Source of the DNA: Minisyncoccota bacterium | GTDB taxonomy: Bacteria; Patescibacteriota; Minisyncoccia; Phycocordibacterales; DAORIS01 | Reading direction: 5' to 3' | Assembly (NCBI GenBank): GCA_035438625.1 | Contig: DAORIS010000004.1 | Coordinates: 7,497 to 71,496, forward strand | Length of the DNA stretch: 64,000 nt | Shown: piece after piece, positions 1 to 64,000 of the stretch | How positions within the stretch are numbered: position 1 is the first letter of the stretch | Layout: the number at the start of each line of letters is the position of its first letter | Notes under the pieces: generated by a model | The model's database searches: none | What the model saw: only the letters and a program-made list of their open reading frames with translations | Told to the model about the DNA's origin: nothing | Position numbers and translations under genes: made by a program

Positions 1-17952: not shown

Positions 17953-18786
17953 CTATTTAATCTTTGACAAAGCCTCAGATATTCTTGGGAAATATTTTAG
18001 GGTGTTTTCTGTTGATTTCCGTAACACCTCTTCAAGTGGAATACCCCGTATTTCTGAGAATGCCTCAGCAACCTGCATAACCATGCGTGGATCTGCTCGT
18101 TTACCCCTAAAAGGCGCTGGTGCTGCGTAGGGAGCATCCGTTTCGATCATAAATCTGTCTAACGGAACCTGTTCAACGAGTTCCTTATACTGAGGAGCAA
18201 ATGTAATCACGCCTGTAAACGAGACTGTTGCACCCATATCAAGACACTCTTTGAGTATCTCACTTGTTACAGCGAAGAAATGGAAGTGCAGGTGAGCGGT
18301 AAGACCTTCCTCTTTATATATCTTCAAAAGATCAGCATGTGCATCACGGCAATGGATCATAAGTGGTAATCCTGCAGATGCTGCAATTCGAGCTTGAGAT
18401 AGAAATAATTGCTTTTGTATTGCCTTCACCCGCTCAATCTCTTCATTAGTTCCTGTAATCCTAAAATAGTCGAGTCCGGTCTCACCTATCGCCACAACTT
18501 TTTCGCTATATTGCTGATCGAGTGCAATTTGTTCTAACTCAACAATACTTTTTCGCACATCTTCTTCATTCATCTCGCTCGCTTCAAGCGGATGAATTCC
18601 GATACATGCAAAACGTGCAGCATTAGCGTCACAAAGCTCTATTGCCTTCATACTCGACTCAACATCAGTACCAATTACAATAGTTCCGACACCTTTTTCC
18701 TGCATGTCGGAAAGCATCTCTGCTCGGTCTACATCAAAATCTGGATAGTAGATATGGGAATGGATATCGAACACTCGTACTTCCAT
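17953..18786 (-). CDS. TatD-family metal-dependent hydrolase (DNase).
   Basis: - 277 aa with the TIM-barrel metal-ligand pattern (DIHSHIYY..., ...IHCRDAH..., ...ETDAPY) typical of TatD/YcfH.
- Adjacent to metG, as in many bacteria. Confidence 0.8.
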   Translation of the reverse strand: MEVRVFDIHSHIYYPDFDVDRAEMLSDMQEKGVGTIVIGTDVESSMKAIELCDANAARFACIGIHPLEASEMNEEDVRKSIVELEQIALDQQYSEKVVAIGETGLDYFRITGTNEEIERVKAIQKQLFLSQARIAASAGLPLMIHCRDAHADLLKIYKEEGLTAHLHFHFFAVTSEILKECLDMGATVSFTGVITFAPQYKELVEQVPLDRFMIETDAPYAAPAPFRGKRADPRMVMQVAEAFSEIRGIPLEEVLRKSTENTLKYFPRISEALSKIK

Positions 18787-18789
18787 AGA

Positions 18790-20241
18790 TTATGGTTTAC
18801 GAGGGAATAATGGGACTGAGGCTGCTCGATCAGCGATTGACGCGAGAATCTTTTCAGAAGTTTCAGGCATGAATGGTGCAAGTTCTTTCGCAAGTATTGA
18901 TAGGTCTGAAACGAGTCCCGCAACCGTTTTTCGTGCCTTATCTGGATCCTGCTTAAACATCTCAAACGGCTTTTCTTGTTGGATCTTCTGGTCTAACTTT
19001 GTTATTTCAGCCATGATCAAACCCATTGCATTGTTTAATTCATATGCAGCCACTGCGTCTGCAATACCTTTTATGAGTTCACCAGTTGATATTGATTCCA
19101 CTCCACTGTCCCAGGCGTCATAGTTTGCCGCCATCTTAAGAATACGGGAAGTTGTATTACCAATTCCATTTGATAGCTGTGAGTTGTACGCCTTAAAGAA
19201 CAAGTCACGAGTAAACGGTGAGTCTTCAAACGGTTGCACTTCTCTAATTACAAAATATCGTAGGGCATCTGTTCCATACTCATTAATTATTTCCACAGGA
19301 GAAATAACATTGCCTATGCTCTTACTCATCTTAATACCACCTTCACCAGTTACAAACCCATTAATGACGATTTGTTTTGATGGCTCAATATCCGCAGACA
19401 TAAGCATTGCTTGCCACATAGCCGACTGCTGACGGAGGTTATCTTTTCCAGCAAACTGAATTACCGGCCAGAATGTATTGAATTTCTCCATATCAGTTGG
19501 CCAACCGATAGCTGAAATGTAATTGATCAGAGCATCGAACCATACATACATCACTTGCTCTGGATCTCCTGGAACCTCTACACCCCACGGCATTTTCGAC
19601 TTCAGGCGAGAGATACTAAAGTCCTTAAGACCACGCTCTACAAAGGCTTTAATTTCATTAAACCTAAATTCTGGAATTACAAACTCAGGATTGGCTTTGT
19701 AATGTGCGAGTAATTTCTCTGCATATGCTGAAAACTTAAAGAAATAGTTCTCTTCTTTAATGAGTTCAATTTCTATGTTTGGATGAAGTGGACACTTTCC
19801 GTTATCAAGTTCGGAATCTGTTTTTTCTAACTCACAGCCAACGCAATACTTAACGGTATATTCTTGTTTATAAATATCACCCGCAGCTTCTGATTTCTTC
19901 CAAAATTCTTGAGCAGCTTTTTTGTGGTGTTCGTCTGTCGTACGGATAAAGTTGATCTCAGAAATATTGAGTTGCGTTAACAAATCCTTAAACTTTTCGG
20001 CATACCCATTTACATATTCCTGAGTATCTTGACCAGCTTTTTGTGCATTCAGATATATCTTCATTCCATGCTCATCGGTACCAGTATTAAAAAAGACTTC
20101 GTGTCCTTGTGACCGAAGATATCGAACTACCGCATCAGCACGGATAATTTCCATAGCAAAACCAACGTGCGGCTCTGCGTTTACGTACGGGAGCGTCGTT
20201 GTGACGTATACCTGCTTTTTAGGATTGGTGTGCTTGCTCAT
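18790..20241 (-). CDS. metG: Methionyl-tRNA synthetase.
   Basis: - HIGH-region equivalent (PYVNAEPHVGFAME), TGTDEHG and KMSKSIGN motifs; short-form MetRS of 483 aa. Confidence 0.9.
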   Translation of the reverse strand: MSKHTNPKKQVYVTTTLPYVNAEPHVGFAMEIIRADAVVRYLRSQGHEVFFNTGTDEHGMKIYLNAQKAGQDTQEYVNGYAEKFKDLLTQLNISEINFIRTTDEHHKKAAQEFWKKSEAAGDIYKQEYTVKYCVGCELEKTDSELDNGKCPLHPNIEIELIKEENYFFKFSAYAEKLLAHYKANPEFVIPEFRFNEIKAFVERGLKDFSISRLKSKMPWGVEVPGDPEQVMYVWFDALINYISAIGWPTDMEKFNTFWPVIQFAGKDNLRQQSAMWQAMLMSADIEPSKQIVINGFVTGEGGIKMSKSIGNVISPVEIINEYGTDALRYFVIREVQPFEDSPFTRDLFFKAYNSQLSNGIGNTTSRILKMAANYDAWDSGVESISTGELIKGIADAVAAYELNNAMGLIMAEITKLDQKIQQEKPFEMFKQDPDKARKTVAGLVSDLSILAKELAPFMPETSEKILASIADRAASVPLFPRKP

Positions 20242-21308
20242 ACGGGCGATTCTTCCACAGGAATAGGGATTCGTCTATTACGTTCTCTGTCTCCGAGATA
20301 CTCAATGAGTAGCGTTGCAACAGGAATAGAAAGTATTGCACCAAGAATTCCTCCAAGCTTAAGTCCAACAATCAAGCTGATGATAACCACGAGCGGTGGC
20401 ACTCCAATTACTTTTCGTACCACTGCAGGGTAAATGACATGACTCTCCAATTGTTGAATGATCACGAATAACGCTGCAACAAGCAGTGCCAAACTCACTC
20501 CTCCGTCCAAGAACCCAATTGCGATTCCTGGAATTGATCCGAGGATTGGACCGAACACAGGGATAATTTCAAAGAATGCAGCAATGATTGCAAGCAGCAA
20601 TGCGTGCCGGACACCGAGCGCTGAAAGACCAATGAATGCCAGAACTCCAATAATTGCAGCAAGAAATATTTGTCCTTGCATCCAACGAGCAATATTTCGC
20701 TGTGAGCGACGCCAGAGCCCAATCACATAGCGCTCATATTTAAGCGGAGTGATGATACGAAGAAAATCTCCTACCCCATCTTCTTGTGTACTGAGGTAAA
20801 ACGACAAGACAGCAATAATAACTAAAGTTGAGGCCCCTCCAAATAACGCAGACCCAAGTTCATACGTATTTCCCCCAACTGACCTAATTAATTCAGCAGT
20901 GCCCGCCAAATAATCCAAGAACGATGTTGCGTGCGAGAATATTTCAATTGAATTTTCAAAGCCCAAAAATCCTGGACTTGATAGTGCGAACTCGTCCAAA
21001 TAACTTGGGAGTGCCTGAAGGAGGCCGTTAATCTCTGTCGCAAGAATCGGCAATACGTACACAATTCCTGCGACAAATACCGCTAGAATTGAGGCGTATA
21101 CACCTACAACACTCACTGTACGAGGTACACGTTTAGCCATTAGTGCCCTAATAACAGGCTCAACTGATGAGGCCAGGACCACTGCAGAAAGAATGGCGAG
21201 TAGGATATTGTGAATGAAATAAATAAGTACTCCAGCCACAATAAAAGCTGCTAGCCGGCCAACAATGGCATGAGCTACAGCAATTCTTTCTTGGGCAGCT
21301 GGTGACAT
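20238..21308 (-). CDS. AI-2E family (PerM/UPF0118) transporter.
   Basis: - 356 aa with eight predicted transmembrane helices in a layout typical of the AI-2E family. Confidence 0.55.
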   Translation of the reverse strand: MSPAAQERIAVAHAIVGRLAAFIVAGVLIYFIHNILLAILSAVVLASSVEPVIRALMAKRVPRTVSVVGVYASILAVFVAGIVYVLPILATEINGLLQALPSYLDEFALSSPGFLGFENSIEIFSHATSFLDYLAGTAELIRSVGGNTYELGSALFGGASTLVIIAVLSFYLSTQEDGVGDFLRIITPLKYERYVIGLWRRSQRNIARWMQGQIFLAAIIGVLAFIGLSALGVRHALLLAIIAAFFEIIPVFGPILGSIPGIAIGFLDGGVSLALLVAALFVIIQQLESHVIYPAVVRKVIGVPPLVVIISLIVGLKLGGILGAILSIPVATLLIEYLGDRERNRRIPIPVEESPV

Positions 21309-21345
21309 AGGGCTATCATACCATCATGCCTTAGTCGTGTATCTA

Positions 21346-22707
21346 CTACAGCGCCTTGGCTTCTGAAAGGAGTTTTTCGATTGAAATTCGCTCTTGTTTT
21401 CCACTATCCCTGTCTCTTAAAGTCACAGTTCCGTCTTCTAGCGTATCGAAATCAACAGTGACACAATAAGGTGTTCCAATTTCATCTTGGCGACGATATC
21501 GCTTACCGATGTTTCCATTGTCATCAAATTCGACATGTCCAACGAGTTTCTTGAGGCTCATGTACACCTCTCGCGCTTTTTCAACTAACTGAGGCTTATT
21601 TTTCAACAGTGGGAATACTGCGTATTTAACTGGAGCAACTGCATAGGGAAATTGTAGGTACACACGCTTTTCACCACCTACTTCATCTTCCTTATATGCT
21701 TCTGTAAGGACAGCAAGTACAGTACGATCAACGCCAAATGATGGCTCAATTACGTGTGGAATAAAACGCGACTTGGAATCCTGGTCAAAATATGTGAGAT
21801 CTACTCCAGAGTGCTTTGAGTGTGCAGCAAGATCAAAATCTGTTCGGTATGCAAGACCATACAATTCTTTTATTCCAAACGGAAACTTATATTCAAAATC
21901 TACTGTTCGCTTTGAGTAGTGAGCGCGGTCTTCTCCTGGAACTTCATACTCTTTAATCTTGGCAGCATCAAGTCCCATGTCTTTTGTCCATTCTCTGATT
22001 TGTTCCACAAAATGAGTGAAGTGTGTTTCCCATTCTTCTGGACGAACAAAGTACTCAATTTCCATTTGCTCTAATTCACGTACTCTGAAAATGAAATCAC
22101 GTGGTGCAATTTCGTTTCTGAATGCCTTACCAATCTGAGCAATACCGAATGGAAGTGCTGGATGGTGTGAGTCCATCACATTTTTGTAGTTCACAAAAAT
22201 ACCTTGTGCGGTTTCAGGTCTGAGGTATGAGATTGAATTTTCGTCTTCTGATGCACCGAAGTTCGTCTTAAACATCATGTTGAACTGTTTGACGTCACCA
22301 AGTGCATTACCATCAGGGCTTTTAATTCCAAGCTCCTTAATGAGCGCGTCCATGTCAGAGGCATTTAGTCCCTTTGTTTCCTTTCCTGCTTCCTCAAGAA
22401 GGTGATCAGCGCGGAACCTTCGCTTTGTCTTCACATCTTCAACGAGTGGGTCGTTAAATCCAGCGACGTGTCCGCTTGCTTGCCAAACTTTTTGGTTCAT
22501 CAGAATTGCAGCATCTACCCCAAAGACATCTTCACGGTCGATGACAAAGCGCTTCCACCACATATTTTTGATGTTTTGCTTAAGCGCTAATCCGTAATGA
22601 CCATAATCCCATGTACCAGCAAGACCTCCATAGATTTCGGAGCCCTGGTAAATGAAACCTCGTCGTTTTGAAAGGGAAATTATTTCGTCCATTGAAGCAG
22701 CATACAT
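21346..22707 (-). CDS. glyQS: Glycyl-tRNA synthetase (dimeric alpha2 class II type).
   Basis: - 453 aa; EIYGGLAGTWDYGHYGLALKQNI and class II motifs are present. Confidence 0.88.
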   Translation of the reverse strand: MYAASMDEIISLSKRRGFIYQGSEIYGGLAGTWDYGHYGLALKQNIKNMWWKRFVIDREDVFGVDAAILMNQKVWQASGHVAGFNDPLVEDVKTKRRFRADHLLEEAGKETKGLNASDMDALIKELGIKSPDGNALGDVKQFNMMFKTNFGASEDENSISYLRPETAQGIFVNYKNVMDSHHPALPFGIAQIGKAFRNEIAPRDFIFRVRELEQMEIEYFVRPEEWETHFTHFVEQIREWTKDMGLDAAKIKEYEVPGEDRAHYSKRTVDFEYKFPFGIKELYGLAYRTDFDLAAHSKHSGVDLTYFDQDSKSRFIPHVIEPSFGVDRTVLAVLTEAYKEDEVGGEKRVYLQFPYAVAPVKYAVFPLLKNKPQLVEKAREVYMSLKKLVGHVEFDDNGNIGKRYRRQDEIGTPYCVTVDFDTLEDGTVTLRDRDSGKQERISIEKLLSEAKAL

Positions 22708-22716
22708 TTAGCTACG

Positions 22717-24654
22717 TTACGGCGCAAGGATAGCAGCTTGGTTGGCTTGGATATCAGCTGCCTGCGTCGTGACAGACACAAGACCGATGCGTACTTCCTG
22801 CTCAACAAACCGATCCACTCCAACTACCGTTGCGGCGTTTACAAGAACTGGAATCTGTCCAACTTGGCTTGCGCTTGGCAACATTTCAACCTGGAAATAT
22901 GCTCGTTTATAGTCACTTTCAAATCCAGTATACGCAGAAACTTCTCCTGCCTTCCATGAGATTGTGCGTGTTAATTCGTTATATGTAACATTCGTGCTTG
23001 ATGCTTGGTTTGGGACAAACTGTACGTAAATTGGCAGTGTTGCCGTCACCTCAACATTTGAAACATGGTTAACGGTATTGTTTAACTGCCACTCGATTGT
23101 GTAACGAGTCTTTTGTTCTGCCTTTGGAGGGATGGGACCTGTGTTTGTAAATGGACCAGTTTTGTATAACGCTTGCGAGAGTCCGCCAAGTGCAGTTGCG
23201 AAACGGATTTGTTTTACACTCTTGATTTCAATGTTGTCTGATGAACCTTGTTCTGAGACAACTTTTCCCTTGATGGTAATTTCATATTCCAGTCCTGGAT
23301 TTCTAATGTTCCTTCCGATCTCTTGGAGCGTGAGTGTGTCAAACGAGAACGATACTGATCCTTGTTCGCCCGGTGAAAGTACAGCGAGGTCTTGCTCTGT
23401 TGAACGATCCCAGTACACCGTGTCATTTGAAGATTGGTAAAAGCCAGCAGCAGGCTTAATACTTGATCGGTCGTGGAGATTTCCTTTTATCTTAACCTCA
23501 ATTCGTGGATCAAGAATGTCTCTTGAGAGGTTGTTGCTAAATGAGATGTTATTACTGATTGCTGAGCCGAGGGTTGAAATCTCAGTTTTCTGACCATTTG
23601 AAAGTGTGGATTGTGTATCAGTTACGATAGTTACTGATGGGCGTAATATGTTCACTTCTGCAAGTTTTGTAGTGAGGGTTGTAAGGAGTGCACGATCATC
23701 TTCTGGATCTTTTGTGCCAGCTGAGAATTTAAAGACTTTATCTTCATTGTCTTGTGCTTGCACAATACCAGTTATCTTAATTTTCTTTATTTCTCCAGCT
23801 TTAAGTAAGGGGAAATTCCAAATTAATCCATTCTCAAGAGCAGCTGGCTCTGACTTTGAAAATGCAAATCCAAATGGGTACTCTGCCTTTAGAACAATGT
23901 CTTTCAAGTCCGATCGCATGTTTGACCTTACCTCAATATCAAACGTTGTTTCTTGTCCTGAGCTAATTGCCTTTTGATACTCAATTAAAAGACTGATCGG
24001 GGATTGACTCACAGTGATTTCATATTCCTTTTTCTTTTCATACCTGGTACCTGATTCACCGACTGAATATGCTGCAGTGACAACAATCTGCTTGCGCTCT
24101 CCTTCCTCACCAAGCAAAATTACCGATCCTGCAACTTGTCCTGAGGCGCCACGTGAGATTGTTCCAATAGATCGGACATCACGTAACTTTTCCTGCGTTG
24201 GATTTTCTGGATCCATTGATCCATCAGGATATTGAAGTGTAATTTCAACATCTTCGAGGTCTACTCTGTTTTTGTTAATAAACGACACTGAAAATGGCAC
24301 AGCTTCTCCTCCTGCAACCGAGACTGCTGAGGTAAGGACAATGTCTACATTTTTTGAAGAAATAAATAACTTATCTGAAAACAAGTAGACTGCAGCGAGC
24401 GCTGCAGCGCCTAAACAAAAAGCAAGTGACGAAAAGAAAAATATTTTGTACCACTTCCCGCTTTTTGATGACTTTGGACCCTCTTCGTGTCTCTCTTCAA
24501 GTGTAGCGTGTTCCCACTCTGGAACTACTGTGTGTATTTGTTCTTGAGATTTTAAACTACGACGTTCGTTATCATCAGTAGAAAAATCCGCGTTTGGAGA
24601 ATACAATCGCTTCTTAAGTGCCTCAATCTTGCTCTGATCTAACTCACTTTGCAT
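22717..24654 (-). CDS. Hypothetical membrane-anchored protein with repeated beta-sandwich (DUF11/CARDB-like) domains.
   Basis: - 645 aa with a cytoplasmic N-terminus, one transmembrane helix (about aa 70-92) and a large extracytoplasmic region of repeated beta-rich segments.
- No catalytic motif. Confidence 0.45.
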   Translation of the reverse strand: MQSELDQSKIEALKKRLYSPNADFSTDDNERRSLKSQEQIHTVVPEWEHATLEERHEEGPKSSKSGKWYKIFFFSSLAFCLGAAALAAVYLFSDKLFISSKNVDIVLTSAVSVAGGEAVPFSVSFINKNRVDLEDVEITLQYPDGSMDPENPTQEKLRDVRSIGTISRGASGQVAGSVILLGEEGERKQIVVTAAYSVGESGTRYEKKKEYEITVSQSPISLLIEYQKAISSGQETTFDIEVRSNMRSDLKDIVLKAEYPFGFAFSKSEPAALENGLIWNFPLLKAGEIKKIKITGIVQAQDNEDKVFKFSAGTKDPEDDRALLTTLTTKLAEVNILRPSVTIVTDTQSTLSNGQKTEISTLGSAISNNISFSNNLSRDILDPRIEVKIKGNLHDRSSIKPAAGFYQSSNDTVYWDRSTEQDLAVLSPGEQGSVSFSFDTLTLQEIGRNIRNPGLEYEITIKGKVVSEQGSSDNIEIKSVKQIRFATALGGLSQALYKTGPFTNTGPIPPKAEQKTRYTIEWQLNNTVNHVSNVEVTATLPIYVQFVPNQASSTNVTYNELTRTISWKAGEVSAYTGFESDYKRAYFQVEMLPSASQVGQIPVLVNAATVVGVDRFVEQEVRIGLVSVTTQAADIQANQAAILAP

Positions 24655-24679
24655 ATACTCGAGAAATTATAGCACTCTG

Positions 24680-25258
24680 TTACCTTCCAATATGCCCAGT
24701 TGCCACCTTTACTGCAGCAGTAACTGCAAACTCAGCCCCAAGAATGGTCTGTACATCAATTTCCTCAAGTGGTAACCGCATCAAGCGTTCAATCGTCTCT
24801 GACATCTTTGGTAAGAAACCCGCAGCATAAAGCATCCTCGCTGAAGTCCACGATTCAAGTGCAGTACGAGTCTCAGGACCGTGGTCTGCCTTACCAACAG
24901 TCAATTTAAAAAATTCCGAAAGGGGAATATATATTCCAGACACAGGCTCATCATAAATTGTTATAGCCGAAGCAATCCAAGACAATCGCGCATACTCTTT
25001 ACGTCGTTTTGGATCAGGAGTTTGGAGGGTCACAATATCTGTTAACCTCCATACATTCCTTCCTCGAATCAACGACATCCTCGCTAAGGTATGTTCTGCG
25101 GCTCCCATGCGTAGTTTCGATGAAAGCTTTCGAAGGCTCTTTCCTACAACTGCAATTTTTCCAAAGCGTTCGGTTAGAACTATGAGCACCTTATCATCAG
25201 CACTCCTATCGTGAGCACCTAAAATAATTCCATCAACGGAGTAAATCTCATACGACAT
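24680..25258 (-). CDS. recO: Probable DNA repair protein RecO (short form).
   Basis: - The N-terminal OB-fold pattern (GIILGAHDRSADDKVLIVLTERFGKIAVVGKSLRKLSSKLRMGAAEHTLARMSLIRGRNVWRLTDI) resembles RecO.
- 192 aa is shorter than typical RecO. Confidence 0.45.
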   Translation of the reverse strand: MSYEIYSVDGIILGAHDRSADDKVLIVLTERFGKIAVVGKSLRKLSSKLRMGAAEHTLARMSLIRGRNVWRLTDIVTLQTPDPKRRKEYARLSWIASAITIYDEPVSGIYIPLSEFFKLTVGKADHGPETRTALESWTSARMLYAAGFLPKMSETIERLMRLPLEEIDVQTILGAEFAVTAAVKVATGHIGR

Positions 25259-28200
25259 GAATTGTTGCTTCCGTATGTTCTTTGGATAGTTCTATTTTGG
25301 AAGCGGAGACAGTATTTGCGAGTTCATCTTTCCACGTACCAAGTATTTGCTCCATTGCTTCTGTATCTGGCAATGAAACTGTAATTTTGTCTCCAGGTTG
25401 TAGCCCTGCTTCTTTACGCTTGTCTTGTATCAGACGGACCAAGTCTCTATATGATCCTTCAACAATAAGCTCTGGTGTAAGGGTCGTATCAAGTGAGACA
25501 GTGTCAGACTCACCTTCTGTAAAGACAACTTCTTTTACGTTAGTCTCTTCACTAATGAGGTGTTTATATTCTTCTTGCACATCTGGGTTCACGTGTGAAA
25601 ACACGTGGTTTGAACAAGAGATTTTTGTAAGTGGTTGGCGTACTTTTATGTTTGCCTTCATGCGTTCATCAAGTACTGCTGAGACAATAGTTCGAACAGA
25701 AGTCATTATTTCCATTCGTACTGTTCGTGCTTCTTTTTCTGTATTAGTAAGTTCTTGTATTTCAGGCCAGCTCGCAAGATGCACGCTTTCTGGATCGGAC
25801 TCCGTTTTCACAACAGCAAATATTCTCTCTGCAATAAATGGCATTGATGGAGCAATTGTTCGGCTAAACACATGTAGTACATGACGTAATACCGAAGCTG
25901 CAACAACTGCATCTTCGTCTTCATTCTTAAGTCTGTCTCGTGAGCGGCGTACGAACCACGTTGATAGATCATCTACAAATCCTTCAAGTGGTCGGAGTGC
26001 ATCATCAAGTGCATACATCTCCATATGTGTTGTAAATGTCTCAAGAGTTTCATTAAGTCGCTCTATTATCCACATATCCAAGACGCCCAAGTTTCTCGTA
26101 TTGAGCTCTCCATCCTTCACCTTATCTTTTGCGTACATTGAATAGAACGAAAGAACGTTTTCGAGTCGCAAGACAATCTTCTTGTAGATCGTATCTAGAT
26201 CCTTTTCAGCGAAGTTCATGTCTTCTGAACGCATCAATGGTGATGAGAGGAGATAGTAGCGGAGTGCGTCCACACCATATTTATCAAATGTAAGTGCAGG
26301 GTCAGGGAAATTATTCTTGGACTTAGACATTTTCTGTCCGTCTTCAGCAAGTACATTTCCTGTCGTTACAACGTGTTCAAACGGTGCCTTATCGAACAAC
26401 ATTGTTCCAAGCACATGCATGTAATAAAACCAGGTTCGTGTTTGTGCCAAATACTCAGCAACAAACTGTGCAGGAAAACGTTGTGCAAACACATCTTTGT
26501 TTTCCATTGGAAAATGCTGTGACGCAAAGGGCATTGAGCCCGATTCAAACCAACAGTCGATCACTTCTGGTATACGACGCATGACTCCTCCATTTCCATC
26601 CGAAAATACAATTTCATCTATATACGGTCGGTGAAGGTCGAGTTCGTAACATTCATTGTGAGGAATTGGTATGAAATTAAGTTCGCGACACTCTGCATTT
26701 TTCATGTAGTCTCCTTGTTTTGATGCGCGAAGGGCTGCAGCAGCTGGAACATCGAGTCCCCCCGCAACACTTTCCATGATCCATAGTGGTGATTCATGGC
26801 CAACAACCAAGACGGTATCGTTTTCATGTTTTGCGTATGTCTCGTATAAAAATTCACCTATACGCTGACGAACATCAGTGAGACTTTCCCCTCCTGGCAT
26901 TTTCTCAGCAAACGCTGCTGTATATGTCTCGTGGAGCTTGTGATACAAATGCACATCCTTCCCTTCAAGTTCTCCAAAAGAGACCTCTCTCAATCTCGGA
27001 TCAAATACCACTGATTCCTCAGAAAGCCCCAGTGCTTTCGCTACCTGTAACGCAGTTTCTTTGGTGCGTAAAATGTCAGAAGAATAAATATGTTTAATTC
27101 CCAACTTTTTTAATTCCGGTACAGCTGAAACCACCTGCTCTTTTCCAAGTTCAGTTAACGGATATGGTGCATGCAGATCAGCACTAAGAATGCCTTTAGC
27201 ATTATTCTCAGCCTGACCATGACGCATGACGAAGAAACGATTTTTCTTGTCTACCTTTGCCTTAAGCTCCGCAAGTGTCCCGATTACCTCAAATTTTCCA
27301 GTTTTTTCTGATTTCCATATTGGAAGCGGTGATGCCCAGAATCTGTTACGTGAAATGTTCCAGTCTGGTGCTCCTTCAGCACTCTTTCCGAATCGTCCAA
27401 GTTTCAAATGATCTGGTACCCAGTGGATATTCTCATTGAGTTCGAGGATTCGTGATTTTGATTTTTGGATGTTGATAAACCACGCTGGGATTGCGAAATA
27501 GAACAGAGGTGTGTCACATCGGTAACAGTGTGGATATGAGTGTGCAATTACTTCTTTAGCAAACAGAGTTCCAGCTCCTGCTAATTTTTTTATGATTTCA
27601 ATATCCATTACCTGATGATCTCCTGGCTTTTCAGGCTTCGGCTTTACGTGGCGACCCATCAAATCCTCTATCTCATCAGAAAACTTTCCTTCACTTGTCA
27701 CATGGTGTCTCCATGGAATACCTTCCTTCTTTGCCAAGTCCATGTCGTCTTCACCGTACCCTGGTGAAATGTGCACAACACCCGTTCCGCTTCCAGCCTC
27801 AACAAATGTTGCTGGATATATCTTCCATGCTTTGTATTTAGTATCTTCAAGGGCAGGATGTCCTACGAAATAATTAAAGAGTGGCTTGTATGAAAGGCCA
27901 AGCAGTTCTGTTCCAGGAAATTCTTTTTGTATAGAAATTTCATATCCACGTTTTACTAATACTTCTTCCACTCTATCTTTTGCAAGGATGATTGTATGTG
28001 TTTTTCCTTCTTTAGAAACCACTGCCTCTACGTATGAAAGTTCAGGGTTTATTGCAAGCGCAAAATTTCCCGGAAGAGTCCATGGTGTTGTTGTCCACGC
28101 GAGTACATGTACTCCAGGTCGATCGGTGAGTTCAAACAATACATACACAGAAATATCCCTGATATCTCTGTAGCTGTTATCCATCGCAATCTCAGAGTTT

Positions 28201-28769
28201 GCGATCGGTGTCTCACATCGTGGACAGTATGGAAGTACACGTGTACCCTCATATACATTTTGTTTCTCATTGAGTTCCTTAAGCGCCCACCAGACTGACT
28301 CAATATATGAGTTGTCCATTGTCTTATACGAACCATCAAAATCTACCCAACGACCAATACGCTCGACAGTCTCTTTCCAATCATGAACATAGCCGAGCAC
28401 CTTGCTTCGCGCATGTTCATTAAATTTTGCAATGCCGTATTTTTCAATTTCTTTTCGGCCAGCAATTTTCAGGTCTTTTTCAACGATATTTTCAATAGGT
28501 AGTCCGTGACAATCCCATCCCCATTTACGCTCAACACGATACCCTCGCATCGTTTTGTATCGAGGTACCATGTCTTTAATTGTGCTCGCAAGAATGTGTC
28601 CAAAGTGAGGAGTACCGGTTGCAAATGGTGGACCATCATAAAAGACATACTCACCGTTTGGTGCGTCTTTCTCTAAGGTCTTTTTGAAAAACTCACCGGT
28701 GCGCCAAAAATCGAGTACGCGTTCCTCGGCCTGCGCAACAGCGCTTTTAACTGGTTTTGTATCGCTCAT
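25248..28769 (-). CDS. ileS: Isoleucyl-tRNA synthetase with an inserted histidine-phosphatase (phosphoglycerate-mutase-like) domain.
   Basis: - HIGH motif (PFATGTPHFGH), CP1 editing domain (TTTPWTLPGN), WNISRNRFW, HRPYID, CWFESG and KMSKS (GQKMSKSKNN).
- Residues about 510-705 form a complete His_Phos_1-type domain (RFFVMRHGQAENN; LTELGKEQ; IYSSDILRTKETA; FGELEG; GESLTDVRQRIGEF; VLVVGHESPLWIM), inserted between PLPIW and HRPYID. Confidence 0.9.
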   Translation of the reverse strand: MSDTKPVKSAVAQAEERVLDFWRTGEFFKKTLEKDAPNGEYVFYDGPPFATGTPHFGHILASTIKDMVPRYKTMRGYRVERKWGWDCHGLPIENIVEKDLKIAGRKEIEKYGIAKFNEHARSKVLGYVHDWKETVERIGRWVDFDGSYKTMDNSYIESVWWALKELNEKQNVYEGTRVLPYCPRCETPIANSEIAMDNSYRDIRDISVYVLFELTDRPGVHVLAWTTTPWTLPGNFALAINPELSYVEAVVSKEGKTHTIILAKDRVEEVLVKRGYEISIQKEFPGTELLGLSYKPLFNYFVGHPALEDTKYKAWKIYPATFVEAGSGTGVVHISPGYGEDDMDLAKKEGIPWRHHVTSEGKFSDEIEDLMGRHVKPKPEKPGDHQVMDIEIIKKLAGAGTLFAKEVIAHSYPHCYRCDTPLFYFAIPAWFINIQKSKSRILELNENIHWVPDHLKLGRFGKSAEGAPDWNISRNRFWASPLPIWKSEKTGKFEVIGTLAELKAKVDKKNRFFVMRHGQAENNAKGILSADLHAPYPLTELGKEQVVSAVPELKKLGIKHIYSSDILRTKETALQVAKALGLSEESVVFDPRLREVSFGELEGKDVHLYHKLHETYTAAFAEKMPGGESLTDVRQRIGEFLYETYAKHENDTVLVVGHESPLWIMESVAGGLDVPAAAALRASKQGDYMKNAECRELNFIPIPHNECYELDLHRPYIDEIVFSDGNGGVMRRIPEVIDCWFESGSMPFASQHFPMENKDVFAQRFPAQFVAEYLAQTRTWFYYMHVLGTMLFDKAPFEHVVTTGNVLAEDGQKMSKSKNNFPDPALTFDKYGVDALRYYLLSSPLMRSEDMNFAEKDLDTIYKKIVLRLENVLSFYSMYAKDKVKDGELNTRNLGVLDMWIIERLNETLETFTTHMEMYALDDALRPLEGFVDDLSTWFVRRSRDRLKNEDEDAVVAASVLRHVLHVFSRTIAPSMPFIAERIFAVVKTESDPESVHLASWPEIQELTNTEKEARTVRMEIMTSVRTIVSAVLDERMKANIKVRQPLTKISCSNHVFSHVNPDVQEEYKHLISEETNVKEVVFTEGESDTVSLDTTLTPELIVEGSYRDLVRLIQDKRKEAGLQPGDKITVSLPDTEAMEQILGTWKDELANTVSASKIELSKEHTEATIHVV

Positions 28770-28801
28770 GTATAGGTATTATAACTTTTTCTCTCCCATT
28801 C

Positions 28802-30496
28802 TTACATCTCCTCAACAACAGGAATGGCCAAGACGGTGAGAACCTCTCTAAGAACCGTCGCCACAGCATACGTAATGGCAAGTCTGTATGGCGTATATGG
28901 ACTATCGTGATCAATGATCTTTGTCTCGGCGTAATACCCATTAAATGTTCCTGCAAGCTTCAGTGCATAGGCAACAAGCAAGTTAGGTGAGCCTGTTTCG
29001 TGGGCACGCTTTAATACGTGCGGAAGTTCTGGAAGAAGCATCTCAGGAGACTCAGGACTGTCAGGTGGAAGAATTGCTTTAGGCTTCATTGATTCATTTG
29101 CTGCCTTTCGCAAGATCGATTGGGCGCGCACGTATGCATATTGTAGATATGGGCCAGAATCACCCTCAATTGAAATAGCGTTTTCAGGATCAAAGATAAT
29201 GTCTCCACCAACAGCTTGTCTTAGAATTGAGTACTTGATTGATCCGATCGCAATTTTTTCTGCAAGATCTTTTTTTGCATCTTCACCCATCTCTCTATCA
29301 GCCATTTTCTCAAGTACACGCTCTGCTACTGATTCAATGAGACCATCGCCTGATACAACATTTCCCTTTCTTGAACTCATTTTTCCTCCCTTAAAGCGCA
29401 TCATGCCGTGAGAGATATGGGTGATCTTTGATCGAGCTTCCATATCGATGTCTTCCATTGCAGCAAGCATCACCTTGAAATAGTCGTCTTGTTCGTTTGC
29501 GGTAATGATGACAGATGTATCCGATGGAACCTTCTTTGGCTTATCGACGAGGTTTAGGACAAGGTCTTTTGCTTCGTACGTTGGAAGTCCTCGTGAATTT
29601 AAAAATACTCGAGTGTGAAGTCCTTTCTTCTCACCTTTGTATACAACAGCACCATCACTGTCCTCAAATACCCCCTTTTCCTTCCATTCTTGAACAAGCT
29701 TTACGGCACGCTCTGCCATTTCACTTTCAAAGAAATATGCATCGAACTTTGTACCAAGCTTTGTATATATTTCTTCAAAATGTTCGAGACTTACTTTTCT
29801 TCCCCAGTCATAGAGACTAACAACATCAGGATTATTTTTTGCGTAAATAGAAACATTCAAGTCATCTATTTCTTTTTTAATAGATTCTTGTGCTTCATAT
29901 TGTTGTGACCCAATTGAGTACGCACGACCAAGATATTCAATGTCTGTTTCGCCTTCCTGCTTTTCATTCCTCATCATCGCCCAAATTGTCTTTGCAATGT
30001 GCGGACCAACATCACCTTGGTAACACGCACGTTTCACCTCCGCACCTTGTCTTTGTGCAATGCGAGATAGTGCTTCACCAACAGTATTAGACATCAAATG
30101 CCCGATATGAAACTCCTTAAATGGATTAGGATCAGTGTACTCGTAGAGCATCGTTTTTCCCTTCTGTTCTGTGTTACTTCCGTACTCTTTTGGAGTATTG
30201 AGTATCTCTTTTACCGTTGAAGCAAAGTATCCACGAGAAAGATAGATGTTTAAAAATCCAGGGCCGGCAGCCTCTACTTTCTCAATTTCCATGAGGGATT
30301 TTGAACGGATATAGACAGCAATTTCTTCGGCAATTACGAAGGGTTTTTGGCCAAGCGGCTTTGAGGCAACCATAGCAGCGTTTGCTGTTATGTGACCGCG
30401 CTCAGCAGAAGAACCGTGCTCCACGGCAAAATTTAAGCCTTCCAGGCCCTTTCCAGCGAGATATTCTTGTATGAGTGATTCTATCTTTCCTACCAT
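28802..30496 (-). CDS. argS: Arginyl-tRNA synthetase.
   Basis: - 564 aa with an N-terminal add-on domain, a HIGH motif (FHIGHLMS) and a DALR anticodon-binding C-terminus ending in Met. Confidence 0.88.
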   Translation of the reverse strand: MVGKIESLIQEYLAGKGLEGLNFAVEHGSSAERGHITANAAMVASKPLGQKPFVIAEEIAVYIRSKSLMEIEKVEAAGPGFLNIYLSRGYFASTVKEILNTPKEYGSNTEQKGKTMLYEYTDPNPFKEFHIGHLMSNTVGEALSRIAQRQGAEVKRACYQGDVGPHIAKTIWAMMRNEKQEGETDIEYLGRAYSIGSQQYEAQESIKKEIDDLNVSIYAKNNPDVVSLYDWGRKVSLEHFEEIYTKLGTKFDAYFFESEMAERAVKLVQEWKEKGVFEDSDGAVVYKGEKKGLHTRVFLNSRGLPTYEAKDLVLNLVDKPKKVPSDTSVIITANEQDDYFKVMLAAMEDIDMEARSKITHISHGMMRFKGGKMSSRKGNVVSGDGLIESVAERVLEKMADREMGEDAKKDLAEKIAIGSIKYSILRQAVGGDIIFDPENAISIEGDSGPYLQYAYVRAQSILRKAANESMKPKAILPPDSPESPEMLLPELPHVLKRAHETGSPNLLVAYALKLAGTFNGYYAETKIIDHDSPYTPYRLAITYAVATVLREVLTVLAIPVVEEM

Positions 30497-30555
30497 TGTG
30501 TGAGCTTACCGCATTTATCTATTGAAGTCATGACTGTATATAGTGTACGACCTAT

Positions 30556-31305
30556 TTACTTTTTCTTCAGTATCTTTGAAACAACCTTGAGTACCTCCGC
30601 GTGTATTGCTTCTCGAGAAAGAATCTCACCATTATTCTCACATTCAATCTTATGCCACGCGTTATTTTTCTTTACGATCGAGAGTGCGCTTTGCCGTGAT
30701 TTTTCTAGGTGATCAACGTTAGTCTCTGCCTGATCCTTACTTGTTCCAAGATACTTCTTTTTACTCTTAAGTGCCTCTGCAGCGTGTTTTTCGGCAAGTA
30801 ACTTTTGTCCGAGTGTAACTGAAAGATTGAGATACACAATGGCGTCAGGTCGAGGAATTTTAAAAACACCGTGTTCCATCATGTCGAGCCAGGAGAGAAA
30901 TTCTGTTCGCTTTTTTTCATCAAGGATTTTTCCACCTTGATGAATCTGATTTGCACTCACATACCTATCAGAAATGACAACATATCCATCTTCTAGCCAT
31001 TTTTCGATCTGAGCTTTTGTTTCCCATCGATCAGCAGCATAGAGAACTGAAGCTATGTGCGGATCAACTGCGATGAAATCTCCATATTTTCCTGCCAAAC
31101 ATTCACCAATTAGTTTTCCAAAAAAATTATCGTAATATCTTGGAAAGTCTATTTTCTTAATCTTATATCCTGACTTTTTTAACGCTGCATCAAGTAACGT
31201 ACATTGTGTCGCCTTTCCTGTTCCATCGGTTCCATCAAGAACAATAAAAGTTCCTTTTCTTTTGATCGCTTTTGTTTGTTTCTTATTTACCGGCATGTGA
31301 GGCAA
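30556..31305 (-). CDS. tmk: Thymidylate kinase.
   Basis: - P-loop (FIVLDGTDGTGKATQ), DRY-like motif (ISDRY) and a lid region; 249 aa. Confidence 0.8.
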   Translation of the reverse strand: MPHMPVNKKQTKAIKRKGTFIVLDGTDGTGKATQCTLLDAALKKSGYKIKKIDFPRYYDNFFGKLIGECLAGKYGDFIAVDPHIASVLYAADRWETKAQIEKWLEDGYVVISDRYVSANQIHQGGKILDEKKRTEFLSWLDMMEHGVFKIPRPDAIVYLNLSVTLGQKLLAEKHAAEALKSKKKYLGTSKDQAETNVDHLEKSRQSALSIVKKNNAWHKIECENNGEILSREAIHAEVLKVVSKILKKK

Positions 31306-32479
31306 TATTTTTCTTCAAAATTGAGTCGATCTTTTGGGCAAGTTTGACCATGTCTTTCTCTTTCATTCCTGCAGTTGTGACAGCTGCTGTTCCAAGTCGA
31401 ATACCTGATGGGTCGCTTGGCTTTCGTTCATCAAATGGAATAGTGTTCTTGTTTACAATAATTCCAGCTTTCTCAAGTGCAGCGCTCGCATCTGAGCCAC
31501 CTATTCCTTGTCCTGAAATCCACGTGTCCACCAAAACCAAATGACTGTCTGTTCCTCGAGAAATGATACGCCATCCGCATTTTGCGAGTTCTTCTGCAAG
31601 CACACGCGCGTTTTTAACCACCTGCGCTGCATACTTCTTAAACTTTGGATTTGCAGCTTCTCTAAGAGCTACGGCAACTCCCGCAATCTGGTTCATGTGT
31701 GGACCACCCTGGAGACCTGGAAATACCGCACGATCAATTTTTTTAGACAACTCACGCTCATCAATTCGAGAGAAGATGATTCCACTTCGAGGTCCACGAA
31801 GTGTTTTATGAGTTGTGGTTGTAACTACATCAGCATATTTAAACGGTGATGGATATGCTCCACCAGCAACTAATCCTGCAACGTGCGACATATCAACCAT
31901 AAGTATTGATCCTGCCGCATCAGCAATGTCTCTAAATTTTTTAAAATCTATTACTCGTGGATAACATGTGTACCCAGCAACAATAAGTACCGGTTTTTCA
32001 GCTACAGCAATTCTTTTTAATTCTTCGTAATCTAATACTTCAGTATCTTTATTAACTCCATACGGAACTTGTTTCCAAAACTTCCCTGTCATTGATACAG
32101 AGTGTCCATGGGTTAGATGTCCACCGTGCGCAAGTTCCATTCCCATGATCTTTCCACCAATTGGAACGAGTGCAGAATACACTGCTAAGTTTGCGGGTGA
32201 ACCTGAAAGTGGCTGAACATTTACTCCCCATTTTTTTGGAGAAAGTCCAAATAGCAACAGTGCTCGCTCGCTACAGAGATCTTCTAGTTTATCCGTATTT
32301 GTCTGCCCTCCGTAATACCTTCGTCCTGAATACCCTTCTGCATACTTATTTACAAACTCTGAACCAAGCGCTTCAAGCACATCTTCTGAAACATCATTCT
32401 CTGAAGCAATCAAATTTATGACCGATTGCTGCCTTTTAACTTCATCCTTAATCAGTTTTGCTACTTGTGTGTCTTTCAT
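31283..32479 (-). CDS. glyA: Serine hydroxymethyltransferase.
   Basis: - LIASEN..., the PLP-lysine region (TTTTHKTLRGPRSG) and GGPH are present; 398 aa. Confidence 0.95.
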   Translation of the reverse strand: MKDTQVAKLIKDEVKRQQSVINLIASENDVSEDVLEALGSEFVNKYAEGYSGRRYYGGQTNTDKLEDLCSERALLLFGLSPKKWGVNVQPLSGSPANLAVYSALVPIGGKIMGMELAHGGHLTHGHSVSMTGKFWKQVPYGVNKDTEVLDYEELKRIAVAEKPVLIVAGYTCYPRVIDFKKFRDIADAAGSILMVDMSHVAGLVAGGAYPSPFKYADVVTTTTHKTLRGPRSGIIFSRIDERELSKKIDRAVFPGLQGGPHMNQIAGVAVALREAANPKFKKYAAQVVKNARVLAEELAKCGWRIISRGTDSHLVLVDTWISGQGIGGSDASAALEKAGIIVNKNTIPFDERKPSDPSGIRLGTAAVTTAGMKEKDMVKLAQKIDSILKKNIASHAGK

Positions 32480-32521
32480 TGCAGCCGCAATTCTAGCATG
32501 TCTGAAACCTGTGTTCCTTGT

Positions 32522-32557
32522 ACAAAAAACCGCACCATCTTCGTAAGACAGTGCGGT
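32522..32557 (-). terminator. Rho-independent terminator (minus strand).
   Basis: - An interrupted hairpin (accgcac..tctt-cgt-aaga..gtgcggt) followed on the minus strand by UUUUUUGU.
- Directly downstream of gene 32569..33336. Confidence 0.55.
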
Positions 32558-32568
32558 AGTAATCTAGT

Positions 32569-33336
32569 TTATGTAGCTCCCACCAATACTTCCTTCTCCT
32601 TCTGTTTTTCAACGCTAGCGAATTCCAGTTCGTCCCCATCGATTACGGTGATACTCACACCTGCCGGGACAACGCAATTAAACCGTATTCGGTCCTTCTC
32701 GGTGACCGTAAGATCCTTGCCTCCAATCTTGACAGTGTTAATCAATCCAATGTTTCCCTTCGATATGAATTGACCGTCGTAGAGAACGTAGGCAGCAATT
32801 TCTGGACTGCCATTAGGAACAAAGTTCCAATTAACCACCCAGATGTTTTGCAACACCTCTTGAGGTATTGAGTGTCCAAACGTCGGCAGAAGACGTGCGA
32901 ACAAAACACGTGCATCTGTGAACATATCGTTCAACCAATCGTACCCGTTTGTCTTTTCGTGCGGAACCATAAGACATGCAGCAGCATGTGGATGCGCACT
33001 TGACCCAACCGACACCTCAGGAACTGCTGCTTGTTCATCGTACAAGAACGAACGAGAATCGCGTGTAATACGATCAGTGACCGTACACACCACTCGATTC
33101 TCGTGGTGCTCAACAAGAACTTCAAACATCTGAGAAAACTTCAGTAACTGTTCCGGCGACAATTCACAGTACGCATCAGCACAGTCACCTCCTTCAGTTA
33201 CGAGCGCCAATCCGTCAGTGTACCTGATGATGTCATCGGGTACATTCAGTTGCTGCACAAGTACCGGCGGCAAACCTCTGACAAAGCGCGCACAAGCAGA
33301 AACGATCTTCCTAGGCCAGAGTACATACCTTGACAT
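32569..33336 (-). CDS. Hypothetical protein of 255 aa, probably co-transcribed with thyX-like and dcd.
   Basis: - No recognisable motif.
- Short intergenic distances to the upstream thyX-like and dcd genes.
- Its own terminator lies downstream. Confidence 0.5.
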   Translation of the reverse strand: MSRYVLWPRKIVSACARFVRGLPPVLVQQLNVPDDIIRYTDGLALVTEGGDCADAYCELSPEQLLKFSQMFEVLVEHHENRVVCTVTDRITRDSRSFLYDEQAAVPEVSVGSSAHPHAAACLMVPHEKTNGYDWLNDMFTDARVLFARLLPTFGHSIPQEVLQNIWVVNWNFVPNGSPEIAAYVLYDGQFISKGNIGLINTVKIGGKDLTVTEKDRIRFNCVVPAGVSITVIDGDELEFASVEKQKEKEVLVGAT

Positions 33337-33383
33337 GACTCCTCCATGGTTTGAGACGACAAGGTGCTTACCCCTTAACGCTA

Positions 33384-34679
33384 CTACCTTTCCTTAATGT
33401 CGTGAAGCCCCCTACGCACATCCCAATCATCTAAACTTAAATCAGGATGTAGTGTCACCTCTGGAAATCTTCTACTCATAAATCGATACATTTTATGTGC
33501 AACCGCCCGAAGTGTTGCATGCACCGTTTTTCCAGAGCGTAGTTCCATGACGTATGTCGCAGCAGGAAGACCGTATGTCATCTTTGCTGAAACTAGAAAT
33601 CCCATCGCGCAATAATATTGTTTTTCATCAGCATTTGCAGGAAGTGCGTTTATTGACTGTCGCTGTAATTTAATTAGAGCTTCAGCTTCCTCACGTACAT
33701 CCACAGGAAGCGCCTCTAGATACCATTTTTCAAATCCGAAACTTGTACCAAGTCGTGGCATGCGACAGACACCATTTCTGTGACGTTGGAGATCTCTGAA
33801 CGATCCAAAGTCGATTAGACACTCAAAAGAAAGTTCGCCAAGTTCAGTTAGTATGTGAGGGAGTACAGCTTTCGCAGGACGATTTTTTAATATTTTTTTA
33901 AATGGCTTAAGGTCAGCGTTTCTAATTGTCGTCATTGCAGCAAAACCACTTGGAACTCGTTTTCCAGTGTAGTACGTGAGAGTTTCTGCAACTGTTTTTC
34001 GGTATTCTTCCTGCTCTTCATATACCTTATGCGCAAAGCTATGACCATATTTAGCCCTCAACTGCTTCAATATTTCTTCTGCAACATCACGCACCTCTTT
34101 AAGTGGGTGATATACAAGCGAGGACAGTTTATCGTGTGCTTGGCGCAAATTTGTGTGCCATGAAAGCTGCGTAGTCACACCAGCTGGTAGAAATCCTCGC
34201 AAGATATCAAACGATCGCGCGACAACTGCCTTTTCATACACCACTTCGTTTTCATCTGGTTTTTTAGGAAACGTATCTCGCACGTGATCCTTTACTGCTT
34301 CCTGCGAAGAAATATAAAAGTTCATCCAACGCTCAAGGATAGCTTTTGATTCTGGAGTTTGTACTGGATCCTTGATTGGCTGAGCAGCCATATTGATATA
34401 CCTCGAGCTTGTTTCTTGTCCTGAGTATAGTGGCCAATCTTGAACTGCTTTTGCAACAAGCATCGAAACACCTTCAATAAAAATAGTAGTGGATCCACAG
34501 TCAGCAATACTTGCGTGACCATACCCGACATAGAATTTTTCCATGAAAGATCCTGAGCCTGTCTCACGAACTTTTTCCACGTGCTCAGTTACACTCTTTG
34601 CACTTCGTGAATAAAGGGCTTGCATCATGGCAGTATCTTCAGGTCCGAATTCGTCGTAGATGTGGATGCGGGGTGCCAT
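33384..34679 (-). CDS. thyX: ThyX-like (Thy1-domain) flavin-dependent thymidylate synthase with a tandemly duplicated domain.
   Basis: - The first half has a ThyX-like segment (HASIADCGSTTIFIEGVSMLVAKAVQDWPLYSGQETSSRY) that resembles the ThyX core but lacks the RHR motif.
- The second half carries FRDLQRHRNG (RHR motif) and a ThyX-like C-terminal helix region.
- 431 aa is about twice a canonical ThyX. Confidence 0.45.
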   Translation of the reverse strand: MAPRIHIYDEFGPEDTAMMQALYSRSAKSVTEHVEKVRETGSGSFMEKFYVGYGHASIADCGSTTIFIEGVSMLVAKAVQDWPLYSGQETSSRYINMAAQPIKDPVQTPESKAILERWMNFYISSQEAVKDHVRDTFPKKPDENEVVYEKAVVARSFDILRGFLPAGVTTQLSWHTNLRQAHDKLSSLVYHPLKEVRDVAEEILKQLRAKYGHSFAHKVYEEQEEYRKTVAETLTYYTGKRVPSGFAAMTTIRNADLKPFKKILKNRPAKAVLPHILTELGELSFECLIDFGSFRDLQRHRNGVCRMPRLGTSFGFEKWYLEALPVDVREEAEALIKLQRQSINALPANADEKQYYCAMGFLVSAKMTYGLPAATYVMELRSGKTVHATLRAVAHKMYRFMSRRFPEVTLHPDLSLDDWDVRRGLHDIKER

Positions 34680-34704
34680 GATGGAATATTAAATTTGTAA
34701 CTGG

Positions 34705-35796
34705 TTATTTAAAATATTTAGCCAATTTTGGACCACTCTGTTGCAAGTAATTGGACTGGATGGTGTCGTAAATTTCTTCGGCCTCATCAGTCAACCGTTC
34801 AAAACGGATCTTTCCGATTGGCTGTCCTTTACGAATCACCAAATCTTCAAACGGCCGCACCTCGAGTGTGAGCGGTCGTCCCTTGCCCTCTCCTTTTACT
34901 CCCCAACCCCATCCTGGATCGATAAAACCAGCGTAGTGCGATCGAAACTCACCACTGCGTTCATCCATAGGCACCATCTCACAAGCAAGGTTTGGAGGGA
35001 CGCGTACAAACTCGTGGGTTGAAAGGATATAGAACGATCCCTGTTTTAGGACAAGTGAATCTCCCTGCTTCTTGATTGGTTTAAAAAACTTACTCGATGC
35101 ATATTCTCCAATACGTGTAATGTCGAGTACCCCTTCTCCTGGACGGCCTTCGTATCCGATTGGGTCACTATCAAGGTCGAGTGTGAGGATTAGCGATCCA
35201 TCGTTATCCCAGATCTTCAGGTCTGATCTGTCGTACGGCTTTCCCTTTGGACTCCACAGTAACTTATCCCCCATGAGTGCAATTTCAACTTCTAAGTTTG
35301 AAAGACGAGTGTCGTGAGTAAAGAAACGTAGTTGGTTTAATGAAAGTCCTGGTGCAACTTTAATCGGAAAGGTTTTAGGAGTGATTGCCACCCAGAGTGA
35401 TCCTTTATATCCATGTGGGATTGAGTCATAGCGACACACACCATCTGCCATCAAGCGCACATGCACATCAACTCTTCCACTCGTTGATTTTGGGTTACAG
35501 AATGCATACACCAATTCAGGTAAGTTTAATTTTTCCTGTAACTTTGCAACATAATGCGATCCAACTTTTAGTGGCTCATTAATTGAGTGTCGTTTCTTTG
35601 AAACTTTTTCTAATACTTTCTCAACTGTCTCGCGTTTGTTGGGGAGGAATATTCCACTAACTTCGTAAATCTCATCAGTGAGTGAGACGTCTAAAGAGGA
35701 GGGTTTAATGTTTTGTTCAACAGCACCTTTGACTGCGCCTGCTTTGACCAATTCTCTGATTATCTGTATCGGTAGTGCTCCCTGCTTTACTGACAT
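34705..35796 (-). CDS. dcd: dCTP deaminase, long (about 360 aa, DCD family) form.
   Basis: - The dUTPase/dCTP-deaminase superfamily motif AGFIDPGWGWGVKG is present.
- Overall length and layout match the long 2'-deoxycytidine 5'-triphosphate deaminase family. Confidence 0.6.
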   Translation of the reverse strand: MSVKQGALPIQIIRELVKAGAVKGAVEQNIKPSSLDVSLTDEIYEVSGIFLPNKRETVEKVLEKVSKKRHSINEPLKVGSHYVAKLQEKLNLPELVYAFCNPKSTSGRVDVHVRLMADGVCRYDSIPHGYKGSLWVAITPKTFPIKVAPGLSLNQLRFFTHDTRLSNLEVEIALMGDKLLWSPKGKPYDRSDLKIWDNDGSLILTLDLDSDPIGYEGRPGEGVLDITRIGEYASSKFFKPIKKQGDSLVLKQGSFYILSTHEFVRVPPNLACEMVPMDERSGEFRSHYAGFIDPGWGWGVKGEGKGRPLTLEVRPFEDLVIRKGQPIGKIRFERLTDEAEEIYDTIQSNYLQQSGPKLAKYFK

Positions 35797-35820
35797 TGTA
35801 GTTCGAGTATACCAAAATGA

Positions 35821-35860
35821 AAAAGAAAAAACTCTCCACTTGCCAAAGCTCGTAGAGAGT
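35821..35860 (-). terminator. Putative terminator (minus strand).
   Basis: - A 7-bp stem (aactctc/gagagtt) with a long loop, followed on the minus strand by UUUUUUCUUUUUC.
- Downstream of the small ORF 35885..36106. Confidence 0.35.
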
Positions 35861-35884
35861 TTTCTAATTTGTTTTTTATGCTAC

Positions 35885-36106
35885 TTATGCCTGAGTCAAC
35901 CAAGACTGATACGCACGATGTGCGCTTGCTAGTATCCGTCGAAGTTTTTTCTCCGCCTTGGATTTTGACACAGGATCAGGAGCATTTTCACATGCGAGCT
36001 TTGCCTGTTCGCAGGCATTTTTCCATTCTGGACTTTCGTCCAAAAATTTCACGAATCCATCATCCATTGCACGAATCGCATGATCAACACGTTCTTGTGC
36101 ACACAT
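35885..36106 (-). CDS. Small hypothetical protein (73 aa).
   Basis: - The only ORF in the 425-nt gap between dcd and rplK.
- Flanked by terminator-like hairpins on both sides; charged helical composition. Confidence 0.4.
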   Translation of the reverse strand: MCAQERVDHAIRAMDDGFVKFLDESPEWKNACEQAKLACENAPDPVSKSKAEKKLRRILASAHRAYQSWLTQA

Positions 36107-36174
36107 ACGATCAATCTCCTTTTCTGTACTATATTATACCAAATATAGCTTAAAAGTCAATAGACCCTTTGGTA

Positions 36175-36208
36175 ACAAAAAAGACCCTACGTGAGGGTCT
36201 TTTTTGTG
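36175..36208. terminator. Bidirectional rho-independent terminator downstream of rplK.
   Basis: - aaaaaagaccct-acgtg-agggtcttttttg: a perfect 7-bp GC-containing stem with A and T runs on either side. Confidence 0.7.
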
Positions 36209-36221
36209 AGTTTGAAATATC

Positions 36222-36644
36222 TTATTTAACCTCTACTCCCATTGAGCGGGCACTACCTTCAATGATTTTCATTGCAGCCTCTACGTCTTGTGCGTTTAGG
36301 TCTGGCATTTTCTTTTCAGCAATTGCACGTACTTGTGCCTTTGTGATAGTTCCTGCGCGAGATACCTTGTTCTTTCCAGAACCCTTCTCAACGCCGATTG
36401 CCTTAAGAATAAGAGATGATGCTGGTGGAGTCTTGAACTTCATTGAGAATGTTCGGTCTTCGTACACTGTAATTTCTACAGGGACGATGTCTCCTGCCAT
36501 TTCTCGTGTTCCATCATTGAATTGCTTTACGAATTCACCGATGTTTACACCAGCCTGTCCAAGCGCAGGTCCAATTGGGGGTGCAGGTGTTGCCTTCCCT
36601 CCTGGAATCTGCAGCTTAAGCTTCTTTGTAATTTTCTTTGCCAT
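36222..36644 (-). CDS. rplK: 50S ribosomal protein L11.
   Basis: - The segment [34 protein letters not shown] matches the L11 signature; 140 aa. Confidence 0.95.
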
Positions 36645-36649
36645 ATATA

Positions 36650-36961
36650 TTATTTTTGTTCAGTTACTTGTGTCGTTTCTGTCTTTGTCACAGTCTGCGT
36701 AGAAGCATTCGCAGATGCAACAGTCTTTTTGTCCGCCGGTGCCTTCACTGCAAAATAGTAGATGATTGCACCAAGTGGGACAGAAAGGATGATTAGTAGT
36801 ATCCACGGAAGACGTGCAAAACCTTCAGAAGGTCGCTTAATTGCATCAACAAGCATCCATACCCAGAAGATGATAACGCCAACCCAAATACCAATGCATA
36901 GAAGTAGGAATAGTAGTCCTAGTAAATCCATTGGTAGTGATGTGTGATATCCGTAGTACAT
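36650..36961 (-). CDS. Small membrane protein with a PLDc_N (phospholipase-D/cardiolipin-synthase N-terminal-like) domain.
   Basis: - 103 aa with two transmembrane helices.
- [12 protein letters not shown]...[18 protein letters not shown] matches the PLDc_N small-protein pattern.
- It is inserted between nusG and rplK. Confidence 0.55.
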
Positions 36962-36975
36962 ATATGTGATATTAC

Positions 36976-37521
36976 TTATATTTTCTTAACTTGCAAGAAA
37001 TCAAGTTCTACAGGTGTCTCACGGCCGAACATGCTTACAAGTACCTTAACTTTACCTCTTTCTTGATCAATTGCACTAACCTTTCCTTCTAGATCTTTAA
37101 ATGGACCGTCGGCGATAAGGACATGGTCGTCAGTATCGAGGTCAATGTCGTGCTTAGGAGTATCGGCATTCATTCGTGAGAAGAGTGCATCGATTTCACT
37201 CTTATCAATAGAAACTGGGTACACACCTGAACCTACAAACCCTGTTACTCGTGGTGTATTTCGAACAACGTACCATGAATCATCAGTTACGATCATTTCT
37301 ACCAAGATATACCCAGGGTAAATCTTTTCTTCTTCCTCGATTCGTTTTCCGCTTTTTACCTTGATCTGCTTTTCAGTTGGAACCAAGATATTAAAGATCT
37401 TGTCCTGCATGTTCAACGACTCAACGCGCTGACGAAGATTTCGTGCAACGGCGTTTTCATATCCTGCGTACGTATGGATAACGTACCACTTTCTTCCTTC
37501 GGATAATTGCTGCTTAGACAT
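36976..37521 (-). CDS. nusG: Transcription antitermination factor NusG.
   Basis: - NGN domain (KWYVIHTYAGYENAVARNL) and KOW domain (GPFKDLEGKVSAIDQERGKVKVLVSMFGRETPVELD). Confidence 0.93.
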   Translation of the reverse strand: MSKQQLSEGRKWYVIHTYAGYENAVARNLRQRVESLNMQDKIFNILVPTEKQIKVKSGKRIEEEEKIYPGYILVEMIVTDDSWYVVRNTPRVTGFVGSGVYPVSIDKSEIDALFSRMNADTPKHDIDLDTDDHVLIADGPFKDLEGKVSAIDQERGKVKVLVSMFGRETPVELDFLQVKKI

Positions 37522-37533
37522 GCTAATTAATTA

Positions 37534-37713
37534 TTATTCTACGATTCTCTTCACAAGCTCCGCAAATAGGTAGTCGAATGCACCAAGAATAATAGCCACA
37601 ACAACTGTGAACGCTATGATTGCAATAGTGTACGCAAGTGCTTGCCTTTTGTTAGGCCAAACAACATGCCTCATTTCGCCTCGCGTATCTCGGATATAGT
37701 CAAATATGCTCAT
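37534..37713 (-). CDS. secE: Preprotein translocase subunit SecE (59 aa; not in the ORF track).
   Basis: - Manual translation of the minus strand gives MSIFDYIRDTRGEMRHVVWPNKRQALAYTIAIIAFTVVVAIILGAFDYLFAELVKRIVE.
- The conserved VxWP motif, a single transmembrane helix and the position immediately upstream of nusG all fit SecE. Confidence 0.8.
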   Translation of the reverse strand: MSIFDYIRDTRGEMRHVVWPNKRQALAYTIAIIAFTVVVAIILGAFDYLFAELVKRIVE

Positions 37714-37749
37714 ATATTATTAAAAACCGCCCCGGAGGGCATTACTTTT

Positions 37750-37778
37750 ATAATAATGCTTCCAGGGCGATTTGTCAA
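37750..37778 (-). promoter_or_regulatory. Candidate sigma70-type promoter for secE-nusG.
   Basis: - Minus strand reads TTGACA, a 17-nt spacer, then TATTAT.
- It is about 35 nt upstream of the secE start.
- The leader contains a short GC hairpin (GCCCTCCGGGGC) followed by UUUUU. Confidence 0.35.
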
Positions 37779-37790
37779 TTTATACTGTTA

Positions 37791-38597
37791 TTAACGAATC
37801 TCGTACCATACAGTAACTCGGGACTCAAACTTGTTCTGTCCTTGTGGGAGTTCTGGTGTTGCTTCCTTTGTCTGATTTGCAACATCCATCATCGCTCCAC
37901 CTCGTCCATAGAAATATGACGGTGAACTATCTTCTGTGAAGTTAACAATGCGTCCAAGTCGAACACCTAGGTCATCAGCAAGAGCTTCTGCCTTCTCTCG
38001 TGCGTCAGCAATAGCTGCTTCACGAGCCTGGTCAAGAACTGCTTGCTCATCATCAATGGTGAACTGAATTCCACCTACAGTTGTTGCTCCTCCTGTTGTA
38101 ACAAGTGAAACAATCTCTCCTGCCTTAGTGTTGTCGTTTTCACGAACCTTCACTTCAACAGTAACTGAAGTTTCATATCCGCGGATAACTGGATTTGATG
38201 GTGGGCAATATGCTGATGTACATGCTCGGTATACCTGTTGGTCATACACAGGATATGTATTGTATCCAAGTGTCTTAATGTCTTTCTCTTCTATTCCAGC
38301 GTCTTTGATTTTCTGGATTAGGGGGTTCAAAACATCTGTAACCATTTTCTGTGAATCAGCTTGTACCTTTGCTTCCTTTCGGATATCAAATGTAAATACT
38401 GCAACATCAGGAACTGCTTCTATCTCTCCAAAACCCGAGACGGTAATGTGTGGGACTTGGTCGATTCCCATTCCACGACTGTCATCACCTCTAACTGCTG
38501 AAATAAGTATTGCTAGACCAACAGCAATACAGAGTGCCAAAAAGCCTGTTTTAAAGGCACCTGAGGCGAAAAAACTATTATTATTTGTTGTATCCAT
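37791..38597 (-). CDS. SIMPL-domain (DUF541, BP26/OMP28-like) protein.
   Basis: - An N-terminal transmembrane or signal segment.
- Segments such as ITVSGFGEIEAVPDVAVFTF...GYETSVTVEVKV...GGIQFTIDD match the SIMPL/DUF541 pattern. Confidence 0.6.
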   Translation of the reverse strand: MDTTNNNSFFASGAFKTGFLALCIAVGLAILISAVRGDDSRGMGIDQVPHITVSGFGEIEAVPDVAVFTFDIRKEAKVQADSQKMVTDVLNPLIQKIKDAGIEEKDIKTLGYNTYPVYDQQVYRACTSAYCPPSNPVIRGYETSVTVEVKVRENDNTKAGEIVSLVTTGGATTVGGIQFTIDDEQAVLDQAREAAIADAREKAEALADDLGVRLGRIVNFTEDSSPSYFYGRGGAMMDVANQTKEATPELPQGQNKFESRVTVWYEIR

Positions 38598-38692
38598 GTA
38601 TATGATTATATCCTTTTAATACGTACGCGGCGATTCCGGTGCTGTATATAGATATGACGTACAGAAAGTACTTTCTTACAACACTTTACAGA

Positions 38693-39259
38693 TTAGATTG
38701 AATACTTTCGCATTGCTGGTGCGGTGCATAAAACAAGCAGTATTCCGAAAATCCAACCTCCAAGTACATCACTTGGCCAATGCTCACCAAGATACACACG
38801 AGAGACACCAACAAGAACAATGAGTAGCGTTGCAACTACAATAATTACAATACGTTTAAATTTAATCGAAGTTTGATGTGTAGCGTCGATTAGGTGAAGT
38901 AACCAAAGCGCAGCAACAGAGATCATCACGAATGAAACCAGAGCGTGCGCACTGGGAAACGCTGGTATAAAGGCACTGTGAAAAGCATCCAGATTTGCTG
39001 TTTCAGGCCTGGTTCTCAAAAATACTTGTTTCAAAAAACCAGCCAAACCACAGGCCGCAAGAACAATTGCCGCAAAGAGGGCAAGTTGTCTGTCTTTGTG
39101 GTACCAATGTGCAACTATGAAAATACCAACAAATACAACACCTATAGCTGCAGGTTCAAATGCATATGATGCGCTCTTAAAAACCACACTAGCAATTGGA
39201 CTGTGCATTTGATGCACAGCATTAGAGACTGCAAAATCCATAAACTCAATTGGGCCCAT
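38693..39259 (-). CDS. PAP2-family phosphatase (membrane).
   Basis: - PAP2 motifs: KQVFLRTRP, SFPSAHA and SRVYLGEHWPSDV. Confidence 0.8.
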   Translation of the reverse strand: MGPIEFMDFAVSNAVHQMHSPIASVVFKSASYAFEPAAIGVVFVGIFIVAHWYHKDRQLALFAAIVLAACGLAGFLKQVFLRTRPETANLDAFHSAFIPAFPSAHALVSFVMISVAALWLLHLIDATHQTSIKFKRIVIIVVATLLIVLVGVSRVYLGEHWPSDVLGGWIFGILLVLCTAPAMRKYSI

Positions 39260-39272
39260 ATATAGAAATATA

Positions 39273-40493
39273 CTACCTACGAGGAGATACGTCAGTTGTT
39301 GTAGCAGAACTAGATGCTGCGTTCAGCTTTATGTTGAGTCGTGCCTGGTCGAGAATTGCACCGAGTGATGTTGAGGCGTTACTTGTTCCCTGCTGGCGTA
39401 ATGCCGATTCCTTATCCTCATCAGAAAGCTGCAGCTCTTCAACGTTTGTAAGTGTCTGTTCAGCTTCTTGGATAATTAGAATAGATTCCTGGAAAGAGGT
39501 GTACGCTTCGATGAATTTTCCTTCATCAAGTAGACGATACCCTTCTTCGAGCATGAAGTGTGCATCAAGTACAGATTCTTCGATACCAGTGTCCACCGCA
39601 GGAATAGTTGCACTAGCTGCTGTGCTGCTTGTGCTACTTACCATCGTCATTGAGACAGAAACAGTAGTTGTTGATTCTTGTGGCTCGATAAGCTTTTCAA
39701 GGCTTAAAATAGCTTCTTCTGCTTCAATAGCTCGTGCTGAGGCGGCTGCTTTAATTTCTTTAGATGAAAGTGACGCAAGCTTTCCTTCTGCGTCTTTTCG
39801 AAGCGCATCAACTGATGCAATTTCTGCTTGGAGTGCAGTGTGTAGAAGCTGCTTGCTCTCAGAGTCTCCAATTGTACTGATCACATTCTTGTGCGCAAGA
39901 AGTGTTGACTGAAATTCAGCTGAAAGTGATGCTGCGGTTGCAGGATCTTCTTTGCTGTTTATTTTTTCAAGACTCTTACTGAATTCTTCACTGTGCTTTT
40001 TAAAGCTTTCGTTAATAGAAACCTCTTGTTCTTCTGTGAGGTTATTGTTTACGGCCAACTTCTGCGCTTCAACGAGTCGGTTTTCTGCAAACTTAGCCTC
40101 AAGCTTTGCTCGAGACTGGGATGAGAATGTCAAAAGACCTTGTACGTTTTCATTAAAATTAGTCTTCACAACATAGAGTGCATCTCCCGGAAGAGATTTT
40201 TCTGCAGCGAATGACAAACTACCTGCCATGACCAAAAAGGCCGCAAGGCTGATGCTTGCATAGTTCATGAAAAAGATATGTGACCTGATTGGTCGCTTGG
40301 TTAAAATTGGAGAAGGGTATGCAAATTTGTTGCTGTTTTGGTTAGTTGCAGCAACTCGAATAGCGTCAAAAATTTTGACGCGCTCAGACTTCCCTAACAC
40401 AATGTGGGAGTCTATGTCAGCCTTTAAAGACTGAAGGATGTGGATAATGTCATTTTTCATTTTGAATGTTGAGCGCGATTCGAAGCTTTTCAA
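39273..40493 (-). CDS. Putative anti-sigma factor with a long extracytoplasmic coiled-coil (DUF5667-like) domain.
   Basis: - It overlaps the 3' end of the ECF sigma gene by 44 nt.
- A cytoplasmic N-terminus, one transmembrane helix (NYASISLAAFLVMAGSLSFAA), then a helical low-complexity domain. Confidence 0.5.
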   Translation of the reverse strand: MKSFESRSTFKMKNDIIHILQSLKADIDSHIVLGKSERVKIFDAIRVAATNQNSNKFAYPSPILTKRPIRSHIFFMNYASISLAAFLVMAGSLSFAAEKSLPGDALYVVKTNFNENVQGLLTFSSQSRAKLEAKFAENRLVEAQKLAVNNNLTEEQEVSINESFKKHSEEFSKSLEKINSKEDPATAASLSAEFQSTLLAHKNVISTIGDSESKQLLHTALQAEIASVDALRKDAEGKLASLSSKEIKAAASARAIEAEEAILSLEKLIEPQESTTTVSVSMTMVSSTSSTAASATIPAVDTGIEESVLDAHFMLEEGYRLLDEGKFIEAYTSFQESILIIQEAEQTLTNVEELQLSDEDKESALRQQGTSNASTSLGAILDQARLNIKLNAASSSATTTDVSPRR

Positions 40494-40965
40494 GCGCTCT
40501 ATGAATTCTAACCGAGACCACGTTTTCTGAAAGACCTGTGAGTTCAGAGATTTCTTTTGGACTCAAGTCATCTATGAACCTCATAAGTACAATGTCCTTA
40601 TATTTCTCATCTAGATCATGCACTGCCCGTAGTGCTTTTTCAGAGTCTACTGATAGGAGTGGTAATCCCTCGTGACCATCTGACGCGATATCAAACCCTT
40701 GGTCTGACATGTCGTCCAATGAATCAGAGTGCTTACGCCTATAATCATCAATGACCAGATTATGCGCCGTCTTGTACAGGAACGATTTCACACTTAAGAC
40801 CTCATTGCCGGCTTGCATATACTGGAGAGTCTTAACGAAAGCGTCCTGAACAATATCTACAGCCTTTTCACGGTTTCTAACCTTAAGAAGGCAGAATCTG
40901 AGGAGCGCATCTGCGTGTTCCTCATATGCCCGTTCTAGCTGACTGTATTGTGACGGTACGCTCAT
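40450..40965 (-). CDS. ECF-type RNA polymerase sigma-70 family factor.
   Basis: - Region 2 (DIVQDAFVKTLQYM...YKTAHNLVIDDYRR) and region 4 (LSPKEISELTGLSENVVSVRIHRALEKLR) are present. Confidence 0.85.
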   Translation of the reverse strand: MSVPSQYSQLERAYEEHADALLRFCLLKVRNREKAVDIVQDAFVKTLQYMQAGNEVLSVKSFLYKTAHNLVIDDYRRKHSDSLDDMSDQGFDIASDGHEGLPLLSVDSEKALRAVHDLDEKYKDIVLMRFIDDLSPKEISELTGLSENVVSVRIHRALEKLRIALNIQNEK

Positions 40966-41020
40966 GTGTTATGACGCAAGATAGTGCCTTCTCTTACGAT
41001 TAGACAAGTATACACAATTA

Positions 41021-41923
41021 TTATTTAAAACTAAGCCGTGTGTATATCCCTGCTGGTAAAATACGGCCATCCTTAGGGCTTTCCATAATATTCATAGAAC
41101 CGTATTCCAATGCACTAACTTTAGAAAGTAAGTTCGGAAACGATTTTTCTAGGACTGACTCAACTGCCTGGGCATATGCCTCGGGTGCATACCCTGCTGC
41201 GTACCCGTTCACAATGAAGAAGAGTGGGGTGTCCGAAAGGAGCTTCATACACGACTCGATAAGGGGCAATAAATGGTCTTCAATCTTCCACACCTCCCCT
41301 TTTGGACCACGTCCGAATGATGGTGGATCCATGATGATTCCTTCGTACTTGTTTTCGCGTCGAATCTCCTTTCCAACAAAAGCCATCGCATCGTCAACAA
41401 GCCACCTAATCGGTGCCTTTGAAAGACCCGCAAGTGCGGCATTTTCCTTCGCGTGTTCAATAGCAGGCTTTGAGGCATCTACATGGCACACTGAGGCACC
41501 AACAGAGGCCGCAGCAACCGTTGCTGCACCTGTGTATCCAAATAGGTTTAAGACCTCTGGTTTCTTTTCTCCGTCAGTCTTACCCGCAAGTGCCGAACGA
41601 ACAAATTTCCATGTTTCGGCATGTTCAGGAAATACACCGGTGTGCTTAAACGCTGAAGGCCTAACGGTAATATTTAACCCACCGATTTGTGCTGACCATG
41701 AATCCCGCATACCTTCTTTAAGCTTCCATCCAGTACCAAAAAATCCATCTGCACGAACCCACACCTCTTCTGGAAGACGTTTATACCAAACCGCTTGTGG
41801 GTCAGGTCGAGCAAGCATATATTCACCGTATCGCTCAAGCTTCATCCCCTCTCCGGAGTCTAGAAGTTCATAACCTTGATAACTACCTGCGGTGAGATCT
41901 ACTCTTTTTTTGTGTACTGACAT
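41021..41923 (-). CDS. Class I SAM-dependent RNA methyltransferase (RlmI/RlmK-like).
   Basis: - LNLFGYTGAATVAAA (SAM-binding glycine-rich motif I) and IIMDPPSF (motif IV, DPPxF). Confidence 0.6.
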   Translation of the reverse strand: MSVHKKRVDLTAGSYQGYELLDSGEGMKLERYGEYMLARPDPQAVWYKRLPEEVWVRADGFFGTGWKLKEGMRDSWSAQIGGLNITVRPSAFKHTGVFPEHAETWKFVRSALAGKTDGEKKPEVLNLFGYTGAATVAAASVGASVCHVDASKPAIEHAKENAALAGLSKAPIRWLVDDAMAFVGKEIRRENKYEGIIMDPPSFGRGPKGEVWKIEDHLLPLIESCMKLLSDTPLFFIVNGYAAGYAPEAYAQAVESVLEKSFPNLLSKVSALEYGSMNIMESPKDGRILPAGIYTRLSFK

Positions 41924-41929
41924 GTAAAT

Positions 41930-42463
41930 TTAGTTTCGAACATTAGACTTCAAAATATCCCTGATCTCTCCTAAGAGCACCTCTTCCTTTGATGGAGGTG
42001 GTGGTGTTACCTTATCTTCTTGAGCCTGCTTCTTTTCTTGTTTCCTCCTGAATCGGTTAATTGCCTTGACCAAGAGAAATACTGCAAACGCAACAATAAT
42101 GAAATCAATTGTTGTCTGCAAAAACACGCCATAGTTAACAGTAATTGCAACAGATGCTTCAGTTGCTTCTCGCAATGTAAACTTCAATCCATCAAACTTG
42201 ATTCCACCGATTAAAATTCCGAGAAGCGGCGTAACAATATCAGCAACCAATGACGAGACGATCTTGTTAAAAGCGCCGCCGATGATAATACCAATAGCGA
42301 GGTCCATAACATTCCCCCGCATAGCGAATTCCTTGAATTCATGGACGAATCCCTTTACCACTCCACCATACTGTTGGACATCACCAACTACAGAAGTACG
42401 TATGTTATTTAATTTCTCCTTGGGTAGGTGCATGTTGTTTTTTATGTAGTACCTCCCGAACAA
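41930..42463 (-). CDS. mscL: Large-conductance mechanosensitive channel.
   Basis: - [49 protein letters not shown] matches MscL TM1 and the periplasmic loop.
- The ORF has an N-terminal extension of about 35 aa upstream of the conserved start; the true start is uncertain. Confidence 0.85.
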
Positions 42464-43013
42464 TCGGGAGGATCGAGAGGACTATAATAGCCACGACGAT
42501 ATACTCAATATAGTCACGGAGGCCAGGAATGTAAAGCCCTGCAGCAAATGAGGCAGAGAGTAGCCCAGCCGCCCATAGTAGTCCACCAATTATATTGTAG
42601 AGGGCAAACTTTCTATACGGCATACCTCCAACACCAGCCATAATTGGTGCAAGTGTTCGAACTATTGGAGTGAAGCGTGCAGCAATTATGGTAAAGCGTC
42701 CGTACCGTTTGAAGAACATCGCTGTCTTTTCGATATACGCTTTTCTGAAGAAAAATGAGTCTTCTTTTACAAACACCATTGGACCAAAATACTTTCCGGT
42801 CGCATACCCAACCGCATCACCGAGAATTGCCGCGAGTGTGCAACCAATAATCAACACTCTAATATCCAATAATCCTCCCGCCGCAAGAAATCCTGCAGTA
42901 ATAAGAAGCGAGTCACCTGGTAACAATAATCCGATTAATATTCCTGACTCAGCGAATATTGCAGCAATAATACCGACATGTCCGGCGGCTTGAATAAGAG
43001 ATTCTATATCCAT
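42405..43013 (-). CDS. DedA-family membrane protein.
   Basis: - The SNARE-associated/DedA pattern ([24 protein letters not shown]...[23 protein letters not shown]). Confidence 0.75.
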
Positions 43014-43032
43014 GAATTATATCTCGAATGAC

Positions 43033-43617
43033 TTATGCTGTTGCAGTAACTATATGCTTTCTATATGCGTAATAGAGAACACCAATTGCAATCTGTGCCA
43101 TAAACGCTGAAAGTGACATATATGGAATTGTGATGAAACCAAACACGAGGAATGGGATATATGCACATGCAGCAGCTGTTGTAATTGCGTCACACGGCAA
43201 CGCTGACGGAACAAGTACTTGACCATAGTAGTGCCACACCGCAATCACTCCACCAATTACCGAAAGGAGAACAATGTACTTTATAACCCCACTGTCACGA
43301 CGGATAGAGGCTAGTGTGAGCATAAAGAACTGTGGGAACATAAAGAACCGCTGCCACACACATAAAATACATGGTACGTATCCAGCTATGGTCGAATAGA
43401 AATTACTTCCAAAAAATGTCACGATTGAAACAATAAACATCGTGAACACCGAATACTTTGCAATAAAACTAACGACTGAGTTACCGAAAAATGCGACCCT
43501 AAAGCGAGCATTAAATAATGCCACCCCCCCTCCAATAAGCGCTACGAGAGTTAGTATGTTTGCAATAAGTACTCCAACTGAGATACCTGTAGTAATTGAT
43601 GATACAAGTGGTGTCAT
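43033..43617 (-). CDS. DsbB/BdbC-like disulfide bond formation protein.
   Basis: - Four transmembrane helices.
- A CxxC-QR motif (CILCVWQR) in the first outside loop and a second Cys pair (PCDAITTAAACAY) in the second loop. Confidence 0.6.
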   Translation of the reverse strand: MTPLVSSITTGISVGVLIANILTLVALIGGGVALFNARFRVAFFGNSVVSFIAKYSVFTMFIVSIVTFFGSNFYSTIAGYVPCILCVWQRFFMFPQFFMLTLASIRRDSGVIKYIVLLSVIGGVIAVWHYYGQVLVPSALPCDAITTAAACAYIPFLVFGFITIPYMSLSAFMAQIAIGVLYYAYRKHIVTATA

Positions 43618-43622
43618 AAATA

Positions 43623-44033
43623 TTACTCTGTTACTGGTGTTGCCGGAGCAGGAATCTCACACGCTGTTTTTTCTGCGAGCTGCTCAACAGTTAATACTCC
43701 CTCTACCCGTTCACCATCTGCAAATTCCCACGTAGGGTATTTTTTAATTTCTTTGAGGTTACATGCTTCATTTTGAGCTGTGCCGTCTGGTGTAGAACAT
43801 TCTACATACGGAAGAGAAGGTGCTGCCTTACCAAAGATTGCCTTTTGCTCTCGGCAATGTGGGCACCAGAACGTACCATAAAATGTTGCACCCTTATCTT
43901 TCAAACATGCAGCAAAGGGTATTAACTCTTCCCCTTGTGTATTCTTTGCATCGAATAGGAATATCCCTCCAATTGCTCCACCAATAACGATAATTGCGAC
44001 AATAATTGTCCACGCTGTACTGTTCATTTTCAT
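43623..44033 (-). CDS. Membrane-anchored thioredoxin-fold oxidoreductase (DsbA-like, CPHC active site).
   Basis: - An N-terminal transmembrane anchor and FWCPHC, the same CPHC active site as DsbA.
- Adjacent to the DsbB-like gene. Confidence 0.6.
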   Translation of the reverse strand: MKMNSTAWTIIVAIIVIGGAIGGIFLFDAKNTQGEELIPFAACLKDKGATFYGTFWCPHCREQKAIFGKAAPSLPYVECSTPDGTAQNEACNLKEIKKYPTWEFADGERVEGVLTVEQLAEKTACEIPAPATPVTE

Positions 44034-44063
44034 AAAAACATACTACCACGTATTGCCACCCAC

Positions 44064-44840
44064 CTAAAAGAAGAAGACAAGGAGTACGATACCGGCAATT
44101 ATCCTGTACACAGCAAATGGGATGAATGTGTGTGAGGACACAAAGCGTATAAACATACGGACACAGAAGAAGGCAGAGAGCCATGACGACAAGAAACCCA
44201 CTGCCAAAAGAAGCATTTCCATTCCATTTAATGAAATCTGCATTTTAAGGAGGTCGTATGCACTTGCAGCTATGATAGTTGGCACTGACAGTACAAATGA
44301 GAACTCAACAATCGCTGCCCTGTCTATTCTATGCATCAGTCCACCAATAATTGTTGAGCCAGATCGTGATACGCCTGGAATTAACGCAAACGCCTGATAT
44401 GTTCCCAGAAGAATTGAATCTTTAAGTGAGATCGATCTTCGAAGCCTAAAGTCCTCCTCTGTTTCAACCTGCTTTTTAAGTCGTAACTCAATTGCAAGCA
44501 TAATAACTCCTCCAACAAGCAGCGCCCATGCAACAAGTGACGGGTACTCCAAAAAACTTTTCACCATCGGATACAGCAACACCCCCGCAAGTGCAGTAGG
44601 AATAAATGCTGCGAGGATATTAAAAGCCCGCTTCGGACTACGCTTTACTCTTCGAATGAACAGAGGTAGCACTGCCAATATTGCTCCCACCTGAATAAAA
44701 ATTTGGAATGTTTTTAAAAACTCAGTTGGCTCTAGGTCCATTAAACTTGAAAAAACAATCAAGTGACCCGTAGAGGATACGGGCAAAAACTCTGTGAGTC
44801 CCTCAACGATTCCAAGAAGTATTGCTTGAGTAATTGTCAT
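44064..44840 (-). CDS. uppP: Undecaprenyl-diphosphatase.
   Basis: - QAILLGIVEGLTEFLPVSSTGHL, GVSRSGSTIIGG and the 258-aa multi-pass layout fit BacA/UppP. Confidence 0.88.
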   Translation of the reverse strand: MTITQAILLGIVEGLTEFLPVSSTGHLIVFSSLMDLEPTEFLKTFQIFIQVGAILAVLPLFIRRVKRSPKRAFNILAAFIPTALAGVLLYPMVKSFLEYPSLVAWALLVGGVIMLAIELRLKKQVETEEDFRLRRSISLKDSILLGTYQAFALIPGVSRSGSTIIGGLMHRIDRAAIVEFSFVLSVPTIIAASAYDLLKMQISLNGMEMLLLAVGFLSSWLSAFFCVRMFIRFVSSHTFIPFAVYRIIAGIVLLVFFF

Positions 44841-44850
44841 GACTGTATAG

Positions 44851-45810
44851 CTACCTTGATGACTTTATACACTCATTAAATTGCCGCACGGAATCATTAT
44901 ATGCAGACGTGTTATACCTAAGCGTCTGCACTGTTGCGTTGTACGAAGCAACTGCCTCGTCATACGCTTTAAACGTTTCTGAATATTCATTACTATCAGT
45001 TCGCCCCTCAGCTTCAATCTGCTTGATCTTTTCTTCTAGTTCATCAATGTGCATAGATTTCTTTTCTAGAAGCGGTTGAAGAGTATCTATCTTTTCCTTT
45101 GCAGCAACATGAATTTCAGGACAACTTGTAAGCGGTCTTCCAAAGTGCTGCACGGCAATTAGTACCTGTTTTCCCTCATACAGACCATATCCAACAGCGA
45201 CACCAATTTCCTGAAACTGAGCGCGTAAAATATTCTCACGGTGTCCTGGACTCTCCATCCACGCCCGGACTAAATCCGCTTCGTTCTTAAACTGTCCGAG
45301 TGCTAAATTTTCACCAATTGAAACGTATTCATATCCAACTTCCTTTACAAAAGAATCTGCACCACTACCCTCTGGTGAGACGTGTTCAAAATACTGTTTC
45401 TGAAACATATCTTCCACCTTTCGAGCAGCTGAACGTGCAAGTGTGGCATTTTGGGAAAGTGCCGCAACACCTTCATCAGTTCGCACGCGGTTAGTTTCTT
45501 CGACTACGATTTCTGCTTGCAACTCATTAACACTCTCCTCATTCCACACTACAAGCGGTGAAGATACCAGAACTTCACGAGGTAATGCTCGTTCTGAAGA
45601 ATCAGTAATTTCATATTCTGATTTATTTAAACCCAACGAATCCGTCGATGACGAATGAAATCGATTTTCAGAATCTGTTTCCCGTGCAGTAAAATACGCT
45701 GAAATTTGATTTAAAATCAAACACGCAACAACAAACAGTGACGCCGAGGCCACGATGATCCATAACCGCTTGGCTGTAGCCGTGCGCATGTTCATAGGTA
45801 TAGTATCCAA
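44851..45810 (-). CDS. CAP/SCP-domain protein (YkwD-like), membrane-anchored.
   Basis: - CAP motifs (HVSPEG..., WMESPGHRENIL..., FQEIGVAV) and an N-terminal transmembrane helix. Confidence 0.55.
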   Translation of the reverse strand: MDTIPMNMRTATAKRLWIIVASASLFVVACLILNQISAYFTARETDSENRFHSSSTDSLGLNKSEYEITDSSERALPREVLVSSPLVVWNEESVNELQAEIVVEETNRVRTDEGVAALSQNATLARSAARKVEDMFQKQYFEHVSPEGSGADSFVKEVGYEYVSIGENLALGQFKNEADLVRAWMESPGHRENILRAQFQEIGVAVGYGLYEGKQVLIAVQHFGRPLTSCPEIHVAAKEKIDTLQPLLEKKSMHIDELEEKIKQIEAEGRTDSNEYSETFKAYDEAVASYNATVQTLRYNTSAYNDSVRQFNECIKSSR

Positions 45811-45818
45811 TACGTTAA

Positions 45819-46553
45819 TTATTCAAGCATGAAGGAAGCGCGCACTGTCACCATAATTTCCTTCTTCAAACTTTGAGTGTCATATGCCCCATAATCGTCC
45901 ACACTAATTGATCCTGGAGAAAGTACTTGTACGACTCCGCTAGCCGCAGATTGGAGGTCACCTACTTGTGAACCTCCACTTTGTGCGATCTGGTTTGCCC
46001 TCTCTTTAGCATCCCGCATTGCGTCAGCAAGTAATTCTATTCGAGCCTCGGCAAGCTTAGAATATGTGTATTCAAGCGGCATTGATTGAAAAAGTACCCC
46101 TTGAGAAGCCAACACTTGGACATTTTTTGCGAGCGCAGAAATCTCTGCGACCTTTGGAGAATTCACTTCAATAATCTGGCGGAGTATATATTCTCTATTT
46201 GCATAATCGTTCTGCTTATACACTTGGTCCATGTACACCGGTGAACTTGTGTATTCATCTTCTGCTACCCCGCTTTGTGAAAATAGCTGCTTAACTGCCA
46301 CGAGATCTTTTGCTAACGATTGATATCCTGCATTAATTTGTGACTCATCAACAGTTCTAGTCAACGAAAGCGACCACCTAACTCTGTCAGCTTCAACTTC
46401 TTTTTTTGCTGATCCAGTTACCGAAAGAGACGAGTTATTATCTCGACTTACATAAAACGAGACAGAAAAAATAAGGGCGCTCAGAACCATGCCCAGAGCA
46501 ACTAGACCACCTAAGTACGAAAAGCTTTTTAATGTATTGTTTGTTGTATCCAT
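45819..46553 (-). CDS. SIMPL-domain (DUF541) protein, second copy.
   Basis: - An N-terminal transmembrane helix and SIMPL-like segments (...GSQVGDLQSAASGVVQVLSPG...). Confidence 0.55.
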   Translation of the reverse strand: MDTTNNTLKSFSYLGGLVALGMVLSALIFSVSFYVSRDNNSSLSVTGSAKKEVEADRVRWSLSLTRTVDESQINAGYQSLAKDLVAVKQLFSQSGVAEDEYTSSPVYMDQVYKQNDYANREYILRQIIEVNSPKVAEISALAKNVQVLASQGVLFQSMPLEYTYSKLAEARIELLADAMRDAKERANQIAQSGGSQVGDLQSAASGVVQVLSPGSISVDDYGAYDTQSLKKEIMVTVRASFMLE

Positions 46554-46561
46554 ACTTGTAT

Positions 46562-46810
46562 TTATGCAATTTTAGTTCCTTCTTCTCCAGATGACCGAAC
46601 ATCCTTTACACAATTTCTGCACACGGCATTTCCTTTCCAGTTTTTCTTATTACACACTCCACATCGGTACGTCGGAAGTGCAATGAGTGCAAATCCAGCA
46701 ACAATTAATAGTGTCGGCCAGACAAGTGAAAACGATACAGCGTCGAGTAACCCAAGGTTCTTAAGTAGAAAGATAACACCAACTGACAATACAATTATTC
46801 CTGTTCTCAT
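46562..46810 (-). CDS. Small membrane protein with a C-terminal zinc-ribbon-like Cys cluster.
   Basis: - Two transmembrane helices, then CGVCNKKNWKGNAVCRNC (C-x2-C ... C-x2-C). Confidence 0.4.
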   Translation of the reverse strand: MRTGIIVLSVGVIFLLKNLGLLDAVSFSLVWPTLLIVAGFALIALPTYRCGVCNKKNWKGNAVCRNCVKDVRSSGEEGTKIA

Positions 46811-46824
46811 ATATTTTTTCTTAA

Positions 46825-48510
46825 TTATACTATTTTTCGTACTCGCTGCATACGCATTCGAATTTCACGTCCACCAAAGAAGGATTCTTCAATAAAACCA
46901 AGCATTTCAACAGTATCCCCCACCCCCAGAGAATCAAACACGACATCTTTTGGGTAAAACTCAATACACTTTAATACTACTTCATTATTCTGTATGCGCA
47001 GTTCAATGTGTTCTTTTGCTTTACCAAATTTTTTAACACCCACAACCTTTGCTGAAGAAATTCTAAATACTGGCTTAGGATTATCCATCCCGTATGGACT
47101 CAATTGAGACAACATCCTGACAAGGTCATTAGAGACATCGTGTAATTCAAGCTCACAGTCACAAACCTCAACCACTCCTGACATGGTGGCATCTTTAACT
47201 TTCTGGCTTTGGTATTTTGTATACGCTTTAATTAATGCGTCTTTCAAACCGTGAATTTTTTCATGAGTCACTGAAAATCCACCTGAGGCGGCATGGCCAC
47301 CAAATGCATCAAAAAGAAACGGGTCTTCTTCATGTGCAATGTTCATGATCTCAACAATATTTTCATTTCGCGTAGCCCTAACAGAGCCTTTATAATGTGG
47401 TGAATCTTCCTTCCCCCACAAAAATACAGACTTTCCAACTTTTTCTGAAAGTGCGTTTGCCATGAGTCCTAATACACCTGGTTTCCAATCCGGATTTCCA
47501 ATAACCACAATTGGGTCATTAATAAATTCCTCTTCTCTTTTTGTAATTTCTCGTGTAAGTTGCGCACCAATTATTTTCCTCTGGTCATTAATTTTCAATA
47601 AGTACTCAGCTGCCACTCCGGCAACAGTTGGATCATCAGACGCAAGCATATTGAATGCATCCATTGGGTGCGCCATTCTTGACGCGGCATTTATTTTTGG
47701 CGTAATCATAAACGCAATATCGTCTTCTGTAAGCGTAGACTGTTGCATTCGCAACTTCGAAAACAACTTTAATAATCCCGGGCGACCAGTTTTTCGTAAC
47801 ACCTTTAAACCATATGTCGCAAATACTCGATTCTCACCGGTTAATGGGACCATGTCAGAGAGTGTGGCAATACCAACCATATCAAGTAACCACTTCTCAT
47901 GACCCGGTTTTAGTGAATTATTTACACTCTCAATACTCCGAGACTTGATGATGCCGTCGACTACCTTATAGATCACTCCCGCACCACACAACTCTTTAAA
48001 AGGATACTGACTACCTTTTAATTTTGGATTTACGATCGCGTGCGCATCAGGTAATACATCGTGAGGTAAGTGGTGGTCTGTAACAATGACATCCATACCG
48101 TTTTCATTTGCCTCACGTACTTCATCTACATCAGTAATTCCACAGTCGATGGTTATGATTAACCTTGCTCCTTTTTCTGCAAATTGCTTAATTGCATCAC
48201 TGTTTAATCCAAACCCCTCATCATGCCTATGAGGAATGTAATTTGAAAAGTTTGTGTATCCAATTTTTTTGAAGAAGTCATGGAGTACTACTCCTCCCGG
48301 AATACCATCAGCATCATAATCACTATAAACAACAATGTGTTCATCACCCTTAATGGCCTGTCCAATACGATCAACAGCCTTTTGCATGCCTGGCATTAAA
48401 AAAGGGTCATGGGTATGTTTATCAAAATCAGGATAAAGAAATTGCTCCTTATCGTCTTCTGAAATAATATTACGTTTAGTAAGAAGGAGGTTTAAAAGGT
48501 CGTTTTTCAC
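46825..48510 (-). CDS. recJ: Single-stranded-DNA-specific exonuclease RecJ.
   Basis: - DHH motifs (VYSDYDADGI; TDHHLPHD), a DHHA1 region and a C-terminal OB domain; 561 aa. Confidence 0.88.
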   Translation of the reverse strand: MKNDLLNLLLTKRNIISEDDKEQFLYPDFDKHTHDPFLMPGMQKAVDRIGQAIKGDEHIVVYSDYDADGIPGGVVLHDFFKKIGYTNFSNYIPHRHDEGFGLNSDAIKQFAEKGARLIITIDCGITDVDEVREANENGMDVIVTDHHLPHDVLPDAHAIVNPKLKGSQYPFKELCGAGVIYKVVDGIIKSRSIESVNNSLKPGHEKWLLDMVGIATLSDMVPLTGENRVFATYGLKVLRKTGRPGLLKLFSKLRMQQSTLTEDDIAFMITPKINAASRMAHPMDAFNMLASDDPTVAGVAAEYLLKINDQRKIIGAQLTREITKREEEFINDPIVVIGNPDWKPGVLGLMANALSEKVGKSVFLWGKEDSPHYKGSVRATRNENIVEIMNIAHEEDPFLFDAFGGHAASGGFSVTHEKIHGLKDALIKAYTKYQSQKVKDATMSGVVEVCDCELELHDVSNDLVRMLSQLSPYGMDNPKPVFRISSAKVVGVKKFGKAKEHIELRIQNNEVVLKCIEFYPKDVVFDSLGVGDTVEMLGFIEESFFGGREIRMRMQRVRKIV

Positions 48511-48544
48511 CTGAAAAGTCTAACACATCGACTATAATCAATAT

Positions 48545-48967
48545 ATGACTACCAACCAAGCAAATTGTCTCTTTTGTAAGATAGTAACTGGCACCATTCC
48601 TACAGCAAAAATCTATGAGGATGATCACACGATTGCTTTCCTAGACATCCGTCCGAACAGTAAAGGTCACAGTCTTGTTATTCCCAAAAAGCATTCCCAA
48701 GACTTTTTACATACAGACAAAGAAACAGCTAGTTCTCTTATTCAAACAGTACATATTGTGGCCCAAAAACTCGAATCGGTGTTAGGCACATCTCACATGA
48801 ACATTGCAACAAATGTTGGACAAGAGGCTGGGCAAATTATCTTCCATACGCACATCCACATCATTCCAAGATACAAAGGAGTGGTTGGTAAGGGGTATTC
48901 CTACAAAGAAAAAGAAATGGAAGAACTAGCGGAGAACATTAGGACAATGCCTCAAGACCAGGAATAG
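48545..48967 (+). CDS. HIT-family (histidine triad) nucleotide hydrolase.
   Basis: - The HIT motif HTHIHIIPR; 140 aa. Confidence 0.85.
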   Translation: MTTNQANCLFCKIVTGTIPTAKIYEDDHTIAFLDIRPNSKGHSLVIPKKHSQDFLHTDKETASSLIQTVHIVAQKLESVLGTSHMNIATNVGQEAGQIIFHTHIHIIPRYKGVVGKGYSYKEKEMEELAENIRTMPQDQE

Positions 48968-50093
48968 TTCCCGCACTTAGGAAATCTAACATTGCTCCGC
49001 CACCCGTTGAAACGAATGTGTATTCTTTAAATACTCCAGCAGACTGGATCGCAGCAAGTGTATCTCCTCCACCTACGATCTTCTTTGCACTTTGGGGAGT
49101 ATGTTCAGCAATGAGACGTGCCATGAGTAGCGTTCCTGCGTCGTATCCTTCTTCATAACTACCCAGAGGACCATTCCATACAACGCATACAGCTGACTGT
49201 AACTGCGGTATAAGTGCTTCGATTGCAGACGGCGCTGCATCAACAATTCTCTCGGTGGACTTCAGCTCGTGTGGGGTTCCAATTCGCACCTGGTGTCCTT
49301 CCTTATCTGTTTCAATTACCACCTCTTCTGGAACAGTTACTTTTCCTGACCGTGCTATCTCGACAGTCTGGAATTGCCCTTCTGAAACAAGCGATGTTCC
49401 GATTGAGTCACCTCTCTCTATATAAAAATTATGTGCCAGTGCACCACCAACAAAAATTAGGTCTGTTTCGTGCATAAACCGTTTTATGAGAGGAAGTTTT
49501 GTATCAAATTTCGCTCCCCCAAGTATAAAGATAAAAGGTTTTGGTGCATTGAAGGCAATTGATAACATTGAGATTTCTGTATCAAACTGGAAGCCGGCGT
49601 ACGATTTAGCACCAAACAATTTAGGCAGCGCTGAGACTGTCGCGTGAGTGCGGTGTGAGACAGAGAACGCTTCGTTTACATACACATCCGCAAGGGCCCG
49701 GAGAGATTTTGCAAACTCGATGTCATTTTTCTTTTCACCGTCATACAGACGAATGTTTTCAGAAAGAATAATTGAGCCTGGAGTAACATGCTTAATTGTT
49801 TCGGCACACGTCTCAAGAACGTCTGTACAAAAAGCAACAGTATTATGTGGGAGTAGTTTTTGTAACACAGGAAGCACAGGACGTAATGTTCCTTCTCCAC
49901 TTTCAATGTGAGAAATTAGAAGAACAACTGCACCACGTTCAACCAAAAAACGAATTGTTTCTAGGCTCTGTTGGATTCTAAAATCATCTGTAACTTCCCC
50001 ATTTGCGATTGGTACATTAAAGTCACACCGTACTAATACCTTTGTTCCAGGCTCGATAGTCGCCTCTGAAATTTTCTTATATTTTTTCATCAC
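48939..50093 (-). CDS. pgk: Phosphoglycerate kinase.
   Basis: - The Pgk N-terminal substrate-binding pattern (VLVRCDFNVP) and the C-terminal nucleotide domain; 384 aa. Confidence 0.92.
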   Translation of the reverse strand: MMKKYKKISEATIEPGTKVLVRCDFNVPIANGEVTDDFRIQQSLETIRFLVERGAVVLLISHIESGEGTLRPVLPVLQKLLPHNTVAFCTDVLETCAETIKHVTPGSIILSENIRLYDGEKKNDIEFAKSLRALADVYVNEAFSVSHRTHATVSALPKLFGAKSYAGFQFDTEISMLSIAFNAPKPFIFILGGAKFDTKLPLIKRFMHETDLIFVGGALAHNFYIERGDSIGTSLVSEGQFQTVEIARSGKVTVPEEVVIETDKEGHQVRIGTPHELKSTERIVDAAPSAIEALIPQLQSAVCVVWNGPLGSYEEGYDAGTLLMARLIAEHTPQSAKKIVGGGDTLAAIQSAGVFKEYTFVSTGGGAMLDFLSAGTIPGLEALS

Positions 50094-50098
50094 TACGT

Positions 50099-50905
50099 TT
50101 ATTTCCTTTTAGAACGAATTGGCAATAGTACATCGTAAATCTGCATAAAACTCTGTACAGTCAGACTTTGTTTTCCCACAAGCAACCCTTGTACTTCACC
50201 GTTTTCAATAAAACTTCGTGCATTCTCGGGATTCACTGATCCGCCATAAAGAATTGGTATCTGTGAAAGGTGCTGGTAGCCATTTTCAAATGCTAATTGT
50301 TTTCGAATATATAACACTGTTTCGTGTAAATCAGTCGGGTCCATTGAAACACCAGTCCCGATTGCCCACACTGGCTCATACGCAATTACCAACTGTGACT
50401 CAAAGCCTTTTGGAAAATTTCTAAATGTGGTGAGCAATTGCTGACGTATAAAATGCAAATGAGTCCCTTCATCATCTCGGACTTTTTCTCCAATACAGAC
50501 AACAACCGTCAAACCTTCGTTAATCGCGGCATGCAGCTTTATATTTGCAATCTCATCCGTGTCCCCTGCCTGCCTCATTTCAGAGTGACCGATGAGCGTA
50601 GCGGTAATTCCCGCCTCACGTAACATGCGCGCAGAAACACGGCCAGTATACGCTCCGCTTTTCTCTTGAAACGCATCTTGCGCCAAAACTACAAGCTTCG
50701 ATTTTTTTGCCTGTGGAGAGTTTAAAAATTCACGTAGGTACAGTGTTGGGACCGCAACACCAATAGTCCCATATTTTGGTGAAGCAGCTGCCTTTGCTAC
50801 AGCTCTAAATAAGAGCTTAGCCTCATCGAGCGTGTCGGGATTCATCTTCCAATTTCCAATCAACATTGGAGCTTGAAATTTTCGTGGTTTTGTTCGGAGT
50901 GCCAT
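50099..50905 (-). CDS. tpiA: Triosephosphate isomerase.
   Basis: - GNWKMN, AYEPVWAIGTG and the catalytic region are present. Confidence 0.92.
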   Translation of the reverse strand: MALRTKPRKFQAPMLIGNWKMNPDTLDEAKLLFRAVAKAAASPKYGTIGVAVPTLYLREFLNSPQAKKSKLVVLAQDAFQEKSGAYTGRVSARMLREAGITATLIGHSEMRQAGDTDEIANIKLHAAINEGLTVVVCIGEKVRDDEGTHLHFIRQQLLTTFRNFPKGFESQLVIAYEPVWAIGTGVSMDPTDLHETVLYIRKQLAFENGYQHLSQIPILYGGSVNPENARSFIENGEVQGLLVGKQSLTVQSFMQIYDVLLPIRSKRK

Positions 50906-50927
50906 GTGGGGAGTATATCATTCTCCA

Positions 50928-52406
50928 CTAATCAATTTCTTCCCAAGAAATGATCTCATATTGGTCTGACGTAAGCGGGAATGATGGTGGTGGGGCATAC
51001 AACATATTTGAGTCATAGCTAATTGTTCTTGTTTGGTATCCAGTACCATCGGTATACGCAAAACCATATCGGTCGCTTGATCCGAGCATTCCATAGAGAG
51101 AGATTGAGTTTCTAACGTAATTTGATCCACACGCACTGTCATAGTACGGCCTACCAACTCTTCCATTCTGAGAAATTAATGCCCCATCAATTTTTAGACT
51201 GTTAAGACTACCTAAGCCAACATTAATATCTCCCTGAGCAATGAGCGCCAATACATCTGACCCGTCATAATTTGTATACGAAACATTTTCATTAATCGTA
51301 ATGACCGGAAGGGTTCCAGGTACCGGGAATTTTGCTGCAACAACCGTAATTCGAGCAGTATCAATTTGGCCGGCTGCCCATACATTATCTTCGACAAAAA
51401 TTACACCGTTCGCTGGATTGGGATAATTTGCAAAAAAAGATTGTGTATTTACTGTCCACGATCCCCATGTAGGATCTGAAGATGGATTACTTTCATTTCT
51501 ACAACTCGAAGAAACACTTGTAACACTATTTACTTTATACACATCAAACGTATCGTTAGTCTTAAAAACAAGCCGATATCCACTTTTACCTGAAGGAGCA
51601 ATATATCTACCCGCAGACTGAGCTAACGATTTTATTGAAGCCAGGTCAGATGTAATACCCGTAAAATCTACTGGAGCTACAGGAAACTGCCTACCAGCTT
51701 TAAATACATCTAGGCGTGATGGAATAGTACTTGGGGGAGCTTCTGCTGCGCGAAATGAACTTGTAACACCAGAGCCTGGTGGCGGGTTCACATGTGTATG
51801 CACACCGAACTCATTGTTTCCCGTATGGTCTGGGTCAGAATAGTTTGATTCAGCACTTGTTACAACATTATATGCCACCCCATCAAATCGAATACCTCCG
51901 TTTGAGTGTATCGGGCCATACACCTCAGTTCCCTCTCCAAAACGGATATCAGAATTTCCTACGATGGCATACTTCGCAAGCGAAGGAATTGCCATCTGTG
52001 CTTTTATCTTTCGACTTGACGATGCCGCCACCAATACACCTTCCGAGGTTACCGTAACAATTGTAGATCCGACTGGCGGAGGTGCGATGGTTAGATGAAA
52101 TTTTCCAATTACTTCTCCATCTTTGTCATAATACACATGTGAATACGGGCCGCTCGTTGCTGTACCGTCTTGATAATCTGTTGGAGCATGTGCTAAATGC
52201 CATCGGTAATAATTAATACCTGACTCAGCAATTTGTAGAGCCAACTCTTCATTCCGGGCACTCCGAGCACTCTTAACATTCGTTCCCGCCCATGAAATAA
52301 GTGCAGAAATAATAAGAACACCAATTGATGAAAACACTAACATCGACATCAAAAGTACTCCCGTTTGACTTGATCGAAACTGTATATACTTTTGTGTAAA
52401 TCTCAT
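50928..52406 (-). CDS. PilX/GspK-like minor pilin (large).
   Basis: - An N-terminal hydrophobic segment of the PilX/GspK type (QTGVLLMSMLVFSSIGVL, lacking Glu at +5).
- A large Ser/Thr/Gly-rich beta domain.
- It sits at the end of the pilB-pilC-pilin operon. Confidence 0.4.
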   Translation of the reverse strand: MRFTQKYIQFRSSQTGVLLMSMLVFSSIGVLIISALISWAGTNVKSARSARNEELALQIAESGINYYRWHLAHAPTDYQDGTATSGPYSHVYYDKDGEVIGKFHLTIAPPPVGSTIVTVTSEGVLVAASSSRKIKAQMAIPSLAKYAIVGNSDIRFGEGTEVYGPIHSNGGIRFDGVAYNVVTSAESNYSDPDHTGNNEFGVHTHVNPPPGSGVTSSFRAAEAPPSTIPSRLDVFKAGRQFPVAPVDFTGITSDLASIKSLAQSAGRYIAPSGKSGYRLVFKTNDTFDVYKVNSVTSVSSSCRNESNPSSDPTWGSWTVNTQSFFANYPNPANGVIFVEDNVWAAGQIDTARITVVAAKFPVPGTLPVITINENVSYTNYDGSDVLALIAQGDINVGLGSLNSLKIDGALISQNGRVGRPYYDSACGSNYVRNSISLYGMLGSSDRYGFAYTDGTGYQTRTISYDSNMLYAPPPSFPLTSDQYEIISWEEID

Positions 52407-53041
52407 AAGTTATCTTTTAGGTTCCTAATACTTACCCGACTTTCTATAATTATAGGCCCCGGAGCACGATTTGGGTCTCTTTCAATTGGGATAGTAATCT
52501 GGATCAATCTAATCAAGCGTGGATCTACTGGCTGTGTAAGGGCAACAGCTGTTGAGGTTCCCGTATAACTATCATCGTAGTATTTAAATAAAGGTGTAGA
52601 CGTGGAAAGAATATTTTGAACAACAATTCCAGTAGTTGAACTTGCGCCAACATATCTATTTGGGTTTGTACCAGGGGGTGTAACTGTCTTTTTTAAAGTA
52701 GCCCCATCTTTGAAGTATCGAATTTGTTCCCTGTTTGAATCTCCACTTATATCCGCATAAAATGTAATTGCCGTTGTTGATGCTTCAACAATTGGAAAAG
52801 AACCCGTAATTGAAGGTCCAGCAGAACGAACTTCTGCAACAAAGTCTTGTACTACCTCACCTCCCTCAAACGAAGCAACCAGACTATCGGACAAAGTTCG
52901 ATTGTATGAAAATACATTTCCACCAAACGCACCAACAGCAACACTTATTATTCCCGCAATAGCAACAACAATAATTACTTCAATTAATGTAAATGCCTTC
53001 TGCGTTGTACGTGTGCGATGATTAAACATATTATTGTCCAA
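52403..53041 (-). CDS. Type IV pilin-like protein (prepilin-type N-terminus).
   Basis: - QKAFTLIEVIIVVAIAGI is a class III signal/methylation motif variant, with Glu at +5. Confidence 0.6.
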   Translation of the reverse strand: MDNNMFNHRTRTTQKAFTLIEVIIVVAIAGIISVAVGAFGGNVFSYNRTLSDSLVASFEGGEVVQDFVAEVRSAGPSITGSFPIVEASTTAITFYADISGDSNREQIRYFKDGATLKKTVTPPGTNPNRYVGASSTTGIVVQNILSTSTPLFKYYDDSYTGTSTAVALTQPVDPRLIRLIQITIPIERDPNRAPGPIIIESRVSIRNLKDNL

Positions 53042-54836
53042 GAGAAACTGCGTGAGTTGAATAAGTACTTGTGGCTGACAGCGAACCAGAATATGTATCG
53101 TAACCTGTTTTTGAAACGGAAATACTATATGTTCCTGAGGTTAATCCATCAAAGTATACTTGGCCCGGCGCAACACAGTTACCACCAAACGTAATGGATA
53201 TATCTGAAACTGTTGGTGTATACGCATTACTTGCTGTTTGTAAAAAGACCTTGTACCGAATATACCGCTTACCATTCATCGAAGCGTGGATAGTTTGACC
53301 TGATGCTGTGTAATACGTTCCACTCGTTCCATCAGTTCCTACATAATTCCATGTTGTAGTTGCTGTGTTTGTATCACTTGCAGCTAGCTGAATACGTACT
53401 GCATCACCACCTGCCTGTGCTGGCTGGTTTGCTGGAAGCCAGGCTAAAGAGTAGAAATCACTTGAGGTTCCAACATCAAATACTGAAGATGTAAGTTCTC
53501 CACTTGCAACATAGGATCCCAGTATATTCTTTAGTGATATTTGTCCGGATGGTGTTGTTGTTTCAATATTTCCATCAGAAGAAAAATATCTACTCTCATC
53601 ACCGATAGTATCTTGCCCAGATCCTCCAACCCAGTTTGTTTGATCTATATATCCCTGTCCTGTTATAGATGTGTATGTCGTTCCACTACGTGTAATCTCA
53701 ACAGTGGCGCCAGAGAGCGGTAAGCTAGACCCAGAGTCTCTTACACTGACCAGTAGTGCATTTGGAACAGCCGGAGCAATCAAAAGAGTGGCATCGTTTT
53801 CAGACCCCGGATTAACCGCAATTGGCAACAATGGAATTGATCCAGCGATATTTCTTCCTGCCGAAGCAAGTGTTATAGCGTAGGTATCCCACTCAAGACT
53901 CGAAAGTGGCAATAGGCCAGAACCATTCGTTGTGGCTGTATTACTATATTTATAGACATTTGGTGTACCGATCAGTTTAGAGCCACTTATATTCATAGAG
54001 ATATTTCCAATTGGAGCACACGAAGATGCCGTCAAAGTGGAGATATCTAAAGAACTTGTCTCATCAATTGCAAAACTTGTTTGAGTGAGTGATCCTTTAA
54101 TAACACTTGCATGTCGCTTTATCGGACTTGGATTTCCTGTCGCACCAGGCCAGTATGTTTGATCAGTTGAATATCCACCTTTCGATACCACAATTCGATA
54201 CCTCTCAGTTGAAGTTGGTATATCTACCAGCTGTAGAATACCTGTAGTATCTGTTGATTCTGAAATATTGATTGCAGGGGTAACCGATCCATTTACCACA
54301 GACACTGTTGCACCCTCTACTGCCTGACCATTTGCATCAAATACACGAACAAATAATGACCCCTTGTTTGAAGTACTCTCTAGACCCTTCGGAGCAAGAA
54401 TAGTACTAAACGAAAGCGTGTCATCTGGGTTACACGCAATACAACGTATGTCGACTTGAACGAGTTTATAATCTGCTGGAGAAATATCGTTTTTAGTTGT
54501 ACTTCCAATCATGCCATCGAACGGATCATCAATATTTCTGATTGTTGTTGTAGCAAAAAAATTAAAGTTTCCTTTAGTGATTGTTTTAAAACGCTGAAGT
54601 GAGCCAGCGGGAGATCCGCCAGAAAGACCAATGTCTGAATATGACATGTTACGAATAATCTCAAACTCTTCGTTTGCAATTGAGGTAGCCACTGTTTTAA
54701 CTTTCGACAATCGCGCAACACGAAAAGTACGCTGATATCCTTCATAAATTGCCGTTGTGACAATAACTAAAATACTTAAGCTTACGAGTAGCTCAATTAA
54801 TGTGAATCCCCGATTCCTACTGGCTATTTGTGCCAT
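53031..54836 (-). CDS. Large type IV pilin-like protein (601 aa).
   Basis: - RGFTLIELLVSLSILVIV is a canonical prepilin cleavage/methylation motif.
- It is followed by a large Thr/Ser/Gly-rich domain. Confidence 0.7.
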   Translation of the reverse strand: MAQIASRNRGFTLIELLVSLSILVIVTTAIYEGYQRTFRVARLSKVKTVATSIANEEFEIIRNMSYSDIGLSGGSPAGSLQRFKTITKGNFNFFATTTIRNIDDPFDGMIGSTTKNDISPADYKLVQVDIRCIACNPDDTLSFSTILAPKGLESTSNKGSLFVRVFDANGQAVEGATVSVVNGSVTPAINISESTDTTGILQLVDIPTSTERYRIVVSKGGYSTDQTYWPGATGNPSPIKRHASVIKGSLTQTSFAIDETSSLDISTLTASSCAPIGNISMNISGSKLIGTPNVYKYSNTATTNGSGLLPLSSLEWDTYAITLASAGRNIAGSIPLLPIAVNPGSENDATLLIAPAVPNALLVSVRDSGSSLPLSGATVEITRSGTTYTSITGQGYIDQTNWVGGSGQDTIGDESRYFSSDGNIETTTPSGQISLKNILGSYVASGELTSSVFDVGTSSDFYSLAWLPANQPAQAGGDAVRIQLAASDTNTATTTWNYVGTDGTSGTYYTASGQTIHASMNGKRYIRYKVFLQTASNAYTPTVSDISITFGGNCVAPGQVYFDGLTSGTYSISVSKTGYDTYSGSLSATSTYSTHAVSLGQ

Positions 54837-55897
54837 TATTTAATTGCGTCTCCGATTGAGTAAATAGGTCCAAGCATTGATATTGCAAAGAAACCTACCG
54901 CTGCTCCAATTATAATCATAAGGAACGGCTCAATAATTGACGACATATCTTTTGTCTTTTGTTCGACCTCATCTTCGTAATACACAGCAACACCCAGAAG
55001 CATCTTGGCCATCTGTCCAGTCTCCTCTCCTACTGCAAGCATTTCACCGACGAATGGAGGGTATAAATTTTCATGCTTAGCAAATACTGTTGAGAGTGGC
55101 TCTCCACGTTCTACGATTGGCCTTGCTTCACCGATAATATCTTTGTAATACACGTTTTGTAATACATCTTGTGTAATTTCAACCGCTGCTAAAATATCAA
55201 CACCTGCAGTCAGCAGAGATGACATTGTTCGTGCTGTTCGTGCGGCATTTGTTTCCTTTACCAACACATTGATAATTGGAATATGAAGTATTAGCCAGTG
55301 GACAGATCGCTTACCAACTCGAGTTTTTGTAAAACTCCACAAGCTAAAAGCAATAACAGCTATTCCCAATAGCGTTACGATTACATTATTCTTTAAAAAG
55401 TCACTTACAAAGATTACAAGTTTTGTTGTTGTTGGAAGTTCAACATTCATTTCCTTGAACGTGTCTGTAATTGCAGGGACGACGTTTGTAAGCATGAAAA
55501 AGGCAATACCGCACATAGCAAGGAGAATGACACCTGGGTACATCATGGCACCTCTGATTTTTCTCGTCAGTTCACTAGCTCGCTCAAGTTGTAATCCAAC
55601 TGTTTGGAGTGAGGCGGACAGAGAACCGCTTTCCTCTCCCGCCTTTACCATAGAAATAAATAGTGGGGAGAAAATGTTTGGAAATTTTGAAATAGTCTCG
55701 TTAAAAGTTTTGCCCGCTGCCAAATCTTGGTTAATTACAGAAAGCGCCTCTTTTAATTTCTTATTCCTTGTTTGACGTTCAATAACTGCAAGTGCACGTG
55801 AAAGCGAAAGACCCGCCTCGAGCATGGCGCTAAGATTTTTTGCAAGGAGAACCTTATCGTGTGCCTTAACTCTTCCAAATAGTGTAGGTATCTTCAT
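54836..55897 (-). CDS. pilC: Type IV pilus / type II secretion platform protein PilC/GspF.
   Basis: - Duplicated T2SSF domains and three transmembrane helices.
- Motifs such as MVKAGEESGSL and FVGEMLAVGEETGQ. Confidence 0.8.
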   Translation of the reverse strand: MKIPTLFGRVKAHDKVLLAKNLSAMLEAGLSLSRALAVIERQTRNKKLKEALSVINQDLAAGKTFNETISKFPNIFSPLFISMVKAGEESGSLSASLQTVGLQLERASELTRKIRGAMMYPGVILLAMCGIAFFMLTNVVPAITDTFKEMNVELPTTTKLVIFVSDFLKNNVIVTLLGIAVIAFSLWSFTKTRVGKRSVHWLILHIPIINVLVKETNAARTARTMSSLLTAGVDILAAVEITQDVLQNVYYKDIIGEARPIVERGEPLSTVFAKHENLYPPFVGEMLAVGEETGQMAKMLLGVAVYYEDEVEQKTKDMSSIIEPFLMIIIGAAVGFFAISMLGPIYSIGDAIK

Positions 55898-55923
55898 TCT
55901 CTTTATATTATATACTGACCGTG

Positions 55924-64000: not shown

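Follow-up and report, generated by a model that had tools for sequence, protein, structure and literature searches.

The ileS gene of the analysed stretch of DNA (64,000 nt, hereafter the window) encodes an isoleucyl-tRNA synthetase (IleRS) that carries a histidine phosphatase domain nested in CP3. Pfam, an alignment with yeast IleRS, AlphaFold, and Foldseek agree on a complete branch-1 histidine phosphatase between conserved IleRS segments, as a sequence-only reading of the same DNA had proposed. The nested phosphatase is real and lineage-wide, and sister Paceibacteria encode its counterpart, a phosphatase of about 190 aa, in a gene of its own. The surrounding synthetase looks like a complete and functional type-2 enzyme, judging from its intact HIGH, KMSKS, and editing motifs.

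Few enzymes have been studied as thoroughly as aminoacyl-tRNA synthetases, and to our knowledge the hydrolytic domains nested in synthetase catalytic cores are editing domains. In the gene described here, an essential synthetase has a second, chemically unrelated hydrolase built into its catalytic domain, and the arrangement holds throughout a class of uncultured bacteria that accounts for much of the diversity found in the environment. The sequence-only reading knew of no described IleRS with an embedded phosphatase, and this held up: full-text literature searches and the aaRS domain catalogue AARS Online yielded no description, and a paper on CPR protein length and another on CPR resistance genes make no mention of an IleRS-phosphatase architecture. 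We found no paper on an IleRS-nested histidine phosphatase, which appears to be undescribed so far.

The ileS gene and its inserted domain

Re-translation of ileS gave an uninterrupted frame with a single terminal stop. The gene, its neighbours, and the parts of its product are as follows.

28802..30496, minus strand: argS (arginyl-tRNA synthetase), upstream neighbour and synteny anchor (gene annotation of the window)
28770..28801, no strand: argS-ileS spacer of 32 nt, with no stand-alone phosphatase gene in it
25248..28769, minus strand: ileS, a single 1173-aa ORF for a predicted type-2 (eukaryote-like) IleRS with a nested phosphatase domain (translation, Pfam, NCBIfam)
27255..28769, minus strand: IleRS aa 1-505, comprising the first half of the Rossmann fold, CP core, CP1 editing domain, CP2, and the start of CP3 (Pfam tRNA-synt_1 at 18-510; yeast IleRS 12-491)
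28596..28607, minus strand: HIGH signature of class I synthetases, HFGH, aa 55-58 (H55, G57, and H58 invariant in 120 homologues)
28080..28097, minus strand: WTTTPW motif of the CP1 editing domain, aa 225-230 (invariant in 120 homologues)
27333..27371, minus strand: APDWNISRNRFWA, CP2-CP3 linker, aa 467-479 (sequence; yeast IleRS counterpart)
26640..27254, minus strand: entire insertion as compared with IleRS that lack it, aa 506-710, 205 aa, located in CP3 (alignments to yeast IleRS and insert-less relatives)
26670..27239, minus strand: the histidine phosphatase fold proper, aa 511-700, from first strand RFFVMRHG to last strand CREL (Pfam, AlphaFold, Foldseek)
26655..26663, minus strand: P703-H704-N705, linker motif from the phosphatase back to CP3, specific to the fused form (conserved at 99%, 91%, and 90%)
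25248..26639, minus strand: IleRS aa 711-1173 plus stop, comprising the remainder of CP3 (DLHRPYID), the second half of the Rossmann fold, the stem-contact fold, the anticodon-binding domain, and the C-terminal domain (Pfam, yeast IleRS alignment)
26319..26333, minus strand: KMSKS signature, aa 813-817 (sequence)
24680..25258, minus strand: recO-like gene, downstream neighbour and second synteny anchor (gene annotation of the window)

The operon around ileS also holds unrelated housekeeping genes. A phosphoglycerate kinase is encoded in the window, and no tRNA genes were found there. The host is an uncultured CPR/Paceibacteria bacterium, and a database protein 100% identical to the ileS product bears the NCBI name [quoted passage not shown].

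Domain names for IleRS follow PMC7191050 and PMC7955072. In yeast IleRS the pocket that takes up the tRNA CCA end is lined by the CP2-CP3 linker, with 453-ARDWNVSRNRYWG-465 forming part of the reveromycin/tRNA-site pocket (PMC7955072). The Pfam layout of the window protein places His_Phos_1 between two tRNA-synt_1 stretches, followed by Anticodon_1 and DUF5915, and TIGR00392 (ileS) matched at 805.1 bits (cut-off 621.4) in two stretches split by the insert. The HIGH, KMSKS, and CP1 editing motifs are invariant or nearly so across 120 homologues. Sequence matches assign the enzyme to type 2 and not type 1, with E-values of 1e-184 to 1e-200 against type-2, eukaryotic, and Thermus IleRS as compared to 2e-75 to 9e-57 against type-1 enzymes (2e-75 for S. 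aureus IleRS). Identity over fold alignments was 29-32% to type-2-like IleRS and 18-20% to type-1. The full-length AlphaFold model (pLDDT 92.3, pTM 0.87) retrieved 8C8V at E = 4.5e-81 (TMt 0.82), 1ILE at TMt 0.91, and 8WND at TMt 0.80-0.89 in a Foldseek search of the PDB.

Yeast IleRS chain residues 12-491 align with query residues 13-505 and chain residues 499-888 with query 711-1088; the insert of about 205 residues therefore stands in place of a surface loop of about 7-9. For the usual distance from PLPIW to HRPYID, 50-60 aa had been given, an overestimate, as the closest relatives without the insert and yeast IleRS have about 28 aa there. The domain itself had been placed at 26655-27242, which corresponds to aa 510-705, and all of the peptide strings quoted for it (RFFVMRHGQAENN, LTELGKEQ, IYSSDILRTKETA, FGELEG, GESLTDVRQRIGEF, and VLVVGHESPLWIM) are present in the ORF. 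The proposed HMM search with His_Phos_1 (PF00300) returned a match on residues 513-677 at E = 1.5e-33 and 116.5 bits (gathering cut-off 21.7), spanning profile positions 2-166 of 194. Inserts range from 182 to 217 aa across 120 homologues and are acidic, with a median pI of 5.6 and a median net charge of -5.5.

The phosphatase fold is modelled by AlphaFold at pLDDT >90 both alone (93.1 for the domain-only model) and in the full-length protein, and its last strand is the equivalent end point of stand-alone homologues. The junctions are short and modelled as rigid. The P703-H704-N705 motif is missing from insert-less relatives, and its segment has low confidence in the domain-only model and high confidence in the full-length model, which suggests that it packs against IleRS.

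Catalytic residues, distribution, and the stand-alone counterpart

The residues predicted to form the phosphatase active site were located and scored across the 120 homologues.

27219..27224, minus strand: R516-H517 of the RHG motif, H517 being the predicted phospho-accepting nucleophile (both invariant, 120/120)
27201..27203, minus strand: N523 (RHGxxxxN), phosphate-pocket residue (113/120)
27066..27068, minus strand: R568, second phosphate-binding arginine (120/120)
26985..26987, minus strand: E595, predicted general acid (119/120, the lone exception being Asp)
26796..26798, minus strand: H658, second catalytic histidine (120/120)

The R-H-R-E-H set is intact in 119 of the 120 homologues, confirming the earlier impression that the catalytic residues are conserved, while mean pairwise identity is 37.5% over the insert as compared to about 66% for the synthetase core. 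The insert thus evolves fast while purifying selection holds catalysis. An extended signature of eight positions, R-H-N-R-E-E-R-H, dominates every class among 168 aligned domain copies (inserted, multi-copy, and stand-alone), and all but two of the copies in multi-domain variants keep it in full. As the catalytic residues are kept while the rest of the domain varies freely, an active phosphatase is the sensible reading of the sequence, and the domain retains every residue required for the standard two-step mechanism of the superfamily.

PF00300 occurs together with IleRS domains in 120/120 of the best database clusters, and at least 575 species-representative genomes encode a relative. A subset of these genomes was inspected at the locus level, and 80/80 loci had exactly one phosphatase copy, inside ileS. 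Among the best 150 representatives, every protein with recognisable flanks is an IleRS, with no other synthetase among them. The sequence-only reading had named a frameshifted fusion of two genes as a second finding that would refute it, beside a failed HMM search. We exclude such an artefact, and likewise a chimeric assembly, as next to impossible: the frame is single and open, IleRS sequence lies on both sides, nucleotide composition is unremarkable over the junctions, the layout is shared by all 120 best clusters, and it recurs in hundreds of independent assemblies from different studies. An intein or mobile element was also rejected, given that the insert is kept in all members of the fused clade, shows enzyme-type conservation, and has no associated endonuclease in the window protein. 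In NCBI these proteins go under "class I tRNA ligase family protein" or "hypothetical protein", and CPR metabolism may be mis-scored in pathway surveys based on counts of PGAM-like domains.

In all five gene families whose downstream gene is readable (P0173, P0180, P0203, P0220, and P0376), the nearest stand-alone phosphatase (about 190 aa) is flanked by argS and an ileS that lacks the insert. The phosphatase genes lie 1-9 bp upstream of ileS or overlap it by a few bases. The adjacent IleRS are 931-962 aa where complete, and the gene order argS-...-recO is the same as in the window (L081, L083, L085, and L091). One of the stand-alone loci belongs to a named Candidatus Staskawiczbacteria genome. 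Window IleRS residues 510-698 align to the stand-alone phosphatase and residues 11-502 and 711-1164 to the IleRS adjacent to it; the stand-alone orthologues carry the same catalytic residues as the insert. No second phosphatase copy was present in any fused locus inspected, and no phosphatase or remnant of one lies between argS and ileS in the fused lineages, where the gaps hold unrelated, heterogeneous small genes. Nature offers fused and unfused versions of one system for comparison.

Fused enzymes form a single clade in our sample (100/100 neighbour-joining bootstraps), and so the simplest history is a single relocation of the phosphatase gene into ileS. The placement of the stand-alone lineages is weakly supported (11/100 bootstraps), and CP3-site inserts also occur in Peregrinibacteria-type IleRS, so that the move could have been that of a gene into a loop or of a loop into a gene. 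A separate tree of phosphatase domains was too noisy to show the direction of transfer, its "stand-alone" class being contaminated by truncated metagenome fragments.

The association extends to other CPR classes, which carry a histidine phosphatase at three or more further IleRS sites, for at least four sites in all. Together with the adjacent gene, the link between phosphatase and ileS spans two deeply separated CPR classes. Some CPR IleRS contain tandem phosphatase copies, and some combine the phosphatase with a GNAT or P-loop kinase domain. Gracilibacteria-type IleRS sometimes pair it with a P-loop kinase of the AAA_33/AAA_18 kind, and their commonest insertion site lies ahead of the anticodon-binding domain, far from the acceptor end. 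One Gracilibacteria-type IleRS is annotated "SixA" by JGI. In a single protein (P0458), a non-homologous HAD phosphatase occupies the site used by the histidine phosphatase in related enzymes.

Possible roles of the phosphatase

The sequence-only reading had suggested, as possibilities, hydrolysis of a phosphorylated or adenylated by-product, a regulatory function, or resistance of the mupirocin type. Of the explanations considered, we give about an even chance to one in which an active nested phosphatase works with IleRS by hydrolysing a small phosphorylated compound near the synthetase. H517 would attack a phosphomonoester held by R516, R568, N523, and H658, E595 would protonate the leaving group, and the phospho-histidine would then be hydrolysed. 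Phosphatase and IleRS probably cooperate, since selection has preserved their linkage several times over: in adjacent genes of an operon, in the CP3 insert, in insertions at three or more other sites, and in tandem copies. Because an HAD phosphatase once occupies the histidine-phosphatase site, selection appears to act on phosphatase activity as such. The domain's most probable task is hydrolysis of a small compound such as a nucleotide-type by-product or inhibitor, by analogy with the nearest folds, which are all small-molecule phosphatases, and in keeping with the acidity of the inserts; handling of tRNA itself is less likely. The repeated linkage speaks for a need, in CPR cells, to have a phosphatase next to IleRS, and current aminoacylation models supply no reason for it. 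Nonetheless, the several insertion sites and the tandem copies suggest that precise geometry is not essential, and simple co-expression fits them as well as functional coupling does.

A broader and more tentative idea, which we regard as rather unlikely, is that several accessory enzymes (histidine phosphatase, HAD phosphatase, GNAT, and P-loop kinase) are interchangeable on CPR IleRS as a common platform and together form an unrecognised layer that protects or quality-controls isoleucine charging, the window phosphatase being the most widespread form. Such enzymes might, for example, free the acceptor end of tRNA-Ile from a phosphate or pyrophosphate that blocks it, or destroy a phosphorylated or aminoacyl-nucleotide-type inhibitor aimed at IleRS. 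The first of these examples could also stand on its own, with the tethered phosphatase enabling charging by removing a 3'-phosphate, a toxSAS-type 3'-pyrophosphate, or a cyclic-phosphate end product. The insert lies in CP3, about 30 residues past the linker lining the tRNA CCA pocket, and the kinase pairing or HAD replacement in Gracilibacteria-type enzymes recalls the Pnkp repertoire; tRNA-specific 3'-CCA pyrophosphorylation that blocks charging is, moreover, an established attack on tRNA (10.1101/2021.04.30.441581; PMC11559606). We nevertheless consider tRNA-end healing doubtful, as the top 50 folds include no nucleic-acid or protein phosphatase, the inserts are acidic (median net charge -5.5), the commonest Gracilibacteria site is distant from the acceptor end, GNAT partners do not fit, and no defence-system model matched. 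Equally doubtful is a passenger role, in which an unrelated housekeeping phosphatase or a missing phosphoglycerate mutase was merely co-expressed and then fused into a highly expressed essential gene of a streamlined genome. Many insertion sites and tandem copies would imply that geometry is irrelevant, the operon mixes unrelated housekeeping genes, the window's phosphoglycerate kinase means that lower glycolysis exists, and an archaeal dPGM model gave the best NCBIfam score. Against this, the linkage is specific to ileS and persists in two CPR classes that are deeply separated, both in adjacent genes and at four or more insertion sites, and IleRS is the only flank-recognisable host among the best 150 representatives. 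The missing-mutase version was marked down further: dPGM models fall far under their cut-offs (90 vs 225 bits), true mutases lie structurally below phosphatases at 18-21% identity, and the motifs of the domain, "E..FG..EG" and "H-x-x-P", are phosphatase-type rather than the mutase-type "ERHYG" and "HGN".

Branch-1 histidine phosphatases include the protein phosphatases PGAM5, Sts-1, and SixA, and the domain might accordingly dephosphorylate IleRS or a partner, for instance to reverse an inhibition of the HipA-on-GltX type. The kinase-like P-loop or GNAT domain beside the phosphatase in some Gracilibacteria-type IleRS could suggest post-translational control, and JGI annotated one such protein "SixA". 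We think such regulation improbable, in that the 50 nearest folds lack a protein phosphatase, AAA_33/AAA_18 are not protein-kinase folds, and SixA is not among the NCBIfam matches listed for the window protein, with the relative P0219 reaching 70 bits against a cut-off of 74.5. Least probable among these functional readings, and very much so, is a silent structural module, a spacer or a tRNA-binding or phosphate-sensing surface that replaces a lost zinc knuckle. The CxxC...CxC knuckle of 65/120 relatives is indeed lost in the window protein, and the junctions are short and rigid in the model, yet relatives that keep the knuckle also carry the insert and stand-alone orthologues have identical catalytic residues. 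Furthermore, the nucleophile, general acid, and phosphate pocket are near-invariant on a scaffold that drifts to 24-37% identity, which points to retained catalysis.

Comparison with known systems

Pfam, the catalytic core, and the predicted fold place the domain in branch 1 of the histidine phosphatase superfamily. The top PDB neighbours of its model are GpgP, PspA, the riboflavin-pathway HFP, PhoE, TIGAR, and CobC (TM of 0.74-0.78 to GpgP, PspA, and PhoE), and the nearest folds are all small-molecule phosphatases, with none that acts on nucleic acid or protein among the top 50. With PspA (4IJ5), Rv2419c (4PZ9/4QIH), PhoE (1H2E), CobC, TIGAR, and HFP (9MMH) the window domain has in common the fold (TM of about 0.75), the catalytic Arg-His...Arg...Glu...His, and a similar size (about 190-210 aa in that group). 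It differs in sequence (24-29% identity) and in being nested in another enzyme or being its operon partner. The domain passed none of the function-specific NCBIfam cut-offs, including those for CobC (TIGR03162, 71.8 vs 162.9), PspA (NF045917, 66.9 vs 350), and dPGM (NF038349, 90.2 vs 225; PRK03482, 64.9 vs 261; PRK01295, 35.7 vs 316). The archaeal dPGM model was the top match by score among phosphatase-domain models, and solved dPGMs rank below the phosphatases in the fold search. No SixA model was among the NCBIfam matches listed for the window protein. Neither the domain nor the whole protein matched a PADLOC-DB defence model, and the sole PHROG match is a family of unknown function.

Two other systems bring a phosphatase together with a nucleic-acid enzyme. 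In the Rv2228c-type bifunctional RNase H / acid phosphatase (PRK07238), a CobC-like histidine phosphatase is fused to a nucleic-acid enzyme, and its phosphatase half matched at 79.6 bits (cut-off 326); that fusion is end-to-end with another partner, whereas the window domain is nested. Phage T4 Pnkp, an RNA-repair (end-healing) enzyme, combines a kinase with an HAD phosphatase. Its repertoire resembles that of some Gracilibacteria-type IleRS, but this is resemblance only, as the Pnkp phosphatase is not homologous to histidine phosphatases and the window protein lacks a kinase domain.

On the synthetase side, the window protein shares every IleRS domain and signature motif with IleRS2 of Priestia megaterium (8C8V), Thermus thermophilus IleRS (1ILE), and the yeast/Candida enzymes (8WND, 7D5C, and 6LDK). 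Where these type-2 structures have a loop of about 7-9 residues in CP3, the window protein has a 205-aa enzyme domain, and the CP3 zinc-knuckle cysteines found in Thermus IleRS and 65/120 relatives are lost from it (PMC7191050). The mupirocin-resistance enzymes MupA and MupB are related as fellow type-2 IleRS, and the window protein is not a member of either family (NF000257 and NF000258, 642 and 647 bits vs a cut-off of 1900). A curated precedent for an IleRS with an extra enzymatic domain is NF040702, [quoted passage not shown]. There the extra domain is a GNAT in a different IleRS lineage; the window protein has no GNAT Pfam match and scored 293 bits, with CPR GNAT-bearing IleRS at 245-303 bits, vs a cut-off of 1999.

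A parallel to the nesting itself lies within class Ia synthetases, whose CP1 editing domain is hydrolytic, is nested in the Rossmann fold via a two-strand connection, and acts on a product of the synthetic site. The phosphatase insert is likewise a hydrolytic domain nested in the same enzyme (the layout of CP1 within IleRS is given in PMC7191050). CP1, however, is present in all IleRS, ValRS, and LeuRS, and its substrate for hydrolysis is mis-acylated tRNA, whereas the phosphatase insert is lineage-restricted, has another fold and chemistry, and is sited in CP3.

Architecture and distribution of the window IleRS

The window gene encodes an intact IleRS, and re-translation of its ORF gave a single terminal stop. 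The gene and the altered positions flanking its insert are:

25248-28769, (-) strand: ileS, an uninterrupted ORF of 1173 aa
~nt 27300-27309 and 26592-26600: lost CP3 zinc-knuckle positions (window IleRS aa 487, 490, 724 and 726)

Over the whole protein, the NCBIfam model TIGR00392 (ileS) scored 805 bits (cut-off 621), and Pfam placed tRNA-synt_1 in two stretches with His_Phos_1 between them, followed by Anticodon_1 and DUF5915. The class I signatures HFGH (aa 55-58) and KMSKS (aa 813-817) and the editing motif WTTTPW (aa 225-230) are intact. GC content does not change abruptly at either insert junction. In the full-length AlphaFold model (pLDDT 92.3, pTM 0.87), pLDDT remains >90 across both junctions, and superposition of the synthetase body on IleRS2 and on the yeast and Thermus IleRS gave target-normalised TM scores of 0.80-0.91. 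NCBI already lists an identical protein, from a Candidatus Paceibacterota MAG. A sequence-only reading had proposed a histidine phosphatase within this IleRS. Every peptide string it quoted is found in the ORF, its coordinates correspond to aa 510-705, and Pfam assigned residues 513-677 to His_Phos_1 (PF00300; E = 1.5e-33, 116.5 bits). Its figure of 50-60 aa for the usual span from PLPIW to HRPYID was too high, as the closest insert-less relatives have ~28 aa.

Residues 12-491 and 499-888 of the solved yeast IleRS align with residues 13-505 and 711-1088 of the query, so that ~205 insert residues replace a loop of ~7 residues. This loop belongs to the CP3 subdomain (Candida IleRS 473-534, yeast IleRS 459-526), whose topology varies and which has a zinc motif in Thermus (PMC7191050; PMC7955072). 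The CP2-CP3 linker, which lines the tRNA-CCA/reveromycin pocket of yeast IleRS (PMC7955072), is APDWNISRNRFWA in the window protein (residues 467-479), ~30 residues ahead of the insert. Of 120 relatives, 65 have a CxxC...CxC knuckle flanking the insert, and insert-less sister enzymes keep its cysteines; in the window IleRS the four cysteines are replaced by S, T, D and N.

PF00300 and IleRS domains occur together in all 120 best homologues (48-57% identity to the query by BLASTP, 1108-1282 aa), with Nomura-, Taylor-, Zambryski- and Vogelbacteria and Parcubacteria as their named sources. A genome scan found that at least 575 species-representative genomes encode a relative. The best 80 of these relatives align over the full window protein, each with one phosphatase copy, inside ileS. 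Since homologues and species genomes share the architecture (120/120 homologues, 80/80 inspected loci), an assembly or frameshift artefact is excluded, and we leave that explanation virtually no probability.

Some database proteins (P0133, P0161, P0238, P0244 and others) have the MRHG Met as their first residue and extend into the C-terminal IleRS half. These are probably artefacts of gene calling where contigs are truncated, because no other Met occurs for ~125 residues upstream; genuinely split IleRS are conceivable among them. Paceibacteria-type fused IleRS also appear under titles such as 'Candidatus Nanoarchaeia archaeon' and 'uncultured Candidatus Saccharibacteria' (locus L027 and many of L005-L075), which are likely coarse or wrong MAG taxonomic labels.

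Recurrent linkage of the phosphatase with ileS

In sister lineages, an orthologous phosphatase is an operon partner of ileS. When the excised domain served as query in an exhaustive search, 13,198 matches were returned at E < 1e-3, 27 of them at E < 1e-30. Among the best 150 of these 13,198 matches, 96 are IleRS or fragments of it, with no sign of any other synthetase, and ~35 are genuine proteins of ~185-205 aa that start with Met and end at the fold's last strand. At E < 1e-10 this stand-alone family comprises 318 clusters, named 'Patescibacteria group' or Staskawiczbacteria. One stand-alone orthologue is encoded on Candidatus Staskawiczbacteria MHPT01000033.1.

Genomic context was read for seven stand-alone proteins; an eighth locus, L089, lacked flanking genes. 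In four of the seven contexts, complete genes run from argS through the phosphatase gene to an insert-less ileS (931-962 aa). At loci L081, L083, L085 and, in a named Candidatus Staskawiczbacteria genome, L091-L093, phosphatase and ileS are 1-9 bp apart, recO and a DUF11-like gene lie downstream of ileS, and gene order is that of the window. The contig of a fifth context (L086) ends within the ileS N-terminus. In L088 and L090 argS lies upstream of the phosphatase; the L088 contig has no downstream sequence, and the partial downstream ORF of L090 gave no IleRS match. By tblastn, window residues 510-698 match the stand-alone gene, and residues 11-502 and 711-1164 match the adjacent insert-less IleRS (47% identity), which has ~9 residues and an intact zinc knuckle at the insert position. 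The fused loci examined contain no stand-alone copy; only 32 nt separate argS from ileS in the window, and where fused relatives have a longer gap, it holds unrelated genes. In neighbour-joining trees of the IleRS core, built from a small sample, fused enzymes form one clade in 100/100 bootstraps, and the position of the stand-alone lineages is recovered in 11/100. A single relocation within Paceibacteria, whether of the gene into the loop or of the loop into a gene, is the simplest history.

In L091-L093, a gene of the HIT family (PF01230) is located ~4 kb upstream of argS. HIT proteins hydrolyse aminoacyl-adenylates and phosphoramidates, and the proximity of this gene to the argS-phosphatase-ileS operon may or may not be relevant.

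Physical linkage of the phosphatase with IleRS is recurrent and independent. IleRS of Gracilibacteria, Peregrinibacteria and Peribacteria also carry the domain. Mapped onto the window protein, the domain copies fall at no fewer than four sites.

Insertion sites of phosphatase copies, in window IleRS residues
~505/711: CP3 loop, as in the window; 19 copies
~722-730: second CP3 site, at the CxC knuckle; ~25 copies
735-775: after the WFESG motif; 16 copies
860-900: before the anticodon-binding domain; 60 copies

Copy number ranges from two to at least four in the IleRS variants P0126, P0208, P0219, P0255 and P0196, where the copies are either tandem or spread over separate sites, and nearly all copies in multi-copy IleRS keep the full R-H-N-R-E-E-R-H signature. 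Some IleRS pair the phosphatase with a GNAT acetyltransferase, an AAA_33/AAA_18/Zeta-like P-loop kinase or a DUF559 endonuclease. Inserted enzymes vary among Gracilibacteria/Peregrinibacteria-type IleRS (P0397, P0409, P0410, P0458, P0459, P0475). One of these, P0458, lacks a histidine phosphatase but bears a HAD-family phosphatase (residues 566-759); the equivalent site holds a histidine phosphatase in related enzymes. IleRS seems to be a domain-insertion hotspot in other CPR classes. The inserts are absent from related IleRS labelled non-CPR (e.g. Verrucomicrobia) and from some unnamed relatives. Precomputed labels of the Gracilibacteria/Peregrinibacteria-type proteins also include alpha/beta hydrolase and Y1 transposase domains.

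Other genes of the window

Further features of the window, all on the (-) strand, are:

61-4053: 23S rRNA gene
18790-20241: MetRS
21346-22707: class II synthetase with HGTP anticodon domain
30556-35796: pyrimidine/dTMP-related gene run upstream of argS
48939-50093: phosphoglycerate kinase gene
53031-62324: type IV pilus / type II secretion cluster

Together with IleRS and ArgRS, the two synthetases listed make four aminoacyl-tRNA synthetase genes on one strand within 12 kb (18790-30496), interspersed with an AI-2E-family transporter, a recO-like gene and a 645-aa DUF11 surface-type protein. The run upstream of argS encodes thymidylate kinase, serine hydroxymethyltransferase, dCTP deaminase and a ThyX-like protein that, at 431 aa, exceeds the usual length. 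The phosphoglycerate kinase gene indicates that lower glycolysis exists in this organism. In the pilus/secretion cluster, an ATPase (T2SSE) and a platform protein (T2SSF) are accompanied by a pilin-like protein bearing an N-methylation motif; the adjoining 1545-aa ORF (57687-62324) has no Pfam match at all. The 23S rRNA gene measures 3993 nt against a 2925-nt model and contains a group I intron at 1080-1359 (67.9 bits), besides which there must be further inserted sequence. Inserted sequence in rRNA genes is typical of CPR.

Predicted activity, possible roles and precedents

Across the 120 homologues, inserts of 182-217 aa have a mean pairwise identity of 37.5% (minimum 24%) versus ~65-67% in the synthetase core. 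Even so, R516, H517, R568 and H658 do not vary at all, E595 is kept in 119/120 (Asp in the remaining one), and N523, E628 and R636 are conserved at 94-98%. By these alignments, the nested phosphatase keeps its complete predicted catalytic set under purifying selection and looks catalytically alive; we regard a silent structural module as very improbable. The excised domain was modelled with a pLDDT of 93.1 (AlphaFold), and the predicted fold is of the small-molecule-phosphatase type. Its nearest solved folds (GpgP Rv2419c, PspA, a riboflavin-pathway phosphatase, PhoE, TIGAR and CobC; TM ~0.75, 24-29% identity) are all small-molecule phosphomonoesterases of ~200 aa, with true mutases ranking below phosphatases. 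Function-specific NCBIfam models scored below cut-off (dPGM_arch 90 vs 225, CobC 72 vs 163, PspA 67 vs 350). The top 50 structural matches include no protein phosphatase, and a regulator of that kind is distinctly improbable.

Our preferred reading is that phosphatase and IleRS would act together, that the selected property would be phosphatase activity itself, and that the phosphatase would most likely act on a small phosphorylated molecule handled close to the synthetase, for example a by-product or inhibitor of nucleotide type. We give this joint claim about an even chance of being correct. The domain could instead heal phosphorylated tRNA-Ile 3' ends. The CCA pocket is close to CP3, toxSAS pyrophosphorylation of specific tRNAs provides a precedent, and some IleRS have kinase and HAD partners. 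However, the fold neighbours, the acidity of the inserts (median pI 5.6, net charge -5.5) and the distance of some insertion sites speak against healing, which we consider unlikely. An unrelated housekeeping passenger would be consistent with geometry-independent insertion sites and with a phosphoglycerate kinase gene in the same window; recurring, ileS-specific linkage and the sub-threshold mutase models argue otherwise, and we find this explanation similarly doubtful.

The NCBIfam model 'ileS_w_GNAT' requires 1999 bits, and every CPR insert-bearing IleRS scored reached only 245-303; that curated precedent therefore represents a different lineage. The combination of IleRS with a histidine phosphatase was not found in 7.7 million open-access papers or in bioRxiv, nor is such a module in the AARS Online domain catalogue. 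Public sequences already bear automatic Pfam labels, and a JGI pipeline label on one relative reads 'isoleucyl-tRNA synthetase/phosphohistidine phosphatase SixA/...GNAT'; NCBI names for the fused proteins are only 'class I tRNA ligase family protein' or 'hypothetical protein'. The window IleRS joins a known enzyme with a known domain in a nested arrangement that is undescribed, lineage-wide and recurrent.

Follow-up and report, generated by a model that had tools for sequence, protein, structure and literature searches.

Does the 255-aa protein encoded between the genes for a flavin-dependent thymidylate synthase and serine hydroxymethyltransferase (SHMT) convert dUTP to dUMP, the one step for which this thymidylate cluster has no recognisable gene? 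A sequence-only reading of the locus had raised this possibility, describing the cluster as a self-contained ThyX-based pathway. The five co-oriented genes of that reading were recovered, all as minus-strand ORFs, within the window, i.e. the whole 64-kb stretch of DNA that was analysed. The features of the region, in the order of transcription, are as follows.

36133..36160, minus strand: promoter-like site (TTGACT, 16 nt, TG-TATAAT; 11/12 consensus matches) upstream of orf73 and dcdL
35885..36106, minus strand: orf73, small 73-aa lineage-specific protein directly upstream of dcdL (JGI gene call)
34705..35796, minus strand: dcdL, long two-domain (DCD_N and DCD_C) dCTP deaminase, 363 aa (Pfam, NCBIfam, PDB 2r9q)
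33384..34679, minus strand: thyX-long, flavin-dependent thymidylate synthase homologue, 431 aa (Thy1 HMM, alignments, AF2/Foldseek)
32569..33336, minus strand: unk255, orphan protein of 255 aa (NCBI hypothetical protein PLF31_02190), last gene of the putative dcdL-thyX unit
32529..32557, minus strand: terminator-like intrinsic hairpin (13-bp stem, 3-nt loop, T6), 12 nt past the unk255 stop codon
31283..32479, minus strand: glyA, SHMT, 398 aa (PF00464, 526.8 bits; NF000586, 526 against a cutoff of 335)
30556..31296, minus strand: tmk, dTMP kinase, 246 aa with the ATG start at 31296 (JGI call; PF02223)

The region is likely a housekeeping operon for pyrimidine deoxynucleotides in a Candidatus Paceibacterota (Patescibacteria/CPR) bacterium, with unk255 probably not an enzyme of the pathway. 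Its annotation is routine, as a ThyX-based dTMP operon of a kind widespread in Patescibacteria, and the four enzymes are already named by NCBI. The identities proposed for four enzyme steps (dCTP deaminase, ThyX, SHMT and dTMP kinase) held by homology, in a conserved functional neighbourhood; from these homology-based gene assignments we infer the enzyme activities. The long two-domain dCTP deaminase would convert dCTP to dUTP, the long, apparently duplicated flavin-dependent thymidylate synthase would methylate dUMP to dTMP with 5,10-methylene-THF supplied by SHMT, and Tmk would phosphorylate dTMP to dTDP.

The promoter-like site probably marks the start of a transcription unit, and it was also kept in the locus of a sister species (L084, positions 5113-5140). 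A hairpin with a T-run was present in L084 at the position matching the unk255 terminator, with a different stem sequence. The promoter and terminator calls are consensus matches only, from which two putative transcription units may be drawn, the first running promoter–orf73–dcdL–thyX–unk255–terminator and the second comprising glyA–tmk–argS. The product of orf73 was also found in L084 and in a third contig (64% identity, dN 0.23 and dS 0.55 between species), and it was without a Pfam family (JGI precomputed) and without a significant PHROG or PADLOC family. Rfam gave no match above the gathering score in the 28-38 kb part of the window.

The unk255 ORF is a real gene, on the basis of its codon score (in-frame +0.135, other two frames -0.54 and -0.69), a strong ribosome-binding site of its own, GGAGGAG, 5 nt upstream of the ATG, and a distant homologue in the same slot elsewhere. 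GC3 was atypical, at 0.48 for unk255 and 0.49 for its L084 counterpart, with 0.29-0.40 in the neighbour genes, and no repeats of integron-like or mobile-element type were found flanking the gene. The protein is indeed uncharacterised, having no Pfam, NCBIfam, PHROG or PADLOC family; the k-mer search matched only the protein itself, and PHROGs, PADLOC, GenBank phages and IMG/VR held no phage, viral or defence homologue. An exhaustive search of 1.84 billion representative proteins returned one full-length relative (E = 2.6e-5, 22% identity), which occupies the thyX-glyA slot of L084. The AF2 model, made from a 2-sequence alignment, had a pLDDT of 31.6, too low for a meaningful fold search. A match of residues 188-237 to a 4,211-aa adhesin (E = 9.5e-14) is not taken as evidence for an Ig-like domain, as the value adds up ~18 weak and nearly identical matches, each scoring 5.8-9.6 bits.

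The proposal that unk255 is a non-canonical dUTPase, which replaced Dut in this lineage, draws on its placement between thyX and glyA in an island of nucleotide metabolism, its predicted co-transcription with dcdL and thyX, an ORF intact in two species, and the Dut, MazG or Nudix genes that nearby slots hold in relatives. The window is also without a known dUTPase: phmmer with reference proteins and profile HMMs from relatives recovered no dut, thyA, folA, dCMP deaminase or MazG in any frame of the 64 kb. The protein itself, however, had no likeness to any dUTPase class tested. Against trimeric Dut (PF00692), the normal filler of the step, it gave no Pfam or NCBIfam match and an hhalign probability of 0.5% with the Dut profile of relatives; against the MazG type there was no PF03819 match and 0.2% with the MazG profile of relatives; and dimeric dUTPase (PF08761) was not matched in the Pfam scan. 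All HH/HMM comparisons, which covered Dut, MazG, Nudix, dcdL as representative of the Dcd superfamily, dCMP deaminase and P-loop kinase, stayed below 1%, and no conserved acidic metal-binding motif was evident between the window and L084 alleles. The scarcity of relatives also speaks against a replacement enzyme, as does the slot of the nearest outgroup (L085), which holds unrelated 142-aa and 107-aa orphans despite the same dcdL-thyX arrangement. Together with the divergence described below, these results place the dUTPase last of four ranked explanations for the dUTP to dUMP step, as a highly improbable one.

Between the window and L084, dN was 0.91 for unk255, 24-76x that of the neighbouring enzymes (dcdL 0.012, thyX 0.020, glyA 0.038), and the protein is therefore barely constrained. 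Allelic replacement between strains, considered because nucleotide homology drops abruptly across unk255, was rejected because the flanking genes, with dS of about 0.5-1.6, belong to well-diverged genomes; at such dS, near-neutral divergence (omega ~0.6-1) is enough for the loss of homology. Another role for unk255 would be that of a partner or modulator of dcdL or ThyX, acting in assembly, as an inhibitor or as a decoy, and evolving fast through conflict with a phage or a host. Its predicted position as last gene of the dcdL-thyX unit would fit, the position is kept in the sister species despite the extreme divergence, and an ORF intact at dS ~1 implies some selection. The gene is nevertheless absent from all other lineages with the same enzymes and has no defence or phage family match, and as dcdL and thyX are 98% and 97% identical between the species, a co-evolving partner is not expected at 22% identity, which makes this role unlikely. 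Some pathway-linked role may exist, given the ORF intact in two species at dS ~1 and its predicted co-transcription in an island rich in nucleotide enzymes. The preferred reading is that unk255, a lineage-restricted, fast-evolving, nearly unconstrained orphan in an inter-gene slot whose content varies or is empty by lineage, is probably not a pathway enzyme. As a working view, it would be an accessory protein without catalytic function, dispensable and carried along by an operon that is strongly expressed. The case calls for caution, since a gene at the position of a missing step can be simply an orphan in a variable slot.

The 80 Patescibacteria loci that were fetched share the gene order nusG–rplK–(dcdL or dCMP deaminase)–thyX-long–variable slot–glyA/tmk–argS–ileS, mostly with thyX-long immediately next to glyA or tmk. 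The gene neighbourhood is thus conserved with respect to synteny, but not with respect to unk255, which is absent from all 80 loci. Nucleotide islands of this modular kind are widespread in Patescibacteria, and the cluster is one of their variants; calling its pathway self-contained was an overstatement. In the tabulated set of 82 loci, i.e. the 80 related genome loci, L084 and the window, dcdL was present in 10 and dCMP deaminase in 44, and Dut in 31 and MazG in 13, with no locus containing both members of either pair (Pfam check). These either/or patterns, one between dcdL and dCMP deaminase and the other between Dut and a MazG of 109 aa, may interest specialists, and they suggest that the modules with which minimal genomes supply dUMP and remove dUTP are interchangeable. 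The 245-aa proteins in the thyX-glyA slot of L060 and L073, MazG-like by eye, were rejected as such (no Pfam match, HH 2.6%).

For the source of dUMP, a canonical trimeric Dut whose gene lies beyond the 64-kb window ranks first of the four explanations, with chances slightly better than even. Canonical dut is found within the cluster of five other dcdL-bearing loci (L005, L008, L009, L018 and L045), directly adjoining dcdL in L009. At least 7,998 proteins of a 5.8-billion-protein collection matched the Dut profile of relatives at E <= 1e-10, and none of the 120 listed was tied to this MAG. Dut may really be absent from this clade, since the searches of the 64-kb window recovered no dut, and none was seen within 10 kb of the cluster in L084, L085 or L044, which are related lineages. 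Another NTP pyrophosphatase encoded elsewhere, third in rank, is an improbable agent of the step. Still less credence is given to the combination in which the lineage (window, L084 and the third contig) lost canonical Dut, and the unk255/P0123 family either handles dUTP, as a new kind of protein with an unrelated structure, or is a partner that dcdL needs in order to release dUMP.

The second-ranked explanation concerns dcdL itself. The protein matched DCD_N (PF06559, 8e-42) and DCD_C (PF22569, 2e-41), and it aligned over residues 28-363 of 363 with the long dCTP deaminase of A. tumefaciens (PDB 2r9q, E = 2e-52), with which it has this two-domain architecture in common. On the NCBIfam equivalog NF005734 it scored 282.2 bits, falling 0.8 bit short of the cutoff of 283. 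If dcdL were a bifunctional dCTP deaminase/dUTPase like the Dcd:Dut enzymes of M. jannaschii and M. tuberculosis, a tentative reading that we hold to be possible though not probable, dUMP would be released directly; there would therefore be no missing step, and neither Dut nor unk255 would be needed for flux to dTMP. The C-domain of dcdL aligns to the M. tuberculosis bifunctional structure 2qxx (E = 4e-4), with the FIDPG Asp and the TLE Glu of the active site conserved. Consistent with the same reading are the mutual exclusion of dcdL and dCMP deaminase, a direct dUMP maker, at the same position, and the four dcdL lineages (window, L084, L085 and L044) without dut within at least 10 kb. The likeness to 2qxx is distant, however, and dcdL has two domains, whereas the known bifunctional enzymes are homotrimers of single domains; also, the five dcdL loci listed above have kept canonical dut in the cluster. 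As the conserved Asp and Glu are common to monofunctional Dcd, they are non-discriminating, and bifunctionality is unreadable from the dcdL sequence. A literature search on the long DCD form (2R9Q and 'dCTP deaminase') found no paper on it and no biochemical characterisation.

The ~430-aa form of ThyX represented by thyX-long is very common yet uncharacterised, and may interest specialists. Its identity as ThyX had been made dependent on Thy1 HMMs, and on PF02511 (Thy1) it scored 63.8 bits against a cutoff of 24.8, the match covering residues 17-209 only; the NCBIfam equivalog TIGR02170 gave 27.0 bits, below the cutoff of 87.9. Canonical ThyX (T. maritima TM0449; M. tuberculosis 2af6 and 3gwc) is ~220-250 aa long, against 431 aa here, and aligns end to end with the N half of thyX-long, while the C half (~residues 220-431) is a family-specific extension. 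According to alignments of 22 and 79 homologues and a PDB profile alignment, the N half forms a ThyX domain, in which DWP replaces RHR (78-80) and R174 is lost; the domain reads DWPLYSGQETSSRY, where S, R and Y are kept. The C half has an invariant RHR (299-301) but lacks the S/RY part. The signature RHRxxxxxxxS(x)RY is thus contiguous in neither domain and complete only when the halves are combined, and equivalents of the canonical H53, E86, S88, R90, Y91 and R147 are present. Although the C half (~210 aa) carries RHR and ELR...H, it has no sequence-detectable similarity to Thy1, and alone it matched nothing in Pfam, T. maritima ThyX or PDB sequences.

The motifs, the predicted secondary-structure order and a literature remark indicate that thyX-long is apparently internally duplicated, with the motifs split between the halves, although hhalign of the N half versus the C half aligned no more than the final helix (E = 0.0055, probability 6.6%). 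Valas and Bourne (2009, PMC3224940) remarked on a domain-duplicated ThyX in Chloroflexi, which does not by itself imply orthology with the Patescibacteria form; in thyX-long the two halves show no significant sequence similarity to each other. The AF2 model of thyX-long (pLDDT 86.3, pTM 0.83) was compared with PDB by Foldseek, where the 13 matches at E <= 0.001 were all ThyX chains, and the weaker matches listed were to ThyX or to PolB, a methylase with the ThyX fold. The best match was 2af6 (4e-5, target-normalised TM ~0.5), which is not assigned to either half. As the catalytic motifs are split between two halves, thyX-long, if assembled like the ThyX tetramer, would form a pseudo-tetramer with half as many complete active sites as usual.

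Over 4,900 relatives of thyX-long were found at ~60% identity, some of them fused to dCMP deaminase (P0049, P0088), from which dUMP is the suggested substrate. Together with the conserved synteny, these fusions are the context that points to conversion of dUMP to dTMP by thyX-long with FAD, NADPH and CH2-THF, and its gene neighbours, for dUMP supply, SHMT and Tmk, are those expected for canonical ThyX. Alternatively, the cluster could make a modified pyrimidine nucleotide and not dTMP, the divergent ThyX homologue having other chemistry, as in the ThyX-like methylase PolB. The low TIGR02170 score and the lack of a canonical ThyX motif on any single domain would agree with such a product, and Tmk similarly falls under its NCBIfam equivalog cutoffs (TIGR00041, 76.4 versus 83.25; NF005923, 111.6 versus 193). 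Nevertheless, the thyX-long family is near-universal and highly conserved in Patescibacteria, it always lies beside dUMP-producing enzymes, SHMT and Tmk, with no alternative thymidylate synthase in any locus tabulated, and with the halves combined it has every residue known to contact dUMP or FAD in T. maritima ThyX. A modified nucleotide is accordingly the least credible of the readings considered, and dTMP synthesis is retained.

Of the remaining enzymes, glyA was 94% identical to its L084 counterpart. The in-situ replacement of tmk, an essential gene, between the sister species may also interest specialists. Tmk scored 67.9 bits on PF02223 (cutoff 27) and carries the P-loop GTDGTGKAT. The first 14 nt of the gene lie within the 3′ end of glyA; an alternative TTG start would give 30556-31305 and 249 aa, and the ATG at 31296 is the more likely start. 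Tmk orthologues within the cluster of relatives showed 53-66% identity. The window Tmk was 66% identical to that of L005 and only 32% identical to that of the sister species L084.

ORF listing bore out the five consecutive minus-strand genes at 30556-35796, for which the sequence-only reading had proposed a self-contained ThyX-based dTMP pathway. The window belongs to a Candidatus Paceibacterota (CPR) MAG, which holds HRH26253-HRH26256; the two sister MAGs are JGI 3300049196 and 3300071358. Four of the genes are already named as enzymes in the NCBI annotation, and the fifth, a 255-aa ORF (unk255), is the hypothetical protein PLF31_02190.

34705-35796, minus strand: dcdL, long two-domain dCTP deaminase, 363 aa, with DCD_N and DCD_C domains; NF005734 score 282.2, cutoff 283 (Pfam, NCBIfam)
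33384-34679, minus strand: thyX-long, ThyX-like protein, 431 aa; Thy1 on residues 17-209 only; TIGR02170 score 27, cutoff 87.9
32569-33336, minus strand: unk255, 255 aa, matching no family of the libraries scanned
between unk255 and tmk, minus strand: glyA, serine hydroxymethyltransferase (SHMT, 527 bits), 398 aa
30556-31296, minus strand: tmk, PF02223 at 67.9 bits, both NCBIfam equivalog scores under cutoff

The cluster is flanked upstream by nusG and rplK, and downstream by argS and an unusually long ileS. Searches of all frames of the 64-kb window, with single reference proteins and with profile HMMs made from Patescibacteria relatives, detected no dut, thyA, folA, dCMP deaminase or MazG. 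Because of the ORF and family assignments and the lack of dut and thyA in the window, the original observation was correct as stated; the 431-aa protein also matched the Thy1 HMM (63.8 bits), a failure of which had been named as a refutation.

The 255-aa ORF is a real gene, with a codon score of +0.135 in frame versus -0.54 and -0.69 out of frame, a GGAGGAG motif 5 nt upstream of the ATG, and a 13-bp hairpin followed by T6 located 12 nt past the stop codon. Its GC3 was 0.48, versus 0.29-0.40 in the neighbours. A k-mer search returned only the self-match, and when 1.84 billion representatives were searched exhaustively with HMMER there was a single full-length relative, P0123 (214 aa, or 235 aa as P0131; E = 2.6e-5, 22% identity), which occupies the identical slot in the sister-species locus L084. 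A match to giant-adhesin repeats was discounted as a composite of about 18 near-identical weak hits. Between the window and L084, identities were 98% for dcdL, 97% for thyX, 94% for glyA, and 100% for both nusG and rplK, with dS of about 0.5-1.6 for the flanking genes. The corresponding dN values (Nei-Gojobori in both cases) were 0.012, 0.020 and 0.038 for dcdL, thyX and glyA, versus 0.91 for unk255, which is therefore evolving close to neutrality. Even so, some function is probably retained, given the intact ORF, its conserved position, and a terminator that L084 has at the same position though its stem differs in sequence. In the next relative (L085/L086, thyX 69% identical), dcdL and thyX-long are present, the slot is occupied by two unrelated orphans (142 aa and 107 aa), and additional orphans lie between glyA and tmk.

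The suggestion that unk255 is a non-canonical dUTPase, supplying the step from dUTP to dUMP, was not upheld. Its profile gave a probability of <1% against each of Dut (canonical trimeric dUTPase), MazG, Nudix, dcdL, dCMP deaminase and P-loop kinase, nothing informative was returned from PHROGs, PADLOC, GenBank phages or IMG/VR, and the AF2 model from a 2-sequence alignment was of low confidence (pLDDT 31.6). An essential dUTPase is expected to be constrained like its neighbours; since unk255 is not so constrained, and since it is missing from lineages with the same enzymes, its being a dUTPase is highly improbable. The position of this orphan gene is suggestive; the way it has evolved speaks against its having an essential catalytic role.

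dUMP may be produced via a canonical Dut encoded outside the window, a reading mildly favoured because at least 7,998 of the proteins searched match the Dut profile from Patescibacteria relatives, and because canonical dut lies within the cluster in five other dcdL-bearing loci (L005, L008, L009, L018 and L045); none of the Dut-profile matches listed could be tied to this MAG. A bifunctional dcdL, acting as both deaminase and dUTPase, is a tentative, less likely alternative: its C-domain can be aligned to the bifunctional enzyme of M. tuberculosis and keeps the FIDPG and TLE elements, dcdL alternates across loci with the dUMP-producing dCMP deaminase, and four dcdL lineages have no nearby dut, although the residues that are kept do not tell whether an enzyme is mono- or bifunctional. 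A literature search found no paper on the long dCTP deaminase form. Removal of dUTP by another pyrophosphatase encoded elsewhere is unlikely.

Genome scanning identified 80 loci with related clusters, and tblastn with ORF clustering revealed a repeated gene order, nusG–rplK–[gene for dUMP supply]–thyX-long–[variable slot]–glyA and/or tmk–argS–ileS. Counted over 82 loci (the 80 scanned, L003-L082, plus the window and L084), dcdL was found at 10 and dCMP deaminase at 44, with no locus carrying both, and likewise canonical Dut (31/82) and a 109-aa MazG-domain protein (13/82) did not co-occur at any locus, suggesting that around thyX-long both dUMP supply and dUTP removal are served by interchangeable modules. 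Further genes at these loci encode P-loop kinases, DHFR, Nudix, thymidine kinase and toxin-antitoxin-like proteins. In many loci the gap from thyX-long to glyA or tmk is at most about 20 nt, and hence there is no gene between them. The cluster is thus a common, modular arrangement of an operon kind already known, a real but ordinary finding; of most interest beyond it are the duplicated ThyX with its split motifs, the either/or patterns among gene modules, and the apparent in-situ replacement of tmk.

Fusions of Dut were seen in relatives, with a P-loop kinase joined to Dut in L075 (9369-10262, 297 aa), and Dut inside ORFs of 360-420 aa in L011, L022, L055 and L064. The thyX-glyA slot of L060 (8043-8792) and L073 (9390-10124) contains an all-helical protein (~245 aa) that is rich in Cys, belongs to no Pfam family and is unrelated to unk255 though in the same slot. 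In the dcdL-bearing L045 (8900-9914) this slot contains a gene for a NUDIX hydrolase and, after it, two small ORFs (93 and 75 aa), which by eye resemble a HicB/HicA-type toxin-antitoxin pair.

The 431-aa ThyX form has over 4,900 relatives of about 60-69% identity, essentially all in Patescibacteria, and some carry an N-terminal dCMP deaminase fusion (P0049, P0088). Residues 47-218 of the family profile align with C. glutamicum and M. tuberculosis ThyX. The family was also aligned to a T. maritima ThyX sequence, whose numbering reproduces the published H53, R78, H79, R80, E86, S88, R90, R147, R174 and H178. Relative to this sequence, the N half retains H55, E89, S91, R93, Y94 and R161, whereas an invariant DWP replaces the ThyX RHR and R174 is lost. 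The C half, which was not detected as Thy1 by sequence methods, has invariant RHR (299-301), ELR (379-381) and H387, and its predicted strand-helix order repeats the ThyX core. For the confident AF2 model (pLDDT 86.3), every significant PDB fold match (E ≤ 0.001) was to ThyX. We infer that thyX-long is a pseudo-dimer with mutually complementing halves; two such chains together would then resemble the ThyX tetramer and have half as many complete active sites. A role in making thymidylate is supported by the fusions to dCMP deaminase and by the genes that invariably accompany thyX-long. For Chloroflexi, an uncharacterised ThyX with a duplication was already noted in 2009 (PMC3224940).

Both dcdL and thyX-long (33384-35796, minus strand) look internally duplicated, the usual enzymes being homo-oligomers. 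Catalytic motifs are divided between the halves of each: the N-domain of dcdL has KSTSGR and its C-domain FIDPG...TLE, and the N half of thyX-long has S-x-RY and its C half RHR.

A strong promoter-like site (11/12 matches, extended -10), kept in L084, lies upstream of orf73, and together with the terminator past unk255 it suggests two transcription units, orf73–dcdL–thyX–unk255 and glyA–tmk. The start of tmk overlaps the end of glyA by 14 nt, and no riboswitch was found with Rfam. Directly downstream of this site, the strongest of its kind in the region, orf73 (35885-36106, minus strand) encodes a lineage-specific 73-aa protein of no family between rplK and dcdL; its counterpart in the sister species is of conserved length and shares 64% identity, with dN/dS of about 0.4.

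The tmk genes of the window (30556-31296, minus strand) and L084 (9900-10562) share 32% identity, versus 94% for the flanking glyA and 87% for argS. The window gene falls within one Tmk type of Patescibacteria (66% to L005) and that of L084 within another (55% to L085), while the first ~10 codons are still similar; apparently an essential gene was replaced in situ by a xenologue. The ileS gene (25248-28769, minus strand; 1,173 aa) has a histidine-phosphatase domain (PF00300, RHG motif) inserted in the class-I catalytic region, and the same insertion is present in ileS of L084 (1,170 aa) and L085 (1,236 aa).
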